Below are positions 1 to 64,000 of a stretch of DNA of 64,000 nucleotides, piece after piece. Under the pieces are notes generated by a model. It had not been told where the DNA came from and did no database searches. It saw only the letters and a program-made list of their open reading frames with translations. Each line of letters starts with the position of its first letter. The first letter of the stretch is position 1. Both the position numbers and the translations under genes were made by a program. The stretch is from Gammaproteobacteria bacterium (GTDB taxonomy: Bacteria; Pseudomonadota; Gammaproteobacteria; UBA4575): positions 997 to 64,996 of the forward strand of contig JBFGJY010000003.1 of NCBI GenBank assembly GCA_041576975.1. Reading direction: 5' to 3'.

Positions 1-65
1 AACCGTATAACTCAGAAGCCTAGTGTTCAATACAGCAACATTGTATAAATGGATTATATCTTGAT

Positions 66-98
66 TGTATGTCCGCTTTAGGTCGAATGCGGTCATTA
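66..98 (+). repeat. REP-like imperfect palindromic element, copy 1 (…ATGTCCGCTTTAGGTCGAATGCGGTCATT…)
   Basis: Near-identical to the elements at 26421, 29343 and 29939. A 9-bp stem (GAATGTCCG/CGGTCATTC type) flanks a ~16-nt loop. It sits immediately downstream of the 3' end of the minus-strand AKR gene. Confidence 0.6.
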
Positions 99-138
99 AG
101 GTGACATACAGTTAACAATTTACAAAACTATAACTTAA

Positions 139-1173
139 CTAAGGACATGGGTTTGGTTGTTGTTGATGTAATGCTTCAATTTCTTCCAGCAGCTCATCTG
201 AAATTTCTAGATTAATGCTGTTAATATTTTCAGATAATTGTTCCAAATTTGTAGCTCCAATAATATTTGCAGTAACAAACGGTCTAGAATTTATAAATGA
301 TAAGGCCATTGTTGTTGGAGAAAGTCCGTGTTGTTGTGCAAGTTCAACATATGCTTGTGTTGCTTTAACACCCTGATCATTGTTATACCGATCAAAACGT
401 TGAAACAAAGAAAGCCGTGCGTTTGCAGGCGCATTACCACCTAAGTACTTACCCGTTAATACACCAAATCCCAATGGCGAATACGCAAGTAAGCCTATGT
501 TTTCACGATGCGATATTTCTGCCAGCCCTATTTCAAAAGTTCGATTCAATAAGTTATAGGGATTTTGCACACTCACAACTGATGGCCAAGAGTTTGCCCG
601 TGCATAAAATTGATACTGCATTACGCCCCAGGGGGTTTCATTGCTGATGCCCAAATGTCTAACCTTGCCTTGCTCCACCGCCTTTACTAAACAAGCGTAA
701 GTATCTTCTATTGCAATTGAAGTATCCGTCTCTACATGTGAATAACCGAGCTTGCCAAAGTAATTTGTGTTTCTTGCCGGCCAATGCACCTGATATAAAT
801 CGATATAGTCCGTTTGCAGTCGTTTTAAACTTGCATGTAAAGCAGAGTTTATATGTTCGGGCATTAGCTGCGGACCATCTCGTAAATACGGCATCATTCC
901 AGGCCCAGAAACTTTGGTGGCTAATATAACTTGATCACGTAGACCACTCTTTTTAAACCAACTTCCAATATATTCTTCGGTTCGCCCTTGCGTTGGCTCT
1001 AGTGGTGGTACTGGATACATCTCCGCCGTATCAATAAAGTTCACACCTTGTGCCAATGCATAGTCTAGTTGGGAGTGAGCTTCATTTTCAGTGTTTTGTT
1101 CACCAAAAGTCATCGTGCCCAGGCAAATCTTACTTACTCTTATCCCGGTATTACTAAGTTCACTAAATTGCAT
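139..1173 (-). CDS. tas: NADP(H)-dependent aldo/keto reductase, Tas/YajO-like
   Basis: 344-aa ORF. The N-terminus ICLGTMTFGEQ…AHSQLDYALAQGVNFIDTAEMYPVP matches the Tas-type AKR family, and the length (~346 aa) is typical. Confidence 0.8.
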   Translation of the reverse strand: MQFSELSNTGIRVSKICLGTMTFGEQNTENEAHSQLDYALAQGVNFIDTAEMYPVPPLEPTQGRTEEYIGSWFKKSGLRDQVILATKVSGPGMMPYLRDGPQLMPEHINSALHASLKRLQTDYIDLYQVHWPARNTNYFGKLGYSHVETDTSIAIEDTYACLVKAVEQGKVRHLGISNETPWGVMQYQFYARANSWPSVVSVQNPYNLLNRTFEIGLAEISHRENIGLLAYSPLGFGVLTGKYLGGNAPANARLSLFQRFDRYNNDQGVKATQAYVELAQQHGLSPTTMALSFINSRPFVTANIIGATNLEQLSENINSINLEISDELLEEIEALHQQQPNPCP

Positions 1174-1190
1174 ACATTAAAAGGAAAAGG

Positions 1191-2312
1191 TCACATAAAA
1201 AGAGTTAGTACACCCGTATATCCATAAAGGCGGTTGTGAAAAATTTCTCCATTAGCAAAGAAACCTGCTAGAGGAAAATCACCTAATTCTTCTTGAATCA
1301 TTTTAAGTTCCTCTGAGTTTTCTCCAAACTGATAGCGTCCCCGTCCCAAACAGGTGTAGTACACACCGCCACGCGGGTTAGTTTTGATGCGCGACTTCAT
1401 TATTCTTAACATGCGCAACATGTCCTCTCTAGCACTGTTGCCATCACGTCGACAGAACATAAATTTACTACCTTCGTATAAGTAATCACCTACTGCAATT
1501 ATTTTTTCGTTTTCATCAAACCCGATGATGTTTCTAACCAAATAGTCTCCTGTATCAGAATACTCGATAGGGAGGCCAGCAAATATATAACCTGCGATTT
1601 TATATAAATCTTTTGCTAAGACTTCTCCTATGTCCTCTCGAAATACTTCAAGAGCAGGACGATGATCTAGTTCAATAAGTAAATTACGATCAGCTTTTGT
1701 AATAATATGTTGCTGGTCTAAAGGTGTGCACCCTTGTGTATGTCCTACGATAGTGCCCACTTGCGGTGAGAAAAAAATACCCGATACACTTCCGCTAATT
1801 ACCTCTTTAGCGATTTGATGATTCTGATAGTTTGATGAGGTTAAACCACCAACTAAATATGCTGCAGGAACAGTTTCCGAAATCTTTTCAATTATGTTTG
1901 GCGTAATAGGGTTACTAGGGTCGCCATGGATTATCCCAACATGCGGTAGTTCTTCCTTGCAGTAACTGGAAATCTGTTCAAGTAATTGTTCTTCGCTCAA
2001 ATCATTCGCGCCAATAATCGCAAAATTTTTAGTCTCAATATCTGCCAGCATTACTACTAAAGCTGCTTCATCATAGTACTCAGCTCCAGTGCTACATAGC
2101 CCGATACCCACTGTACCAACCCAATTTGTAATCCCAGTATCTTGCTTAAGTCGACCTACTATATTTTCTAAGTCATTACCAAGTGTGTCACTGGCATATA
2201 TAAATCCCAATTGAAACTTTCCTCGAACATCGCCAAGTTGTCGCAAACAATTATTTACAAGTTCACGTGCGGGTTGCCCAGATGCGATTGCAAGTTGAAA
2301 CTCTTCTGTCAT
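1191..2312 (-). CDS. hypothetical protein, possibly a FIST-type sensory domain protein
   Basis: 373-aa intact ORF in AT-rich DNA. Size and composition fit the two-lobed FIST N/C architecture, but the family assignment is from memory only. Confidence 0.55.
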   Translation of the reverse strand: MTEEFQLAIASGQPARELVNNCLRQLGDVRGKFQLGFIYASDTLGNDLENIVGRLKQDTGITNWVGTVGIGLCSTGAEYYDEAALVVMLADIETKNFAIIGANDLSEEQLLEQISSYCKEELPHVGIIHGDPSNPITPNIIEKISETVPAAYLVGGLTSSNYQNHQIAKEVISGSVSGIFFSPQVGTIVGHTQGCTPLDQQHIITKADRNLLIELDHRPALEVFREDIGEVLAKDLYKIAGYIFAGLPIEYSDTGDYLVRNIIGFDENEKIIAVGDYLYEGSKFMFCRRDGNSAREDMLRMLRIMKSRIKTNPRGGVYYTCLGRGRYQFGENSEELKMIQEELGDFPLAGFFANGEIFHNRLYGYTGVLTLFM

Positions 2313-2474
2313 GTAACTTGGTCTTTATGGCTATTTTTTTAACCTACCTGCCATTTTAAGTTGGTACGTTTTTTCCACTAGCATTTTTATTATCGGTGTT
2401 AGTAAAGTTTCCATTGCAAACACCATCTTTTCTGCAGACATAACAAGTTGGTTAGGCTGATATTAAATAAATTT

Positions 2475-3240
2475 TCAATTTTTTTCGCGTAACTCATCAA
2501 TGCTCAAAGTAAACTTTTCAGGACGACGTATGTGCAAAATGACTACGCTTTCATGTAGTGCTGGTATTTCTTGCACATCAAAAGGATTAGTTGTATCAAC
2601 GATAGGTGCGTGTTGAAAATTAACGTCTGTACGAGAAAATTGAGGTGAAATATTAGTAACATAGTCGGGCGTGCGGCGTACAATGATGTTGACTCCACAT
2701 CTGTATGCGAATAGCCGCGTTCGACACTACCACAAACGATTTTTTGAATCCATTCCAGATTCATTGTTGGCGCCACGCCTACTAATGGAGCTACATGCTG
2801 TGCGATATTAAAATTTTCTGTAATTAAACTGCCATGCAGTCCCTCATAAAATAAAAGGTCACTATTCGGTGCAATTGGTTCCCACAGAGTAAATGCACCA
2901 CGACTCAAATCAGGATAAGCCGCTGCTGCTTCCTCACTATGCAGATATAACCACATCTGACCTGTTTCAGATTCACCATGGTCGCAAAACAATTGACCTA
3001 ACCGATCAAGCAGATTGCCATCCGGTGAAAAATGCGTCATGCGATGGCCAAATAAATCTGGAAATATTATGCGTTCATACATCTCGGCACGCGTAAACTT
3101 GTAGAAAATATCACCCTCAATCACCACAGGATTAATGCCAATATCTGTGAATATGTGTTCAAATGCCTCGCAAACAGTTGAAGTACCTACGCCAGAGGAT
3201 CCAGTGACAGCGATGATCGGATGTCACGCAGACATAGGTT
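2475..3240 (-). pseudogene. prkB: phosphoribulokinase (PrkB/CbbP) pseudogene with a nonsense codon at position 4 and at least two frameshifts
   Basis: Minus-strand translation from ATG 3240 gives MSA*HPIIAVTGSSGVGTST, the PRK P-loop, with an in-frame TGA where PRKs have K/R. The annotated ORF continues …LLFYEGLHGS…VGVAPTMNLEWIQK…ERGYS, then leaves the PRK frame near 2715. Another frame continues …DYVTNISPQFSRTDVNFQHAPIVDTTNPF…, matching E. coli PrkB …DYINYITPQFSRTHLNFQRVPTVDTSNPF…. A third shift occurs at an A7 homopolymer near 2480, after which the next frame resembles …FISHINTLV…. Confidence 0.75.
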
Positions 3241-3580
3241 TATCCCCTATTCAAGATCGTGGTTGTTTGCACTGCTTGCGTTAGCAAGTCTAATCATACT
3301 AATCAGGGGCACGGTTGTTGCCTCCAGACAATCACTTTACCGATATCTAGAACTAAAAATAAATTCATGGTCCTAACGAATAAAAATAATTTCTATTAGT
3401 CTATAGATTGGTTGTAATTACATCCATGGTTTAACAAAGCGTGTTAAAATAATTTAACAACTACATGTAACCTCAGTGTTACCACCAACCATCGAGACCT
3501 GGTCTTAAGGTAGGAAACTCAATACCCGATATTCTGATGTTTGATAATACTTAAAGGACTATGAGTGTAATCAGGAGAAT

Positions 3581-5389
3581 GTGTTGATCTCGGCACAACA
3601 ATATACGCGTGAATTCGTTAGCCGATTTATTCCCTACTTAAACTGGTTGGGCGAATTAAAAGACCCATCTATTGTATGGAAAGATTGTGTTGCAGGATTA
3701 ACTGTAGCGCTGGTATTAATTCCGCAGTCGATGGCATATGCCCAACTCGCGGGTCTGCCCGCTTATTACGGTCTTTATGCATCGTTTTTGCCCGTCATTG
3801 TTGCATCGCTGTTTGGTTCCTCTCGCCAATTACAAACAGGTCCTGTTGCAGTAGTTTCATTAATGACAGCCGCCGCATTAGAACCTCTAGCGGCAGCAAA
3901 CCCAGAAGGTTATTTGGTTTATGCGGCAGTGCTTGCGATCATTGTAGGCATTTTTCAAATGTCGTTAGGCTTGTTACGCCTTGGTGTATTGGTGGAATTT
4001 TTATCTCACCCAGTCGTAATTGGTTTTACAAACGCTGCTGCAATTATTATTGCTGCATCTCAAGTATCTAAACTTTTTGGGGTATCTGCAGAAACTGGCC
4101 ATCATTTTTATATAACGATTTGGAATGTATTAGTTGAGGCATCTAAACACTCACACTTTCCAACATTAGCGATGGGCATTACTGCCATAGCAATCATTTT
4201 CGGGCTAAATCGCTTTGCTCCTAAATTACCAGCTGTACTTACAGCGGTTGTGGTTACAAGTCTTATTTCTTTATTGGTCGGGTACGAAACATTAGGCGGA
4301 AAAGTGGTTGGCAATATACCTGCAGGCTTGCCTGCTATTTCTGTACCTAGATTTGATATGTCGATCATGATTGATTTGATAGGAAAGGCCATTGTTATTG
4401 CGGTAATCGCTTATATGGAGGCCATCTCCATCGCTAAAGCTATTGCAGTTCAAACTCGTCAACGCATAGATGCCAACCAAGGCCTAGTAGGACAAGGCTT
4501 AGCAAATATTGTCTCTGGATTCTCTGGTGCTTATCCTGTGGCGGGTTCCTTTTCACGTTCCGCGGTGAATATGGCAGCAGGTGCCAAAACAGGTTTTGCT
4601 GCAATCTTTACTGGTTTAATTGTCGCGATGTCCTTAATACTGTTGTACTTCAGTCAGTATTTATATTATTTACCACAGGCCACCTTGGCGGCTGTAATCA
4701 TCTCTGCAGTAATTAACCTGGTTCGAATAAAACAAATTAAATATGCATTTCGTGTACATAAACATGATGGTTTTATTGCCATACTTACTTTCGTGTTAAC
4801 ACTAATTTTGGCACCGCATTTAGAACAAAGCATCTTTGTTGGCGTAGTTTTGTCGCTAGGTCTATTTATGTATCGAACCATGCATCCACACATATCCGTG
4901 TTGTCAAGACATGCAGACGGCACACTACGTGATGCGCAAGTTAACATTCTTAAAACTTGTCCACATATATCTGTATTGCGCTTTGAAGGACCGTTATTTT
5001 TTGCTAGTGCAATGTACTTTGAGGCAAAGGTGCTGGAGCGCGTTGCAGCTAAACCAGATCTCAAGTTTATTATAATTGATGCCGAAGCGATTACAGATAT
5101 TGATGCGACCGGTGAAGACATGCTTCACCAATTGTCGTTGCGTCTGGTTACCTTGGGTATCGAATTAGTATTTGCACGTACCAAGCGTCAAGTCATGGAT
5201 GTATTTGTGCGTACAGGATTTGCTGGGCCCGATTGGCATGATCACTTCTACCGATCTGATAAAGCTGCTATTGAATTTGCCTGGAAAAACATCAGTGATT
5301 GTGAAGAAGAGGCTTGCCCGCTTGCCACTGAGCATGAGTGTCCTGCAAGACGCTTAACACTGCTTGATAAAGAAACGGTAAATTTTTAA
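3581..5389 (+). CDS. SulP-family inorganic anion (sulfate/bicarbonate) transporter with C-terminal STAS domain
   Basis: 602 aa, multi-TM. The SulP signature region is PQSMAYAQLAGLPAYYGLYASFLP, with a C-terminal STAS-like soluble domain. GTG start with an AGGAGA Shine-Dalgarno 7 nt upstream. Confidence 0.85.
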   Translation: MLISAQQYTREFVSRFIPYLNWLGELKDPSIVWKDCVAGLTVALVLIPQSMAYAQLAGLPAYYGLYASFLPVIVASLFGSSRQLQTGPVAVVSLMTAAALEPLAAANPEGYLVYAAVLAIIVGIFQMSLGLLRLGVLVEFLSHPVVIGFTNAAAIIIAASQVSKLFGVSAETGHHFYITIWNVLVEASKHSHFPTLAMGITAIAIIFGLNRFAPKLPAVLTAVVVTSLISLLVGYETLGGKVVGNIPAGLPAISVPRFDMSIMIDLIGKAIVIAVIAYMEAISIAKAIAVQTRQRIDANQGLVGQGLANIVSGFSGAYPVAGSFSRSAVNMAAGAKTGFAAIFTGLIVAMSLILLYFSQYLYYLPQATLAAVIISAVINLVRIKQIKYAFRVHKHDGFIAILTFVLTLILAPHLEQSIFVGVVLSLGLFMYRTMHPHISVLSRHADGTLRDAQVNILKTCPHISVLRFEGPLFFASAMYFEAKVLERVAAKPDLKFIIIDAEAITDIDATGEDMLHQLSLRLVTLGIELVFARTKRQVMDVFVRTGFAGPDWHDHFYRSDKAAIEFAWKNISDCEEEACPLATEHECPARRLTLLDKETVNF

Positions 5390-6057
5390 CCGGTTTTTTT
5401 ATACACCTGAGCAAAAACTTGATGACCAAGTTTTTCGCCACGGCGCTCAAACTTCGTTTGCGGGCGTTGTTTAATTAAATTAGAGTTGCCGACGTTCTTA
5501 AACAAATTGCATCGCACTATGCTGTCTTGAATATGACTTGCATAGGGCTGCCAATCTGTCGCTATATTTAACTCCCCTTCACGGACGAGCTTTCTGGCAA
5601 CAAGTTGTACAAATTCAGTTTGCAGTAAGCGCCTTTTATGATGACGTTTCTTTGGCCAAGGATCGGGAAACCATATCAACACCGAAACAAAACTCTTTGC
5701 TGCAATATGCTCCTGCAATAATGTAACCACATCCATGTTTATCACGCGCACATTGATAAGCTCAGCTTCCGCTACCATTCTTAATAGAGAACCAATCCCA
5801 GGGCGATAAACCTCAACACCTAAAAAATTTAAATTCGGGTGTTGTTTAGCAAGCAACGTTAACGCTTCACCATTTCCAAAGCCAATATCGAGAACAATTG
5901 GGTTTAAATTACTAAATATACTTTGTAAGTCGAGCAGCTTGTCTGTAACTTCGATTCCATAGATAGACCAATAGTTTTCAATAGCCATTTGCTGACCTTT
6001 TGTGATACGGCCTTCACGACGAACGAAACTACGAATTACAGAAGAGGGTTTTTGCAA
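5386..6057 (-). CDS. trmB: tRNA (guanine46-N7)-methyltransferase
   Basis: 223 aa. Motifs VLDIGFGNGE (SAM binding) and FPDPWPKKRHHKRR are diagnostic of TrmB. Confidence 0.9.
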   Translation of the reverse strand: MQKPSSVIRSFVRREGRITKGQQMAIENYWSIYGIEVTDKLLDLQSIFSNLNPIVLDIGFGNGEALTLLAKQHPNLNFLGVEVYRPGIGSLLRMVAEAELINVRVINMDVVTLLQEHIAAKSFVSVLIWFPDPWPKKRHHKRRLLQTEFVQLVARKLVREGELNIATDWQPYASHIQDSIVRCNLFKNVGNSNLIKQRPQTKFERRGEKLGHQVFAQVYKKTG

Positions 6058-6075
6058 GAATGTGTTTAAAGGCGA

Positions 6076-6894
6076 TTACATAAAAGAGCCATCAATCGGT
6101 GATGAAGCAGATGCAAAGCGGCGTCTTGGCATACGCCCCGCAAGAAAAGCCTGGCGACCAGCTTCAATTGCAAGCTTCATTGCCGAGGCCATTAATACCG
6201 GTTGTTTGGCTTCAGCAATAGCTGTGTTCATCAAAACACCATCACACCCCAGCTCCATCGCAACGGCTGCATCCGATGCAGTACCTACACCCGCATCTAC
6301 TAAAATGGGCACGCTGGCATTTTCTACGATGGTGAGAATATTGTAAGGATTGCGCACACCTAGGCCGGAACCGATGGGCGCTGCCAAAGGCATTACTGCA
6401 ACACAGCCCATTTCTTCTAATTGTTTGGCCACGATTGGGTCATCATTAGTATATACCATGATTTGAAAATCTTCTTTTATTAAAATCGTCGCAGCATTCA
6501 AGGTTTCAACCACATTCGGGTACAATGTTTTTTCATCGCCGAGCACTTCAAGTTTTACCAAAGCATGGCCATCTAATAACTCTCTAGCTAAACGGCATGT
6601 ACGCACCGCATCTCTAGCACTGTAGCAACCAGCAGTATTGGGAAGAATTGTAAATTCACTGGGTGGAATTACATCGAGCAAATTGGGTTCATTTTTGTCT
6701 TGCCCGATATTGGTTCTGCGTATTGCAACCGTAACAATCTCCGCACCACTGGCCACGATTGCTGCACGTGTTTCTTGTAAATTTTTATATTTACCAGTTC
6801 CTACCAGTAAGCGTGACGCATATTGTTTTCCAGCAATGATGAGTATGTCTTCACTATCACTTATTAAACTGGCTGGCATTGGGTTTACTGTCAT
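6076..6894 (-). CDS. thiG: thiazole synthase
   Basis: 272 aa. [13 protein letters not shown]…[15 protein letters not shown] matches ThiG, and thiS/thiO are neighbours. Confidence 0.9.
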
Positions 6895-6957
6895 AACGTT
6901 AGTTTTATGTTACATTTTTGTAAGGAATTAACAATCTGCTTTTAAAGCTATATATCA

Positions 6958-7644
6958 ATGTCAAATGGCTGGACTGACAATTTAGTTAATTTATTAATTC
7001 TAGCCTTGCTGCCTATATATGTAGGTGTGCACACATATTTTCTCCCTGCGTCTTTAAGTATAGGTGGTATCGCAGACGCCGGATTTGTCTCTATCATAAC
7101 ACTCACATTCATCGCCGCTGGCTTTGTCACTTTATTAACACTTATTTTTAACCCACTCTTCTTGGACACTTCAAGATTAACGGCAGCTGCCTCCTCTTAT
7201 GTAGTACTCATCTATTTTCTGCACGAGGCAGACATGCACCGATTATTAACCATAGAGGACGTAACCCACGGTAAATTTTACACCATGGAAAATGTACCTA
7301 TGTGGCAAAAAATAATTGCCGCACTGTTGTTAGTCCTTTTAGCAATTTTTCTCGTTTATTTATTATTTAAATATGCGCGTTTGATCTGGGCAAAAATACG
7401 CGCTTTCGAACCCTGGGCGGTGGCATTTTTTCTGTGGTTTGTGGTGCTGTTGATATCGCAACTAAGTGATAAATCAGGGTTGAATCACACGCATATAGGA
7501 AGGGTAATTCAGGAGTGCAGTGAGTGCTGGGGCGCCATTTTTATATTTCTTGCAACGATTCAGATAATTCCTACCCTTAAGCAACGCACACCTATTCAAT
7601 ATGGCGTAACAGCGTACGACGTAATGCGCAACCGAGAGATGTAG
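6958..7644 (+). CDS. hypothetical polytopic membrane protein inserted between thiG and thiS on the opposite strand
   Basis: 228-aa uninterrupted ORF in ~38% GC DNA with at least six hydrophobic segments. No recognisable family. Confidence 0.45.
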   Translation: MSNGWTDNLVNLLILALLPIYVGVHTYFLPASLSIGGIADAGFVSIITLTFIAAGFVTLLTLIFNPLFLDTSRLTAAASSYVVLIYFLHEADMHRLLTIEDVTHGKFYTMENVPMWQKIIAALLLVLLAIFLVYLLFKYARLIWAKIRAFEPWAVAFFLWFVVLLISQLSDKSGLNHTHIGRVIQECSECWGAIFIFLATIQIIPTLKQRTPIQYGVTAYDVMRNREM

Positions 7645-7650
7645 ATTGTC

Positions 7651-7851
7651 TCAACCACCGCCTATAGCTTGAATGATCTCCACACGATCACCAGCTTTAA
7701 GCACATATTGAGCAAACGAGCTGCGCACCACTAGCTCCTGATTAACCTCAACCGCAAGACGTTGATCTTTCATACCTAGTTCAGCAATCAGTCCTTCTGT
7801 GGTAAGGCCTTCAGAAATCTCTTTTTTATTGCCATTTAATAAAATTTGCAT
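7651..7851 (-). CDS. thiS: thiamine-biosynthesis sulfur-carrier protein ThiS
   Basis: 66 aa with the ubiquitin-like fold pattern, ending in …AIGGG (C-terminal Gly-Gly). Confidence 0.85.
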   Translation of the reverse strand: MQILLNGNKKEISEGLTTEGLIAELGMKDQRLAVEVNQELVVRSSFAQYVLKAGDRVEIIQAIGGG

Positions 7852-7933
7852 AGTTTCTTTATGTCAAACAGTTTGCTTTAGTAGTGGCTATAATCTGTGA
7901 ACACCATGAATAGTTCAACATCTAAAAATTACT

Positions 7934-9016
7934 ATGCGATATGACGTTCTTATAGTAGGCGGTGGGTTGATTGGCATGCTGACTGCTCGTGACTTGCAAA
8001 TGGAAGGTTTTAACGTTGCCCTGGTAGAGAAAAATCGACTAGGGGGTGAATCTAGTTGGGCTGCTGGTGGAATACTTTCTAAGCTATACCCTTGGCAACA
8101 AAGTGATGAGATGCAAAAGCTTATCGCTCAAGGGCAAGCGTCCTTTCCTGCGTTTATAGCGGAGTTAAAAGATGAAACAGGAATAGATGCGCAGTTGTTA
8201 CATAGTGGCATGATTATTGTTGATATAGATGAAAAACAAACTGCGCTTACTTGGTCTCAGAAAAACCAAACTAAAATTGAACTCGTTGATCGCAAGCAGA
8301 TTGATCAATTTGAACCAAACCTAGAAAAAAATATCAATTTAGCATTACATATACCCTCAGTGATGCAAGTGCGACCCCCATTATTAATAGAGGCCGTACA
8401 ACAATCTTTAATTGTACATGGCGTGCAAATTTTTGAAGGAGTAACAGCAAACAATTTAGTACTACAATCCAAAAAGGTAATAGGTATACAGACTAATCAA
8501 GAAATGATGTTTGCTGATCAAGTCGTTATTTGTAGTGGAGCTTGGACGCAACGACTTTTGAATAACGCCGGTTCCCTAGCTACAGATATTGAACCCGTAC
8601 GAGGTCAAATGTTGTTATTTAATACCAAACAAAAATTACTGTCTCATATTATAGTAAAAGACGGGTTCTATCTTATTCCTCGTAAAGACCGATACTTATT
8701 GTGTGGTAGCACGGTGGAATATGTAGGATTTAACAATGCTGCAACTCTAGAAGCTAAAGACCTTTTGAGATCACAGGCAAATCAGCTATGTCCCGCACTG
8801 GAGGATGAAGAAGTCGTTAAACACTGGTCGGCATTACGACCAGGCACTACTCGCGAGGTCCCCTATATTTGTGCACATCCAGAATTTGAGGGACTTTATA
8901 TCAATGCTGGACATTTCCGCTATGGCATCGTAACGAGCATTCCTACCGCTAAATTGGCTTCTGACCTTATTGCCAATAAGCTTACTGCATCACAAATCTC
9001 GGCCTATACATGGTAG
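7934..9016 (+). CDS. thiO: FAD-dependent glycine oxidase (ThiO-like, DAO family)
   Basis: N-terminal Rossmann motif DVLIVGGGLIGMLTARDL. 360 aa, divergent from thiS-thiG. Confidence 0.75.
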   Translation: MRYDVLIVGGGLIGMLTARDLQMEGFNVALVEKNRLGGESSWAAGGILSKLYPWQQSDEMQKLIAQGQASFPAFIAELKDETGIDAQLLHSGMIIVDIDEKQTALTWSQKNQTKIELVDRKQIDQFEPNLEKNINLALHIPSVMQVRPPLLIEAVQQSLIVHGVQIFEGVTANNLVLQSKKVIGIQTNQEMMFADQVVICSGAWTQRLLNNAGSLATDIEPVRGQMLLFNTKQKLLSHIIVKDGFYLIPRKDRYLLCGSTVEYVGFNNAATLEAKDLLRSQANQLCPALEDEEVVKHWSALRPGTTREVPYICAHPEFEGLYINAGHFRYGIVTSIPTAKLASDLIANKLTASQISAYTW

Positions 9017-9094
9017 AAAATAGATTCATTCACTACTAAACAAGGCCTTAGATGCATAAATAGACTTTGTCTAAATTATGGCTATAATTTATCC

Positions 9095-9520
9095 ATGGAC
9101 GTGAAAGCTGAATTTCCAAAGACTCGAGCTGAAGTTGTATCGTTATTGCGTGAATACAATATCACCCCCACACATCAACGCATCAAGATTGGTAAGGTCT
9201 TATTTACCCGTCCACAGCATTTGTCGGCCGAACAGGTGTTAGCGGCAGTAAACCAGGGCGATGATGAAGTATCCAAGGCAACCGTTTATAACACGCTTGG
9301 ATTGTTCGCCGAACACGGCTTAGTTCGTGAAGTAATCGTGGACCCATCCAAAGTATTTTACGATTCCAATCTAAGCAAACATCATCACTTGTATTATTCA
9401 GATTCGGGTGAACTCGAAGACATCGCGGACGAACATGTCGAGATTGCGAAATTACCAGAATTACCGGAAGACATTCAGATCGAAGATGTGGATGTCATCA
9501 TCCGTGTGCATCGTTGCTGA
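9095..9520 (+). CDS. Fur-family transcriptional regulator, Cys-less with an HHH motif (Irr-like)
   Basis: 141 aa. The winged-helix DNA-binding region is …SKATVYNTLGLFAEHGLVREV…. The metal site region SKHHHLYYSDSGEL lacks the CxxC pairs of canonical Fur/Zur. Confidence 0.65.
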   Translation: MDVKAEFPKTRAEVVSLLREYNITPTHQRIKIGKVLFTRPQHLSAEQVLAAVNQGDDEVSKATVYNTLGLFAEHGLVREVIVDPSKVFYDSNLSKHHHLYYSDSGELEDIADEHVEIAKLPELPEDIQIEDVDVIIRVHRC

Positions 9521-9569
9521 TTACAGATATACAAGCTTTTTCCTAACGCGCTATTATTCTCGAATTAGT

Positions 9570-9645
<76 letters not shown>

Positions 9646-9648
9646 CAC

Positions 9649-9671
9649 TTGCATGCGGGTATTGCATGCAA
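9649..9671 (+). other. perfect 8-bp inverted repeat TTGCATGC-N7-GCATGCAA immediately 3' of tRNA-Thr
   Basis: Seen directly in the sequence. No following T-run, so it is not a classic terminator. It may be a processing hairpin or an operator. Confidence 0.4.
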
Positions 9672-9809
9672 ATCAAGATCGGCGAAGCGACACTTGTCAA
9701 GAAATTTTACCGCTTATCTGGATTTTTAGTCCGTTTGATTCTGTAACTTATTTTTACAATTTGTTTATTTCTTACCCTTTCATAACCAAGAGAGAGTCAA
9801 GGAAAATTC

Positions 9810-10013
9810 ATGTCGAGTAGCAAGGAGCGCAGGTCTGGTGCTGACCGTAGGCAAGCACCAACGATTAAATATTTTCCAATATTAGATTCCAAAAGGCGTT
9901 ATATAGAAACTGACCGTAGAAGCGGCATTGAACGTCGCACGGATCCACGCACAACCTTACAGTTCATCGATGCGAAAGAGTTTTTGACGAAGCTAGGTGA
10001 TCTAGAAGATTGA
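9810..10013 (+). CDS. small arginine-rich hypothetical protein (67 aa) with repeated DRR/ERR motifs
   Basis: A strong AAGGAAA Shine-Dalgarno lies 7 nt upstream of the ATG. It contains GADRR…TDRRSGIERRTDPR. No family recognised. Confidence 0.35.
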   Translation: MSSSKERRSGADRRQAPTIKYFPILDSKRRYIETDRRSGIERRTDPRTTLQFIDAKEFLTKLGDLED

Positions 10014-10025
10014 GGATTTTAAAAC

Positions 10026-10694
10026 TTACTCAATTAAGTGCCCAGATTTTACAAAAATTAAACATCCTTCTCTTGTAAACGGCGTGTGACAGCTATTAGG
10101 TGGATTCCTCAGCCATGTGCCTTGTGGGTATTTGCCAAATTCATCTTCAAACGTGCCTTCTAAAACAAAGATTTCCTCACCGCCAATATGTGTGTGAGCT
10201 TGAAATAACGTATTGGCACTCCATTTTACTAAAGCTACATGTTCACCGTTGTATTCATGCAGTGGCATCACTGTAAGACCTTCTACTAAACCTGGAAGCC
10301 ACGGTTGCTTGCGTGTTTGTATATTTATTTGTTGTGTGTCGTTAGCTTGAAACTGCTGTAGTTTTACAAAGATAGTGCAACCCTCTTGGCTATATGGTGC
10401 ATGCTTAGAGCCAGCTGGATTACGTAAATAACAGCCTGCATGATAGTGGCCATAGTTGTCAGAAAATGTGCCTGCTAGCACAAATATCTCTTCGCCATTG
10501 ACATGCCTGTGTGGCGAAAAAGTACTACCAGGTAAATATCGCACGACCGTTGTAACGGGTTCGGAATCACCTTTTAATCGTTCTAGCCGCCGCCGCAATA
10601 TGCCATCTGCTTCGGATGTTTCCCAATCCATATTTTCGGTTTCAATTACAACGCGTTGACTGCGATCTGCATTGAGTTCTTGTATGGCTTCCAT
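10026..10694 (-). CDS. bicupin (two tandem cupin domains) protein
   Basis: 222 aa with duplicated H-x-H…GEEIFVL(A/E)GTF(S/E)D cupin metal-site motifs: HRHVNGEEIFVLAGTFSD and HTHIGGEEIFVLEGTFEDEFG. Confidence 0.7.
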   Translation of the reverse strand: MEAIQELNADRSQRVVIETENMDWETSEADGILRRRLERLKGDSEPVTTVVRYLPGSTFSPHRHVNGEEIFVLAGTFSDNYGHYHAGCYLRNPAGSKHAPYSQEGCTIFVKLQQFQANDTQQINIQTRKQPWLPGLVEGLTVMPLHEYNGEHVALVKWSANTLFQAHTHIGGEEIFVLEGTFEDEFGKYPQGTWLRNPPNSCHTPFTREGCLIFVKSGHLIE

Positions 10695-10798
10695 AATTTA
10701 GATATATATGATTTTGCTTCATAAATTATGAGTTTTACACATTCAAATTGACTGCCTGAATTAAATTGCAAGCTTCTTCCTATAAAATATTATTACTC

Positions 10799-11257
10799 AT
10801 GCTCTTATCAATAGCAGCGATTTTATTTGCAGTAGGTTTAAGCGCGCCTATTATTACCTTTAAAAAATTTATCTTTATACAAAATACATTTTCCATTCTT
10901 TCGGGCACGTGGAACCTATTAAAAGAAGGTCAGCTATTTTTATTCGTGATCATCACTTTGTTTAGCATCATATTACCAATATTTAAACTTGGTTTACTAA
11001 CTAAGCTTGTATATAGCTCGTCATCGGTAAGTTCTGTTACAAATAAAACGCTTGCCCTTGTACACAATATTGGAAGGTGGTCCATGCTGGATGTTTTTGT
11101 GGTAGCGATACTTGTAGTCGTAGTAAAACTCGGAGCTATTGCCGATGTAGAAAAACACATTGGCTTATATGCGTATGCTGCATCGGCCCTTTTAATCATG
11201 TTTATTACAAGCAAGGTCGTTAAAATGCAAAATGCCGATTTGGTGCAGGATAGGTAA
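10799..11257 (+). CDS. PqiA-family (paraquat-inducible protein A-like) integral membrane protein, single-domain
   Basis: …GRWSMLDVFVVAILVVVVKLG… matches the conserved PqiA motif. The ORF track starts at TTG 10766, but the internal ATG at 10799 is the more likely start. Confidence 0.5.
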   Translation: MLLSIAAILFAVGLSAPIITFKKFIFIQNTFSILSGTWNLLKEGQLFLFVIITLFSIILPIFKLGLLTKLVYSSSSVSSVTNKTLALVHNIGRWSMLDVFVVAILVVVVKLGAIADVEKHIGLYAYAASALLIMFITSKVVKMQNADLVQDR

Positions 11258-11535
11258 GTTAACAATTGTGCAGAAACCAGGCGTGCATTTACACTTAGGT
11301 AACAAGATGGTTAAAAGCACTTAGTGCAGCTCGAGCACTTTCCCCCTGCTTCAACGACAATCTGGTTTTCTCGATTATAAGTAACATCACCAGCTGCAAA
11401 AATACCTTGCGCCCAGGTATCGCCTTTTCGATCAACTTTTATTTGTTATCGTTCGATCGCATCGACTATATCGATCATAAAATCTGAAATTGGATATAAG
11501 AGCATTGCAAACTAGTTACCTGCATTGCATGTATC

Positions 11536-12354
11536 TTAATTGTTTTTAAAAGTTTTTCTAAATGGTTGCAACAACAAGCGGTCTAACCAAAGATCACGTT
11601 TAGTTCTAAAATATTCAATGCCTATCGTCATATCTAGATGGCCAGCTTGTGGTTGAACACGATAGGTTTTAAACAGGTAATCCCACCAAGGGAGATTAAA
11701 ACCAAAATTACTACTGGTCTCAGCAGGAATTGCAGAGTGATGTACGCGATGCATATCTGGGGTTACTAAGAAATAACGCAACACCTGATCAACTCTTTTG
11801 GGAATATAAATATTTGAGTGATTGAACAAAGAAGTTGCGTTCAATAAAATTTCAAAAATAATGACTGCGGCAATAGGTGTGCCCAGCATGAGCACAACAG
11901 CTATCTTTATAATTGTTGACAATATTATTTCAATTGGGTGAAACCGAGCCCCTGTCGTAACGTCAAAATCAAGGTCTGCATGGTGTATGCGATGTATTCG
12001 CCATAAATAGTTAACATGATGAAAAACTAGGTGTTGAAGATACAAAGCAAGATCCATCACTACTACAGCGATGGTAATTAACTGCCACATTGGCAAATTT
12101 ACATGGTTTAGGATCCCTAAATTTTGTTGTTGCGCTATTGCTGCCATGGCTACCGCTGCGAATGGAATAGCTAACCTTGTAATTAAAGTGTTTAACAAAG
12201 TGATACTAAGGTTATTTACCCACCGAACACTCTTCGAATATTGCGGGACTCGACGAGGCGCGGCCAGCTCCCATACTGCGAAAACTGCAAATACAAAGAT
12301 AAAGCTAGCTAGACGAACTAGCGCTTCTTGCTCATATAGTAAATCAAACTGCAT
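11536..12354 (-). CDS. fatty-acid hydroxylase / sterol-desaturase-family membrane protein
   Basis: Histidine-box motifs HHVNYLWRIHRIHH and HRVHHS, with multiple TM segments. Confidence 0.75.
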   Translation of the reverse strand: MQFDLLYEQEALVRLASFIFVFAVFAVWELAAPRRVPQYSKSVRWVNNLSITLLNTLITRLAIPFAAVAMAAIAQQQNLGILNHVNLPMWQLITIAVVVMDLALYLQHLVFHHVNYLWRIHRIHHADLDFDVTTGARFHPIEIILSTIIKIAVVLMLGTPIAAVIIFEILLNATSLFNHSNIYIPKRVDQVLRYFLVTPDMHRVHHSAIPAETSSNFGFNLPWWDYLFKTYRVQPQAGHLDMTIGIEYFRTKRDLWLDRLLLQPFRKTFKNN

Positions 12355-12946
12355 TAAACCCTTCTAGTAACAACTGGTGGTGTTGTCAATAAGAAACCTA
12401 TAAAAATAAGATTTTAAATATAAAAATTGGAATGATATTGAAAATCAAAGCTGTTAATTTTGGATATCACACACAATAGATTGGTAATTTGATAAACCAA
12501 TAAACGTAGATCGTAGGTGAAGCTTGGAAGGCACTTGCAGCACAAGAAATCTTTAAAGGGTGCCGTCCTTGGCGTGGGGACTTCCTTATACTTAATATGA
12601 CATGCTTTGCATGAATAAGTTCTACTATAAGACTTATACATGTAGACCGACTTCACATTTTTGAATCCTTATTTAACGGCCTGTCTGAGGCAGAAATTTG
12701 AATTAATTGTGCAATGTTATAGTTGCTATTTGTTATTGAAAACAAGTGCAACATGGTGAAGAGATTACGAAAATTAAGGTTATATTAAGCTTATAATTTG
12801 CACAGGAACTAAGTAAAACTAACTTATGTCATAGAGTTACAACATGATTTTCACTCGCTATCTCTATTGCAGTATAGTGTTGTCAAAAGTATCCTAATAC
12901 ATCTTTGGGGATTAGATGCCAAACTAGTAATTAATATAGAAATGCA

Positions 12947-13759
12947 ATGTATCAGCTACTTTTAATCTTGTTAATTTGTGCACTAATTAGTGCGTGCAGC
13001 AGTTCCTCATCTGGAGGGATGCCTAAAATTCCTAGTACTGAATCTAGCTCATCATCCTCTAGCGAATCGGAAAGTTCATCTGAATCATCAAACGAGCAAA
13101 CTCAAGCCAGCCAAGAAAGTGAGTCCTCTGAATCATCAAGCGAGCAAACTCAAGCCAGCCAAGAAAGTGAGTCCTCGGCACAAGAAAAGGATTCCTTGAG
13201 TAAAGAGCAGCAAGGGGGCGCGCCTGCGAACGCTCAAACTGAGGAAGAAATGGTAGCGGTATTAGATAAAAAGCTCGAGGAAGAACTACAAAAATATGAT
13301 GAACAACTGCATGGTGAACTTGAAAAGGCTGAAGCCGAAAAACAAGCTCAAGCGGCACAGCGTGAGGCGATGCAGCAACAAGGTGATTTAGATTCAGAAG
13401 AAGATGCAGAGGAAGGCGACCTTGAAGGAGGGCAAGAATCAGCGGGAGAACAGGAACCAGCGGGAGAAGATGAACAACTAGCTAAAGCGGACGCACAACA
13501 AACTCAATCAAGTGCTGGTGCACAAAATGAAGAGGGTGATAATAAATCGAGTTCCGGCAATCAGCGTAAAGGCTCTCGCGGTGCTGCGCCAGACGATATC
13601 CCCAGTGGTGATGATGACGATGTAGTTGCAAGACAGCTTCGGGAAGCCGCCGAAAAAGAACAAGACCCTGAACTTCGTAAAAAGCTTTGGGAAGAATATC
13701 GAAAATATAAAAAACAACAAGCAAGTGCTGAAACTACAAACCCAAGTATACAACAATGA
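12947..13759 (+). CDS. acidic low-complexity (S/E/Q-rich) lipoprotein
   Basis: The lipobox is LISAC↓SSS, with ~60% S/E/Q/A/D, an internal tandem repeat and a coiled-coil-like EELQKYDEQLHGELEKAEAEKQ. Its stop overlaps the start of the next gene (ATGA). Confidence 0.65.
   Translation: MYQLLLILLICALISACSSSSSGGMPKIPSTESSSSSSSESESSSESSNEQTQASQESESSESSSEQTQASQESESSAQEKDSLSKEQQGGAPANAQTEEEMVAVLDKKLEEELQKYDEQLHGELEKAEAEKQAQAAQREAMQQQGDLDSEEDAEEGDLEGGQESAGEQEPAGEDEQLAKADAQQTQSSAGAQNEEGDNKSSSGNQRKGSRGAAPDDIPSGDDDDVVARQLREAAEKEQDPELRKKLWEEYRKYKKQQASAETTNPSIQQ
13079..13174 (+). repeat. 48-bp perfect-frame tandem duplication (2 copies, 1 mismatch) inside the acidic lipoprotein gene
   Basis: tctgaatcatcaa(a/g)cgagcaaactcaagccagccaagaaagtgagtcc occurs twice and encodes SESS(N/S)EQTQASQESES. 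Confidence 0.85.
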
Positions 13760-14943
13760 ATATCTATAAGAACTATTTTCCCTATTTATTAATTATTATC
13801 TTGATCATCAGCTTTCAGTTTATTGGATGCGCAACTACTACAGTTAAAGTAAATGATGAAGAGGAAATAGAATCCGAAACTACACAGCTTCAAGATAGCA
13901 AGTTATTGGATGTTGGGATTTTAATATTTGAGAAAGGTGAAGTCACCGAGAAACAACAAGAAAAAGAGGGCGTGCATGAAGATATTCGTAAAGCCGAATC
14001 ACGCTATATAGCCTTCCATCTAAAAGAAACCATGCAGCGCGCAAATGGCTGGGGCGCAATTCGCGTGTTGCCTACAAAATCACATATTGCTGACGTCATC
14101 GTGCAAGGCACTATCATTACTTCGAATGGAGAGAAATTGGTTTTGCAAATCCAGGTTGATGATAGTACTGGTCAATTATGGTTCGAAAAAACCTATAAAG
14201 CCTCTGCAGATGAAGAATCGTATAGATCTGTCAGACCAGGAAGAGAGGTTTACCAATATGTCTACAATCGAATTGCAAACGACATTTATAGGCATCGCAA
14301 AAAGTTAACCGATAAAGAAAGCATTACGATTCGCAATACCTCAGAACTACGCTATGCATCAGATATCTCGCCGGACCCATTTTCAAATTACATTACATCT
14401 GATCCGAATGGCCAAAGTACTATTACGCGATTACCTGCTGATGATGACCCAATGCTGGGACGCGTGCGGAAAGTCAGAGAACGTGAATTCTTATTCATCG
14501 ATACTATTAATGAGCACTACTCTAATTTTTACGATCAAATGTGGGATCCATATGAAAATTGGCGTAAATATTACTTAATTGAAGCTGAGCAAAGACGTAC
14601 GGTGGAACGTCGTGCAAATCAAACTAAATTTGTTGCGGCTTTGATAATGGTTGCCGGATTATTTAGAGGTCCTGGCTTATTTACCACGGGCGCGCTTTTA
14701 TTTAAATCTGGCATGGATATTAGCGATGAAGCAGAAATTCATAATGAAGCCATTCGCGAGCTTGGAGATTCACTGCAAGCCGAGGTTAGTCCTATGGTTG
14801 TTGAAATTCAAGGTCGTACGGTTGAACTTACAGGGTCCATCGAAGAGCAGTACCAAAAATGGCGCGAGCTATTACGTGAAATTTATTTGAATGAGACAGG
14901 CTTCGCCTTCGAAGATAGCACAATAGACAACGCCCAGCTTTAA
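13756..14943 (+). CDS. hypothetical lipoprotein (395 aa)
   Basis: Signal peptide plus lipobox …SFQFIGC↓ATTT. Translationally coupled to the upstream gene. No family recognised. Confidence 0.6.
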   Translation: MNIYKNYFPYLLIIILIISFQFIGCATTTVKVNDEEEIESETTQLQDSKLLDVGILIFEKGEVTEKQQEKEGVHEDIRKAESRYIAFHLKETMQRANGWGAIRVLPTKSHIADVIVQGTIITSNGEKLVLQIQVDDSTGQLWFEKTYKASADEESYRSVRPGREVYQYVYNRIANDIYRHRKKLTDKESITIRNTSELRYASDISPDPFSNYITSDPNGQSTITRLPADDDPMLGRVRKVREREFLFIDTINEHYSNFYDQMWDPYENWRKYYLIEAEQRRTVERRANQTKFVAALIMVAGLFRGPGLFTTGALLFKSGMDISDEAEIHNEAIRELGDSLQAEVSPMVVEIQGRTVELTGSIEEQYQKWRELLREIYLNETGFAFEDSTIDNAQL

Positions 14944-15028
14944 ATAGCCAAGCAATTCGCATGCACATAGTATGCAAGCACTATTGCACCAAATTTAATT
15001 AATAACATAGCTTAGTTTTTTTCATGCT

Positions 15029-16570
15029 ATGCATAAAAATGATTCTACTCCAATTAAAGCGATCGATTTTAAATCGCTGCAAGAAAAAACTGGTATTGAT
15101 TCTGAATTCGAACAAACATTAGTAACGAAAAAATTAATAGTTTGGCTTGTTTTTTTATTTATTTTTGCAAGCGGCATTGGTGTATTTTTATTTCTACCAA
15201 ACTACGTTGCAGAAAAACAGGCGCCTCCACCAATTTCTACCGAAATTCAAAGTCAGCCACCTCAGCCAGTTAAGATTCCTGAGCCAGTTAAAATTCCTGA
15301 ACCAGCTGTACAAGAAACACCAAACATATCTGCAGAGGAACTTAATGCACTTAAATTGCAAGCTGAAAATTTGCTACTGCAAGTAATAAAAAAACAAGAG
15401 GCACTAGAATCACAAGGTGTTAAAAAATGGGCGAATGACGAATTTTTACAAGCTGTATCCTTAGGGGCTACAGGTGATGAGCATTTTCGCAAACAGCATT
15501 TTAATGAGGCTATTAATGCCTACGAGCAAGCTATCGATGCATTACAGCATTTAGAAGAACTAATTGCTCCCACGCTTGCTAAACACTTACAACAAGGAGA
15601 GCTTGCCTTGACTCAAGGCGAGAGCGATGCAGCTGTTTATAACTTCGAACTTGCTAAAGAGATCGATGCACATAACATACAAGCACAAAATGGCTTAAAA
15701 CGTGCTGAAACCATTGAAGAATTATTTACATTACTGGAAAAAGGCGGCAACTTAGAAGCTGCAAACCGTCTTGCTGATGCTAAACAATCCTATCAGCAAG
15801 CAATTAGTTTAGATCCACTATCAAGCGAAGCCAAAGCTGCAATGAACAGGGTTATAGCTCGTTTAAAAAAAATTGAACTTTCACGCTTATTAGCGCGTGG
15901 CTATTCTTCATTAGAAGCAAGACAATATGGAGATGCACGCAGTGCGTTTATATCAGCTCAAAAATTAGCGCCAAGTTCTAAAAAACCAAAACAGGGTTTA
16001 ATTAAAGTAGAACAAGCAGTACGCAATGAGAAAATCTCTTCTTTAACTGTTGAGGCTAATCATTTTGAAAGCAACGAAGAATGGGCATATGCTGTACAAA
16101 GCTACCAACAAATACTTGCATTATCACCCAATGCAACATTTGCTATTGATGGCATCACGCGTAGTCAACAACGAGCATCACTACTCTCAAGGCTTGATAA
16201 TTATTTAGACAATAAAGAGCGTTTAACCTCTTCTGCAGTTTCAACAGAAGTACGTGATTTATTACAAGAAATTGCACAGCTAGAAAACCCAGGGACTAAA
16301 ATTGACCAACGAGCAAATGCATTAGAAAAGTTATTGCAACTCACGAATCAGCCGATATCCATAAATCTGCAATCCGACAATCAAACTGAAGTGGTCATCT
16401 ATAAAGTTGGTAAATTTGGTCGCTTTGAAAATCAGAAAATAGAACTCAAACCAGGTAAATACACGATTGTGGGCTCACGACCAGGTTATCGTGATGTTAG
16501 AAAAATTCTCACGATTTCTGCAAATATGACAACTAAAAACATTATGGTTCGTTGTGAGGAACCAATATAA
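15029..16570 (+). CDS. membrane-anchored TPR-like repeat protein with PEPVKIPEPVKIPEP linker and a PEGA-like C-terminus
   Basis: N-terminal TM (LIVWLVFLFIFASGIGVFLFL), a Pro-rich tandem hexapeptide, alpha-helical repeat content, and a C-terminal KPGKYTIVGSRPGYRDVRKIL resembling a PEGA domain. Confidence 0.6.
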   Translation: MHKNDSTPIKAIDFKSLQEKTGIDSEFEQTLVTKKLIVWLVFLFIFASGIGVFLFLPNYVAEKQAPPPISTEIQSQPPQPVKIPEPVKIPEPAVQETPNISAEELNALKLQAENLLLQVIKKQEALESQGVKKWANDEFLQAVSLGATGDEHFRKQHFNEAINAYEQAIDALQHLEELIAPTLAKHLQQGELALTQGESDAAVYNFELAKEIDAHNIQAQNGLKRAETIEELFTLLEKGGNLEAANRLADAKQSYQQAISLDPLSSEAKAAMNRVIARLKKIELSRLLARGYSSLEARQYGDARSAFISAQKLAPSSKKPKQGLIKVEQAVRNEKISSLTVEANHFESNEEWAYAVQSYQQILALSPNATFAIDGITRSQQRASLLSRLDNYLDNKERLTSSAVSTEVRDLLQEIAQLENPGTKIDQRANALEKLLQLTNQPISINLQSDNQTEVVIYKVGKFGRFENQKIELKPGKYTIVGSRPGYRDVRKILTISANMTTKNIMVRCEEPI

Positions 16571-16617
16571 TTTCCATTAGACCTATTATAAATGACAAGT
16601 AACGCGCGACGTATAAG

Positions 16618-19023
16618 ATGATAAAACAGGTTTGTATCACCGATGCGGGAGGTCCAAGATTTTATACACACGCAGACTTCCCTTTAGCGATTGGCTCTCA
16701 TCCAGGAGCGGACATACACATTACAAGTGACAATCTAGTAACGACTACAGCATTTTTAATTATTATTGTAAACCGCACATATATCGAACTTGAAGATAAA
16801 ACTGCAAAGATAACAATTAATAATGAGCAGGTTGTAGGACAACAAGAGATTCAACACAATGACATATTACAGATTGAAGGCTCAACATTTCATTGCGAAC
16901 ATATCGGCGATACTTTTTCTATCTCTTTATATGATGATCAAGCGCATTTGGTTACAAATAATCATGACACTGCCTCTCATGGCGAATTGATCGAACCCAT
17001 ATCTTTATCAAGTACTGCTACCGCTGCACAAACCAATAAAAAGATTACTCGCCTACTATCAATTTTAGGCTTACTAGTATTCGCCATATTAGCTTTAGTC
17101 ATCGCATATGTTTTTACTGCTAAAACGTTGCTCATAGAGGTTGAACCAACACCTGATGGCATTGCATTGAGCGGAAAAATATGGCCTTTTAAAGTAAAGG
17201 GACGCTATCTAGTGCAGCCAGGGAATTATTTATTAGAAGTAATTAAATCTGGTTACTATCCGATACAGAAAGAAATTAAAGTCTCTAAATTTCAGTCACA
17301 ATCATTATCGTTTACATTGCAAAAAAAGCCGGGCTATCTAAACATATCGAGTGTACCTAAAAACGGTGTTCAAATTTTAATTAACGATAAAGAACATGGC
17401 GTTACGCCCATAGAAAAACTCGAACTAGCTGCTGGCACATACTCGTTACAAGCGTATGCAAAACGTTATCAGCCATACTCAACCCAATTAGTAATTGAAG
17501 GTAAAGAGCAAAGTCAAAATATAAATATTGAATTACTACCAAACTGGGCTGAAGTTTCCATTAATTCTAAACCAGCTGACGCTGAAGTTTGGTTGAATGG
17601 AATTAATAAAGGGGTAACTCCTTTAACTCTAGACTTGCTAGCGGGTAATTACAATGTTGAATTACGTCATACGGACTACCTGCCTTATACAAAAGAATTT
17701 TTAGTTATTGCCAATGAGCCTTTAACCCTTCCTCTAGTAGAATTGTTTAGAAATCCAAGCCATTTAGTTATTACCAGCATGCCTTCAAAGGCAATAGTTT
17801 CTATTGCAGGTATAGAACAAGGGATTACTCCTTTAACTGTGCAACTCAATCCAAATATTGAACATGTACTAACACTTACCAAACCAGGATATAGGGCAAC
17901 CCAACAAACGGTTACATTAAAACCAGGTGAACAACAAACCTTATCAGCAAAGCTTGAAGCCATTCTTGGTACCGTGATGCTGAATGTTGATCCGCAGGAT
18001 TCAGAAGTGTTTATCAACGGAAAATTTGTAGGTAGCGGTACTTTAAAATTATCTCTCCCAAGTAATACTCAAAGATTAGAAATCAGAAAATCTGGTTTTG
18101 AGGTATATGAAAAGATGATTACGCCCATTGCTGATTCTCCGCAGGTTATTAATGTGATACTAAATCGAATCACTAGCGCGACGAATATAGATAAACCTAG
18201 TTTAATACGAACTAGCCAAGGTCAAGAATTAAAATTAATATTTGGTGGAAAATTTTCCATGGGTGCCTCGCGCCGAGAACAAGGCCGGCGTTCTAACGAA
18301 ACACTGCATACTGTTGAATTACAACGACCCTTTTATATCGGTACAACAGAAGTTACAAATGCACAATTCGCAATATTTAGAGCTACCCATAGCTCAGGAA
18401 CATATAAGCGCAATGATTTATCTGGGCCTAATCTACCCGTAGCCAATGTGAATTGGGAAGACGCTGCGCGTTATTGTAATTGGCTTAGCGAAAAAGATGG
18501 CTTAGAAAAGGTGTACCAAGAACAGAATGGCGAACTGAAAGCGGTGCATCCTGTTCCTTCTGGTTATCGTTTACCAACCGAAAGTGAATGGGAATGGGTA
18601 GCACGCATGCAAAGTAACGGCAATACTCAAAGATATGGCTGGGGCAACACCTTTCCCCCTATACAAGTAACGGGCAATTATGCCGATAAGTCCGCATCAG
18701 GTATTCTCGATATCGTAATCGATGGTTATGATGACGGTTTTGCTACTGCTGCACCAATTGGCAGTTATAGAGCTAACTATTTCGGAATTTTTGATCTGGG
18801 TGGGAATGTGGCGGAATGGTGTCACGATTATCACAGTATCTACCCTAGTTTAAGTGATGAGGTCTTCATTGACCCTGTAGGCCCTGCTTCTGGTAGTAAC
18901 CACGTAATTCGTGGTGCATCTTGGAAGCGTGGTGATATCAGTAGCACGCGTCTCAGTTACCGTGACCGAGATGACAAAAAACGCATTGATGTTGGCTTCC
19001 GCATTGCTAAGTACATAGACTAG
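16618..19023 (+). CDS. multidomain membrane protein: degenerate FHA / TM / ~5 PEGA repeats / C-terminal FGE-sulfatase (SUMF1/EgtB-type) domain
   Basis: The N-terminus …LAIGSHPGADIHITSDN…LEDKTAKITINNEQV is FHA-like. A TM helix lies around residues 140-165. PEGA repeats include ISSVPKNGVQILINDKEHGVTPIEKLELAAGTYSLQAYAKRYQPY. C-terminal motifs GNVAEWCHDYH and VIRGASWKRGD are typical of the FGE-sulfatase domain. Confidence 0.75.
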   Translation: MIKQVCITDAGGPRFYTHADFPLAIGSHPGADIHITSDNLVTTTAFLIIIVNRTYIELEDKTAKITINNEQVVGQQEIQHNDILQIEGSTFHCEHIGDTFSISLYDDQAHLVTNNHDTASHGELIEPISLSSTATAAQTNKKITRLLSILGLLVFAILALVIAYVFTAKTLLIEVEPTPDGIALSGKIWPFKVKGRYLVQPGNYLLEVIKSGYYPIQKEIKVSKFQSQSLSFTLQKKPGYLNISSVPKNGVQILINDKEHGVTPIEKLELAAGTYSLQAYAKRYQPYSTQLVIEGKEQSQNINIELLPNWAEVSINSKPADAEVWLNGINKGVTPLTLDLLAGNYNVELRHTDYLPYTKEFLVIANEPLTLPLVELFRNPSHLVITSMPSKAIVSIAGIEQGITPLTVQLNPNIEHVLTLTKPGYRATQQTVTLKPGEQQTLSAKLEAILGTVMLNVDPQDSEVFINGKFVGSGTLKLSLPSNTQRLEIRKSGFEVYEKMITPIADSPQVINVILNRITSATNIDKPSLIRTSQGQELKLIFGGKFSMGASRREQGRRSNETLHTVELQRPFYIGTTEVTNAQFAIFRATHSSGTYKRNDLSGPNLPVANVNWEDAARYCNWLSEKDGLEKVYQEQNGELKAVHPVPSGYRLPTESEWEWVARMQSNGNTQRYGWGNTFPPIQVTGNYADKSASGILDIVIDGYDDGFATAAPIGSYRANYFGIFDLGGNVAEWCHDYHSIYPSLSDEVFIDPVGPASGSNHVIRGASWKRGDISSTRLSYRDRDDKKRIDVGFRIAKYID

Positions 19024-19029
19024 AGAGCT

Positions 19030-19272
19030 ATGAAATATCGAAATTTACTGCTGTGGTTATTATTAGTGGTTACACCAAGTGTTTATCTTACTTTTGTAAA
19101 TGCTGATGAAGACATAGTTGAAGATAAAGAAAAAGCTGAGCAACAAAAAAACACCCCATCCACTCCTAAAGTTAGCTCAGGCAAACGTGGCGAAATTAAA
19201 ACCTTAGAAGAATTTATTCCTAGCGAAGAAGTTTCCGCTGACAAACCAGTCGCTTTTCCTATAGATATTTAG
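19030..19272 (+). CDS. small secreted protein (80 aa) with signal peptide
   Basis: MKYRNLLLWLLLVVTPSVYLTFVNA↓DED…. Tightly packed between the flanking genes, 6 nt away on each side. Confidence 0.5.
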   Translation: MKYRNLLLWLLLVVTPSVYLTFVNADEDIVEDKEKAEQQKNTPSTPKVSSGKRGEIKTLEEFIPSEEVSADKPVAFPIDI

Positions 19273-19278
19273 TTAATA

Positions 19279-20076
19279 ATGAAAAAACATTTCCCCTATG
19301 AATTTATTTATCAAGTATTTACCTTGCTAATCATAATAATAATCGTGCATGCAGCTTATGTTGCGGTAATTCGTCCTAATGCAGAAGCTGAGCTAGAACA
19401 ACAAGCTGTGCAAATTAATATTGACAAAAATTACGTACCAAAACGATCCGTATATGTATTGATTCGTGACTATGAGCAAGAAGCATGCTTCATATTAATG
19501 TTTTGGGCCTTGTTTATTATGACGTATAAAGCTACAAATCTATTTCGTGAACGCAGCTTGTTAGAAAAAGATATTCTACACGCTAAAGAAGGGATAAAAT
19601 TTTTACCAGAAGATGCGCACGAGCTTTCTAGACAAATTCAATCTTTACCTACAGAGGAACATAATTATCTTTTGCCGCGTGCATTACAAGTTGCATTGCA
19701 TCGCTTTAGTTCAACAAGAAACATTCAAGACGTTTCATCTGCAACCAATATTGTTTGTGAATCAGAGTCTGAACGACTTGATTCTGAGTTGTCAATTATT
19801 CGATACATTACATGGGCTATTCCTTCTATTGGTTTCTTGGGAACGGTGCGTGGTATTGGTGATGCATTAGGGCAGGCACACAAAGCTGTAGAGGGGGATA
19901 TTGCAGGTGTAACCGAAAGTCTAGGAGTAGCCTTTAATTCTACATTGATTGCATTATGCATTAGTATTGTCTTGATGTTTATTGTGCATCAGATACAACT
20001 TCTACAAGAAAGATTTATTTTAGATACACAAAATTACTGCAACAACAATTTAATACGCCACTTACAAGTCCCGTAA
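19279..20076 (+). CDS. MotA/TolQ/ExbB-family proton-channel protein
   Basis: Signature region AIPSIGFLGTVRGIGDALGQ…IAGVTESLGVAFNSTLIALCISIVLMF. Compare ExbB/TolQ GLLGTVxGI…IAxGIAEALITTAxGL. Confidence 0.75.
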   Translation: MKKHFPYEFIYQVFTLLIIIIIVHAAYVAVIRPNAEAELEQQAVQINIDKNYVPKRSVYVLIRDYEQEACFILMFWALFIMTYKATNLFRERSLLEKDILHAKEGIKFLPEDAHELSRQIQSLPTEEHNYLLPRALQVALHRFSSTRNIQDVSSATNIVCESESERLDSELSIIRYITWAIPSIGFLGTVRGIGDALGQAHKAVEGDIAGVTESLGVAFNSTLIALCISIVLMFIVHQIQLLQERFILDTQNYCNNNLIRHLQVP

Positions 20077-20079
20077 AGG

Positions 20080-21453
20080 TTGCGCTCCATGGCGACAGTA
20101 GTAATTGATATTTACGACAGTGGTGTACTGATAAGCGATGGAGATCAAGTTCTAGCCAGTAGTGCAAGCTGCGCCTTAATTGAATCCGATAACTCCATAA
20201 TTATTGGAGAACTTGCCGAACAACAGGCACATCTACGCCCTCGTGAAATTTGTACTCAATTTTGGAGCCAACTATCGGCTACTAGCAACACAAAGCATGT
20301 AGTCAGTAACGCCGAACTCGCATTTAAACATCTCCAGTATGTATGGAAACAACTTTCTAAACAGAACTATGAAGTCATTTTGGCTACCCCAAATTTATTG
20401 ACTAAACAAGATTTAGGGCTGTTATTGGGGATATGCGAAAAACTATCGATTCCAGTGCTAGGCTTAGTAAATAAAGCTGTACTCGCACTGCAAGGACCCG
20501 TTACAAAATCCAAATCTAAGATTGTCTATTTAGATGTTTTACAACAACAAATTACAATAACAGAAATTTTGCAAACTGAATCGAGCGTTTCTGCATTACA
20601 GCCTAGTTCCGTTCTGAAACATGGCCTGCAATCTTTAACTAACAATCTTGCAAAGTTTATTGCGGAAAAATTTGTTGCTGAAACACGTTTTGATCCAATG
20701 CATATAGCAGAAGATGAACAACAGTTTTTTGACAAACTAGCTCACTGGCTAAAGACGTTAGAAACATGTGATTCAACTGAATGTATATTAACCTCAAAAT
20801 CAAGTCATTATAGTATTCAGCTAGATAAAAAAATCTTACTAAATATAAACCAAATTGCATTCAATGAAATTACAACAAGATTGAAGGCTTTTTCCACTGA
20901 CCAAGACGCGGTAGTAGTCATATGTTCGCCAACTTGTGCACAAGTATTTGGACTCCTTGATTTTTTAATGACGTTGCCAGGATGCGCGATACATTTATTA
21001 GATCAAAATAGCATTGCGAAACAGGCGATACTTTACAAAGAGCAAATCAATTCAAAAGACAATAAGATACACTACACAACTTCACTAGAGAGGAATCAAG
21101 GTGCACAACCCTTAACCTTGAAATTTCATGCTGGATCTTTATCAAAACTAGATACTATTCCAACTCATTTGTTACTCAATGATCAAGCATTCCCACTCGT
21201 ACAAGAAGTTTTTGTAACTAAAAACGAGAATAGTGAAGGCCTAACTATAAATAGTATCTATAGTGATAATGCGGTTTGCAAAATTTCCACAAATGGTTTG
21301 CTTGTAGAAATTGAAAATTTAAATAACTACACAATCAAATTTAATGGCAAGGCATTATCGACACGGAGTTTAGTTCAAATCGGAGATCGTCTATATATTG
21401 AAGAGAATAATTACGAAATATATTTTATTGAAGTAAATTACCATGAAACGTAG
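20080..21453 (+). CDS. cytoplasmic Hsp70/actin-fold (ASKHA)-like protein with degenerate phosphate-1 motif; possible FHA-like C-terminus
   Basis: N-terminal MATVVIDIYDSGVLISDGDQVL…NSIIIGELAEQQA…RPRE parallels DnaK IIGIDLGTTNSCVAV…TPSIIAY…LVGQPAKRQA…NP, but lacks DLGTTNS. No TM segment. Confidence 0.5.
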   Translation: MRSMATVVIDIYDSGVLISDGDQVLASSASCALIESDNSIIIGELAEQQAHLRPREICTQFWSQLSATSNTKHVVSNAELAFKHLQYVWKQLSKQNYEVILATPNLLTKQDLGLLLGICEKLSIPVLGLVNKAVLALQGPVTKSKSKIVYLDVLQQQITITEILQTESSVSALQPSSVLKHGLQSLTNNLAKFIAEKFVAETRFDPMHIAEDEQQFFDKLAHWLKTLETCDSTECILTSKSSHYSIQLDKKILLNINQIAFNEITTRLKAFSTDQDAVVVICSPTCAQVFGLLDFLMTLPGCAIHLLDQNSIAKQAILYKEQINSKDNKIHYTTSLERNQGAQPLTLKFHAGSLSKLDTIPTHLLLNDQAFPLVQEVFVTKNENSEGLTINSIYSDNAVCKISTNGLLVEIENLNNYTIKFNGKALSTRSLVQIGDRLYIEENNYEIYFIEVNYHET

Positions 21454-22534
21454 AACTGTAAACGCATTTAGTTTAGCTTTTTTAGATGTAATGTTTTGCG
21501 GTTTTGGTGCTGTCATATTGTTTTTCATGATCATCAACGCAAATACGCATGTAAGAAGAGATAAGATTAATTATGAAGTTCAAGGAGAGGTTACAAAGCT
21601 TGATGTAAAAGTAAAGGATGCTAAAAAGTTCTTAGTACAACTTAAAAATTCCGTTCAAGTATTAGATGATGAGTATATAAAAACTCAAGGTCGCTCAAAA
21701 AAAATTATAGAAAATATTCAAATTGATAAAATCCAGTTAGCCCAACAACGTAAAGCAACTTTAGCCAGGTTACAAAATATCAATCAACTAAAAGCTGATT
21801 TGAGATCTCTCGAGGAAGCCAATGAACGCTTGGAAGGTGGTGCGATGGATGCGCAGGCCCAGGGAGATCGATTACGTTATTTTGCTGGACAAGGACAACG
21901 ACAGTATTTAACTGGTTTAAAAATGGGTGGCGAGCGAATTCTGATTTTAGTGGATAGCTCCGCCAGCATGCTTGCAGACAGAATCATCAATGTATTGCGA
22001 TTTCGAAATTTACCGCCTGAAAAAAGAATACTTGCAGCAAAGTGGCAACAAGTTCTTTACACCGTAGACTGGATTACGACACGTATACCACCATCAAGTA
22101 AATTCCAAATCTATACCTTTAACGAAAAGAGCGCACCTGTATATACAGTAGCAGGTATAGAATGGTTAGATGGTGGAAATGTAAAGCAGTTAAATGCTGC
22201 AGTAAGCGGCTTTTACAATACCGTTCCAGGTAAAGGTACCAGTCTTTATAATGCATTTAAAAGTATCGATAAATTATCCCCACCACCAGATAATATTTAT
22301 CTGTTAACAGATGGCTTACCTACACAAGGCGAATCAAAGCCTTTTAGTACAAAAATAACTGCCAAGGCACGTAGAAAACTCTTCAGAAAAGCACTAGAAA
22401 AACTACCAACCGGAATACCGGTTAATATAATTTTATTTCACATGGAAGGAGATCCTGATGCATCAAGTGAATATTGGAAACTAGCACAAAAAACCAATGG
22501 CGCTTTTTTTAGCCCTTCTAAAGATTGGCCTTAA
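21443..22534 (+). CDS. ExbD/TolR/MotB-like TM anchor (conserved Asp) + coiled coil + vWA domain protein, paralogue 1
   Basis: N-terminal KRR…AFSLAFLDVMFCGFGAVILFFMI parallels ExbD/TolR …INVTPFIDVMLVLLIIFMV, with the catalytic Asp in the TM. A heptad-rich region follows. The vWA MIDAS is ILILVDSSASM (DxSxS). Confidence 0.7.
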   Translation: MKRRTVNAFSLAFLDVMFCGFGAVILFFMIINANTHVRRDKINYEVQGEVTKLDVKVKDAKKFLVQLKNSVQVLDDEYIKTQGRSKKIIENIQIDKIQLAQQRKATLARLQNINQLKADLRSLEEANERLEGGAMDAQAQGDRLRYFAGQGQRQYLTGLKMGGERILILVDSSASMLADRIINVLRFRNLPPEKRILAAKWQQVLYTVDWITTRIPPSSKFQIYTFNEKSAPVYTVAGIEWLDGGNVKQLNAAVSGFYNTVPGKGTSLYNAFKSIDKLSPPPDNIYLLTDGLPTQGESKPFSTKITAKARRKLFRKALEKLPTGIPVNIILFHMEGDPDASSEYWKLAQKTNGAFFSPSKDWP

Positions 22535-22537
22535 AAA

Positions 22538-23545
22538 ATGAAAAAACGTAGAGGCATAGAAATTTTCAGCTTGTCTTTTTTAGACTGTGTATGCTGTGGA
22601 TTTGGCGCACTTATTTTACTGTTAGTGCTATCAAAAACTGCTGAGCCGGTAATTTTTGAAGAGTACAGCAAAGATCTAGACAAAATAGTTGCAAAGTTGC
22701 AAGAAGAGTTATTTGAATTACGCGGTGATGCACATATTTTAAATCGCGAACTTGTCAGCAAAAAAGAACAGATTGCTCAAGAAATTGAAAAAATTGCACG
22801 CCTACAGGGCGACTTGTCATCAATCAAAGGACAATTTTCTGCTTCCAAAGATGATGCAACTATACAAAATAAAATCGAGGGCCAATTAGCTAATGCTAAA
22901 CAAGACCTCACGGAAGAGATGCGTCGCTTGCAAGAACAAAAACTTCCTCCGCGCAGCGAGCCCGATGCAACTGTAGGAGGTATTCCTATCGATAGTGAAT
23001 ATATTATTTTTATTATTGATACTTCTGGCAGTATGTTTAATCACGGCTGGGGGTCGGTGCAACAAAAACTCACTGAAGTATTAAATGTATATCCAAAAGT
23101 TAAAGGCATACAGGTCATGAATGACATGGGCGAATATATGTTTTCACAGTATGCTGGACAGTGGATCCCTGATACACCTGCGCGTCGCAAAGCTGTATTG
23201 AAACGCTTACGTAACTGGCAACCATTTAGCAATAGTAGCCCGGTAGAAGGAATTACAGCTGCAATTCGTACATTTTATTCAAAAAATAAAAAAATTAGTC
23301 TGTATGTATTTGGGGATGAATTTACTGGGCCATCAATTGAATCAGTGTTAAATGAAGTAAACCGAATAAATAAAAAAGACAAGCATGGTAATCGTCGCGT
23401 TCGTATTCATGCAGTAGGGTTTCCAATTCAATTCATTCGCCCTGAAAAAGAGCAGATCACAGGAATCCGCTTTGCTACCTTAATGCGCGCCTTGTGTGAA
23501 CAAAATGGTGGCACCTTTGTAGGACTTAATTCTCACACACGTTAA
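22538..23545 (+). CDS. ExbD/TolR/MotB-like TM anchor + coiled coil + vWA domain protein, paralogue 2
   Basis: N-terminal KKRRGIEIFSLSFLDCVCCGFGALILLLVL. Coiled coil. The vWA MIDAS is IIFIIDTSGSM. Confidence 0.7.
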   Translation: MKKRRGIEIFSLSFLDCVCCGFGALILLLVLSKTAEPVIFEEYSKDLDKIVAKLQEELFELRGDAHILNRELVSKKEQIAQEIEKIARLQGDLSSIKGQFSASKDDATIQNKIEGQLANAKQDLTEEMRRLQEQKLPPRSEPDATVGGIPIDSEYIIFIIDTSGSMFNHGWGSVQQKLTEVLNVYPKVKGIQVMNDMGEYMFSQYAGQWIPDTPARRKAVLKRLRNWQPFSNSSPVEGITAAIRTFYSKNKKISLYVFGDEFTGPSIESVLNEVNRINKKDKHGNRRVRIHAVGFPIQFIRPEKEQITGIRFATLMRALCEQNGGTFVGLNSHTR

Positions 23546-23744
23546 CTTACCAAATATAACTTATTCGCTAGCACTGACTAAATAGTTGTCGCATACTGTG
23601 AATAACTATTTGAATTGAAGTAGTTTTCTACAATTTTTTTATCTTTTCATCAAATCCTATTTCAACAGGCTTTAAGTGCATTTTATCGTTAAAAATCTGC
23701 CGCTCATAGCTTCAAAGCGGGCTTACCAATTAAAGGAGTACAAA

Positions 23745-24326
23745 ATGTTATCTGCAAACAATTATCAAATTCTGACATACAGGTTTTTGAAGGGCTTTAT
23801 TAAAAACATCATCTTTATCGTTTTATGTTGTGTGTGGCTTAGCTTGACTGCATGCGGCGGGAAAGAAGATGAACAAGCTGTAAGTTCTGAAGAAGAACTA
23901 GAAGCAAAAAATGAAACACCAGTTGAAAAATCTACCAATAAAGATATTGCAGCAGAGATACAGGCTAACAAGGAAAAATGGTTATCGCATGCGGTCAATG
24001 AATATCAGATCGAAATGCAAAAAATATGCTTCTGTGCACCAGACGTGGTTCGCCTTATGATTTTTGAAATAGCAAATAATGAAATCAAGACGGCACGTTA
24101 CGCAGACACAGGCGATGAAGTAGATCCGAGTCACTACAACCAATACAGCACAATTGAAGGAATATTTTTATTGGTAGAACAGGCGTTAGAAAAAAATCCA
24201 GCAGATATATCCATCGCCTATGACGAGGAATATGGTTACATCAAAGAATTTAGCGTTGATTATCAGGTACATATTGCGGATGACGAAATTACAATAATTG
24301 CTTCAAATATGAAACCAAGCAAGTAG
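23745..24326 (+). CDS. hypothetical lipoprotein
   Basis: An AAGGAG Shine-Dalgarno lies 7 nt upstream of ATG 23745. The ORF track starts earlier, at 23676. Lipobox LSLTAC↓GG. A Cys-containing C-terminal domain (ICFCAPD). Confidence 0.55.
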   Translation: MLSANNYQILTYRFLKGFIKNIIFIVLCCVWLSLTACGGKEDEQAVSSEEELEAKNETPVEKSTNKDIAAEIQANKEKWLSHAVNEYQIEMQKICFCAPDVVRLMIFEIANNEIKTARYADTGDEVDPSHYNQYSTIEGIFLLVEQALEKNPADISIAYDEEYGYIKEFSVDYQVHIADDEITIIASNMKPSK

Positions 24327-24352
24327 ACGAATATTATGGGTTGGACTTTTGT

Positions 24353-26383
24353 ATGTATAAATTAGTTAAATATTTTCTAGTTATTTTAGTTTTATTTATA
24401 TTTACTAGTTCAGCTCAAGCAATTCAAACGTTACCGATTGAAATCAATAGTGAAAGTTTCCAAATTGAATACTGGCCAAGCTATTTTGCAAATGAATTAG
24501 ACATTCAGTTTATGGATGATACTGACACGGATACAAATGATATAAATATCGAATTTTATCGAGGAAAAATAGTTGGTCATCCAGATACTCTAGTGACACT
24601 TTCTAAAGTAGGGGACGATTTAAAAGGATTGGCTTTTTTCTACGGCCAGTATTATAAAATTGCGGGTTCAATGTCGAATCTCAGCGAGCAGCCCTCTGCA
24701 TCTATGGAAATTTCCGAGGTCAATGTCACTGATATGGCCCAACGTATGACTCGCGAAATGTGTCCTATCCATACGCCAGAACATCACGACATGCAAATGA
24801 CAGCGATGGCTACTATGAATATGAACACAAATGGTTCGCCTCCAGTTGCTTTTGCAGTGGGTAACGTCAATCTAGTTGCAGATGTCGCGTTGGCCTTAGA
24901 CCCTCAATATGTTTTGATTCATGGTGGAGAAACTAACGCTGTCGTCAAGGCGTTACAAATATTAGATCAGGCCGATATGTTTTATCGCCAAGCCAAGCCC
25001 GCAAATGGGGCCGGAGGACTAGGCATCGCATTAAATAACATTAGCATCAGGGTTTTCAGTAATGCATTGCCATTTGGTGTTGCTGATATCGAAGACCCCA
25101 ATCCAAGTCTGGCCAATGGCAACCAGCCTGAAATAGATGCATCTGCGTACCTCAATAGAGTTCAAGTTAATAGTAACGCGCTGTTTGGAAATTTAAGAAC
25201 GGTAGGTGCAGTATTTACCGGTTATGACTTAGATAACACAGTGGTAGGTGACGGAGTCGCTGGCTTAGCTTTTCTTTCTACCTCATGTAGCTCATTAGGA
25301 GTGAGTGTTGAAGAAGGATGGGGTAATGATAGTGCATCGGCTGTAATCACTGCGCATGAAATAGCCCATAATTTTGGTTCTTGTCATGATGGATCCCCCA
25401 TTCTTGATGCAGCAAATAATATATGCCCCATTAGCTCAGTTGGTTGCCCGGCAAACGGACCATATATCATGGCACCTTTTGTTAATCCAGCTGCCACGCA
25501 GTTTTCTGAATGTTCAATTGCCAATGTAACCTCTCACATTAATGTTCAAACCTGTTACAAACAACCAATTGATATTCAGATTACTCTACAAAACATCGTG
25601 CCTGCTGCCGCTAATGCATTAACTCAAGGTAACACAAGTGTACGCACATTCAGTATAGGTAACATGACTGATGTTACCTTAATGAACGTAAACATATCAG
25701 GCTCTCTCGAAAACCTTAGTGATCCTAACAATCCAAATACAGAATATACGACGGTTACACTTGAAGGTAATGCCTGCACTATCGCGGCTAGCCGCCAAAC
25801 CTACACATGTACTATTTCATCTATTGATGCTAACAATGCGCAAACACAAGCTATTGTTGAAACGGTCACCGCAACAGGTACTGGACAATTCATGTCAGCT
25901 ACAGAATATAAAAATGTCGCATCTGAACAGAGAGTAGATATTGAACCTCAAAATAGTATCGTAGCGCTTACGCAAACTATAAATGCACCAGTCACGCCTC
26001 CAGCTGCACCAAGTAATGTACAAGCTACATTGCTCAGCAACGGAAATATTCAAGTAAGCTGGACAGATAATAGTAATAATGAACAAGCCTTTATAATTGA
26101 ACGCAGTGAAGATGGTGGCACTACATTTGATGTCATAGCAGCAAATCAAGCTGCTAATTCAACAAGCTATATCGATACCAGCGTCGTCGAAAATACAACA
26201 TACACTTATAAAGTTTCTGCAAGCAATAGTATGGGCGCTGCACTTGCTGCAAATACACCAAGCGTTACTACATCTACTAGTGTTGCTACTTCTTCCGGAG
26301 GTGGTGGCGGCGGAGGTGGTGGTGCTTTCTATCTATTGACAGTTTGCTTGCTGTTAGCTCGAGCTTTAACTAAGTTTAGATAA
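24353..26383 (+). CDS. secreted metzincin (reprolysin/M12B-like) zinc metalloprotease with fibronectin-III domain and GlyGly-CTERM-like sorting tail
   Basis: Signal peptide …TSSAQA↓. Zinc site HEIAHNFGSCHDG (HExxHxxGxxHD). Fn3-like …QVSWTDNSNNEQAFIIERSEDGGTTFDVIAANQAANSTSYIDTSVVENTTYTYKVSA…. C-terminus SSGGGGGGGGGAFYLLTVCLLLARALTKFR*. Confidence 0.7.
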   Translation: MYKLVKYFLVILVLFIFTSSAQAIQTLPIEINSESFQIEYWPSYFANELDIQFMDDTDTDTNDINIEFYRGKIVGHPDTLVTLSKVGDDLKGLAFFYGQYYKIAGSMSNLSEQPSASMEISEVNVTDMAQRMTREMCPIHTPEHHDMQMTAMATMNMNTNGSPPVAFAVGNVNLVADVALALDPQYVLIHGGETNAVVKALQILDQADMFYRQAKPANGAGGLGIALNNISIRVFSNALPFGVADIEDPNPSLANGNQPEIDASAYLNRVQVNSNALFGNLRTVGAVFTGYDLDNTVVGDGVAGLAFLSTSCSSLGVSVEEGWGNDSASAVITAHEIAHNFGSCHDGSPILDAANNICPISSVGCPANGPYIMAPFVNPAATQFSECSIANVTSHINVQTCYKQPIDIQITLQNIVPAAANALTQGNTSVRTFSIGNMTDVTLMNVNISGSLENLSDPNNPNTEYTTVTLEGNACTIAASRQTYTCTISSIDANNAQTQAIVETVTATGTGQFMSATEYKNVASEQRVDIEPQNSIVALTQTINAPVTPPAAPSNVQATLLSNGNIQVSWTDNSNNEQAFIIERSEDGGTTFDVIAANQAANSTSYIDTSVVENTTYTYKVSASNSMGAALAANTPSVTTSTSVATSSGGGGGGGGGAFYLLTVCLLLARALTKFR

Positions 26384-26420
26384 GTCCTGTACATTGCACT
26401 ATCTGAGAGCTGCTTACTTG

Positions 26421-26452
26421 GAATGACCGCTTTCGACCCAAATCTGACATTT
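26421..26452 (-). repeat. REP-like palindromic element, copy 2 (reverse orientation)
   Basis: The reverse complement AATGTCAGATTTGGGTCGAAAGCGGTCATTC matches the 29343 copy. It lies 38 nt after the metzincin gene stop. Confidence 0.65.
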
Positions 26453-26804
26453 TAATTGTGGGCTAAGAATCATCATTTAATCAGTTTTCACTCTAAATTA
26501 TTACTTACCTTTTAATACTTTTTAACTTAATTTTTTCGTTTTTTTATAACACCATATTTATATTTATTTCTTTTTGGCGTTCTGAATCGATTTATTGTGT
26601 TTTAGCGATTCATACCAATTGCAGTCATAATAAAATATATAGCAAGTAAAAGGACTCTAACTACTTTTTACTACCCTATTTCTCCTACATTCCTCAAACC
26701 CAGGTTTTATGCACCTGAGTTTAAATACTTTTTATGCTAACGCTTGGCGTTGCTTAGCCAGTAAGTTGGTGGATTGTTTTATTGTGTGCCATCGTACAAA
26801 ACGA

Positions 26805-27128
26805 TTACTTACATCGAGTACTACTACCCAGTGGTCGCTTAAATGTATAAGCGGCTGGTTCAACCACTAACTTTTTGCCAGCTTCTCCTGCGTTACCACC
26901 AAGTAATGTGAACGGCAAGGATGCTACATATGCAACAGAGCCGATGGCAGTTCCAACTATCCCGAAAGGTCTAATAAAAACTATATCTACTAACATCGAA
27001 TCCGATGAGCGAGAGTATTCCGATTCACAACCGCCTTGCCCGTAAAACGTCCAACGATCTTGTGTGGCTAATAGCGTACTTGGTACACAAAAAGCAGCAC
27101 ATAAGATCAAAGCAAATATCTTGTTCAT
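26805..27128 (-). CDS. small secreted hypothetical protein
   Basis: Start placed at MNKIFALILCAAF…. A GAGGGGGA Shine-Dalgarno lies 9 nt upstream, and a signal peptide is present. No family recognised. Confidence 0.45.
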   Translation of the reverse strand: MNKIFALILCAAFCVPSTLLATQDRWTFYGQGGCESEYSRSSDSMLVDIVFIRPFGIVGTAIGSVAYVASLPFTLLGGNAGEAGKKLVVEPAAYTFKRPLGSSTRCK

Positions 27129-27701
27129 AGCGTATTCCCCCTCAATCAAAATTATTATACAAAGCTTATGCTAAATGGTTATCTAAGTATAGAATTTTTA
27201 ACCAATTTCAGCGTTTACATTCTATCGTCCGTATTACTAATTTATTACACTCTACAACCGAAATAACCTTAATATGTATACAAAAACTCTATCTCAAGAT
27301 GTAAATCTTGCATTGGATATTGTTAACCAATTCACAATTAAGCATAAATTTTACAAGGGAATAAAAGAGAACTAGGCAAAACTATATTAGCTTTCGTTTG
27401 AATTTATTATTTTAGACGTGATTATATTGACTTTAAGATCTTAGTTTAGAGAATGAATGTTAGAGCAGTGGAAGCAAATATTATTAAAATAGATGATCAA
27501 GAAGAAAACTATGATGCTTATAAAAATAATATAGTCTTATTGTTCTTTCATTTTTGGATAGGCACTTAATTTCAGCTTGCATAATCAAGATGTGAATTAT
27601 AATTTCAAATTCCGAATATTTGCTTACGGCCAGAAGCAATCATACAATACATGAACGATTGCTTTAAATTTCGTTTGAGAAAAATATAGATAAACAAATA
27701 A

Positions 27702-28286
27702 TCAGATCTCAATCAGTTTAAAAATATTTTTTGCTATTTGTAAGCATGCTGATTTTGTCAAAGGACCCTTTGTCATTGCTAACATCCCGATAAACGATAC
27801 AGATATTAGTTGTGCAATTTCACTAGCACTTAAGTCTGTACGAATTTCATTCAAGGCTTGGCCTGCTTCAATCGTCTTGGTGAATAGTTTATGGGTTCGC
27901 ATGAAATGAGCTTTAGCTCTTTGTGCGACCTCTTCATCCTGATTAGCGCGTTCCACTATAGAATTTACAAGCAGGCAACCTCTTTGCAGGGTTTGCCCAC
28001 AAACAAGCTTGATTTCGGTATTTAGCCACAAGCGCAACCCTTCTTTTGGTGTGCTACCACTTTCTATCGTCTCCTTGTTGAAATTATGGAGGTCATCAAG
28101 ATAGCGATCCAATGCGGCAATGAATAAAGAGTGTTTATCACCGAAGGCCTTATAGATACTTCCCTTCTGTAAATCCATGGCCTCCATCAAATCAGAAAGA
28201 GAAGTGGCTTCATAGCCATGGTTCCAAAAAGCTTGCATCGCCTGTTCTAAGGCCTGATCCATATCGAATTCTCTTGGTCTAGCCAT
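27702..28286 (-). CDS. TetR/AcrR-family transcriptional regulator
   Basis: N-terminal HTH …FWNHGYEATSLSDLMEAMDLQKGSIYKAFGDKHSLF…. 194 aa. Confidence 0.85.
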   Translation of the reverse strand: MARPREFDMDQALEQAMQAFWNHGYEATSLSDLMEAMDLQKGSIYKAFGDKHSLFIAALDRYLDDLHNFNKETIESGSTPKEGLRLWLNTEIKLVCGQTLQRGCLLVNSIVERANQDEEVAQRAKAHFMRTHKLFTKTIEAGQALNEIRTDLSASEIAQLISVSFIGMLAMTKGPLTKSACLQIAKNIFKLIEI

Positions 28287-28506
28287 CGTTAAATCCTTTT
28301 TTACTTACTTCCACACAAGCATACCTATTAGGAACCATTTGGTCAATAACTAATTTCTATGCGCCATAGAAAACTTTGAAGGGAATTATTGTTGACCGTG
28401 CAGTTCCTATTCTGTATCGTAGACCCATTGTTGACTGATTGGTTCCTATTCAATAGATCAACAAGAAAAGACTTCATTAAACATTAATTTTTTTAGGAGA
28501 TTAAAC

Positions 28507-28863
28507 ATGAAAGCAAAAGCACTAACGAAGAAAATGAATATGAATAATGTATTCTTAAAAACCATTAATTATTTGGCCGCTATTGGTCTGTTAATTGGCA
28601 CAGCCACGGTATCTGCTGGTGATAATGAACTTTGGCGTAACCAAGTCTCATCTATCCCCGGTCAGACGATAGGCTCTTTTACGGTCGGGAAACCAGGAGG
28701 TTCTTCATTTCTGGATGCTGTGAGAGAGAACCATCTCCCCACTACTCAGGATGATACCTCTATGGTTGAGTCACAACGCCGATTATTAAGCGATACGGAT
28801 ACCGCAAGCGGCGACTGGTTCTTTAATACAATTACACCAGATACTTACGGCTACGGAAGTTAG
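28507..28863 (+). CDS. small secreted hypothetical protein, divergent from the TetR gene
   Basis: An AGGAGA Shine-Dalgarno lies 7 nt upstream. Signal peptide LAAIGLLIGTATVSA↓. Followed by a strong terminator. Confidence 0.5.
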   Translation: MKAKALTKKMNMNNVFLKTINYLAAIGLLIGTATVSAGDNELWRNQVSSIPGQTIGSFTVGKPGGSSFLDAVRENHLPTTQDDTSMVESQRRLLSDTDTASGDWFFNTITPDTYGYGS

Positions 28864-28882
28864 TTAATGGTGTTTATTTAAC

Positions 28883-28926
28883 TCACGGGACTACCCCTCT
28901 TTAGGTGGTCTCGTGAGATTTTGAAT
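28883..28926 (+). terminator. rho-independent terminator after the 28507 gene
   Basis: CTCACGGGAC-N16-GTCTCGTGAG forms a 10-bp stem with one G·U pair, followed by ATTTTGAATTTTT. Confidence 0.65.
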
Positions 28927-29342
28927 TTTTATAAGTAAATAGGACATCAAAAATCGATCAACTTATGATAAACACATGGTAAGACATAACAGTTGTTATT
29001 ATCGTGGATTGAATTCACAAATGTTGCTCTAAGAATCTATCAAGCGATATAAAAAACTGATCAAAAACGTTACCCACACTTTTCCATCTAATCCACCATG
29101 GAAAGTTAATCAATCATATCGCGCATGAAAATCTGCACATGCTTTTTTTCAATTCCTTCTTTTTATGGTCTTTTTTTTCATGGTGCTTTACGGATTCGCA
29201 TTTGCATGCTTTTAGCTGGTTTTTTTCAGAATTCCGAAATATTTCTTCTATGTAATGTCCCATGTGATTAAAGCACCAACTAGAGTTAAGGTAACTACTT
29301 GTCGCCTAACACATGGAATGAGTTCAAATTCACTCTAACTAC

Positions 29343-29376
29343 GAATGTCCGTTTTGGGGGTCGAAAGCGGTCATTC
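29343..29376 (+). repeat. REP-like palindromic element, copy 3 (GAATGTCCGTTTTGGGGGTCGAAAGCGGTCATTC)
   Basis: A 9-bp stem with one mismatch and a 16-nt loop. It abuts the stop codon of the minus-strand 29378..29773 gene. Confidence 0.65.
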
Positions 29377-29377
29377 G

Positions 29378-29773
29378 CTATTGTCTTTTCTGTATGTAAC
29401 CATGCCCTAGCTCCACGATTTCACGCAGGATGCCATTCTCAAAATGTAAACGTCGCATTAATCGATGTGGCCCAAAGTTATATACCCACTCTTCTACAAT
29501 AATTTCTACCTGTATGCTTCGGTTTATTGCAGCGTAGTTAGCTCTATTATCAAAATGCGGATAATTTAGTTTTGTTAACGAATAGTGTCCGGGATATAGT
29601 ATCCGCCGTTCTCGCAAAATCGTGTAAGTATCAATTGCTACTGGGTCCCCACATCTAACTCGAACTTCTTCTATGTAATCACCTTCGGATACGAGCTTAT
29701 GGCCACAGCGAAGAGCAAGGGCAGGTTCAACGATACCAAGTAATAAAAATAAACCTATGAATGTACGTGTCAT
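29378..29773 (-). CDS. small periplasmic protein, DUF2845-like
   Basis: Signal peptide followed by …LRCGHKLVSEGDYIEEVRVRCGDPV…. The family call is from memory. Confidence 0.5.
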   Translation of the reverse strand: MTRTFIGLFLLLGIVEPALALRCGHKLVSEGDYIEEVRVRCGDPVAIDTYTILRERRILYPGHYSLTKLNYPHFDNRANYAAINRSIQVEIIVEEWVYNFGPHRLMRRLHFENGILREIVELGHGYIQKRQ

Positions 29774-29938
29774 AACATTAACACCTAAATTTTATCTTCT
29801 ATGTTCAATATTATATGAACACTTTGAGTCAATGGTCCTCATTATAAATAGTCTTCATTGAACTCGGAAAATTCCATTAATAACTCACATTCTATGTAGG
29901 TTTTTGAGGTAAAAGTTTCTTATGTTTGATAAATTATG

Positions 29939-29971
29939 CGAATGTCTGTTTTGGCTCGTTAGCGGTCATTG
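29939..29971 (+). repeat. REP-like palindromic element, copy 4 (CGAATGTCTGTTTTGGCTCGTTAGCGGTCATTG)
   Basis: Same architecture as the other copies. Intergenic. Confidence 0.6.
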
Positions 29972-30499
29972 ATAACTTCCCCATAAACCCATAGATCTAC
30001 TAAATCTGATACTTACAATAATACCTAAACGAACACCTTACTGTTATGGCATGAAGGCCAAGGTTACCATATGACACAGTTATGGATAAATCAGCAGATC
30101 ATTACGAGTTGTGAGAAGCTACCTAGAAGGTGTGGAAGCAAGGTCAACAGGGGTCAAAAATAGAGAATGAGAGTTGTTGGAGAGAGAGGTTCACTATCTG
30201 GCGATCCCGCTGTCTTAGAATCCTTGCTTCCGTAGACCGGTAATTTTGCGTCCCTATCTTTCAATAGGTTTGCCGTTTTTTCAGTAGTATTAACTCCAAA
30301 TTAATTAGTTAACATGATTAGTCTAGGTGTAATTTTGTCTGAAAAGTTTGAATTCAATCACACTTCCTTTTCGCATTTTACAAACTATTGATTCAACCAA
30401 GTTAATTTATTTCACTTTAACTCAGTGACTTACTTGAAAACGAATAACAAGCGGTAGGTATTATCTGATGATCTGAAAGAATCATTTTTAAATTGCATA

Positions 30500-31084
30500 T
30501 CAATGAATGATTTCCAGAAATTCCAAAATTTCATCCGCCGTAGCTCTGCCATAGTGCGAGTCACTTACTTTTGCATATTGAATGTAGCCCTTGTGATCAA
30601 TTACAAATGCAGCAGGATATGCAGTTTCTTTTGGTACATTCCATCTTAAACCTAATAAATTCGTAATGGCATAGTCATTGTCAATAACAAAAATAAAATT
30701 GTTAGGTAAGTCTTCTTTCTCTTCAAGAGGACTAGTGAACTCTTTAGCTTTTTTGTCAAGATCTTTGACTTTACCGGGGTATATAAAAACAACGGGTGTG
30801 TTTTTTTGTTTTTCAAATTCTTCTGCTTTGGCAATGTAACCTGCCACTTGAGTAGAACACACAGGACACTGATAACCTGGGAAGCCGCGTAACATAATCA
30901 GTACTACTGTGCCCTTTTCTATGTACTTGGAAAGTTGAAAAGGAGCTCCATTCATTGTAATCCCAGAAAAATCCGTAATCTTAGACCCTTCCTTTGGACC
31001 CACAGCTATTTTTTCTGCCAAAACCTGTGCAAAAGAAAGGATTGTGATAATAGTTATGATTAATAACTTAAATATATTTTTCAT
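30500..31084 (-). CDS. secreted thioredoxin-fold redoxin/peroxiredoxin (AhpC/TSA family)
   Basis: Signal peptide. Active-site region FPGYQCPVCSTQ (CxxC) in a thioredoxin-like context. Confidence 0.65.
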   Translation of the reverse strand: MKNIFKLLIITIITILSFAQVLAEKIAVGPKEGSKITDFSGITMNGAPFQLSKYIEKGTVVLIMLRGFPGYQCPVCSTQVAGYIAKAEEFEKQKNTPVVFIYPGKVKDLDKKAKEFTSPLEEKEDLPNNFIFVIDNDYAITNLLGLRWNVPKETAYPAAFVIDHKGYIQYAKVSDSHYGRATADEILEFLEIIH

Positions 31085-31351
31085 AAGTTTTCTTTAAATA
31101 GTGAATTCTAAAAATTAGAAAATGACAGTTATACAAAGTTTCATTATTAAATAGATTTCGTAACATCCAATGAGATCAGCCATGTGAAATTAATTTTGCA
31201 TTAATGATGTTTAACTTATAGAGCATGTCGCATAGTTTAAACGGCTTTAGTGCGGCTCCTCAACAACATTATTCTGCGATGCATTTCCTGAGCATAATTA
31301 CTTCATAAAAACGTTCTGTAAGTTTTTAGCGATTAATTAATGAGTGAACGA

Positions 31352-31771
31352 TTAAATTTTCTTTTCCATTCTGACATGTTCGATTTTAGCTTCATAGAAT
31401 CGCTCACCAATTATTTGATACCCTAAATTTTCATATAACGAGACAACTGAGAGTTGTGCATGGCACCATGTTTTACTAAATGAATGGTTTCTTGCAATTT
31501 CATGGATATTCTCCATTAAGGCTGTACCAATGCCCTGTCTGCGTTTCGAAGCAATAACCGCGAGTCTTCCTACCTTACCTAACTTTTCTATGTCTAGACG
31601 GCATGTGCCGACAGCATCGTCAGAATCAAATGCAAGCAGATGAACACAAAATGGATCACGATCATCCATTTCTAGGTCTTCTGGTACGTGTTGCTCGTTT
31701 ACAAATACGTCGAATCTAATTTTAGTAATTTCTAAACGATCTGATTCGAAATCGGCTTGGCGAATATACAT
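31352..31771 (-). CDS. GNAT-family N-acetyltransferase
   Basis: Acetyl-CoA binding motif …RRQGIGTALMENIHEIA… and …LYENLGYQIIGE…. Confidence 0.8.
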   Translation of the reverse strand: MYIRQADFESDRLEITKIRFDVFVNEQHVPEDLEMDDRDPFCVHLLAFDSDDAVGTCRLDIEKLGKVGRLAVIASKRRQGIGTALMENIHEIARNHSFSKTWCHAQLSVVSLYENLGYQIIGERFYEAKIEHVRMEKKI

Positions 31772-31823
31772 CCGCTAGCATACCCCATGAAATTAATAGT
31801 GGTAAAGCGGTGTTGGAACATGG

Positions 31824-31857
31824 ATAAAAAAGCCCGACATGTTTTTAGCGGGGCTTA
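31824..31857 (-). terminator. rho-independent terminator on the minus strand, downstream of glmS
   Basis: The minus strand reads AAGCCCCGCTAAAAACATGTCGGGCTTTTTT, a GC-rich stem followed by a T6 run. Confidence 0.6.
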
Positions 31858-32151
31858 ACTATCACTAATAGCTAACGAGAAGCAAAGCCGGAAGTAAGGG
31901 GGAATATCCAACTTCGGATACTGGCAGGTAAGGAAGCCCACAGTAATTGTTTATTGGCCAAGTGGATAGTTTTTTTGAATCTTATCCGCCAGTTAAAACA
32001 ATACTGGCTAATTTGTTCCTCATGAGTACGTAGATTTAATGAATATTATATGAAATCTAGAGCACTCTACATTGCAATAAAATTTAGGCTGATTTTTTTT
32101 ACTATATCTATATTTCTTGTATAACCTTCAAGGTATTTGTCATAGCTTTGT

Positions 32152-33981
32152 TTATTCAACAGTAACGGATTTGGCTAAATTGCGTGGTTGGTCGACGTCG
32201 GTGTTTTTCAAAATGGCAACGTGATAGGCAAGTAGTTGTAATGGAACAGTAAAGATTATTGGTGCTACAGCGTTTTCGGGTGCATCGACTTCTATCACAA
32301 TGGTGTCAGGTTCTGAAACAAATCCAGAGCTGACATCTGCAAACACATGCAGTACGCCGCCACGTGAACGAACTTCTTCTAGATTGGATTTTAGCTTCTC
32401 TAGTAATTCATCATTGGGTGCCACAGCAATGACAGGAATTTTGTCATCTACAAGTGCAATGGGTCCGTGTTTTAATTCGCCAGCAGGGTAGGCTTCGGCG
32501 TGAATATAAGTAATTTCTTTTAGTTTTAACGCACCCTCCATCGCCACCGGATGATGAATACCACGGCCTAAAAACAACGCGTGCTGTTTATCGCCATAGT
32601 GTTTCGCTAATTTTTTGATCTTGGCATCTAGTTCTAATACTTTGTTAATTCGGGTTGGAAGGTTTGTAAGTTGCTCAACTAATATTTTTTCAAGCTCTCC
32701 GTGTAAACTATGACGACGACCCGCAGTAATCACAAGCAACAATAATGCTACAAGTTGAGTGGTAAAGGCCTTGGTGGAGGCTACTCCAATTTCAGGTCCA
32801 GCATGGGTCATTAACACGAGATCCGATTCACGAACTAATGAGCTTTCCGGAACATTACAAATAACCAGTAAGCCTATGTAGGATTCTTGTTTAGCTTGTT
32901 GCAGGGCCGCTAGCGTATCTGCGGTTTCACCAGACTGTGAAATGGCTACAAACAAAGTCCCAGGCTGGACTACATGTTTGCGATAACGAAATTCACTGGC
33001 GACATCCACAAAACAAGGAATGCCAGCAAGTTCTTCAAACCAAAACTTAGCAATGAGCCCGGCATGGTAACTGGTACCACAAGCGATAATTTGTATGACT
33101 TTTGTTTGATCTAAAATTTCTTTTGCTTTGGGACCAAGAATTTGTTCGGCAACATGGCCATAGATTAATCTTCCCTCAAGTGTGTCAGCGATGGCTTGTG
33201 GTTGCTCATAAATTTCTTTTAGCATGTAGTGTGGGTAACCACCTTTATTTGCAGCATCAGAAGATAGTTTGCTAATTTTTGAAGCACGCTCTACTACGGC
33301 ACCCGTATGATCAAATATTTTTATTGCATCACGTGTGATTTGTGCAATATCGCCATTCTCTAAAAATATAAATTTATGAGTTTCTTTTAATAAAGCCTGT
33401 ACATCTGAGGCAATAAAGTTTTCCTTCTCGCCGATGCCAATCACTAATGGGCTTCCGCTACGTGCAGCAATTAATTTTTCTGGGTCATTTTTATCAATCA
33501 CGCCCAGTGCATAAGCACCTTTTAAATCTTTTATGGTTTTGCTTACAGCTTCAAAAAGATTGTTATCTTGATCTAAATAGAAAACGATTTGATGTGCAAT
33601 TACCTCAGTATCGGTATCTGAAGTAAAGCTAAAACCTTGCTTAGTTTGTTGTGCTTTAAGTTCTTCGAAATTTTCAATAATACCATTATGAACAATTGCA
33701 ACTCGGTTATTACATATATGCGGATGTGCGTTGCTTTCTGCTGGTTCCCCATGCGTGGCCCAACGAGTATGTGCAATACCCAGGTCTCCTGCAAGCGCAG
33801 ATTCGTCTAGAGCATTACTTAATTCACTTACTTTGCCTGTCTTACGTATCCGTTTTAAATCTCCATTTGTAAGCACAGCCATGCCTGCAGAATCATAGCC
33901 TCGGTATTCCAGGCGACGCAGACCTTCTAATAAAATGTGTGATACATCTCTATTTGCAATTGCGCCAACTATTCCACACAT
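32152..33981 (-). CDS. glmS: glutamine--fructose-6-phosphate aminotransferase
   Basis: MCGIVGAI… with an N-terminal nucleophile Cys. 609 aa. Two SIS domains, and it ends …KSVTVE. Confidence 0.95.
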   Translation of the reverse strand: MCGIVGAIANRDVSHILLEGLRRLEYRGYDSAGMAVLTNGDLKRIRKTGKVSELSNALDESALAGDLGIAHTRWATHGEPAESNAHPHICNNRVAIVHNGIIENFEELKAQQTKQGFSFTSDTDTEVIAHQIVFYLDQDNNLFEAVSKTIKDLKGAYALGVIDKNDPEKLIAARSGSPLVIGIGEKENFIASDVQALLKETHKFIFLENGDIAQITRDAIKIFDHTGAVVERASKISKLSSDAANKGGYPHYMLKEIYEQPQAIADTLEGRLIYGHVAEQILGPKAKEILDQTKVIQIIACGTSYHAGLIAKFWFEELAGIPCFVDVASEFRYRKHVVQPGTLFVAISQSGETADTLAALQQAKQESYIGLLVICNVPESSLVRESDLVLMTHAGPEIGVASTKAFTTQLVALLLLVITAGRRHSLHGELEKILVEQLTNLPTRINKVLELDAKIKKLAKHYGDKQHALFLGRGIHHPVAMEGALKLKEITYIHAEAYPAGELKHGPIALVDDKIPVIAVAPNDELLEKLKSNLEEVRSRGGVLHVFADVSSGFVSEPDTIVIEVDAPENAVAPIIFTVPLQLLAYHVAILKNTDVDQPRNLAKSVTVE

Positions 33982-33982
33982 A

Positions 33983-35356
33983 CTATCTTTTCTTTTTTAC
34001 TTTTTTAGGACGTTGCCAGTTTTCTACAGTGACTTGTTTGCTACGTGCTAGTGTAAGTTTTTCTTTGGGCGAATCTTTGGTTATGGTCGATCCTGCGCCA
34101 ATGGTAGCGCCATCACCGATTGTGACGGGTGCTACAAATTGTGTGTCTGAGCCAACAAATACGTTATCACCAATGATGGTGCGATGTTTGTTAGCCCCGT
34201 CATAATTACAAGTAATCGTGCCAGCACCAATATTGACATCTGTGCCTAGGTCGCTATCCCCAATATAGCTTAAGTGATTAATTTTACTGCCCGTTTTAAT
34301 ATTGGAATTTTTAATTTCAACAAAGTTGCCGGCTTTGACATTTTCACCGAGCTTTGTATCTGGTCGAATGCGTGCAAATGGCCCTAATTCGCAGTTACGC
34401 CCGATCAAAGCATTTTCAATGTGGCAGTTTGCATGAATGCAAGTGCCTGCTTCAATAATTGTATTAATTATCACGGCATTAGCACCTACCTTAACACCAT
34501 CACCGAGGTGGTTATTACCTACAAATACTGTATTCACATCAATTTCTATATCTTTACCAATTTGTAGTTCCCCGCGCACATCAATTCGATTTGGGTCCAT
34601 TAGTGTTGCGCCATTATTCATTAATTGCTCCGCAATGCGGCGTTGATAAATTCGTTCTACTTCTGCAAGTTGAGATTTATTATTGATTCCAAGTACTTCA
34701 TTAGAGTTATCACAGACGATAGCTTCAACTTTACATTGATCCTTCACTGCTAGCCCAATGCAATCGGTTAAGTAATATTCCTGTTGTGCATTGTCATTAT
34801 TAATTTGTGCGAGCCATTCTTTTAACAAATTCGAACGCGTTGCAAGAATTCCTGTGTTGATCTCATTAATAGCCAGCGTTTTACTGTCAGCATCTTTTTG
34901 CTCCACGATACACTGCACCTTGTGTTGTGCATCGCGCACGATACGTCCATACCCAGTCGGGTCATTTAACTTTGCAGACAATATAACAAGTTGATGTTGT
35001 ATTAATTGTTCAATGAGTGGCTGTAACGTTACAGATGCTAATAGCGGCACATCCCCATATAGAATCAGAACATTTTGATCGTCATCTAAATTTGGCAATA
35101 CTTGTTGAACTGCATGGCCGGTGCCCAATTGTTCACTTTGAAGGCACCAATTTATGGAATCATCATCAATCACCGCTTTAACACGATCAGCTCCATGCCC
35201 GATCACCACATGGATCGCTTCTGGGGATAAACTTTGTGCGCACTTTATTACATGAGCCAACATCGGTTTGCCTGCTACTTTATGCATAACCTTTGGCAGA
35301 TCACTATGCATACGTTTGCCCTGGCCTGCAGCAAGAATGACGATGTGTAACCCCAT
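33983..35356 (-). CDS. glmU: bifunctional UDP-GlcNAc pyrophosphorylase / GlcN-1-P acetyltransferase
   Basis: N-terminal ILAAGQGKRM and C-terminal left-handed β-helix hexapeptide repeats. 457 aa. Adjacent to glmS. Confidence 0.95.
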   Translation of the reverse strand: MGLHIVILAAGQGKRMHSDLPKVMHKVAGKPMLAHVIKCAQSLSPEAIHVVIGHGADRVKAVIDDDSINWCLQSEQLGTGHAVQQVLPNLDDDQNVLILYGDVPLLASVTLQPLIEQLIQHQLVILSAKLNDPTGYGRIVRDAQHKVQCIVEQKDADSKTLAINEINTGILATRSNLLKEWLAQINNDNAQQEYYLTDCIGLAVKDQCKVEAIVCDNSNEVLGINNKSQLAEVERIYQRRIAEQLMNNGATLMDPNRIDVRGELQIGKDIEIDVNTVFVGNNHLGDGVKVGANAVIINTIIEAGTCIHANCHIENALIGRNCELGPFARIRPDTKLGENVKAGNFVEIKNSNIKTGSKINHLSYIGDSDLGTDVNIGAGTITCNYDGANKHRTIIGDNVFVGSDTQFVAPVTIGDGATIGAGSTITKDSPKEKLTLARSKQVTVENWQRPKKVKKKR

Positions 35357-35525
35357 TGTATTTATTTAACGCTATTCGAATTCAAAGACTGTAACTGTGT
35401 TGGATCCATACATTGTGTAACAAGAGCTAGTATCAAGATAGCTTCTCATGCTTCGGGATTCACCGAATGGATAAGTAAAGTTGTCGGTGGAAAGTGCTAG
35501 TACGTATCAGCAGCAATAAGAGCGA

Positions 35526-35948
35526 TTATCTTTTTAGTTTGCGCAATCTCTCGATCATACGAAGTTGCTCGGCGGCTCTAACAAGTTCAGCTTGTGCCTT
35601 GGCCGCATCAAAGTCGCCTTTTTGGTCTTTTAGGGCATCTTCAGCACGCTGTTTAGCTTCCAAGGCCTTGGCTTCATCAAGATCTTCGGCGCGGATAGCC
35701 GTATCTGAAAGCACTGTCACGACATGAGGTTGGACCTCCAGAATACCGCCGGATACATAGAGATATTGATCTTCATGGCCTTCAATTTCGATTTTCAATT
35801 CACCTGGTCGAAGGCTGGTGACCAAAGGGGTGTGACGTGGGTAAATGCCGACATCACCCATCACTGCAGGTGCAAACACAGCAGAGATAGTGCCGGAAAA
35901 AAGTTCTTTTTCCGCACTCACTACATCTAGATGAATCGTCATGGCCAT
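35526..35948 (-). CDS. atpC: F0F1 ATP synthase subunit epsilon
   Basis: 140 aa. [19 protein letters not shown]…, and its position at the end of the atp operon. Confidence 0.9.
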
Positions 35949-35957
35949 ACCTCCTCC

Positions 35958-37346
<1,389 letters not shown>

Positions 37347-37377
37347 TTACTATGTAAATTAACTATTAAATCAATTA

Positions 37378-38241
37378 TTAAACGGCAGCAGCACCGCCAA
37401 CGATCTCAGAAATTTCTTGTGTAATGGCTGCCTGTCGCGCTTTGTTATAAGCAAGCTGCAATTCTGAAATAAGTTCACCGGCATTGTCTGTAGCACTTTT
37501 CATCGCAATCATTCTTGCTGCCATTTCACATGCAACATTTTCTACCACTGCTTGGTAGACAATGGACTCAATATAGCGTGTCAATAAGCCATCCAATACC
37601 GTTTTTGCATCAGGCTCGTAGATGTAGTCCCAGTGATGTTTCAATTCTTCATTTTCTTCAGAAACCAATGGTAACAATGTCGATACTTTTGGCTTTTGCG
37701 TCATGGTATTTACAAATTCATTCTCAACCAAAAACAAACGATCGATATTGCCATCTGTATAAGCGTCTAGCATCGCTTTTACCGTACCAATCAATTCATT
37801 GATATGAATCGTGTCTCCAAGATGTGAAACTTGAGAAACAATATTACTGGAAAACCTTTTGAAGAATTGTGTTCCCTTTGCGCCGATTATACATAAATCA
37901 ATTTCTATATTTTGTTTCTGCCACTCTTGCATGGCTCTTAATGCTGCTTTAAACGCATTGATGTTCAAACCACCGCATAATCCTCTATCAGTAGAAACGA
38001 TAATGAAACCCACGCGCTTCACCTCTGGGTGTTCGATTAAAAATGGATGATGATATTCTGCGCTGGCATTGGCGAGGTGACCAATTACATTAAGCATTTT
38101 CTGTGAATACGGCCGAGTCGCCTTCATGCGATCTTGGGCTTTACGCATTTTACTTGCCGCCACCATTTCCATTGCCTTGGTGATCTTCTGAGTATTTTTA
38201 ATACTCGCAATCTGTGTACGTATTTCTTTTTCGCCAGCCAT
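37378..38241 (-). CDS. atpG: F0F1 ATP synthase subunit gamma
   Basis: 287 aa. [36 protein letters not shown]. Confidence 0.95.
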
Positions 38242-38253
38242 TACGCTATTGCT

Positions 38254-39795
38254 CTACCAAGTTCCCTTAGCTTTAAAGTCTTCAATCGCTTTGCGAAGCG
38301 CGGCCTCAACATCGTCGTCATAATCGCCTGTACTATTGATTTTGTCTAACAGGTCTTTGTATTGCGAGCGCATAAAGTCATGCATAGCGTGTTCAAACTG
38401 TACAACTATGCCCACTTCAACATCATCAACATAGCCCTGATCCACAGCGAATAAAGACACGGCCATCTCTGCAATAGTTAAAGGTTTGTATTGGGGTTGT
38501 TTCATTAATTCCATCACACGCTCACCGCGTTCTAGCTGCTTTCGGGTTTGTTCATCAAGGTCCGAGGCGAACTGCGAAAACGCAGCTAGCTCACGATACT
38601 GCGCTAACGCCAAACGAACACCGCCGCCAAGCTTTTTAATGATTTTAGTTTGTGCGGCACCACCAACCCGTGATACGGATAGACCTGCATTAATTGCAGG
38701 GCGGAATCCTGCGTTAAACAAATCACTTTCTAAAAAGATTTGTCCATCAGTAATGGAAATCACATTGGTGGGCACAAACGCCGAAACGTCACCGGCTTGT
38801 GTTTCAATAATCGGTAACGCCGTAAGCGAACCGGTCTGACCTTTTACTTCACCATTAGTAAATTGTTCAACATAGTCGACATTTACACGAGAGGCGCGTT
38901 CCAATAATCGTGAGTGCAAATAAAATACATCACCTGGATATGCTTCACGACCTGGCGGACGCCTTAATAACAAAGATACTTGGCGATACGCCCAAGCTTG
39001 TTTGGTTAAGTCGTCATAAATAATAAGTGCGTCTTCGCCACGGTCACGGAAATATTCTCCCATAGCACAACCTGAATAGGGCGCAATGTATTGCATCGCT
39101 GCGGACTCGGATGCACTGGCTGCGACGATGATGGTATGCCCCATCGCGTCATGCTCTTCAAGTTTGCGCACCACGTTCGCTATCGATGAGTTCTTTTGGC
39201 CGATGGCGACGTAGATACATTTAATGCCAGTGCCTTTTTGATTAATGATGGCGTCAATCGCAACGGCGGTTTTACCAGTTTGGCGATCGCCGATTATAAG
39301 TTCGCGTTGCCCACGCCCGATGGGTACCATGGAGTCAATGGATTTCAGTCCAGTTTGTACAGGTTGGCTAACAGATTGGCGTTCGATTACTCCCGGAGCA
39401 ATTTTTTCAATCGGTGAAGCTGTGGCACAATCCACTGGTCCCTTGCCATCTACACCATTGCCCAATGAGTCTACAACGCGGCCCAGCAATTCAGGCCCCA
39501 CTGGTACTTCTAAAATTCTTCCTGTACAAGAAACTTTGTTGCCTTCAGTGATGTGCTTGTAATCGCCAAGCACCACGGCCCCTACGGAGTCACGCTCTAA
39601 GTTCAACGCCATGCCAAAGGTATTCTGCGGAAACTCAAGCATCTCGCCGGCCATAACATCGGCTAAGCCATGAATGCGGACAATGCCGTCGGTCACACCC
39701 ACTACCGTGCCTTCGGTGCGCGCCTCGGCGATTGCTTCAAAATTCTCAATACGTTTTTTAATTAACTCGCTAATTTCAGTTGGGTTAAGTTGCAT
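38254..39795 (-). CDS. atpA: F0F1 ATP synthase subunit alpha
   Basis: 513 aa. Walker A GDRQTGKT. Confidence 0.97.
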
Positions 39796-39830
39796 TTTCG
39801 ATTCCTCTTATTTGCCCTTAGCTAAAATAT

Positions 39831-40367
39831 TTAATGTGTGAGGGCTGTGGAAAGCTTATTGAGCCGTCCACGAACGGACCCATCTATTACTAAATCGCCT
39901 GCACGAATAACCGCGCCACCGATGAGTGCTTCATCGATACGCGAAGTAAGGCGCACTTTTTTTCCTAAGCGCTGTGTCAACGATGCAGCAATACTTGTTA
40001 ATTGCGACTCATTGATATCGCTTGCAGAAATTACTTCTGCATCGACTGTGCCTTCTGCATCAGCTCTATAATGTTGATACAGGGCAGCTATTTCAGGCAA
40101 TAGCGTTATGCGATCATTCTCGGCTAATAGCTTAATAAAATTTTTGGCGCGCTTATTTATTTGCTCTTCACAAACAGAGATAAAAAGATCTGCTGTTTGT
40201 TGTTGAGATAGCCTGGGACTATCTAACAATGCACGCATGGTGGGGTCATAGGCTACTGCGGCCATAACGGCTAACATCTCAGTCCATTGTTGTTGTTCAC
40301 TATTTGCCTGTGCAATATCAAATGCGGCGCGTGCGTAAGGTCTAGCTGTTGTAGTGAGTTCGGACAT
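39831..40367 (-). CDS. atpH: F0F1 ATP synthase subunit delta
   Basis: 178 aa. MSELTTTARPYARAAF…. Confidence 0.9.
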   Translation of the reverse strand: MSELTTTARPYARAAFDIAQANSEQQQWTEMLAVMAAVAYDPTMRALLDSPRLSQQQTADLFISVCEEQINKRAKNFIKLLAENDRITLLPEIAALYQHYRADAEGTVDAEVISASDINESQLTSIAASLTQRLGKKVRLTSRIDEALIGGAVIRAGDLVIDGSVRGRLNKLSTALTH

Positions 40368-40387
40368 TTGCCTAGATATCTACTTTG

Positions 40388-40858
40388 TTAAATTTGTGCC
40401 GCCAATTCATTCAATATATCTTGGTGCGTACGCGCATCAATTTCTTTTTTCAAAATACGCTCTGCACCCGCTACCGCAATGGTTGAAACTTGTGTGCGCA
40501 ATTGTTCTTTTGCACGATTTACTTCTTTTTCGACTTCGGCATGTGCGGCCTCTTTAATACGATTGCCTTCCTCGACCGCGACTGATTTTGCATCATCAAC
40601 GATTTCATTTGCGCGCTTTTGCGCTTGATTCAGAATATTAGACGCTTGTTGCTTGGCCTCATGCAATTTTTTTTCGGCATTTTTCTCAGCCAACTCGTGC
40701 TGCTTGAAGCCACGCTCGGCTTCAGCAAGGCCGTCAGCGATTTTCTTTTTGCGTTCGTCCAGTGCCGCCATAATCGGCGGCCATACGAATTTCATGCAAA
40801 ACCAAACAAAAACAATAAACGCAATCGTTTGGCCAAATAATGTGAGGTTAATGTTCAT
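40388..40858 (-). CDS. atpF: F0F1 ATP synthase subunit b
   Basis: 156 aa. N-terminal TM followed by a long charged helix. Confidence 0.9.
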   Translation of the reverse strand: MNINLTLFGQTIAFIVFVWFCMKFVWPPIMAALDERKKKIADGLAEAERGFKQHELAEKNAEKKLHEAKQQASNILNQAQKRANEIVDDAKSVAVEEGNRIKEAAHAEVEKEVNRAKEQLRTQVSTIAVAGAERILKKEIDARTHQDILNELAAQI

Positions 40859-40900
40859 GTTTGAACCTTAAATGTACTTCATTACAAATATGTTTTTGCT

Positions 40901-41158
<258 letters not shown>

Positions 41159-41196
41159 CTATTACAAATTGCATGAAATAAATATTCAGTTGATGG

Positions 41197-42069
<873 letters not shown>

Positions 42070-42474
42070 TTATTGAATTTGTCTAATTGTTCGATTGCTG
42101 GATTTAGGTTTAATTAATGGTACGAGCCACATGCACGACTGTGCTATGAAGTAGGTTATAAATAATGTTAACGGATGAACTTCCTTATAATTTATAAATA
42201 CAAGCGCAAATAACGCTACGGCTAACGTCAATTTGATGAGCTCTGCAATATATATGGACCACAACAAACTATATGGTTCTGCGTTTCGACGTTTAGTAAA
42301 CAATTGACGCGCAAAATATATATTGGGTAAGACACAAATCAGCCCGCCTAAAAATGCAGATAAAGCCAACTCTTGCTTTACTGCAAACAGAACACCAGCT
42401 ATGCAAAGGGTAATCAGCCATTGCGCAGTGTGTATTCGATTTACTAGCGATGGTATTATTAATTTACGAACCAA
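42070..42474 (-). CDS. atpI: ATP synthase protein I
   Basis: 134-aa small membrane protein at the head of the atp operon. Confidence 0.75.
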   Translation of the reverse strand: MVRKLIIPSLVNRIHTAQWLITLCIAGVLFAVKQELALSAFLGGLICVLPNIYFARQLFTKRRNAEPYSLLWSIYIAELIKLTLAVALFALVFINYKEVHPLTLFITYFIAQSCMWLVPLIKPKSSNRTIRQIQ

Positions 42475-42669
42475 ATTAATTTTATTTCTTTTGTCGGTTC
42501 GGACCTACAGCACTATTTCTAGCTGTTCAGGTCATGATTACGCACTCCCTTTAGCCCGCAAATGGTAATTATTATCATCTCCCGCAAGAGACGTGCAGTA
42601 TAAAATTTAGGCCGTAAAATCTCAACAGAATTAATCGTAGATTTATATTTATGCCTCTATAGAATCTAA

Positions 42670-43575
42670 CTACTTTACCTTGCCTGATAACTTCTCAACG
42701 ATTCCCTCAAATTCATCGAGGTTGGCATAACGAATTTGCACGCGGCCGCTGCCACTTTTACTATGTTGGATGGTCACATTTGAGCCCATCTGGTCGGATA
42801 GCTTTTGTTCTAAGCGCATAATGTCAGGATCTGGATGACTGGCAGGGCGGGCTTGCGTTACATCCTTTTGCTGGACCTGTTTAACCAAGGTTTCGGCAGC
42901 ACGTACCGAGAGCTGACGTCTTACGATAGCTTGCGCACAAGTTGTTTGTTCGGTTTTATTTAATGCCAGCAAGGCGCGCGCATGACCCATCTCGATTTGT
43001 CCTCGGTTTAACATTTCTTTAACCGGATCAGCCAGTGCCAATAAGCGCAAGCTGTTACTCACTGCCGCACGTGAGCGTCCCACCACCTCACCAACTTCTT
43101 GGTGAGTGAGCTCAAACTCTTCAATGAGATTTGAAAACGCATGTGCCTCTTCAAGTGGGTTCAGGTCTTCGCGTTGTAAATTTTCAATCAGTGCGATAGC
43201 TGCTGCTTCTTGGTCACTGACACTTTTAATAACTGCCGGGATATCATGTAGTCCCGCTAGTTGTGCAGCTCGCCAGCGTCGTTCGCCGGCAATGAGTTGA
43301 TATTCGCCATTAACTTTACGCACGACTATCGGTTGTACCACACCTTGTTGTCGTATTGAATTTGCCAGGGCCTCAAGCGCCTCAGGCTCTATCACTTGTC
43401 TAGGTTGGTATGGGCTTTGCTGGATCATTTCAATAGGGAGATGCTGTAAAGATTTACCCGCAGCACTAATGGATGTCTCGGTTTCTGCTGCACTTAGCAA
43501 TACATCGACACCGAGAATCCCTAAACCACGTTTTTTCTTTGACATGACTATAAATCCGCTTGAATTAATTAACAC
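42670..43575 (-). CDS. parB: chromosome partitioning protein ParB
   Basis: ParB box …QPIVVR…YQLIAGERRWRAAQLAGL…, an HTH and a C-terminal dimerisation domain. Overlaps parA. Confidence 0.95.
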   Translation of the reverse strand: MLINSSGFIVMSKKKRGLGILGVDVLLSAAETETSISAAGKSLQHLPIEMIQQSPYQPRQVIEPEALEALANSIRQQGVVQPIVVRKVNGEYQLIAGERRWRAAQLAGLHDIPAVIKSVSDQEAAAIALIENLQREDLNPLEEAHAFSNLIEEFELTHQEVGEVVGRSRAAVSNSLRLLALADPVKEMLNRGQIEMGHARALLALNKTEQTTCAQAIVRRQLSVRAAETLVKQVQQKDVTQARPASHPDPDIMRLEQKLSDQMGSNVTIQHSKSGSGRVQIRYANLDEFEGIVEKLSGKVK

Positions 43576-44368
43576 TCACTGGTGGAGCTGTTGTTGCTAT
43601 ATGGCCTTCATTACGGCGTAGCATTTCGCCGGCTAGTGCCAAATACGCTAACGCTCCGCGCGAACGTTTGTCATATAGTAACACCGGTAGTCCATGACTC
43701 GGCGCCTCAGCCAATGTGACATTACGAGGGATGATGGTGCGATAGACACTATCACCAAAATGTGATGTGAGTTGTGCAGAGACGTCATTTGCCAGATTAT
43801 TGCGTGGATCAAACATGGTGCGGAGTAAACCTTCAATTTTAAGCTCCGGATTGGCCGTCATGCGTACACGTTCAATAGTTCGTGTCAGTGCGGATAGGCC
43901 TTCCAGCGCATAGTACTCACACTGGGTTGGAATGATGACACTATTTGCAGCAACTAATCCATTCACGGTAAGCATGTTCAATGAGGGCGGACAATCAATA
44001 AAAATATAGTCATATTGTTCGCTGACTTCTTGTAAGGCTTTACGCAATTTGAACTCGCGCCCCTTAAGTTCTAGCAACTTCACTTCGGCAATAGTGAGTT
44101 GTTCATTGCCAGGCATTAAGTCATAACCACCTTTACTACCGTATACAATACATTCGCTCGCGAGTGCTTCATTCAGTAATACATGGGCTGTGGTCTTTTC
44201 TATAGTGCGCTTATCTACCCCCGAACCCATGGTAGCATTGCCTTGTGGGTCCAAATCGATTAACAACACATTGCGATTAGTTGCAGACATTGAAGCAGCT
44301 AGATTAACGGTGGTCGTTGTTTTACCCACACCGCCTTTTTGATTGGTAACAGAGATCGTTTTAGCCAT
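43565..44368 (-). CDS. parA: chromosome partitioning ATPase ParA/Soj
   Basis: Deviant Walker A NQKGGVGKTTT. 267 aa. Confidence 0.95.
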   Translation of the reverse strand: MAKTISVTNQKGGVGKTTTTVNLAASMSATNRNVLLIDLDPQGNATMGSGVDKRTIEKTTAHVLLNEALASECIVYGSKGGYDLMPGNEQLTIAEVKLLELKGREFKLRKALQEVSEQYDYIFIDCPPSLNMLTVNGLVAANSVIIPTQCEYYALEGLSALTRTIERVRMTANPELKIEGLLRTMFDPRNNLANDVSAQLTSHFGDSVYRTIIPRNVTLAEAPSHGLPVLLYDKRSRGALAYLALAGEMLRRNEGHIATTAPPVSVN

Positions 44369-44987
44369 TGCCCGCTTTCTTTTCGATTACGGCAATATGA
44401 CGGTTTGCGTATAGGTTTGGGATATGCACCGCATAAATTCCAATTAAGCAATAGTTTTGAGGCAGATGTTGTAATTGAGTTCGTTTGCCAAGCATTACTA
44501 TAACTTGCCCTTGACTTACTAGATGGTCGATAGACTCAATTAGTCTTTCACTCGCTGCAAAGGCCCTACTCACTACCGTATCAAACTCATGTGCCGGCGC
44601 AAACTTTTCTACGCGTTGTTGAACAACTTGAGCATTTTTTAACCCAACCTCGATAATGGTTTGTTGGATAAAGCGGGCTTTTTTGGCATTCGCATCCAGC
44701 AATAAAAATTCTTTATCTTTATGCGCAATGGCAAGAGGAATCCCCGGGAGTCCGGCTCCACTACCTACATCAATGATTCTTTTGCCTTTTAAATAGGTTG
44801 CAACTGTCAAGCTGTCTAAAATATGTTTGTTTATTATCTCTTCTGATCCTTCAATCGCAGTGAGGTTATAGGTTTTATTCCATTTTTGAAGTAGCTCAAC
44901 AAATCGCAATAATGCATTAAGCTGCGCTTCATTTAATGAAATATGCAGCTGCTTAACACCGCTTTGTAGCAGCTCTGCATAGTTCAT
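44361..44987 (-). CDS. rsmG: 16S rRNA (guanine527-N7)-methyltransferase
   Basis: GidB family. …IDVGSGAGLPGIPLAI…. Confidence 0.92.
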   Translation of the reverse strand: MNYAELLQSGVKQLHISLNEAQLNALLRFVELLQKWNKTYNLTAIEGSEEIINKHILDSLTVATYLKGKRIIDVGSGAGLPGIPLAIAHKDKEFLLLDANAKKARFIQQTIIEVGLKNAQVVQQRVEKFAPAHEFDTVVSRAFAASERLIESIDHLVSQGQVIVMLGKRTQLQHLPQNYCLIGIYAVHIPNLYANRHIAVIEKKAGNG

Positions 44988-45026
44988 AGCTGACTCAGTA
45001 AACTCAGTTGTATTTATTGAAGAAAC

Positions 45027-46919
45027 TTACGCGCTCTTTGTTGCAAGGTTGTTTGCTTTCAAATGCACTAATAACAATGAAATTGCCGAAGGTGTTATGC
45101 CTGAGATTCTTGCGGCCTGGCCAATCGTTAGCGGCCGTATTTCGATTAGTTTTTGTTTTGCTTCATTGGATAATCCCACTACTGACGTATAATTTAAATC
45201 TTCGGGTAGTTTCACATTTTCTTGTTGGGCCAAACGTTGTACTTGTACATTTTGCCGCTCGATATAGCCAGCGTATTTTGCCTGGATTTCGAGCTGCTCA
45301 CCAACTTCAGCTGAAATGTCACTAAGATCTTGCGCGGTTAGTTTTTGAAGGATTGGTAAATCAACTTCGGGTCTGCGCAATAACTCATATAAGTTGGACT
45401 CATGTTTGAGTTCTCCGCCTAAAATGTCTTCGCATAGTTTTGCTTCGACTTTAGTGGGCTGAATGTAAATTTTTTGCAGGCGTTTAGTGTGTTTATTAAT
45501 GGCATCGCGTTTTTCGACAAAGACCTGCCATTGAGCATTAGGTAGGCACCCTAATTCATGTGCTGTTTCTGTAAGCCGTAAATCAACATTGTCTTGGCGC
45601 AAAATTAAACGAAACTCTGCACGGCTGGTAAACATGCGATATGGCTCTATGGTGCCTCGTGTAACTAAGTCATCAATCATGACGCCAATATAGGCTTCGT
45701 TGCGTCGTGGAATCCAGGCATCTTTTTCTTGCACTTGTCTAGCGGCATTTATGCCAGCGACTAGTCCTTGGGCAGCAGCTTCTTCATAGCCGGTCGTGCC
45801 ATTGATTTGGCCCGCGAAGTACAAGCCTTTAATAGCTTTCGTTTCTAAACTTGGCTGTAAGTCCCTTGGATCAAAAAAATCATATTCGATTGCATAACCC
45901 GGTCGTGTGATGTGCGCGTTTTCAAAACCTTTTATTGAATGAAGAAATTTGCACTGGGTCTCGAATGGCAAACTGGTAGAGATGCCATTTGGATAAACTT
46001 CATGAGTCTGCAGCCCTTCGGGTTCAATAAAAATTTGATGCTGTGTACGATCTGCAAAACGTGTAACTTTATCTTCTATCGATGGGCAATAACGCGGACC
46101 TGTACTATCGATATTGCCGTTATACATAGGTGATCGATGTAGATCCTGTTGAATAATAGAGTGCGTAGTTTCATTTGTATAAGTGATATGACAGTTCACT
46201 TGCTTAGGATGAAGGTCTGAACTGCCCATACAGGAAAACACCGGTGTAGGCGTGTCACCAGGTTGAACCGTGGTTTGCGTGTAATCAATCGTGCGGCCAT
46301 CTATGCGTGGAGGAGTACCAGTTTTTAAACGTCCCACTCGAAACGGCATTTCACGTAGCCGTTGCGCTAAGGTTAGAGCAGGCGGATCGCCAGCACGACC
46401 AGCCGCATAATTAATGTCGCCGACATGAATTTTCCCGCCTAAAAAAGTTCCTGTAGTTAGCACTACTGTTTTTGCATAAAGCCTAAGGCCACTTTGTGTA
46501 ATCGCGCCGTGTACGATGTCGTTTTCAATTATTAAATCATCAACAGCTTGTTGAAAAATTTGCAGATTTTCTTGGTTTTCTACTCGTGTGCGAATTGCGG
46601 ATTTATAAAGTATACGGTCGGCTTGCGCGCGAGTTGCACGTACTGCAGGGCCTTTACGAGAATTAAGAATACGAAATTGAATGCCGCCTTGGTCTGCAGC
46701 TATGGCCATAGCACCGCCCATGGCATCAACTTCCTTGACTAGATGACTTTTACCGATACCACCAATGGCAGGGTTACAACTCATCTGTCCAATGGTTTCT
46801 ATGTTATGGGTAATTAACAATGTGCGGCAACCTATGCGCGCAGATACCAGTGCAGCTTCGGTGCCCGCATGTCCGCCACCAATAACAATAACATCGTATT
46901 GTTGACTGCTTCTACTCAT
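45027..46919 (-). CDS. mnmG: tRNA uridine-5-carboxymethylaminomethyl synthesis enzyme MnmG (GidA)
   Basis: 630 aa. N-terminal FAD motif [15 protein letters not shown]. Confidence 0.97.
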
Positions 46920-46975
46920 TAAATTCTCTACTCGATCAATCGCGACATTGTACTAAACACTGTGCAACAGCTCGA

Positions 46976-48322
46976 CTATTTGCCGATACAAAATTCACTA
47001 AATATTCGACCGAGCAGATCATCGGAGGTGAAATCACCGGTAATTTCTCCTAAGTATTGTTGGGCTAAACGCAAGTCTTCCGCTACAAGCTCTAAATCTT
47101 TCGTTTGACTGATACACTGAAAGGCCGCTTGTATATTTTGATAAGCCTGTTGCATTGCAATTAAATGGCGGCGGCGGGCTAAAAAAGGCGTATCACCTTG
47201 CTCACTGCCACACAGTTGGCTTGCAAGCATCTTGACTAAATCTTGAAGGCCAGAACCTGTTTTAACGGATATATATACATGGTTGGCATTCATGCTTGTT
47301 TGGATGTTTATTAAATCAATTTTGTTGTGAACACAAATAATAATTTTATTTTCATCAAGTCCATCAGGAATATTTTGTTCTCCCTCGGTTAACGAAACGT
47401 CAGTCAACCATAAAATTACGTCTGCTTGTGACAAGGCTTGTTGTGCACGTTCAATGCCTTTGATTTCGATTACGTCTTTTGTCTCACGCAGACCCGCAGT
47501 ATCAATTAAACGTACCGGCATACCTTTAATTTCGATGTCTGCAATCAGTGGATCGCGTGTGGTACCAGGTATTTCAGTTACTATAGCGATATCGCTTTGC
47601 GCCAATGCGTTAAGCAAACTTGATTTACCCGCGTTAGGTTTACCCGCAATAGCGATTGTTGCGCCTGTCTGCAATCGTTCCCCTTGTTGTGCCTGCCGTA
47701 ATAATTCCATTATTTCTGTTTCGAGATCTACGAGTTTTGTTTGAATTTGTTCCGTATGTTGTGCATCGATCTCTTCATCAGGAAAATCAAGATGCGCTTC
47801 AACGTTGGAACGAATTAGAATAAGTTTTGTTAAAACGTCTTGAACACGTGTTGAAAATGCACCTTGTAACGATCGGGTTGCAGTGCGTACACCTTGTTCA
47901 GTCGTGCTATAAATGAGATCAGCAATGGCTTCGGCTTGTGCTAAATCAATTTTGTTATTCATAAATGCGCGTAGACTAAACTCCCCTGGTGTAGCCAGAC
48001 GTGAACCATGCTCACAAAGGGTATTAAGCAATAACTCAGACACGATGGGGTTGCCGTGGCAGTGAAACTCGACCACATCTTCGCCCGTAAATGATGCCGG
48101 TGTTTGAAAATAAATTGCTATGCCCTGATCAATGAGCTCATCATTACTATCATAAAAATTTGTATACGTTGCATGACGTGATTGCAAAAATTTGTGTGTG
48201 ACTTTATTGGCAATACTTAAGACCTCGTACCCCGATAGACGCACTACCGCTAATGCGCCACGGCCCGGTGGTGTAGCCATCGCACAGATAGGTTCGCCTT
48301 GTTGTCGGTATATGTTGGGCAA
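46976..48322 (-). CDS. mnmE: tRNA modification GTPase MnmE (TrmE)
   Basis: G-domain GKPNAGKSSLLN. The C-terminal …CIGK tetrapeptide is diagnostic for MnmE. Confidence 0.95.
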   Translation of the reverse strand: MPNIYRQQGEPICAMATPPGRGALAVVRLSGYEVLSIANKVTHKFLQSRHATYTNFYDSNDELIDQGIAIYFQTPASFTGEDVVEFHCHGNPIVSELLLNTLCEHGSRLATPGEFSLRAFMNNKIDLAQAEAIADLIYSTTEQGVRTATRSLQGAFSTRVQDVLTKLILIRSNVEAHLDFPDEEIDAQHTEQIQTKLVDLETEIMELLRQAQQGERLQTGATIAIAGKPNAGKSSLLNALAQSDIAIVTEIPGTTRDPLIADIEIKGMPVRLIDTAGLRETKDVIEIKGIERAQQALSQADVILWLTDVSLTEGEQNIPDGLDENKIIICVHNKIDLINIQTSMNANHVYISVKTGSGLQDLVKMLASQLCGSEQGDTPFLARRRHLIAMQQAYQNIQAAFQCISQTKDLELVAEDLRLAQQYLGEITGDFTSDDLLGRIFSEFCIGK

Positions 48323-48355
48323 TATATGCGCCCTTAAGTTAATTGAGCGTGGTCC

Positions 48356-50041
48356 TTAGTAGGCAGCTTTTTCGATACGTTTTGTGATGACGTATTGTTG
48401 AGCGATCGACAAAATATTATTCATCAACCAATACAACACTAAACCTGCTGGGAAAAATGCCATAAAGGCAGTCATCATTATGGGCATCATGGCAAACACT
48501 TTGGCTTGCATAGGATCCGGTGGAGTTGGGTTTAGCTTAAATTGTATGTACATGCTGATGCCCATTAATAATGGAAGCACAAAAATTGGGTCTCGAATAG
48601 ATAAATCATTAATCCACAACATGAACGGTGCCTGTCGTAACTCGACACTTTCTACCAATACCCAATATAGCGCTAAAAATACAGGCATTTGTACTAGGAT
48701 CGGTAGACACCCGCCCAGCGGGTTTATCTTTTCTTTGCGGTACATTTCCATGACTGCTTGATTTAATTTTTGTTTATCGTCTGCATAGCGTTCGCGTAGT
48801 GCTTGAAATCTGGGTTGTATCTTGCGCATGCGCGCCATCGACTTATAACTAGCTTCAGATAATTTATAGAACAAAAGCTTAACCACTACTGTGACAAGAA
48901 TAATCGCAATGCCCCAGTTACCCGTGAGTTTATGAAACCACTCAAGCAACCAGAACAACGGTTTCGACAACACCGAAAACATACCGTAGTCAACGCTAAG
49001 ATCTAGTCCTTTTGCTACTTGTTCCATTTTATGTTGAAGCTTGGGACCAGCATACAAGCGTCTACTAAACTCTGCACTGCTGTTGGGAGGTATGGTCGTC
49101 GCTGGTGATAACATCCCGATTAAAAATTGTTCTTCACCTGCTATCTTAACTTTCTTACTGTAAAAACGATTTTCTTCCTCAGCATCCGGCACCCAAGCTG
49201 ATACAAAATAATGTTGTAGCATAGCAACCCAACCATCTTTTACATTCATGTTGATTGGTTTTTCTTCGACATCATTAAAGGAATGTTTGTGATAGGCGCC
49301 ATCGTAATAAGCTGTACCGGTATATGTTGGCAAGCGTAACCAACTACGATTTTCTGGAATTGGGCTGTGTCTTAATTGTTGATATTGTCGACCAACCCAT
49401 GTTGATGTGCCTTGGTTAATTACGCGGTGTGTTACATCAAATACAAATGAATTGCGATGAAAAGTAAAAATTTTTTCTACACGAATATTTTTATCGCCAG
49501 CCCAAGTAAGTTTTACCTCCAGACTATTTTCTCCATCTCTTAGTTCATAATCAGTATCCTCTGCTGAATAGATATCATGATGTGTAGGCGCTAAAGAACT
49601 AGCAACTTGTTTATCATTGATTTTGTCATGCCGCAGTCCAGACTGTGCAATGTAGGTACGGCTGTCGCTGTGTAGCAAACGAAATGGTTGGTCTCGTTTT
49701 TCTAAAGAAACAGGATACGTCGGTAAATCAAGTTGACGAATATCGCCACCACGCGTATCGATAATGACATCCAAAACATCTGTTCTAACATGAACTTGTT
49801 GGCTTTCAGCTAATGCTTTTTTTGGCTGTGTTATTTCAGCTTCAGTTTGACTGATAGTTACAGACTCCGTAATGTCCGGAAGATCCTCAGATTTTGTAAT
49901 CGTGTCATTGTTTACGCTTTCGGTTTGTTCATAAGTCTGTTCTGCTATTGGCGGCGGCGCATGTTCTTTTTGCCAAGTCAACCAAATCATATACAACACG
50001 AAGGCAAGTGCTATATATAAAAAGAATCTTTGGTTATCCAT
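48356..50041 (-). CDS. yidC: membrane protein insertase YidC
   Basis: 561 aa. A large periplasmic domain and a conserved C-terminal 5-TM core. Confidence 0.95.
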
Positions 50042-50294
50042 GGCGTTTCCCGTCCGGTACCGGATCTACTCCACCTTCATGCCATGGATGACAACGAGCG
50101 AGGCGTTTGATTGCCAACCAACCACCATAGAATATTCCATGCTGTTGTATAGCTTCGATAGCATAAGCAGAACAAGTAGGATGAAAACGGCAGTGATTAC
50201 CCAACCATGGGCTTACGATGAATTGATAAGTCTTAATTACACCAATAACAAACCTTATGTGAATCGAATTCATGATATAGCGTATAACTACCAA
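50034..50294 (-). CDS. yidD: membrane protein insertion efficiency factor YidD
   Basis: 86 aa. …[31 protein letters not shown]…. Confidence 0.9.
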
Positions 50295-50668
50295 AGATTT
50301 TTTAGTTGTTGACTAATTTTATCGCGCTGCACATTTTTAATAGGTCGTTTTAAAATCACTACAAAATCGTTTGCAGGTAACTGTGCTTTGTTTAAACGAA
50401 AACTTTCTCTAATAATCCTTCTTATTAAATTCCGATCAACCGAACGCTTCACATTACGCTTTGCAACTACTATACCTAAACGCGGGTGACCAATCGTATT
50501 TTCTCTAGACAATATAGTAAAAACTTCGTTGCTGGATTTCGTGGCCTGATCAAAGACTCGTTGAAATTGGCGTGCTGTGTGCAGCCTTTCACGATAAGTA
50601 AACGAATTGTCGCTTACAGACAAAAATTTATGGGCATAAGCGCGCACGGCCTCGTGCACGTCGAGCAT
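50288..50668 (-). CDS. rnpA: ribonuclease P protein component
   Basis: Conserved …[26 protein letters not shown]…. The annotated ATG at 50668 lies inside rpmH, so the true start is probably a few codons downstream. Confidence 0.85.
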
Positions 50669-50762
50669 TGATTATTGCGCGACCACTTTTTGTTTTCATC
50701 CTAGCTCTAAATCCATGGGTGCGTGCGCGCTTTAGGTTACTAGGTTGATACGTGCGTTTCAC
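50628..50762 (-). CDS. rpmH: 50S ribosomal protein L34
   Basis: Found by hand translation. It is below the ORF-track size cut-off. The product is 44 aa, (V→M)[43 protein letters not shown], with a GTG start at 50762. It sits in the canonical rpmH-rnpA-yidD-yidC arrangement. Confidence 0.8.
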
Positions 50763-50947
50763 AATTTATTCCAATTTTTAATTGCTTAGAGAAAAGATCT
50801 AATAAGGTGCGCAAAAATAATCGCGCTACTTACATTTGTCAACGACTATTGTCGAATAATAAACAGTAGATAACAATCCCATTACTGGATAGACTGGCTA
50901 GCCCCACATCCATATATAATCATTAGAAGCATACTGGAGTTTGACGC

Positions 50948-52288
50948 ATGACTAGTGCCCTTTGGAATTCATGTGTACACCAACTTGAATTCGAATTAAC
51001 TGAACAACAACTCAATACTTGGATCCGTCCACTACACGCAATTGAACGTGACGGCGAATTAACCTTGCTGGCACCAAATCGCTTTGTACTTGATTGGGTA
51101 CAAAATCATTTTTTAAATCGTATTGACCAGCTAATTTATGCTGATCATAAATCTAAAAGTAATCATGTTGTATTGGAGATTGGCAGTAATGAACAAACTC
51201 TTGTGCGAGCTCAGGCATTAGATACTGTAAATTCAATAGGAGTTGCGGCAGCAAAACTCCAACAATTTACCCATAACCTTAATCCGAATTTCATTTTTGA
51301 TAATTTTGTAGAAGGAAAATCCAATCAGCTACCTAAAGCCGCTGCCTTGCAAGTAGCAGATCACCCCGGCGAGGCCTACAACCCTTTGCTCATCTATGGT
51401 GGCGTAGGATTAGGTAAAACGCACCTATTGCATGCGATTGGCAATCAAATGCTGGCTAATGATCCCGGTGCAAAGATTGTATATTTGCATTCTGAACGTT
51501 TTGTTGCAGATATGGTTAAGGCCTTACAACATAATGCGATTAGTGAATTTAAGCGTTACTATCGCACTGTAGATGCTCTATTGATTGATGATATTCAGTT
51601 TTTTGCCGGTAAAGAACGTTCTCAAGAAGAGTTTTTCCACACCTTTAACACCTTACTTGAAGGGCAAAGACAGGTCATTCTGACCTGCGACCGTTATCCT
51701 AAAGAAGTTGAAGGCTTAGAAGAAAGATTAAAATCTCGTTTTGGTTGGGGACTAACACAAGCCATAGAGCCACCTGAGTTAGAAACACGCGTTGCGATCT
51801 TGCAACGTAAGGCCGAATTATTAAATGTTGAGCTACCAAGTGAAGTAGCTTTTTTTATTGGTAAACGCATTCGTTCAAATATTCGTGAGCTAGAAGGGGC
51901 GTTACGTAGAGTGATTGCCAATGCGCAATTTACCGGTTCAATTATCACCCTTGACTTTGCCAAGGAAGCCCTACATGACCTGCTGGCCTTACAAGATAAA
52001 CTAGTTACGATCGATAATATTCAAAAGACTGTAGCTGAGTATTATAAAATTCGGGTTTCTGACTTATTATCAGCAAGACGCAGTCGCTCTATTACGCGAC
52101 CACGGCAAATGGCCATGTCATTAGCAAAAGAATTGACTAATCATAGCCTGCCTGAAATTGGTGATGCCTTTGGCGGGCGCGATCATACAACCGTCTTACA
52201 TGCCTGCAGAAAAATTATTAGTTTACGTGAGAGTGATACGCGCATTAACGACGACTATGTAAATCTGCTGCGTAGCTTAAGTAGTTAA
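50948..52288 (+). CDS. dnaA: chromosomal replication initiator protein DnaA
   Basis: 446 aa. AAA+ Walker [13 protein letters not shown]-terminal DnaA-box-binding HTH. Confidence 0.97.
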
Positions 52289-52293
52289 TAGAC

Positions 52294-52302
52294 TGTGAAT
52301 AA
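52294..52302 (+). promoter_or_regulatory. DnaA box variant (TGTGAATAA, 8/9)
   Basis: One mismatch to TGTGGATAA. In the dnaA-dnaN spacer. Confidence 0.4.
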
Positions 52303-52435
52303 AAGGTGATATAGTTTGTACTATTATTTCGACTTTTGATTTCTCCCTGATAGTACAAAGTGATACACCCTAATTAGACCTGTTTTAATTTAGTTTCTCT
52401 GCATTAAGGTATTGATTAACAAGATATTATTTAAG

Positions 52436-52444
52436 TTATCCACA
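52436..52444 (+). promoter_or_regulatory. consensus DnaA box TTATCCACA
   Basis: A perfect 9-mer in the AT-rich 197-bp dnaA-dnaN spacer, 41 bp upstream of the dnaN start. Confidence 0.55.
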
Positions 52445-52485
52445 GAAAGAAGCTTGCTTAATAACAATAACTAAATATAACTAAT

Positions 52486-53586
52486 ATGCAGTTATCAATA
52501 ACCCGCGAAGATTTACTTAAGCCATTACAACAAATCATTGGTGCAGTTGAGCGTCGACAAACAATGCCGGCATTAAGTAATTTATTATTACGAGGGACCG
52601 ATCAAGGACTTTCGATTACAGCAACTGACTTGGAAGTTGAACTTGTGGCTATGCTTGATACTGCACTCGATGATAGCGGAGATACAACCATTCCAGCTCG
52701 AAAGTTGCTTGATATCTGCCGCTCATTGCCAGACCAAGCACAACTTGAATTAAGCTCCGGTAATGAAAAGATAAAAGTAAGTTCAGGACGTAGCCGTTTC
52801 ACACTTGCAACTTTACCTGCTGAAGATTTTCCAATCATCGATGATTTAGAGTTAGATACAAATATAGTGATCTCTGAGGATGATTTTCGCAGCCTAATTG
52901 AAAAGACAGCATTCGCGATGGCTCAACAAGACGTGCGTTATTACTTAAATGGCTTGCTATTTGAAGTTGATGCAGAGCAAATAAAAACGGTAGCGACAGA
53001 TGGGCACCGCCTGGCTCTATCCCAGATTAAACATAAATCAGACATAGATGGCATAAGGCAAATTATAGTTCCACGTAAGGGGGTACAAGAGCTGCAGCGC
53101 TTGTTAACACACGAAGAAACACAAGTAACTGTCTCACTAGGTAAAAACCATATACGCGTCAATCTACCCAACATTCAATTTACCTCTAAGCTCATCGATG
53201 GTCGTTTTCCAGAATACCAGCGAGTTTTACCTGCAGAAGAGGGCAATCACGCAATAATGGATAAGACTTTGTTAAAACAAGCGCTCACGCGCGCCTCGAT
53301 CTTGTCCAATGAGAAATATAAAGGCATTCGACTGATCTTAGATGACAATAAGCTGGTAATACAGGCGCACAATCCAGAGCATGAAGAAGCTGAAGACGAG
53401 ATTGAAATCAACTACCAAGGCGAAAAACTCGAGGTTGGGTTTAATGTGGTTTACTTGTTGGATGTATTGAATGCATTGGAATCAGATGAGGTAGAAGTCA
53501 TCATTAAAGATGCCAATAGTAGTGCCTTAATCGTCTCACCGGGAAAACAAGAGAGTCGCTATGTGGTTATGCCGATGCGCCTGTAA
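52486..53586 (+). CDS. dnaN: DNA polymerase III subunit beta (sliding clamp)
   Basis: 366 aa. MQLSITREDLLKPLQQIIGAVERRQTMPALSNLLL…. Confidence 0.97.
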   Translation: MQLSITREDLLKPLQQIIGAVERRQTMPALSNLLLRGTDQGLSITATDLEVELVAMLDTALDDSGDTTIPARKLLDICRSLPDQAQLELSSGNEKIKVSSGRSRFTLATLPAEDFPIIDDLELDTNIVISEDDFRSLIEKTAFAMAQQDVRYYLNGLLFEVDAEQIKTVATDGHRLALSQIKHKSDIDGIRQIIVPRKGVQELQRLLTHEETQVTVSLGKNHIRVNLPNIQFTSKLIDGRFPEYQRVLPAEEGNHAIMDKTLLKQALTRASILSNEKYKGIRLILDDNKLVIQAHNPEHEEAEDEIEINYQGEKLEVGFNVVYLLDVLNALESDEVEVIIKDANSSALIVSPGKQESRYVVMPMRL

Positions 53587-53610
53587 CAGCTAATTGAATC
53601 ATTTTCTCTG

Positions 53611-57143
<3,533 letters not shown>

Positions 57144-57265
57144 CTTTAACGACTAGTCTTAATAACCACCACTTTAGTCACTATATGACTAGTAAAATCA
57201 TTCACTTACAGACAAACTAGGTAAGCATAGAAAATTCATTTGCCACTGTTTTGTAGGAGCCATTC

Positions 57266-57838
57266 ATGGAAATTGGGACCATTATTTTTCTTGCCATTGT
57301 CGTAATTCTGGCCGGTTACTTTATTGTTATTTTTAACAACCTTGTTTCATTGAAACATGCTGTAAGCAAAGCGTGGTCAAATATCGAGGTGTTGCTCAAA
57401 CAAAGACACGATGAGTTACCCAAGCTAGTTGAAGTTTGCAAACAATACATGGGCTACGAGCAAGAAACGTTGCAAAAAGTTATGGAAGCAAGATCCAGAG
57501 TTTCTAATGCACAACAATCAGGCGACATGGGTGCGCTGGGTGCTGCTGAAGGCATGCTGCGCATGGGCCTAGGTAATTTATTCGCTGTTGCAGAAGATTA
57601 TCCTGAGCTTAAAGCGAATGAAACCTTTCAACATCTTCAACAAAGAATATCAGGTTTAGAAAATACGATTGCAGATAGACGTGAGTTTTATAATGAAAGT
57701 GTTAATCGTAACAATGTTCGCATTGAACAATTTCCGGATTTAATCGTTGCAAGATTGCTTGCGTTTAAACCGTTTGAATTACTGCAGTTTGATCAGTCTG
57801 AAGTTAAAGACGTGGATGTGAAAGCGTTATTCACATAA
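57266..57838 (+). CDS. lemA: LemA-family protein
   Basis: N-terminal TM followed by the conserved LemA helical domain (…NLVSLKHAVSKAWSNIEVLLKQRHDELPKLVEV…). Confidence 0.8.
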   Translation: MEIGTIIFLAIVVILAGYFIVIFNNLVSLKHAVSKAWSNIEVLLKQRHDELPKLVEVCKQYMGYEQETLQKVMEARSRVSNAQQSGDMGALGAAEGMLRMGLGNLFAVAEDYPELKANETFQHLQQRISGLENTIADRREFYNESVNRNNVRIEQFPDLIVARLLAFKPFELLQFDQSEVKDVDVKALFT

Positions 57839-57915
57839 CGAATAAACTTGCCGCATAAATAGCTTATGCGCGTTGCATCTATAAAAGAATAAGGTTTACC
57901 TAGTTCAGCTCTTCG

Positions 57916-58842
57916 ATGCAGGGATTTGAACACTTTAGTAATGGCGATTGGTTGTTGTTAATCGCGTTATGCATTGGTGTTGTCATTACTCTGCTTGGTT
58001 CGATTCGAATGTTACATCGTGCACGTCTTATCGAAGACATGCCCACCTCTAAAGTTCGTTCTGCTCCACAAGGCTATGTAGAATTATATGGAACTGCAAA
58101 GTGGCTCGATGGCCCGCAAATCTTTGCGCCTTTAACCGGGCTGCCCTGTGCATGGTACTCCTACTCTATTGAAGAACGTAGTCACCACGACAAACGGAGA
58201 TGGCGGCGTATTGATCATGGTGTAAGTGATCATTTATTTTTACTAGAAGATGACACCGGCGCATGCGTAATCGACCCTGAAGATGCTGAAGTTACACCTA
58301 GCATTAGGGAAACTTGGTATGGGTCTAAATCAGCAAGCCCGGTAGATGCTTCCAAAGTTCATTCATCAATAAGTATCTTGAGCAAAACTCTAGCTCGAAC
58401 GGGAGCGCCATATCGTTATTCAGAACAACGACTAAATGTTAACGAGCCACTTTATGCAATAGGGGAATTTAACTCTGTGGGCACGGATTATCGAAAAGAG
58501 GTCGATCACTTAGTACGAGATTTTTTATATAAACTTAAACGTGATAAGAAAAAATTGGCGCAATATGACACAAACCAGGATGGAAATGTTGATCAGGAAG
58601 AGTGGGAACAAGCAAGAAATGACGCTCAAAAATCCGCGTTAAAAGAGCAATTAAACAACCCTTTACCTAAATCAACGCATTTATTAAAAAAACCCAAAAC
58701 AAGAAAACACCAGCCTTTTTTACTGTCTGCTAAAGCAGAAGCTCTTTTATCTCGCAACAATCGTATTTTTTCATTTAGTTTAGCAATTTTATTTTTTGTT
58801 TTAGTGCTTGGCATTTTTTTCAAATTGTTCGTCTGGATGTAA
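57916..58842 (+). CDS. GIDE-domain-like two-TM membrane protein with a canonical EF-hand loop
   Basis: N- and C-terminal TM helices. A central region typical of bacterial GIDE proteins that partner LemA. DTNQDGNVDQEE fits the EF-hand D-x-N-x-D-G-x-V-D-x-x-E consensus. Confidence 0.45.
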   Translation: MQGFEHFSNGDWLLLIALCIGVVITLLGSIRMLHRARLIEDMPTSKVRSAPQGYVELYGTAKWLDGPQIFAPLTGLPCAWYSYSIEERSHHDKRRWRRIDHGVSDHLFLLEDDTGACVIDPEDAEVTPSIRETWYGSKSASPVDASKVHSSISILSKTLARTGAPYRYSEQRLNVNEPLYAIGEFNSVGTDYRKEVDHLVRDFLYKLKRDKKKLAQYDTNQDGNVDQEEWEQARNDAQKSALKEQLNNPLPKSTHLLKKPKTRKHQPFLLSAKAEALLSRNNRIFSFSLAILFFVLVLGIFFKLFVWM

Positions 58843-58893
58843 GCCTATAAAAAATAATTTCACGGTATTCTAGTTAAGGCATAATGCTTCGGT

Positions 58894-59550
58894 ATGAAGA
58901 AGCGTATGTCAGCAGTAGTGGTTATCGTTATTGGGAGCCTAAGCGGGCCTTTATTTGCCGAACAGATAGCATATATAACTGACTCATTACGCTTGCGCTT
59001 GTACACAAATCCAAGCACTGCTAGTGAGATCATCCATACTTTAGAAAGTGGAGATTCTGTGGTGGTGCTTAATAGCCAGGGGGCATTTAGCCAAGTACGC
59101 ACTGATGCGGATTCTACGGGTTGGGTGAAATCCGCATTTTTAGTTGAAGAACCACCGGCAAAATTACTTTATTACACGGTAAGCGAACAAAACAAACAAC
59201 TCGAGCAACAAATTAAAGAACTCCAAAACAACGCAGCGAACAAAAACGATGTTGAGACAAACCAGATAATTCAACTAGAGCAGGCTTTAGTAGAGCAGCA
59301 ACAGACCAACCATCTGTTACAGGAGGAGATCAGTTCATTAAAGCAAAAGAGCCAACGACAAGACTCCTTTGATAGTAATATTGATTCGAATCACTCCAAT
59401 GCGACGATAAATTTGGCTAGATCTTTTTCAAAACACATTTTGATAGCTGCTAGCATAATTGCAGGGCTATTGTTATTTGGTTTTTTAGTAGGCATAAAAT
59501 TCTCGTCATGGCGAATGCAAAAGCGCTTACATGGGTTTCGATTGGGCTAG
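58894..59550 (+). CDS. SH3b-domain protein (YgiM-like): signal peptide, SH3, coiled coil, C-terminal TM anchor
   Basis: …YITDSLRLRLYTNPSTASEIIHTLESGDSVVVLNSQGAFSQVRTDADSTGWVKSAFL is an SH3_3 pattern. The Q-rich coiled coil and terminal hydrophobic helix resemble E. coli YgiM. Confidence 0.6.
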   Translation: MKKRMSAVVVIVIGSLSGPLFAEQIAYITDSLRLRLYTNPSTASEIIHTLESGDSVVVLNSQGAFSQVRTDADSTGWVKSAFLVEEPPAKLLYYTVSEQNKQLEQQIKELQNNAANKNDVETNQIIQLEQALVEQQQTNHLLQEEISSLKQKSQRQDSFDSNIDSNHSNATINLARSFSKHILIAASIIAGLLLFGFLVGIKFSSWRMQKRLHGFRLG

Positions 59551-59700
59551 CCAATATATTGCACAACACCATCTGAAATGTCAGCCAAATTGCTCCACAA
59601 TAACGAATGAAGAAATTTATTAAGGCGTGGCAATACCACCATTTAATATGCGCGTAGTACCTACGCGCAAGGGTGGCGCTATACACAAGCTTGCTGGCAA

Positions 59701-60465
59701 ATGAAGATTGCTTCATGGAATGTAAATTCATTACGCGTTCGCCTACCGCAAGTACTAGATTGGCTAAAAGACAATCCTGTGGATGTGCTTGCCCTACAAG
59801 AAACTAAACTCGTCGATGAAGACTTTCCAGTTACTGAAATTAATCAGGCAGGTTACCAAGTTAAGTATTCTGGTCAGAAAACCTATAATGGGGTAGCAGT
59901 TTTATCAAAACAGGCAAGCACGAATGCAATCAAAGACATTAAAGGTCTGGATGACCCGCAAAGGCGTATTTTAGCTGTTACTGTTGATGATGTGCGAGTG
60001 TTAAACCTCTATGTAGTAAATGGTTTAGAAGTAGGTTCCGAAAAGTATGCATATAAACTCGACTGGCTTAAAAAAGTAACTGCATATATAAAAAAAGACC
60101 TAACAAAATACCCAAATTATGTTGTGCTAGGAGATTTTAATATTGCCCCCGAAGACCGAGATGTGCATGATCCGGTATCTTGGAGGGAAAAAATTTTATG
60201 TAGCACCAAAGAACGCAAAGCCTTACAGGGTATACTTGACCTAGGCTTGGTCGACACATTTAGGTTATTTGAGCAAGAAGAAAATAGTTTTAGTTGGTGG
60301 GATTATCGCGCGGCTGCATTTCGACGAAATCTGGGGTTGCGTATTGATCTGATTCTGGCAAGTAGGCCCATGGAGGCAATCTGTAGGTACAGCACAATCG
60401 ATAAAGAGCCACGACGCAACGAACGGCCGTCAGATCACGCACCAGTCATTGCAGACTTCTTGTAA
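59701..60465 (+). CDS. xthA: exodeoxyribonuclease III
   Basis: MKIASWNVNSLRVRL… and a C-terminal …RPSDHAPV… EEP-family motif. 254 aa. Confidence 0.9.
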   Translation: MKIASWNVNSLRVRLPQVLDWLKDNPVDVLALQETKLVDEDFPVTEINQAGYQVKYSGQKTYNGVAVLSKQASTNAIKDIKGLDDPQRRILAVTVDDVRVLNLYVVNGLEVGSEKYAYKLDWLKKVTAYIKKDLTKYPNYVVLGDFNIAPEDRDVHDPVSWREKILCSTKERKALQGILDLGLVDTFRLFEQEENSFSWWDYRAAAFRRNLGLRIDLILASRPMEAICRYSTIDKEPRRNERPSDHAPVIADFL

Positions 60466-60790
60466 CCATAATGAATGATTGAGGCATTAAATGCTGTTAA
60501 ATTCGTAAAAATTGTTTAAATTATAATTTCAAATTTCATGGTTTGGCGGTTCAAACATAATATGACAGCCGCCAGGTAGCAACAGATTGATGTCATCTGC
60601 TAAAGCTGAAAATACACCACGCAGTCTGAGTTTGACATTGTCGATTGAGAGCACTGATTCACATGCTATCGATAATTCAATCAGAGTTTGTTTTGGCTAT
60701 AAAAATTAGCCTCAAAAATATTTACACTTGGCACAGCGATGCAGGTAAGAGAAACTCCGTTTTACACATTTCACATTTAGGGAAGGATCA

Positions 60791-61429
60791 ATGCGCACTA
60801 TCTTGATAATGAATTCAAAAGGTGGCTCGGGCAAAACTACAATTGCAACTAATCTAGCCTCTTATCTTGCAACTCAAAAGAAAAAAGTTGTTTTGATGGA
60901 TTATGATCCACAAGGCAGCAGCATGTCTTGGCTCGAAGCCCGTTCCCCAGCACGACCTCCAATACAGGGTATTGCTGCCTATAAAAGGTCGGCGAGACGG
61001 CCTAGTCGTAATTCTGAATATGTGATTATCGATGCCCCAGCAGCTCTACATGGCGGAGCACTCAGCAAAATGGTGAGAAAAGCGCAGACAATTTTGATTC
61101 CCGTATTGCCTTCTCCAATCGACATGCGCGCTGCGATTGATTTCATGGCTGATATTAAAAAATCTGCACCAGTGCAACACAAAAAAGCCAAGCTTGCATT
61201 AATAGCCAATCGCTCACGCGACTATACAAACATTTATTGGGAGCTAGATGATTTCCTCAGTCACCAGCGAGTGCCGTTTTTGACTATGTTGCGAGACAGC
61301 CAGAATTATATTCGAGCTGCTGAACGAGGTTTAGGAATATTTGAGATGGCGCCTGCAGCTACCGACTTAGACCGCGAACAGTGGCAGCCTGTCGTAAAAT
61401 GGGTTAAAAGTAAGCGCAGTCAGCCCTAA
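60791..61429 (+). CDS. orphan ParA/MinD-family ATPase (212 aa)
   Basis: Deviant Walker A NSKGGSGKTTIATNLA. No adjacent parB. Confidence 0.7.
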   Translation: MRTILIMNSKGGSGKTTIATNLASYLATQKKKVVLMDYDPQGSSMSWLEARSPARPPIQGIAAYKRSARRPSRNSEYVIIDAPAALHGGALSKMVRKAQTILIPVLPSPIDMRAAIDFMADIKKSAPVQHKKAKLALIANRSRDYTNIYWELDDFLSHQRVPFLTMLRDSQNYIRAAERGLGIFEMAPAATDLDREQWQPVVKWVKSKRSQP

Positions 61430-61490
61430 ACTTTGCGGGCTGGCATGCAAAATTGCCTCATTTTCTAATTTTGATCGTCATACAAAGGGA

Positions 61491-62042
61491 GTGTATATGG
61501 TGATTAGATTTAAGCTGTTGCAGACTAATATGCGAGGCTTGAGGTTTTTATTGCTGTGCATATTTATATTGGTTAATAGCAACACATTAGCGATGACTGA
61601 AACTGATTCAATTGGCAAGGCCGATTATGTAGTTGTAAAAAAGGCCGAGCGTAAACTCTATCTCTATCGTGGCATTGATGTTATTAAAACGTATCATGTC
61701 TCGTTGGGCAAGCAACCAGACGGGCATAAGAGACGTTCGGGAGATTCGCGTACTCCTGAAGGAATATATACCTTAGATTGGCGCAATCCGAATAGTAAAT
61801 TTTTTCGTTCAATACATGTTTCATATCCCAGCATCAGTGATCGTCGCGATGCACGTGAACGAGGTGATTCGCCCGGTGGCGAAATTATGATTCATGGTCA
61901 ACCCACTAACTGGGTTGAGAAAACTAAACTATTATTTCATGATGATGATTGGACTGAAGGCTGTATTGCCGTACAGAATCATGAAATGTTAGAAATTTGG
62001 GATGCCGTGGATGATGGTACGCCTGTTGAAATTCTTCCTTAA
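61491..62042 (+). CDS. L,D-transpeptidase (YkuD-domain) family protein
   Basis: Signal peptide. Catalytic-site region …IMIHGQPTNWV…TEGCIAVQNHEM… (H…GC motif). Confidence 0.7.
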   Translation: MYMVIRFKLLQTNMRGLRFLLLCIFILVNSNTLAMTETDSIGKADYVVVKKAERKLYLYRGIDVIKTYHVSLGKQPDGHKRRSGDSRTPEGIYTLDWRNPNSKFFRSIHVSYPSISDRRDARERGDSPGGEIMIHGQPTNWVEKTKLLFHDDDWTEGCIAVQNHEMLEIWDAVDDGTPVEILP

Positions 62043-62063
62043 AATTCTTGATAACTTAAATTC

Positions 62064-62801
62064 TTATTTAGCAAAAACTTTTTTTAGTAAATCAGTTGTT
62101 CGAGCTACTGGGTCTTGTCTGATCTTCGCCTCTTCTACCGCCAAGTAATGAAAGATTCCGTCCATGCCCTTTTCGACCACATAACTACTTAGGTCAGCTT
62201 TGGCATCGGGGACTAACGGAATTTTTTTGTATTGCCCAATCGCATTATCATAGCTTTTAATTGCACCGGCTTCTGCCAAACTATCATTTACGATAGGTGT
62301 AAATTCCTCGACTAAATCAGGTGTCATCTTCGATTGAAAATAGCGTGTCGCGGCATCATCGGGGCCCCCTAAAATATTGCGCGCATCATCTAAAGTCATT
62401 GCTGAGATTGCATTGAAAAACAACTCCTTGGCTTTAGGCGTGGCAATTTCTGCAGCACGATTTAAGCGCGTTTCTAAATCGTCCAACATATTGCTCATGC
62501 CTACTTTGTCCAAAGTGGATTGTACTTTCTTCAAGCTGTTGGGTAATGGAATATGAATGTTTGGATCGGCATTAAAGCCATCTGTGGTCCCGAGTTGATT
62601 TACCACTACATCAGAACCCACATGTAACGCTTCTTTAAGACCCGAGGCAATCTCAGAGTCGGTTAAATTTGAACCTGATGATGTAACACCTGAGTCTTTT
62701 AGCAGATCTTTGGCTTTATCAACCCAACCAGCTTGTAAGGAAGTTAGAATAGAAAAACTTGCAAATGTAACAAATGCAACTATTAACAATTTAAACTTCA
62801 T
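62064..62801 (-). CDS. periplasmic DUF4197-like protein
   Basis: Signal peptide. …LTDSEIASGLKEALHVGSDVVVNQLG… resembles the DUF4197 family. The family call is from memory. Confidence 0.5.
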   Translation of the reverse strand: MKFKLLIVAFVTFASFSILTSLQAGWVDKAKDLLKDSGVTSSGSNLTDSEIASGLKEALHVGSDVVVNQLGTTDGFNADPNIHIPLPNSLKKVQSTLDKVGMSNMLDDLETRLNRAAEIATPKAKELFFNAISAMTLDDARNILGGPDDAATRYFQSKMTPDLVEEFTPIVNDSLAEAGAIKSYDNAIGQYKKIPLVPDAKADLSSYVVEKGMDGIFHYLAVEEAKIRQDPVARTTDLLKKVFAK

Positions 62802-62829
62802 TGTGATTCTCCTATTTTGATTTGTTATT

Positions 62830-64000
62830 TTATATTTTGACTTTCATTGATTCTTTTCGTTCCAAAAAATTTTCACTTTTACTCCATATGTAGATTGCAA
62901 GTAGTACAGCGGGTATACCAAGTAAGCCTGCATAAATAAAGAAGTTTATATAACCAACATCGTCTACGATTTTTCCAGAAAATCCTCCAATGAATTTAGC
63001 TGGTAACAACATCAAAGAACTAAATAAGGCATATTGTGTTGCGGTATAAGCGCGATTCGTGAGGCTGGATAAATAGGCAATAAATGTAGAGCCTGCAATT
63101 CCGGCGCTTAAATTATCTGCGGTAATCACCAGTGCGAGTAAAATAATTTCTGGGCCTTGTGTTGCTAACCAAGCAAAAACCAAATTGGTAATTACCACTA
63201 AGATTGCAGAAACAATCAGCATGCGCATGAAACCATAGCGCATGACGAGTACTCCACCTAATAGCGCCCCAAATATGGTGATGAACACACCAAAGGTTTT
63301 TGAAACAAGGCCAATTTGTGTCGCGGTATATCCCATGTCTGCATAGAAGGGATTAGCCATGACACCCATGGTGATATCACTAATTCGAAATACTCCAATG
63401 AAAACCAAAATAATTAAAGCAGCTGCAACACCATTACGCGCAAAGAAATCTGTAAATGGACAAATCACAGCACCTATAATCCAAGCAATGAGATAACGCA
63501 TGCGTTCAGGGATATGCGAAGAACCTTCAAGAAATTTGACTACACGTTCCTCTTGTAACCAAGTTTGTTGATTAATGTTTCGTTCAGGCTCTGTGATGAG
63601 TAAAGTTGTAATTAATCCAACAAACATGGCAAATCCCATCGCCGTGTACGCAGTGCCCCATGAGAAACTCCCTGCAATCAGAAATGCACCACCTCCAGAT
63701 AAAATTAATCCAAGGCGATAGCCCAATTGATAGGTGCCCGCCATCGCGCCTTGTTGATTAACCGGCGCTACCTCAATTCGCCAAGCATCGATACTGATAT
63801 CTTGTGTCGCCGAGGAAAAGGCAACCAGTAATGCAAACAACACTAAAGCCGCCAGTTCTGTCATAGGATCACTATTGGCCATCATCCATAAGCCAATGAT
63901 GATTCCAATTTGTGCCAACAACATCCAACTACGACGTTGTCCTAACCAATTAGTTAAAAATGGAATTGATAAACGATCTACTAGAGGTGCCCATACAAAT
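62830..64000 (-). CDS. ampG: AmpG-family MFS permease (muropeptide transporter-like), 5'-partial at window edge
   Basis: Polytopic MFS with …FSSATQDISIDAWRIEV… typical of AmpG. The reading frame continues to position 64000, so the N-terminus lies outside the window. Confidence 0.7.
   Translation of the reverse strand, partial: FVWAPLVDRLSIPFLTNWLGQRRSWMLLAQIGIIIGLWMMANSDPMTELAALVLFALLVAFSSATQDISIDAWRIEVAPVNQQGAMAGTYQLGYRLGLILSGGGAFLIAGSFSWGTAYTAMGFAMFVGLITTLLITEPERNINQQTWLQEERVVKFLEGSSHIPERMRYLIAWIIGAVICPFTDFFARNGVAAALIILVFIGVFRISDITMGVMANPFYADMGYTATQIGLVSKTFGVFITIFGALLGGVLVMRYGFMRMLIVSAILVVITNLVFAWLATQGPEIILLALVITADNLSAGIAGSTFIAYLSSLTNRAYTATQYALFSSLMLLPAKFIGGFSGKIVDDVGYINFFIYAGLLGIPAVLLAIYIWSKSENFLERKESMKVKI

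Follow-up and report, generated by a model that had tools for sequence, protein, structure and literature searches.

The window, by which we mean the whole stretch of 64,000 nucleotides that was analysed, contains a cluster of nine co-directional genes on the forward strand at 12947-23545, with gaps of -11 to +85 nt between them. The fourth of these genes (16618..19023, hereafter the target) is one intact ORF with an ATG start; its product of 801 aa combines an FHA-fold domain, a transmembrane (TM) helix, five PEGA repeats and an FGE-sulfatase domain. An earlier interpretation made from the sequence alone (the sequence-only reading) described a MotA/vWA operon led by the target. The MotA/vWA context is borne out by a MotA_ExbB match and two vWA genes downstream, but the target does not lead the cluster.

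The first gene (12947..13759) encodes an acidic, Ser/Glu-rich lipoprotein of 270 aa with a signal peptide and the lipobox ISAC at residue 14, and has homologues in the matching position in 46 of the 61 related loci; a 48-nt tandem repeat lies inside it at 13079-13176. The second gene (13756..14943) encodes a conserved lipoprotein of 395 aa (lipobox FIGC at residue 22) that was found in 51 of the 61 loci and has no known domain; searches of Pfam, NCBIfam and the PDB sequences with it returned no match. The product of the third gene (15029..16570) is a single-pass membrane protein (TM at residues 36-54) with periplasmic TPRs (TPR_2, E 1e-10) and a C-terminal PEGA-like domain, whose PEGA match (E 0.02) falls under the Pfam cut-off.

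Downstream of the target, a small secreted protein of 80 aa with an N-terminal hydrophobic, signal-like segment (19030..19272; weak homologues in the matching position in 28 loci) is followed by a TolQ/ExbB/MotA-family proton-channel subunit of 265 aa (19279..20076; Pfam MotA_ExbB E 3.9e-14, 52.9 bits against a cut-off of 22.9), which is found in 54 of the 61 loci. The next gene (20080..21453) encodes a cytoplasmic protein of 457 aa that resembles the nucleotide-binding domain (NBD) of Hsp70/DnaK and ends in an FHA-like beta domain. Pfam gave no match for this protein; the assignment comes from its AF2 model (pLDDT 91.9, pTM 0.86) and from Foldseek, which relates it to DnaK/Hsp70 at E 2e-18. 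The consensus of its family reads LDxLQQ at the position tentatively matched to the Gly-rich phosphate-2 loop of DnaK. Some of its orthologues are matched by the profile of the target's FHA domain at E ~2e-3.

[quoted passage not shown] The TM motif of the first is FLDxxxCGFGA with an invariant Asp, and its MIDAS motif DxSxS is invariant in 49/49 sequences; the second has the invariant D16, and its DTSGS is invariant in 48/48 sequences. The PDB match to a vWA domain (ITIH4, E 1.3e-4) was obtained with the family profile only, and PDB searches with the single sequences of the MotA-like protein and the second vWA protein gave no match. Among the cluster proteins we found no ExbD/TolR family match in Pfam or NCBIfam, no outer-membrane barrel and no known secretion component. 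A scan of 12300-27000 for promoters and terminators was uninformative for the operon boundaries because this region had fewer promoter-like sites than shuffled sequence did, and its number of terminator-like sites fell inside the range of the shuffles.

Architecture of the target protein

The start MI[KE]QV and the full length of the target are common to about 70 homologues with 53-96% identity and also to distant ones (32-38%), and the architecture of about 800 aa recurs in about 100 independent assemblies (NCBI, ENA, JGI, Logan) and at least 20 genome loci. Therefore, the target is one genuine gene and not a fusion artefact; that a sequencing or assembly error joined two genes, the possibility that the sequence-only reading had raised against itself, found no support and has practically no probability left. 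The AF2 model (pLDDT 78.5 overall) divides the protein into a beta domain (residues 1-105), a disordered linker (107-141), a helix (143-167), five beta-sandwiches (169-516) and an FGE fold (530-801). The helix (17044..17118) contains the one TM segment given by the Kyte-Doolittle analysis (peak at 147-165) and has basic residues (KK..R) on its N-terminal side; the target is a single-pass inner-membrane protein with its N-terminus inside. The helix lacks the SHLS/His motif with which TolA and TonB bind their motors, which counts against the role in a motor-driven machine proposed below. Pfam, AF2, Foldseek and hydropathy thereby confirm the layout proposed earlier, in which a cytoplasmic degenerate FHA domain is followed by periplasmic PEGA repeats and a C-terminal FGE-sulfatase domain.

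The cytoplasmic domain (residues 1-105, 16618..16932; pLDDT ~86) has the FHA beta-sandwich fold. As a single sequence it yields only a weak Yop-YscD_cpl match in Pfam (E 0.049); its profile, however, matches the FHA domains of Ki-67 (E 1e-4) and EmbR (E 3e-3) in the PDB, and among 23 family members Pfam reports FHA in 10 and Yop-YscD_cpl, at E 6.4e-6 in the best case, in 9. Foldseek relates the model to the FHA domains of Ki-67, Rv0020c and KIF13B with probability 1.0 (TM-score for the target 0.66-0.72). The canonical GR...SxxH residues are absent, as had been noted earlier: the target has Ser27 where the Arg is expected, Val41 in place of the Ser and Thr44 in place of the His. Conserved FHA positions retained in the target are G26, N68 and D82, and only G26 and N68 belong to the Gly-Arg, Ser-x-x-His and Asn-Gly set that binds phosphothreonine ligands. 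GR/SxxH is missing from the FHA fold of every orthologue, including those adjacent to a kinase, and the role of a non-phospho-dependent module, which the sequence-only reading had suggested, is plausible given these missing residues. A phmmer search with residues 1-168 against 1.84 billion representatives returned 9 matches at E up to 1e-3; the FHA/TM module is rare and offers no further clue to function.

The periplasmic stalk (residues 169-516, 17122..18165) consists of five tandem PEGA-type beta-sandwich repeats. Pfam PEGA (PF08308) matches five stretches at E 1.3e-48 (163.2 bits against a cut-off of 20.8), and the repeats can be aligned with one another and are modelled at pLDDT ~90; we estimate that they span roughly 18-20 nm of periplasm. 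The C-terminal domain (residues 530-801, 18205..19020) has the C-type-lectin-like FGE-sulfatase fold. It is matched by Pfam FGE-sulfatase (PF03781) over residues 540-798 at E 2.1e-42, and with this both similarities on which the sequence-only reading depended are present. Foldseek finds PvdO, TvpA and FGE with TM-scores for the target of 0.55-0.65 (0.55-0.58 for the FGE structures), the AF2 confidence being low for the C-terminal half of the domain. We rejected the idea that the target is the variable protein of a diversity-generating retroelement (a CLec of the TvpA/Mtd kind): the C-terminus is conserved among orthologues, and the window holds no template repeat, the region 18300-19023 recurring in it only as 11-15-mers expected by chance.

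The comparison with the catalytic Cys pair of FGE, proposed earlier as a check, was made against the S. coelicolor enzyme; the fold agrees, the catalytic cysteines do not. The PDB sequences 6muj/2q17 match the target at E 1.5e-22, but neither Cys is retained: where S. coelicolor FGE reads RGGSYLCHDSYCNRY the target reads RGASWKRGDISSTR, so that LCHDSYC lies opposite WKRGDIS and the Cu-binding cysteines are replaced by K and S. In S. coelicolor FGE the Cu(I)-binding C-x4-C pair is Cys272/Cys277. The pair is also missing in 20/20 and 49/49 aligned relatives of the target. The segment CHDYH, which had been regarded as a retained catalytic Cys/His motif, lines up with the structural EWCSDWF segment of FGE and is variable in the family (Cys changes to T, S, I or V and His to Q, N or Y); its sole invariant residue is D737. 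With both Cu-binding cysteines missing, the domain is predicted to be catalytically dead. Of the two roles that the sequence-only reading had left open, a competent copper oxidase and a ligand-binding pseudoenzyme, the data favour the latter.

Conservation of the cluster and its link to a kinase

The gene order of the cluster recurs in about 50 species and was seen in many Gammaproteobacteria, in Desulfobacteraceae, in a Rhodospirillaceae and in an Opitutales genome; cultured carriers include Microbulbifer marinus and Spectribacter acetivorans. MotA and both vWA genes are present in 46 of the 51 loci with enough downstream sequence, and the lipoprotein and TPR-PEGA genes in 48 of the 49 with enough upstream sequence. 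The same cluster is present in relatives at 32-71% identity. It is located about 27 kb from dnaA on the core chromosome; the flanks are kept in a relative at 71% identity, and core-genome synteny near oriC is kept in relatives at 55-71% identity. On a crude tree the distribution of the cluster broadly tracks taxonomy. Pseudomonadales-type loci conserve two more lipoproteins, a TPR protein and an M48 peptidase, which we did not count as core and which have no homologues in the window.

The PEGA-FGE part of the target occurs in every cluster, including those without the FHA domain or a kinase. The FHA domain is missing in most orthologues (about 38 loci, mainly of Pseudomonadales and Cellvibrionales type) and therefore cannot be essential to the core mechanism. 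Nevertheless, mean identity within the kinase-less clade to which the window belongs is 65% for the FHA domain, 66% for the PEGA stalk and 43% for the linker. This suggests that the FHA domain is under constraint in this lineage though the kinase domain is absent.

Searches of the whole window with a kinase HMM and two kinase probes, at E up to 10, detected no Ser/Thr kinase, in agreement with the earlier statement that a kinase partner is absent. The search for kinases and sulfatase motifs that had been recommended for the genome was run on the window, where it gave neither a kinase nor a [CS]xPxR signature in ORFs of at least 150 aa. However, the absence of a kinase holds for the window and not for the family: in 14-15 of the 61 related loci the adjacent upstream gene, the orthologue of 15029..16570, encodes an N-terminal Pkinase domain. 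In loci L001, L010, L020, L043 and L056 this domain is matched at E 1.6e-23 to 3.9e-39, and the HRD, DFG and VAxK motifs are kept in most kinase-bearing orthologues. The target carries the FHA domain in 13 of the 15 kinase-bearing loci, and L005 is the only FHA-less locus with a kinase. The co-occurrence of the upstream Ser/Thr kinase domain with the FHA domain of the target is new in this analysis. The protein encoded by 15029..16570 is the kinase-less orthologue of these Pkinase-TM-TPR proteins, and the window thus represents a form of the system without the kinase neighbour that other loci have, as expected. Whether the kinase was gained or lost can be read only tentatively, from a crude neighbour-joining tree.

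Related systems and possible function

A core of TolQ and paired TPH-vWA proteins was predicted in 2025 to be a new 5:2 proton motor (Mol Biol Evol; PMC12204202). The window shares with those clusters a tolQ-like gene, the lack of tolR/exbD, a heterologous pair of membrane-tethered vWA proteins and the Asp in their TolR-like helix, and the phyletic range (Proteobacteria and Verrucomicrobia) matches as well. However, PMC12204202 covers the motor and vWA genes only. Its text lacks the terms PEGA, FGE, sulfatase, formylglycine, Hsp70 and kinase, and 'FHA' matches only 'FhaC'; it therefore describes neither the target nor the other six conserved genes nor the kinase-FHA module. Our literature searches turned up no paper connecting PEGA or FGE-sulfatase proteins with TolQ/vWA clusters.

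PorK/GldK is likewise a periplasmic protein of FGE-sulfatase fold, and it works next to the 5:2 proton motor GldLM. Of the NCBIfam models GldK matches the target best (E 2.6e-29), and PorK structures are matched in sequence (E 4e-12) and by Foldseek; however, the score of 102.8 bits for TIGR03525 is far under the cut-off of 350, and the resemblance is at the level of the fold only. As a lipoprotein of the outer membrane, PorK/GldK builds a ring together with PorN. The target instead lacks a lipoprotein signal, its N-terminus being the FHA domain and its TM helix internal, and the inner-membrane anchor, the FHA domain and the PEGA stalk are its own. No T9SS genes lie beside it, and in Pfam and NCBIfam its neighbours are not GldL, GldM or GldN. 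With the FGEs proper (SUMF1; S. coelicolor, T. curvata) the target shares the fold and similarity over the whole domain, including GNVxEW, but neither the active-site Cu-binding cysteines nor a sulfatase substrate nearby.

GltG belongs to the Myxococcus Agl-Glt gliding machine, which is driven by the TolQ-like pentamer AglR and includes TPR proteins, lipoproteins and a vWA adhesin as well (PMC11761067). Like the target, GltG consists of an FHA domain in the cytoplasm, a single TM helix and a long extension into the periplasm, and docking of the FHA domain on AglR has been predicted. The likeness is one of architecture only. The periplasmic part of GltG is disordered with a TonB-C-like end, whereas that of the target has PEGA repeats and an FGE fold. 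YscD, EscD and PrgH, which form inner-membrane rings in type III secretion, share with the target an N-terminal cytoplasmic FHA domain without phosphopeptide-binding residues, one TM helix and repeated periplasmic domains; however, the periplasmic part of the target is PEGA and FGE-like and not made of ring-building motifs, and its gene does not lie among those of a secretion system.

On balance, we favour the interpretation that the target has no enzymatic activity and serves as a structural or binding subunit of a conserved machine that spans the envelope and is probably powered by the proton motive force. The TolQ-like pentamer and the vWA heterodimer would form the 5:2 proton motor predicted in PMC12204202. 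A fixed scaffold or binding arm that crosses the periplasm would most likely be formed by the target with the TPR-PEGA protein next to it and the lipoproteins. The dead FGE-like head of the target may bind, without modifying it, a partner or an envelope polymer close to the peptidoglycan or the outer membrane, as a putative binding module analogous to the PorK/GldK ring protein with its GldLM motor. At the cytoplasmic face the FHA domain would most likely serve as a phospho-independent docking module, a role suggested by analogy to YscD-type FHA domains and GltG; in sister lineages it would be paired with the Ser/Thr kinase fused to the upstream gene.

An alternative explanation is that the target is a transmembrane sensor, and thus a regulator: its FGE-like ectodomain on the PEGA stalk would sense a periplasmic or envelope ligand, and the FHA domain would pass the signal on, either to the Hsp70-like/FHA-like protein or to a kinase whose gene lies elsewhere, so that the TolQ-vWA motor is switched on or off. 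The same ectodomains do occur on single-pass receptor Ser/Thr kinases (P0109, Pkinase and PEGA; P0114, Pkinase and FGE-sulfatase), the Pkinase-TM-TPR proteins encoded by the neighbouring gene in 14-15 related loci, with catalytic motifs mostly intact, co-occur with the FHA domain, and many lineages do without the FHA module, as would be expected of a regulatory add-on. The kinase is never on the target itself; sister clusters have it fused to the neighbour gene, and in the window it is missing from the neighbour too. However, neither a kinase nor a phosphatase was found in the window, and the phosphothreonine-binding Arg, Ser and His are missing from the FHA domain even beside a kinase. The presence of the PEGA-FGE part in every cluster suggests that it belongs to the core and is not a regulatory element, and we consider a sensor rather unlikely.

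Two further explanations were rejected. The cluster might be a Zorya-like anti-phage defence system whose MotA-like channel senses envelope perturbation, and PADLOC does match the MotA-like protein to ZorA (E 5e-5). This match is weak and confined to the channel domain; apart from coiled-coil noise, the ten scanned cluster proteins gave no other match, including to ZorB, ZorC, ZorD and ZorE, and there is neither a nuclease or effector nor a MotB-like peptidoglycan-binding partner. The core-genome synteny near oriC and the distribution that tracks taxonomy also argue against defence, which is very improbable. Even less probable is an active, periplasm-tethered formylglycine-generating enzyme or copper oxidase that matures a sulfatase or another exported substrate. 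The similarity to true FGEs is significant in sequence and structure, but the missing Cys pair decided against this explanation; the CHDYH residues are not conserved, no sulfatase-like signature was found in the window ORFs of at least 150 aa, and Pfam finds no N-terminal iron domain of the EgtB/OvoA type in the target.

Beyond the role of the target as a structural or binding subunit, the nine genes may represent a previously undescribed envelope machine of the kind of Tol-Pal, Agl-Glt or the T9SS core, a proposal that we make tentatively and hold to be somewhat short of probable. In such a machine the TolQ-like pentamer would turn the heterodimer of vWA-tipped TolR-like subunits; the FGE head on its PEGA stalk, the TPR-PEGA protein and the two lipoproteins would form a static periplasmic frame; and a modular pair of Ser/Thr kinase and non-canonical FHA domain, of which the kinase is absent here, would place the machine under control from the cytoplasm. 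Flagella, TonB uptake, Tol-Pal envelope maintenance, gliding and type IX secretion all run on proton-driven 5:2 motors, and new partners of these motors show the reuse of one engine across envelope tasks. Our analysis places the motor of TolQ and a vWA pair in a fixed nine-gene context, with the PEGA-stalked FGE-fold protein, the TPR-PEGA protein (kinase-fused in some lineages), the Hsp70-like/FHA-like protein and the two lipoproteins as candidate static or regulatory partners. The target offers a clear case of an FGE-sulfatase domain put to non-catalytic use, and its FHA domain appears to be kept under constraint with neither a neighbouring kinase nor the residues that bind phosphothreonine.

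Domain architecture of the FGE-fold protein

The gene at 16618-19023 (+) is a single open reading frame with an ATG start and 801 codons. In Pfam searches its product matched PEGA over five stretches (E 1.3e-48) and FGE-sulfatase at the C-terminus (residues 540-798, E 2.1e-42); the N-terminus gave nothing stronger than a sub-threshold match to the FHA-type family Yop-YscD_cpl (residues 23-86). The only hydrophobic helix (residues 147-165) follows KK..R, which makes the topology N-in. An AlphaFold2 model computed from 49 homologues (mean pLDDT 78.5) contains an all-beta domain (residues 1-105, pLDDT about 86), a disordered linker (107-141), a helix (143-167), five beta-sandwiches (169-516, pLDDT about 90) and an FGE fold (530-801) whose C-terminal loops are poorly modelled. 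The five PEGA repeats can be aligned with one another. A membrane protein with PEGA repeats and a C-terminal FGE-sulfatase domain had been proposed in the sequence-only reading, and our results bear this out. Since about 100 homologues from independent assemblies keep the same length and architecture, the possibility that the gene is a fusion artefact is negligible, and we regard it as excluded.

Among solved structures, 6muj and 2q17 of the Streptomyces coelicolor FGE are closest to the C-terminal domain (E about 2e-22). Both cysteines known to ligate Cu(I) in FGE lie in RGGSYLCHDSYCNRY of that enzyme. The segment RGASWKRGDISSTR of the FGE-fold protein aligns opposite it, and the two cysteines are missing from 20/20 and 49/49 aligned relatives. 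An active, formylglycine-generating copper enzyme is thus ruled out for all practical purposes, because the Cu(I)-ligand positions are without cysteine here and in every aligned relative. The segment EWCHDYH, highlighted in the sequence-only reading, lies opposite the structural segment EWCSDWF; neither its Cys nor its His is constant within the family, where D737 is its sole invariant residue. By fold distance (Foldseek), PvdO and TvpA, neither of them an FGE, are as near to the domain as FGE is, and its top NCBIfam match is GldK, far below threshold. No window ORF of 150 aa or more has a sulfatase-like [CS]xPxR signature, and the window contains no DGR template repeat. Our preferred reading is that the domain serves for binding, without catalysis, as a member of the C-type-lectin-like FGE-sulfatase superfamily; such a role has been discussed for domains of this kind (PMC7159879).

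At the other end of the protein, a profile of 23 N-termini matched the FHA domains of Ki-67 (E 1e-4) and EmbR (E 3e-3) in the PDB, together with GarA and other FHA domains. Taken singly, 10 of the 23 family members match Pfam FHA (best E 1.6e-5) and nine match Yop-YscD_cpl (best E 6.4e-6). Foldseek related the N-terminus of the model to the FHA domains of Ki-67, Rv0020c, KIF13B and EmbR (probability 1.0, target TM-score 0.66-0.72). When aligned to Ki-67 by HMM, the domain keeps G26, N68 and D82; Ser27 takes the place of the canonical Arg after Gly, Val41 that of Ser and Thr44 that of His. This loss of the pThr-binding residues is common to every orthologue examined. The N-terminal domain is an FHA fold without phosphopeptide-binding residues, and its earlier description as a degenerate FHA was correct. 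Nine separate stretches of a metagenomic protein of 1309 aa (P0204) match the core of this domain (residues 30-91); that protein appears to be a tandem array of the same unusual FHA-like domain.

The nine-gene cluster and its putative motor genes

The FGE-fold protein is encoded by the fourth gene of a conserved operon of nine co-directional genes (12947-23545, spacing -11 to +85 nt). It is preceded by genes for an acidic Ser/Glu-rich lipoprotein, a 395-aa lipoprotein and a TM-TPR-PEGA-like protein. The five genes after it encode a secreted protein of 80 aa, a member of the MotA/TolQ/ExbB family (Pfam E 3.9e-14), p457 (457 aa) and two paralogues, vWA1 and vWA2, in which a TM helix at the N-terminus and a coiled coil occur together with a weak match to vWA. 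Our scan of a genome collection yielded 80 loci, and in L001-L060 the cluster genes recur in unchanged order. The MotA-like gene and both vWA genes are present in 46 of the 51 loci that have enough downstream sequence, and the lipoprotein and TPR-PEGA genes in 48 of the 49 that have enough upstream sequence. Among the carriers are Microbulbifer, Spectribacter, Porticoccus, Halieaceae, SAR92, Woeseiaceae, Steroidobacteraceae, Arenicellales and Desulfobacteraceae, one Rhodospirillaceae MAG and one Opitutales MAG; Microbulbifer marinus, M. halophilus and Spectribacter acetivorans are carriers in culture. In relatives at 55-71% identity (contigs of 1.8-2.7 Mb) the cluster is identical, and the 71% relative shares the flanking genes with the window too; in a 32% relative the cluster is complete save for the p457 gene.

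Several loci depart from this arrangement. Two Foliamicus loci (L020 and L027) have the upstream half and no motor genes within 10 kb, L028 has an insertion of about 4.3 kb between the two halves, and the Opitutales locus L059 has its motor half in reverse orientation. The MotA-like gene is missing from L043, L044 and L056, which retain p457 and both vWA genes. Loci of Pseudomonadales or Cellvibrionales type have extra conserved neighbours: two further small lipoproteins, each present in 32 loci, a TPR_12 protein of the periplasm (28 loci) and a peptidase of family M48 (18 loci), with examples at L004 16342-17591, L004 5018-6340 and L006 17984-19411; none of these has a homologue in the window. 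Outside the proteobacterial loci, a complete copy with the kinase lies on a short, 10.4-kb contig of a cyanobacterial assembly, that of Nostoc favosum CHAB5714 (L039), and could reflect contamination or horizontal transfer. Within the window, two genes contain short in-frame tandem repeats: a 48-nt unit occurs twice in the acidic lipoprotein gene (13079-13176), giving a SSESSNEQTQASQESE repeat, and the TPR-PEGA gene (15260-15305) has 2.6 copies of an 18-nt unit that encodes PEPVKI.

Both vWA proteins start with an invariant (S/A)F(L/I)D..xCG(F/L)GA helix, which to our reading of the sequence resembles the ExbD/TolR TM helix with its protonatable Asp. The MIDAS motif DxSxS is invariant in the two paralogues (49/49 and 48/48 sequences), and their joint profile matches the vWA domain of ITIH4 (E 1.3e-4). 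The pair matches a "second family" of membrane-tethered vWA proteins described in 2025 from Proteobacteria and Verrucomicrobia, in which heterologous pairs with a conserved Asp in the transpore helix are tightly linked to a tolQ homologue and a tolR/exbD gene is absent; such pairs were proposed to be the dimeric core of a 5:2 proton motor of unknown function (Mol Biol Evol 2025, PMC12204202). Nowhere does the text of that paper use the words PEGA, FGE, sulfatase, formylglycine, Hsp70 or kinase, and our literature search found no other paper that joins these cluster components.

The remaining gene of the downstream half, p457 (20080-21453, +), has no Pfam match and is conserved in 47 of 61 related loci. 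Its AlphaFold2 model is confident (pLDDT 91.9, pTM 0.86) and matches the nucleotide-binding domains of DnaK/Hsp70 (Foldseek E 2e-18). At its C-terminus is a small, FHA-like beta domain (about residues 360-452), and orthologues of this domain weakly match the FHA profile of the FGE-fold protein. The family consensus reads LDxLQQ at the position that we matched, by motif and not by alignment, to the Gly-rich phosphate-2 loop of DnaK. If this match is right, p457 is probably a scaffold (a pseudo-ATPase) rather than an ATPase.

Co-occurrence of kinase and FHA domains

The sequence-only reading had noted that no kinase partner is present, and our search of the window for Ser/Thr kinases found none. 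In L001, L010, L020, L043 and L056, the TPR-PEGA orthologue upstream has a Pkinase domain at its N-terminus (E 1.6e-23 to 3.9e-39). With an HMM of these kinases we identified the domain in 14 upstream TPR-PEGA orthologues and in a fragmented fifteenth; HRDxKxxN, DFG and VAxK are retained in most of them. Steroidobacteraceae and Woeseiaceae are among the lineages with kinase-bearing loci. Thirteen of the 15 kinase-bearing loci encode an FHA-bearing form of the FGE-fold protein (12 by HMM, L050 by alignment), and among about 38 loci with an FHA-less form only L005 has the kinase. Kinase and FHA co-occur across loci. The FHA domain is found without the kinase in the window and its whole clade, and in L007, L014, L025, L054 and L084. 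A crude neighbour-joining tree, computed from the periplasmic region that the forms share, places most FHA-bearing forms together in one part, with kinase-less forms scattered among the kinase-bearing ones; this tentatively favours repeated loss of the kinase.

Within the kinase-less clade, identity to the window is 65% for the FHA domain and 66% for the PEGA stalk, with the linker at 43%. Selection thus maintains the FHA domain, which is not decaying. Because the pThr-binding residues are absent even beside active-looking kinases, the domain is probably a phospho-independent interaction module.

Proposed role and genomic setting

Going beyond sequence and fold, we infer a proton-driven motor built from the TolQ-like pentamer and a heterodimer of vWA1 and vWA2 (PMC12204202). 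The FGE-fold protein, the TPR-PEGA protein and the lipoproteins would make up a static frame spanning the periplasm. The FGE-like head may bind a partner or an envelope polymer about 18-20 nm out (our own estimate) on the five PEGA domains, and the FHA domain may dock on the machine from the cytoplasmic side. The mechanism gains plausibility from two precedents. PorK/GldK has an FGE fold and works with the 5:2 motor GldLM. GltG of the Myxococcus Agl-Glt system has a similar FHA-TM-periplasmic extension layout, with an FHA for which a position on the pentamer of the TolQ-like AglR is predicted (PMC11761067). A parallel with Tol-Pal holds in outline and as analogy only: the channel would be the counterpart of TolQ, the TPH-vWA pair that of TolR, the FGE-fold protein that of TolA, the TPR protein that of CpoB and the lipoproteins that of Pal; however, the TM helix of the FGE-fold protein is without the SHLS/His motif of TolA, which counts against a TolA-like mode. 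The main alternative to a structural part in a motor-driven machine is that the protein acts as a sensor or regulator, a reading we consider less likely. That the cluster is a Zorya-like defence system is far less probable and effectively excluded. None of the domains is new, and a prediction of the motor core dates from 2025. New to 5:2-motor-driven envelope systems are the fixed nine-gene context, the modular pairing of kinase and FHA, and the recognition that an FGE-fold/PEGA protein and an Hsp70-like/FHA-like protein constantly accompany the motor core.

The origin region of the chromosome lies within the window (48356-57143; cumulative GC-skew minimum near 48-52 kb). With dnaA about 27 kb away, the cluster therefore belongs to the core genome. 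NCBIfam identified yidC (48356-50041, -), dnaA (50948-52288, +) and gyrB (54672-57143, +); glmS lies at 32152-33981 (-), and nearby ORFs are candidates, by size, for dnaN, recF, an atp operon, parAB, gidAB and mnmE. A DUF2845 gene (29378-29773, -) has a c-di-GMP-I riboswitch aptamer (30197-30284, -; 73.5 bits, E 1.6e-12) some 420 nt upstream of it. Immediately past the cluster (23676-26383, +) are genes for a DUF6174 protein and for a zinc metalloprotease of reprolysin-like type (680 aa, HEIAHNFGSCHD); this pair adjoins the cluster in the 71% relative (L081) and not in L082 or L083. The metalloprotease has an Fn3 domain and, after a C-terminal stretch of poly-Gly, a hydrophobic and basic tail resembling a sorting signal.

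Follow-up and report, generated by a model that had tools for sequence, protein, structure and literature searches.

Tandem membrane-anchored vWA paralogues encoded with a TolQ/ExbB-like protein in a conserved nine-gene operon: candidate B-type subunits of an ion-driven motor

In a window of 64,000 nucleotides, the whole stretch of gammaproteobacterial DNA analysed here, we found a tandem pair of paralogous genes whose products are each modelled as a short basic N-terminus, a single transmembrane (TM) helix with an Asp, a helical stalk of ~100 residues and a vWA head. Two genes upstream of the pair is the gene for a TolQ/ExbB/MotA-family protein, and we favor the possibility that the vWA paralogues are B-type (axle) subunits of an ion-driven 5:2 motor of the TolQ/ExbB family in which this protein is the A subunit (19279-20076), a reading that we consider reasonably probable. 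The motor arrangement for a vWA pair is not new. A study that predicted it computationally (PMC12204202, Mol Biol Evol 2025) has already described vWA proteins that are tethered by a TM helix and encoded in pairs next to tolQ homologues, and offered AlphaFold3 complex models for such gene pairs; this was the only paper returned by a literature search for other descriptions of the operon. The novel contribution of the present work is an operon of nine genes, kept in the same order in several phyla.

Paralogue 1 (21443..22534, a 363 aa ORF) and paralogue 2 (22538..23545, 335 aa) lie, like all features given below, on the forward (+) strand. Both positions match exactly, in the ORF list, those given in a first-pass annotation of this DNA; all four peptides quoted there (MKRRTVNAFSLAFLDVMFCGFGAVILFFMI, MKKRRGIEIFSLSFLDCVCCGFGALILLLVL, ILILVDSSASM and IIFIIDTSGSM) were found, and the ExbD string with which it compared them is that of E. 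coli ExbD. The preceding gene (20080..21453), whose TAG stop is at 21451-21453, overlaps paralogue 1, which begins with an ATG at 21443, and 3 nt separate the stop of paralogue 1 from the start of paralogue 2. The paralogy that had been claimed is borne out by BLASTP (E=1e-11, 27% identity over residues 2-177) and by alignment of the two family profiles with hhalign (probability 99.2%, E=2e-19). The tandem pair is kept in 73 of 80 related genome loci, the other seven being loci where paralogue 2 is lost at a contig end or falls below 80% query coverage, and protein lengths are almost uniform family-wide for both paralogues. The vWA-pair family comprises 264 clusters at 50% identity (E<=1e-30). 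PF24161, which is precomputed on some homologues, was not recovered by a local Pfam scan.

The order of TM helix, coiled-coil-like stalk and vWA domain that had been read from the sequence is supported by AlphaFold2 helices and by Foldseek matches. In paralogue 1 the TM helix spans ~aa 8-31, the stalk runs to aa 131 and a conserved linker (aa 132-164) leads to the vWA domain (aa 165-363); in paralogue 2 the corresponding segments are TM ~aa 9-32, stalk to aa 133 and vWA aa 155-335. The AlphaFold2 model of paralogue 1 (pLDDT 78.5 overall and ~90 in the vWA domain) has an unbroken helix from residue 8 to 131, and that of paralogue 2 has a pLDDT of 70.7; in these monomer models the predicted stalk ends match, at residues 131 and 133. 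Both C-terminal domain models resemble solved vWA domains, which are the best Foldseek matches in the PDB (E=7.8e-8 for paralogue 1 and 3.3e-7 for paralogue 2). For the Pfam model VWA_2 the window copies score below the cut-off and an orthologue (P0079) above it. A periodicity of 3.5 residues is the first peak in paralogue 2 and the second in paralogue 1; this heptad signal weakly suggests a coiled coil, for which the predicted helices are the main evidence.

The vWA heads carry putative metal-ion (MIDAS) sites, and the DxSxS motif is invariant in both families. In paralogue 1 the site comprises D171, S173, S175, T266 and D290, all invariant, and is complete (DxSxS, Thr, Asp). In paralogue 2 the residues D161, S163, S165 and D260 are invariant and an equally invariant S233 aligns with T266 of paralogue 1 in the family profile alignment; because Ser occupies the Thr position, this site would be complete only if Ser replaces Thr functionally.

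The most strongly conserved part of either protein is the TM helix, which scores 0.74 and 0.80 compared with 0.51 and 0.58 for the whole paralogues. The helix also holds a small-residue motif, C-G-F-G-A, and its Asp is found in all orthologues with an intact N-terminus: Asp15 of paralogue 1 (codon 21485..21487) is Asp in all 80 orthologues listed and Asp16 of paralogue 2 (codon 22583..22585) in all 73 listed, where it forms an invariant column. Among 109 full-length representatives at 32-55% identity the Asp is retained in 92, and of the exceptions (15 of 17 listed) most are truncated gene calls and four keep F-L-D in a variant motif. An alternative, which we regard as unlikely, is that the pair are passive membrane-anchored scaffolds or adhesins similar to BatA/BatB, whose helices, through the Asp and the C-G-F-G-A motif, pack against each other or against further single-pass proteins of the operon and not in a pore, and that the TolQ-like protein pairs with a B subunit from another locus or acts alone. 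Against this, conservation is higher in the helix than in the vWA heads and much higher than in the TM anchors of two further single-pass operon proteins, which fall below their own protein averages (0.32 vs 0.39 and 0.29 vs 0.35).

With respect to topology, 3.4-4.1 Lys/Arg are present in the 7-9 residues that precede the helix and the 15 residues that follow it are net negative; by the positive-inside rule, the N-terminus is predicted to be cytoplasmic and the vWA domain periplasmic, in both families and in agreement with the first-pass annotation. The same prediction speaks against the idea that the vWA domains are cytoplasmic and form, with the Hsp70-like/FHA protein encoded next to them, a phospho-threonine signalling or conflict system modelled on vWA-FHA-kinase triads or vWA-MoxR systems, in which the helix is a mere tether. 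Such a system would suit an operon with two FHA domains and an Hsp70-like protein, and vWA domains are well documented in cytoplasmic NTPase-linked systems (PMC7159879), but we consider it very improbable, since no kinase, phosphatase or MoxR was found in the operon or its flanks and in the other operon proteins large domains of extracytoplasmic type come after a signal-like or TM segment.

Returning to the motor reading, the presumed pentameric A subunit (19279..20076, 265 aa) matches PF01618 (E=3.9e-14) and the TolQ model TIGR02796 (1e-6), and it resembles TolQ and ExbB better than ZorA. Two of its threonines, T189 and T222, are invariant and correspond by alignment to TolQ T145/T178 and ExbB T148/T181; in the same alignment TolQ E173/ExbB E176 is not kept. 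The two pore helices are the best conserved parts of the protein (0.88 and 0.81), and that they are conserved to the same degree as the TM helices of the vWA proteins argues against a scaffold role for the pair. In a jackhmmer survey, E. coli ExbD and TolR queries returned no homologue from the window or the 80 loci, whereas the TolQ query recovered the A gene in the window and in 67 loci, which likewise makes a B subunit other than the vWA proteins less plausible. MoxR and DUF58 genes, which a Bat-like system would lead one to expect, were not found. On the other side, two Steroidobacteraceae loci (L061 and L063) have the vWA pair by itself and lack a MotA-like gene within 10 kb of it, BatB (3ibs) is among the Foldseek structural matches, and the helix has no similarity to ExbD/TolR or MotB. 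Bat operons also include a TPR protein, as does the operon described here.

The lack of similarity emerged from several tests of the claim that the N-terminal helices align with the ExbD, TolR and MotB families, a claim that was not borne out: (i) Pfam ExbD (PF02472) and MotB_plug gave no match in 30 N-terminal segments at E<=10, nor did PF02472 match the full-length paralogues at E<=0.1; (ii) a helix profile searched against PDB sequences found no ExbD, TolR, MotB or ZorB; (iii) hhalign against 12 ExbD/TolR N-termini gave a probability of 0.65% with the Asp out of register and (iv) with an ExbD/TolR PSSM the helices scored 4.5 and 1.2 bits, no better than 43-75% of 876 random TM-like segments. 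Extra ExbD sequence diversity was gathered by tblastn against plasmids. E. coli MotB likewise fails the PSSM test, which therefore cannot tell true B subunits apart. The likeness of 'FLDVM' to 'FIDVM' that had been pointed out is restricted to the source clade, and F-[LI]-D alone is common family-wide. After these four different tests ExbD homology of the helix was rejected as not demonstrable. The earlier analogy with B subunits is upheld by the TolQ-like neighbour, the missing ExbD/TolR, the pore threonines and helix conservation, and not by sequence kinship; similarly, of the 'heterodimeric plug' that had been suggested, the tandem paralogues stand, the plug is not supported, and heterodimerization is a suggestion drawn from the tandem arrangement.

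Our reasoning in favor of a motor is that (i) the gene order is conserved and no other B subunit is encoded in it; (ii) the pore threonines of the A subunit are present, the helix Asp is invariant and the helix itself is highly conserved; (iii) the predicted topology is N-in and the stalks are matched; (iv) the gene junctions overlap or adjoin, on which grounds we count co-expression of the genes and (v) an independent proposal of the same kind has been published. This reading is weakened by the lack of any detected sequence kinship between the helix and ExbD/TolR, MotB or further B subunits of solved structure, by the two loci that lack a nearby MotA-like gene, by the loss of E173/E176 and by the fact that an Asp within a hydrophobic segment is in itself not rare (92 of 876 TM-like segments, 10%).

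We infer complex formation, proton coupling, heterodimerization, a ligand and a biological role for the vWA pair along the following lines. The Asp-bearing helix of each B protein would be inserted into the A pentamer, and the ~100-residue helices would span the periplasm, probably paired in a heterodimeric coiled coil ~14 nm long, with a vWA head and its putative metal-ion site at the distal end. Proton flow may cycle the protonation of D15 and D16 at the T189/T222 ring, and this cycle would rotate the pentamer relative to the B dimer. The heads may grip a partner in the envelope by an acidic residue, in which case the motor would either pull that partner or be anchored by it. Five other products of the same operon are candidate partners: the FHA-TM-PEGA-FGE-like protein, the TPR protein, both lipoproteins and the small acidic secreted protein. 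Regulation of the motor would probably fall to the cytoplasmic Hsp70-like/FHA protein and to the FHA-like N-terminus of the PEGA protein.

The operon begins with two putative lipoprotein genes, one for an acidic Ser/Glu-rich protein of 270 aa (12947..13759) with the conserved C-terminal motif DDDVVARQLREAAE...LW.EY and one for a protein of 395 aa (13756..14943) with the lipobox FIGC; domain scans found no known domain in the latter, which keeps the same position across loci and passes the coverage filter in 51 of them. A TM-anchored TPR protein follows (15029..16570, 513 aa; TPR_2 1e-10, TM aa 36-54), also in a conserved operon position, and then an 801-aa protein (16618..19023) with an FHA-like N-terminus, a TM segment (aa 147-165), five PEGA domains (1e-48) and an FGE-sulfatase-like domain (2e-42). 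The FGE-like domain also matches the GldK/PorK model (3e-29, below cut-off) and PorK (3.7e-13), and in an alignment both FGE catalytic cysteines are substituted, by Arg and Ser. An 80-aa protein (19030..19272), whose N-terminal segment is hydrophobic and signal-like and whose C-terminal part holds a conserved acidic motif, EEFIPSEEVSADKPVAFPIDI, was detected by phmmer in 16 loci. Between the A gene and the vWA pair, the gene at 20080..21453 encodes a 457-aa protein with an Hsp70/actin-like N-terminal region, a C-terminal FHA domain and no strong TM segment. Its family profile matches FHA domains and, weakly, the Hsp70 SSB1 (E=1e-3) in the PDB, and 14 of 22 orthologues have a PF00498 match (best E=4e-13); the window copy has no Pfam match, and the FHA domain is degenerate in the source clade. 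Promoter and terminator scans over the operon gave nothing usable, with fewer promoter-like sites than in shuffles.

The colinear order of lipoprotein, lipoprotein, TPR, FHA-PEGA-FGE, small protein, MotA/TolQ-like, Hsp70-like/FHA, vWA1 and vWA2 is present in nearly all of the 80 loci with sufficient flank and in several phyla; the locus records carry the labels Gammaproteobacteria, Desulfobacterales, Kuenenia, Thermodesulfovibrionia and Rhodospirillaceae, and uncultured gammaproteobacterial MAGs, some labelled Thiotrichales, are relatives at 70-77% identity. The Hsp70-like/FHA gene is missing from two loci (L077 and L078). In the window the operon lies in a core chromosomal region near mnmG-rsmG-parAB, atp genes and glmUS. 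In ~19 loci of other lineages the vWA pair is followed by a separate OmpA-domain protein (signal peptide, Gly-zipper, coiled coil), absent from the window, and this downstream OmpA-family gene is all that an E. coli MotB query finds.

The least probable reading that we considered treats the cluster as a Zorya-like defence against phage, with the MotA-like motor as an envelope sensor. PADLOC gave weak ZorA matches of the A subunit (E=5e-5 and 0.035), and because it gave nothing else, with no ZorB, ZorC or ZorD match, no nuclease or other effector and no match to the other operon proteins, identity as a defence system was rejected; the colinearity of the operon across phyla, its core chromosomal setting in the window and the preference of the A subunit for TolQ/ExbB models over ZorA point the same way.

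More tentatively, as a possibility to which we give somewhat less than even weight, the nine genes at 12947-23545 could together specify one proton-driven machine that crosses the envelope and that, taken whole, has not been described in print. Its shaft, a rotating heterodimer with two non-identical MIDAS heads, would engage a periplasmic scaffold made up of the PEGA/FGE-like protein of the inner membrane together with the TPR protein and the two lipoproteins, and FHA domains and the Hsp70/actin-like protein would gate the motor from the cytoplasmic side; the layout would parallel GldLM-GldK (gliding, type IX secretion) with an independent origin from a TolQ-type motor. If the motor proposal is true, MotAB, ExbBD, TolQR, GldLM and ZorAB would be joined by a 5:2 class with a heterodimeric axle and metal-dependent heads, in which proton flow is coupled directly to gripping or pulling a specific envelope ligand with no TonB/TolA-type adaptor. 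The nine-gene operon offers a defined parts list for experimental work.

Among known systems, BatA/BatB share tandem membrane-anchored vWA proteins, a nearby TPR protein and the 3ibs fold match, and differ in that the operon and its conserved neighbourhood have a TolQ-like gene and no MoxR ATPase or DUF58 genes. ExbB-ExbD and TolQ-TolR are similar in having a TolQ/ExbB-homologous A subunit with both pore threonines and a single-pass B partner, predicted N-in, whose helix carries an Asp close to its cytoplasmic end. They differ in having one B gene, whereas two distinct ones are present here, and the vWA proteins, unlike ExbD/TolR, have no PF02472 match and a stalk and vWA domain in place of the ExbD-type periplasmic alpha/beta domain; a TonB/TolA-type third partner was not detected, nor is ExbB E176/TolQ E173 kept. 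MotAB/PomAB would share the proposed 5:2 logic and a single-helix B subunit with a protonatable Asp, although the vWA pair has neither a MotB_plug match nor an OmpA-like peptidoglycan-binding domain. With GldLM/PorLM the parallel is a MotA-like motor with a dimeric partner as a long periplasmic shaft, and with GldK/PorK an FGE-fold non-enzyme partner, the domain here lacking both catalytic cysteines; homology to GldM, GldL or GldN was not detected, and the FGE-like protein, in which an FHA-like region precedes the inner-membrane anchor, is not a lipoprotein ring component. The likeness is one of architecture only. The pairs of PMC12204202, with Idiomarina loihiensis as the reference, share four described features with the vWA pair and its neighbourhood here: heterologous tandem TM-vWA genes, a tolQ-like neighbour with no tolR/exbD, a conserved helix Asp and a Thr ring in the pentamer subunit. 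The passages of that paper on these pairs do not include the nine-gene operon, the FHA/Hsp70-like and PEGA-FGE-like proteins or the state of the MIDAS sites, all of which are described here.

The two tandem genes proposed by the first-pass annotation, paralogue 1 (vWA1; 21443..22534, 363 aa) and paralogue 2 (vWA2; 22538..23545, 335 aa), are present as ORFs on the + strand at exactly the coordinates it gave, and every peptide that it quoted was found in them. The upstream gene, which ends in a TAG at 21451-21453, overlaps vWA1 at its ATG, and vWA2 starts 3 nt past the vWA1 stop. The suggested paralogy is well founded: BLASTP aligned the two proteins at 27% identity over residues 2-177 (E=1e-11) and hhalign aligned their family profiles with a probability of 99.2% (E=2e-19).

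In the AlphaFold2 model of vWA1 (mean pLDDT 78.5; 81 sequences), residues 8-131 form a single continuous helix comprising the TM segment and a stalk, residues 127-156 a low-confidence linker and residues 165-363 a confident domain (pLDDT ~90); the model of vWA2 (pLDDT 70.7) shows two helices, at 12-100 and at 107-133, followed by a domain at 155-335. Foldseek searches of the PDB matched both C-terminal domains to vWA domains (E ~1e-7), including those of TFIIH p44, CLCA1, inter-alpha-inhibitor heavy chain, vWF A3 and BatB. The DxSxS motifs read from the sequence at first pass are invariant in both families (D171/S173/S175 and D161/S163/S165). The rest of the metal-ion site (MIDAS) is complete in vWA1, where T266 and D290 are likewise invariant in the family alignment; vWA2 has an invariant D260 and, at the Thr position aligned with T266, an invariant Ser (S233). 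The segments that join each stalk to its vWA head (21836-21934 and 22940-22999) were modelled with low confidence yet contain invariant residues (G149, G151, R153, Q154, Y155, G158 and G163 in vWA1; G148, I149, P150, D152, S153, E154 and Y155 in vWA2), which suggests a binding or docking motif. With regard to topology, the 7-9 residues preceding the TM helix contain an average of 3.4-4.1 Lys/Arg, and the net charge of the 15 that follow the helix is negative; by the positive-inside rule, the N-terminus is therefore predicted to be cytoplasmic and the vWA heads periplasmic, as the earlier annotation had them.

Two genes upstream of the pair lies the gene for a MotA/TolQ/ExbB-family protein, the presumed A subunit (19279-20076; PF01618 E=4e-14), for which TolQ is the closest NCBIfam model. 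Its T189 and T222 are invariant and align with T145/T178 of TolQ and T148/T181 of ExbB. A Val occupies the position of TolQ E173/ExbB E176, and close to it is an almost invariant Asn (N220). Relative to E. coli TolQ and ExbB there are ~43 additional residues following the first hydrophobic segment, and aa 66-86 form a second hydrophobic stretch, also conserved, with no counterpart in either E. coli protein; the A subunit may thus have four TM helices, as in MotA.

A homologue scan restricted to one genome per species yielded 80 loci, the close relatives among them being uncultured gammaproteobacteria (70-77% identity), some labelled Thiotrichales. Records for the more distant loci (42-51%) bear the labels Desulfobacterales, Kuenenia, Thermodesulfovibrionia, Rhodospirillaceae, Woeseiaceae and Lentisalinibacter. 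One carrier, Lentisalinibacter sediminis (L056), is a cultured organism. Mapping with phmmer showed the same nine genes in unchanged order in nearly all loci with enough flank; the Hsp70-like/FHA gene is missing from two. With TolQ as query, jackhmmer recovered the A gene in the window and 67 loci, and with E. coli ExbD and TolR it returned no homologue, neither in the window nor in any of the 80 loci. An invariant core, S-[LM]-[SA]-F-[LI]-D-x3-C-G-[FL]-G, is common to the two paralogue families. Of 109 full-length representatives at 32-55% identity, 92 have the motif; among the 15 listed of the 17 exceptions, truncated gene calls are the majority and an F-L-D triplet is retained in four. In both proteins conservation is highest in the TM helix (0.74 and 0.80 vs 0.51 and 0.58 overall), and the TM anchors of the operon's PEGA and TPR proteins are conserved below the level of their whole proteins.

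We favor the possibility, and consider it reasonably probable, that the vWA pair are the missing B subunits of a TolQ-like motor. Our reasoning for this is that: (i) there is no other B gene, the pore threonines are conserved and the topology is predicted to be N-in; (ii) the helix that holds the invariant Asp is more conserved than anchoring would require and (iii) there are two tightly packed genes, with matched stalk lengths, for a two-copy position. The first-pass observation is confirmed, and its interpretation is supported in part.

The part that fared less well is the kinship of the helix to ExbD, TolR and MotB. Pfam ExbD and MotB_plug gave zero matches to 30 N-terminal segments, even at E<=10, and a helix profile found no ExbD, TolR, MotB or ZorB among 177,635 PDB sequences. 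Against a profile built from E. coli ExbD and TolR together with ten diverse ExbD genes from plasmids, hhalign returned a probability of 0.65% with the Asp out of register. An ExbD/TolR-helix PSSM scored the paralogues at 4.5 and 1.2 bits, where 876 TM-like segments averaged 3.9 (sd 3.9); by these tests the helix is no nearer to ExbD/TolR than random TM helices are, which is formally the outcome that the first-pass annotation had named as refuting its reading. The same PSSM gave E. coli MotB just 8.5, also out of register, and so cannot recognise an accepted B subunit. The proposed equivalence of 'FLDVM' with 'FIDVM' is clade-specific, only F-[LI]-D being common family-wide. From sequence, then, the helix cannot be shown to be ExbD-like.

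Between the A subunit and the pair lies a 457-aa Hsp70-like/FHA protein (20080-21453). The window copy has zero Pfam matches; a C-terminal FHA domain was found in 14 of 22 orthologues (best E=4e-13), being clear in distant orthologues and degenerate in the window's clade, and the family profile weakly matches Hsp70 SSB1 over residues 70-272. The operon showed neither a kinase nor a phosphatase gene. Upstream of the A subunit are two putative lipoproteins, a TM-anchored TPR protein, an 801-aa protein (FHA-like N-terminus, TM helix, five PEGA domains, FGE-like domain) and an 80-aa protein that begins with a signal-like segment (19030-19272). The FGE-like domain is nearest to Streptomyces FGE (2.6e-24), with PorK also matched (3.7e-13); other residues stand in for both catalytic cysteines, so the domain probably serves in binding and not in catalysis. 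The 80-aa protein ends in a conserved acidic motif, EEFIPSEEVSADKPVAFPIDI, and the Ser/Glu-rich lipoprotein (12947-13759) has a conserved C-terminal motif, DDDVVARQLREAAE...LWEEY.

In our working model, vWA1 and vWA2 would form a heterodimer whose ~100-residue stalk, judged from helix length, would span some 14 nm of the periplasm, and the motor would be proton-coupled. The role envisaged for the MIDAS heads is to capture an acidic residue on a partner protein; the operon itself encodes candidates, none singled out by the evidence, and either the 80-aa protein or the Ser/Glu-rich lipoprotein could be the ligand.

The pair is followed in the window by a DUF6174 gene (23676-24326) and a reprolysin-like M12 metalloprotease with an fn3 domain (24341-26383), an arrangement found only in close relatives within L001-L020 of the scanned loci. 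At its C-terminus the metalloprotease has a Gly run, then a hydrophobic helix and lastly a basic tail (SSGGGGGGGGGAFYLLTVCLLLARALTKFR), which we take to resemble a GlyGly-CTERM sorting signal. About 9 kb downstream of the operon are glmS, glmU, atpD, atpA, parB, parA, rsmG and mnmG (32152-46919, - strand), a set usually near the replication origin, so this would be a core chromosomal region. In two Steroidobacteraceae MAGs (L061:10001-12116 and L063) the vWA pair stands alone: its neighbours are peptidase, CopD and AraC genes, and the surrounding 10 kb contains no MotA-like gene. The helices of these two pairs are also the most divergent (C-A-F-G-S).

There is precedent for such pairs. PMC12204202 describes TM-tethered vWA proteins, mostly in heterologous pairs, that are closely associated with tolQ homologues where tolR/exbD is absent, and a TolR/ExbD-like trans-pore helix whose conserved Asp is encircled by a Thr ring in AlphaFold3 models. 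The features of that description that can be read from sequence are all present in the window (a tandem heterologous pair of TM-tethered vWA proteins, a conserved Asp in the helix, a tolQ-like neighbour without tolR/exbD and conserved pore threonines), a match of description rather than of alignment with the Idiomarina reference sequences, and the first-pass idea is thus a rediscovery of a published computational prediction; we found no other description of this system in the literature. The locus is an additional case of a recently proposed motor type, its central idea already in print. New here are the nine-gene operon, the state of both MIDAS sites, the FGE-like domain without its catalytic cysteines, the cytoplasmic FHA and Hsp70-like components and, in quantitative terms, the finding that similarity of the helix to ExbD cannot be demonstrated.

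A further comparison concerns the cell-wall anchor. Directly after vWA2 at L066:7039-7812 and ~18 other loci (e.g. L052, L056, L072 and L080), labelled Woeseiaceae, Rhodospirillaceae and other Gammaproteobacteria, is a gene absent from the window, whose product has a signal peptide, Gly-zipper, coiled coil and OmpA peptidoglycan-binding domain. In these loci the separate protein may provide the attachment to the cell wall for which MotB has a domain of its own.
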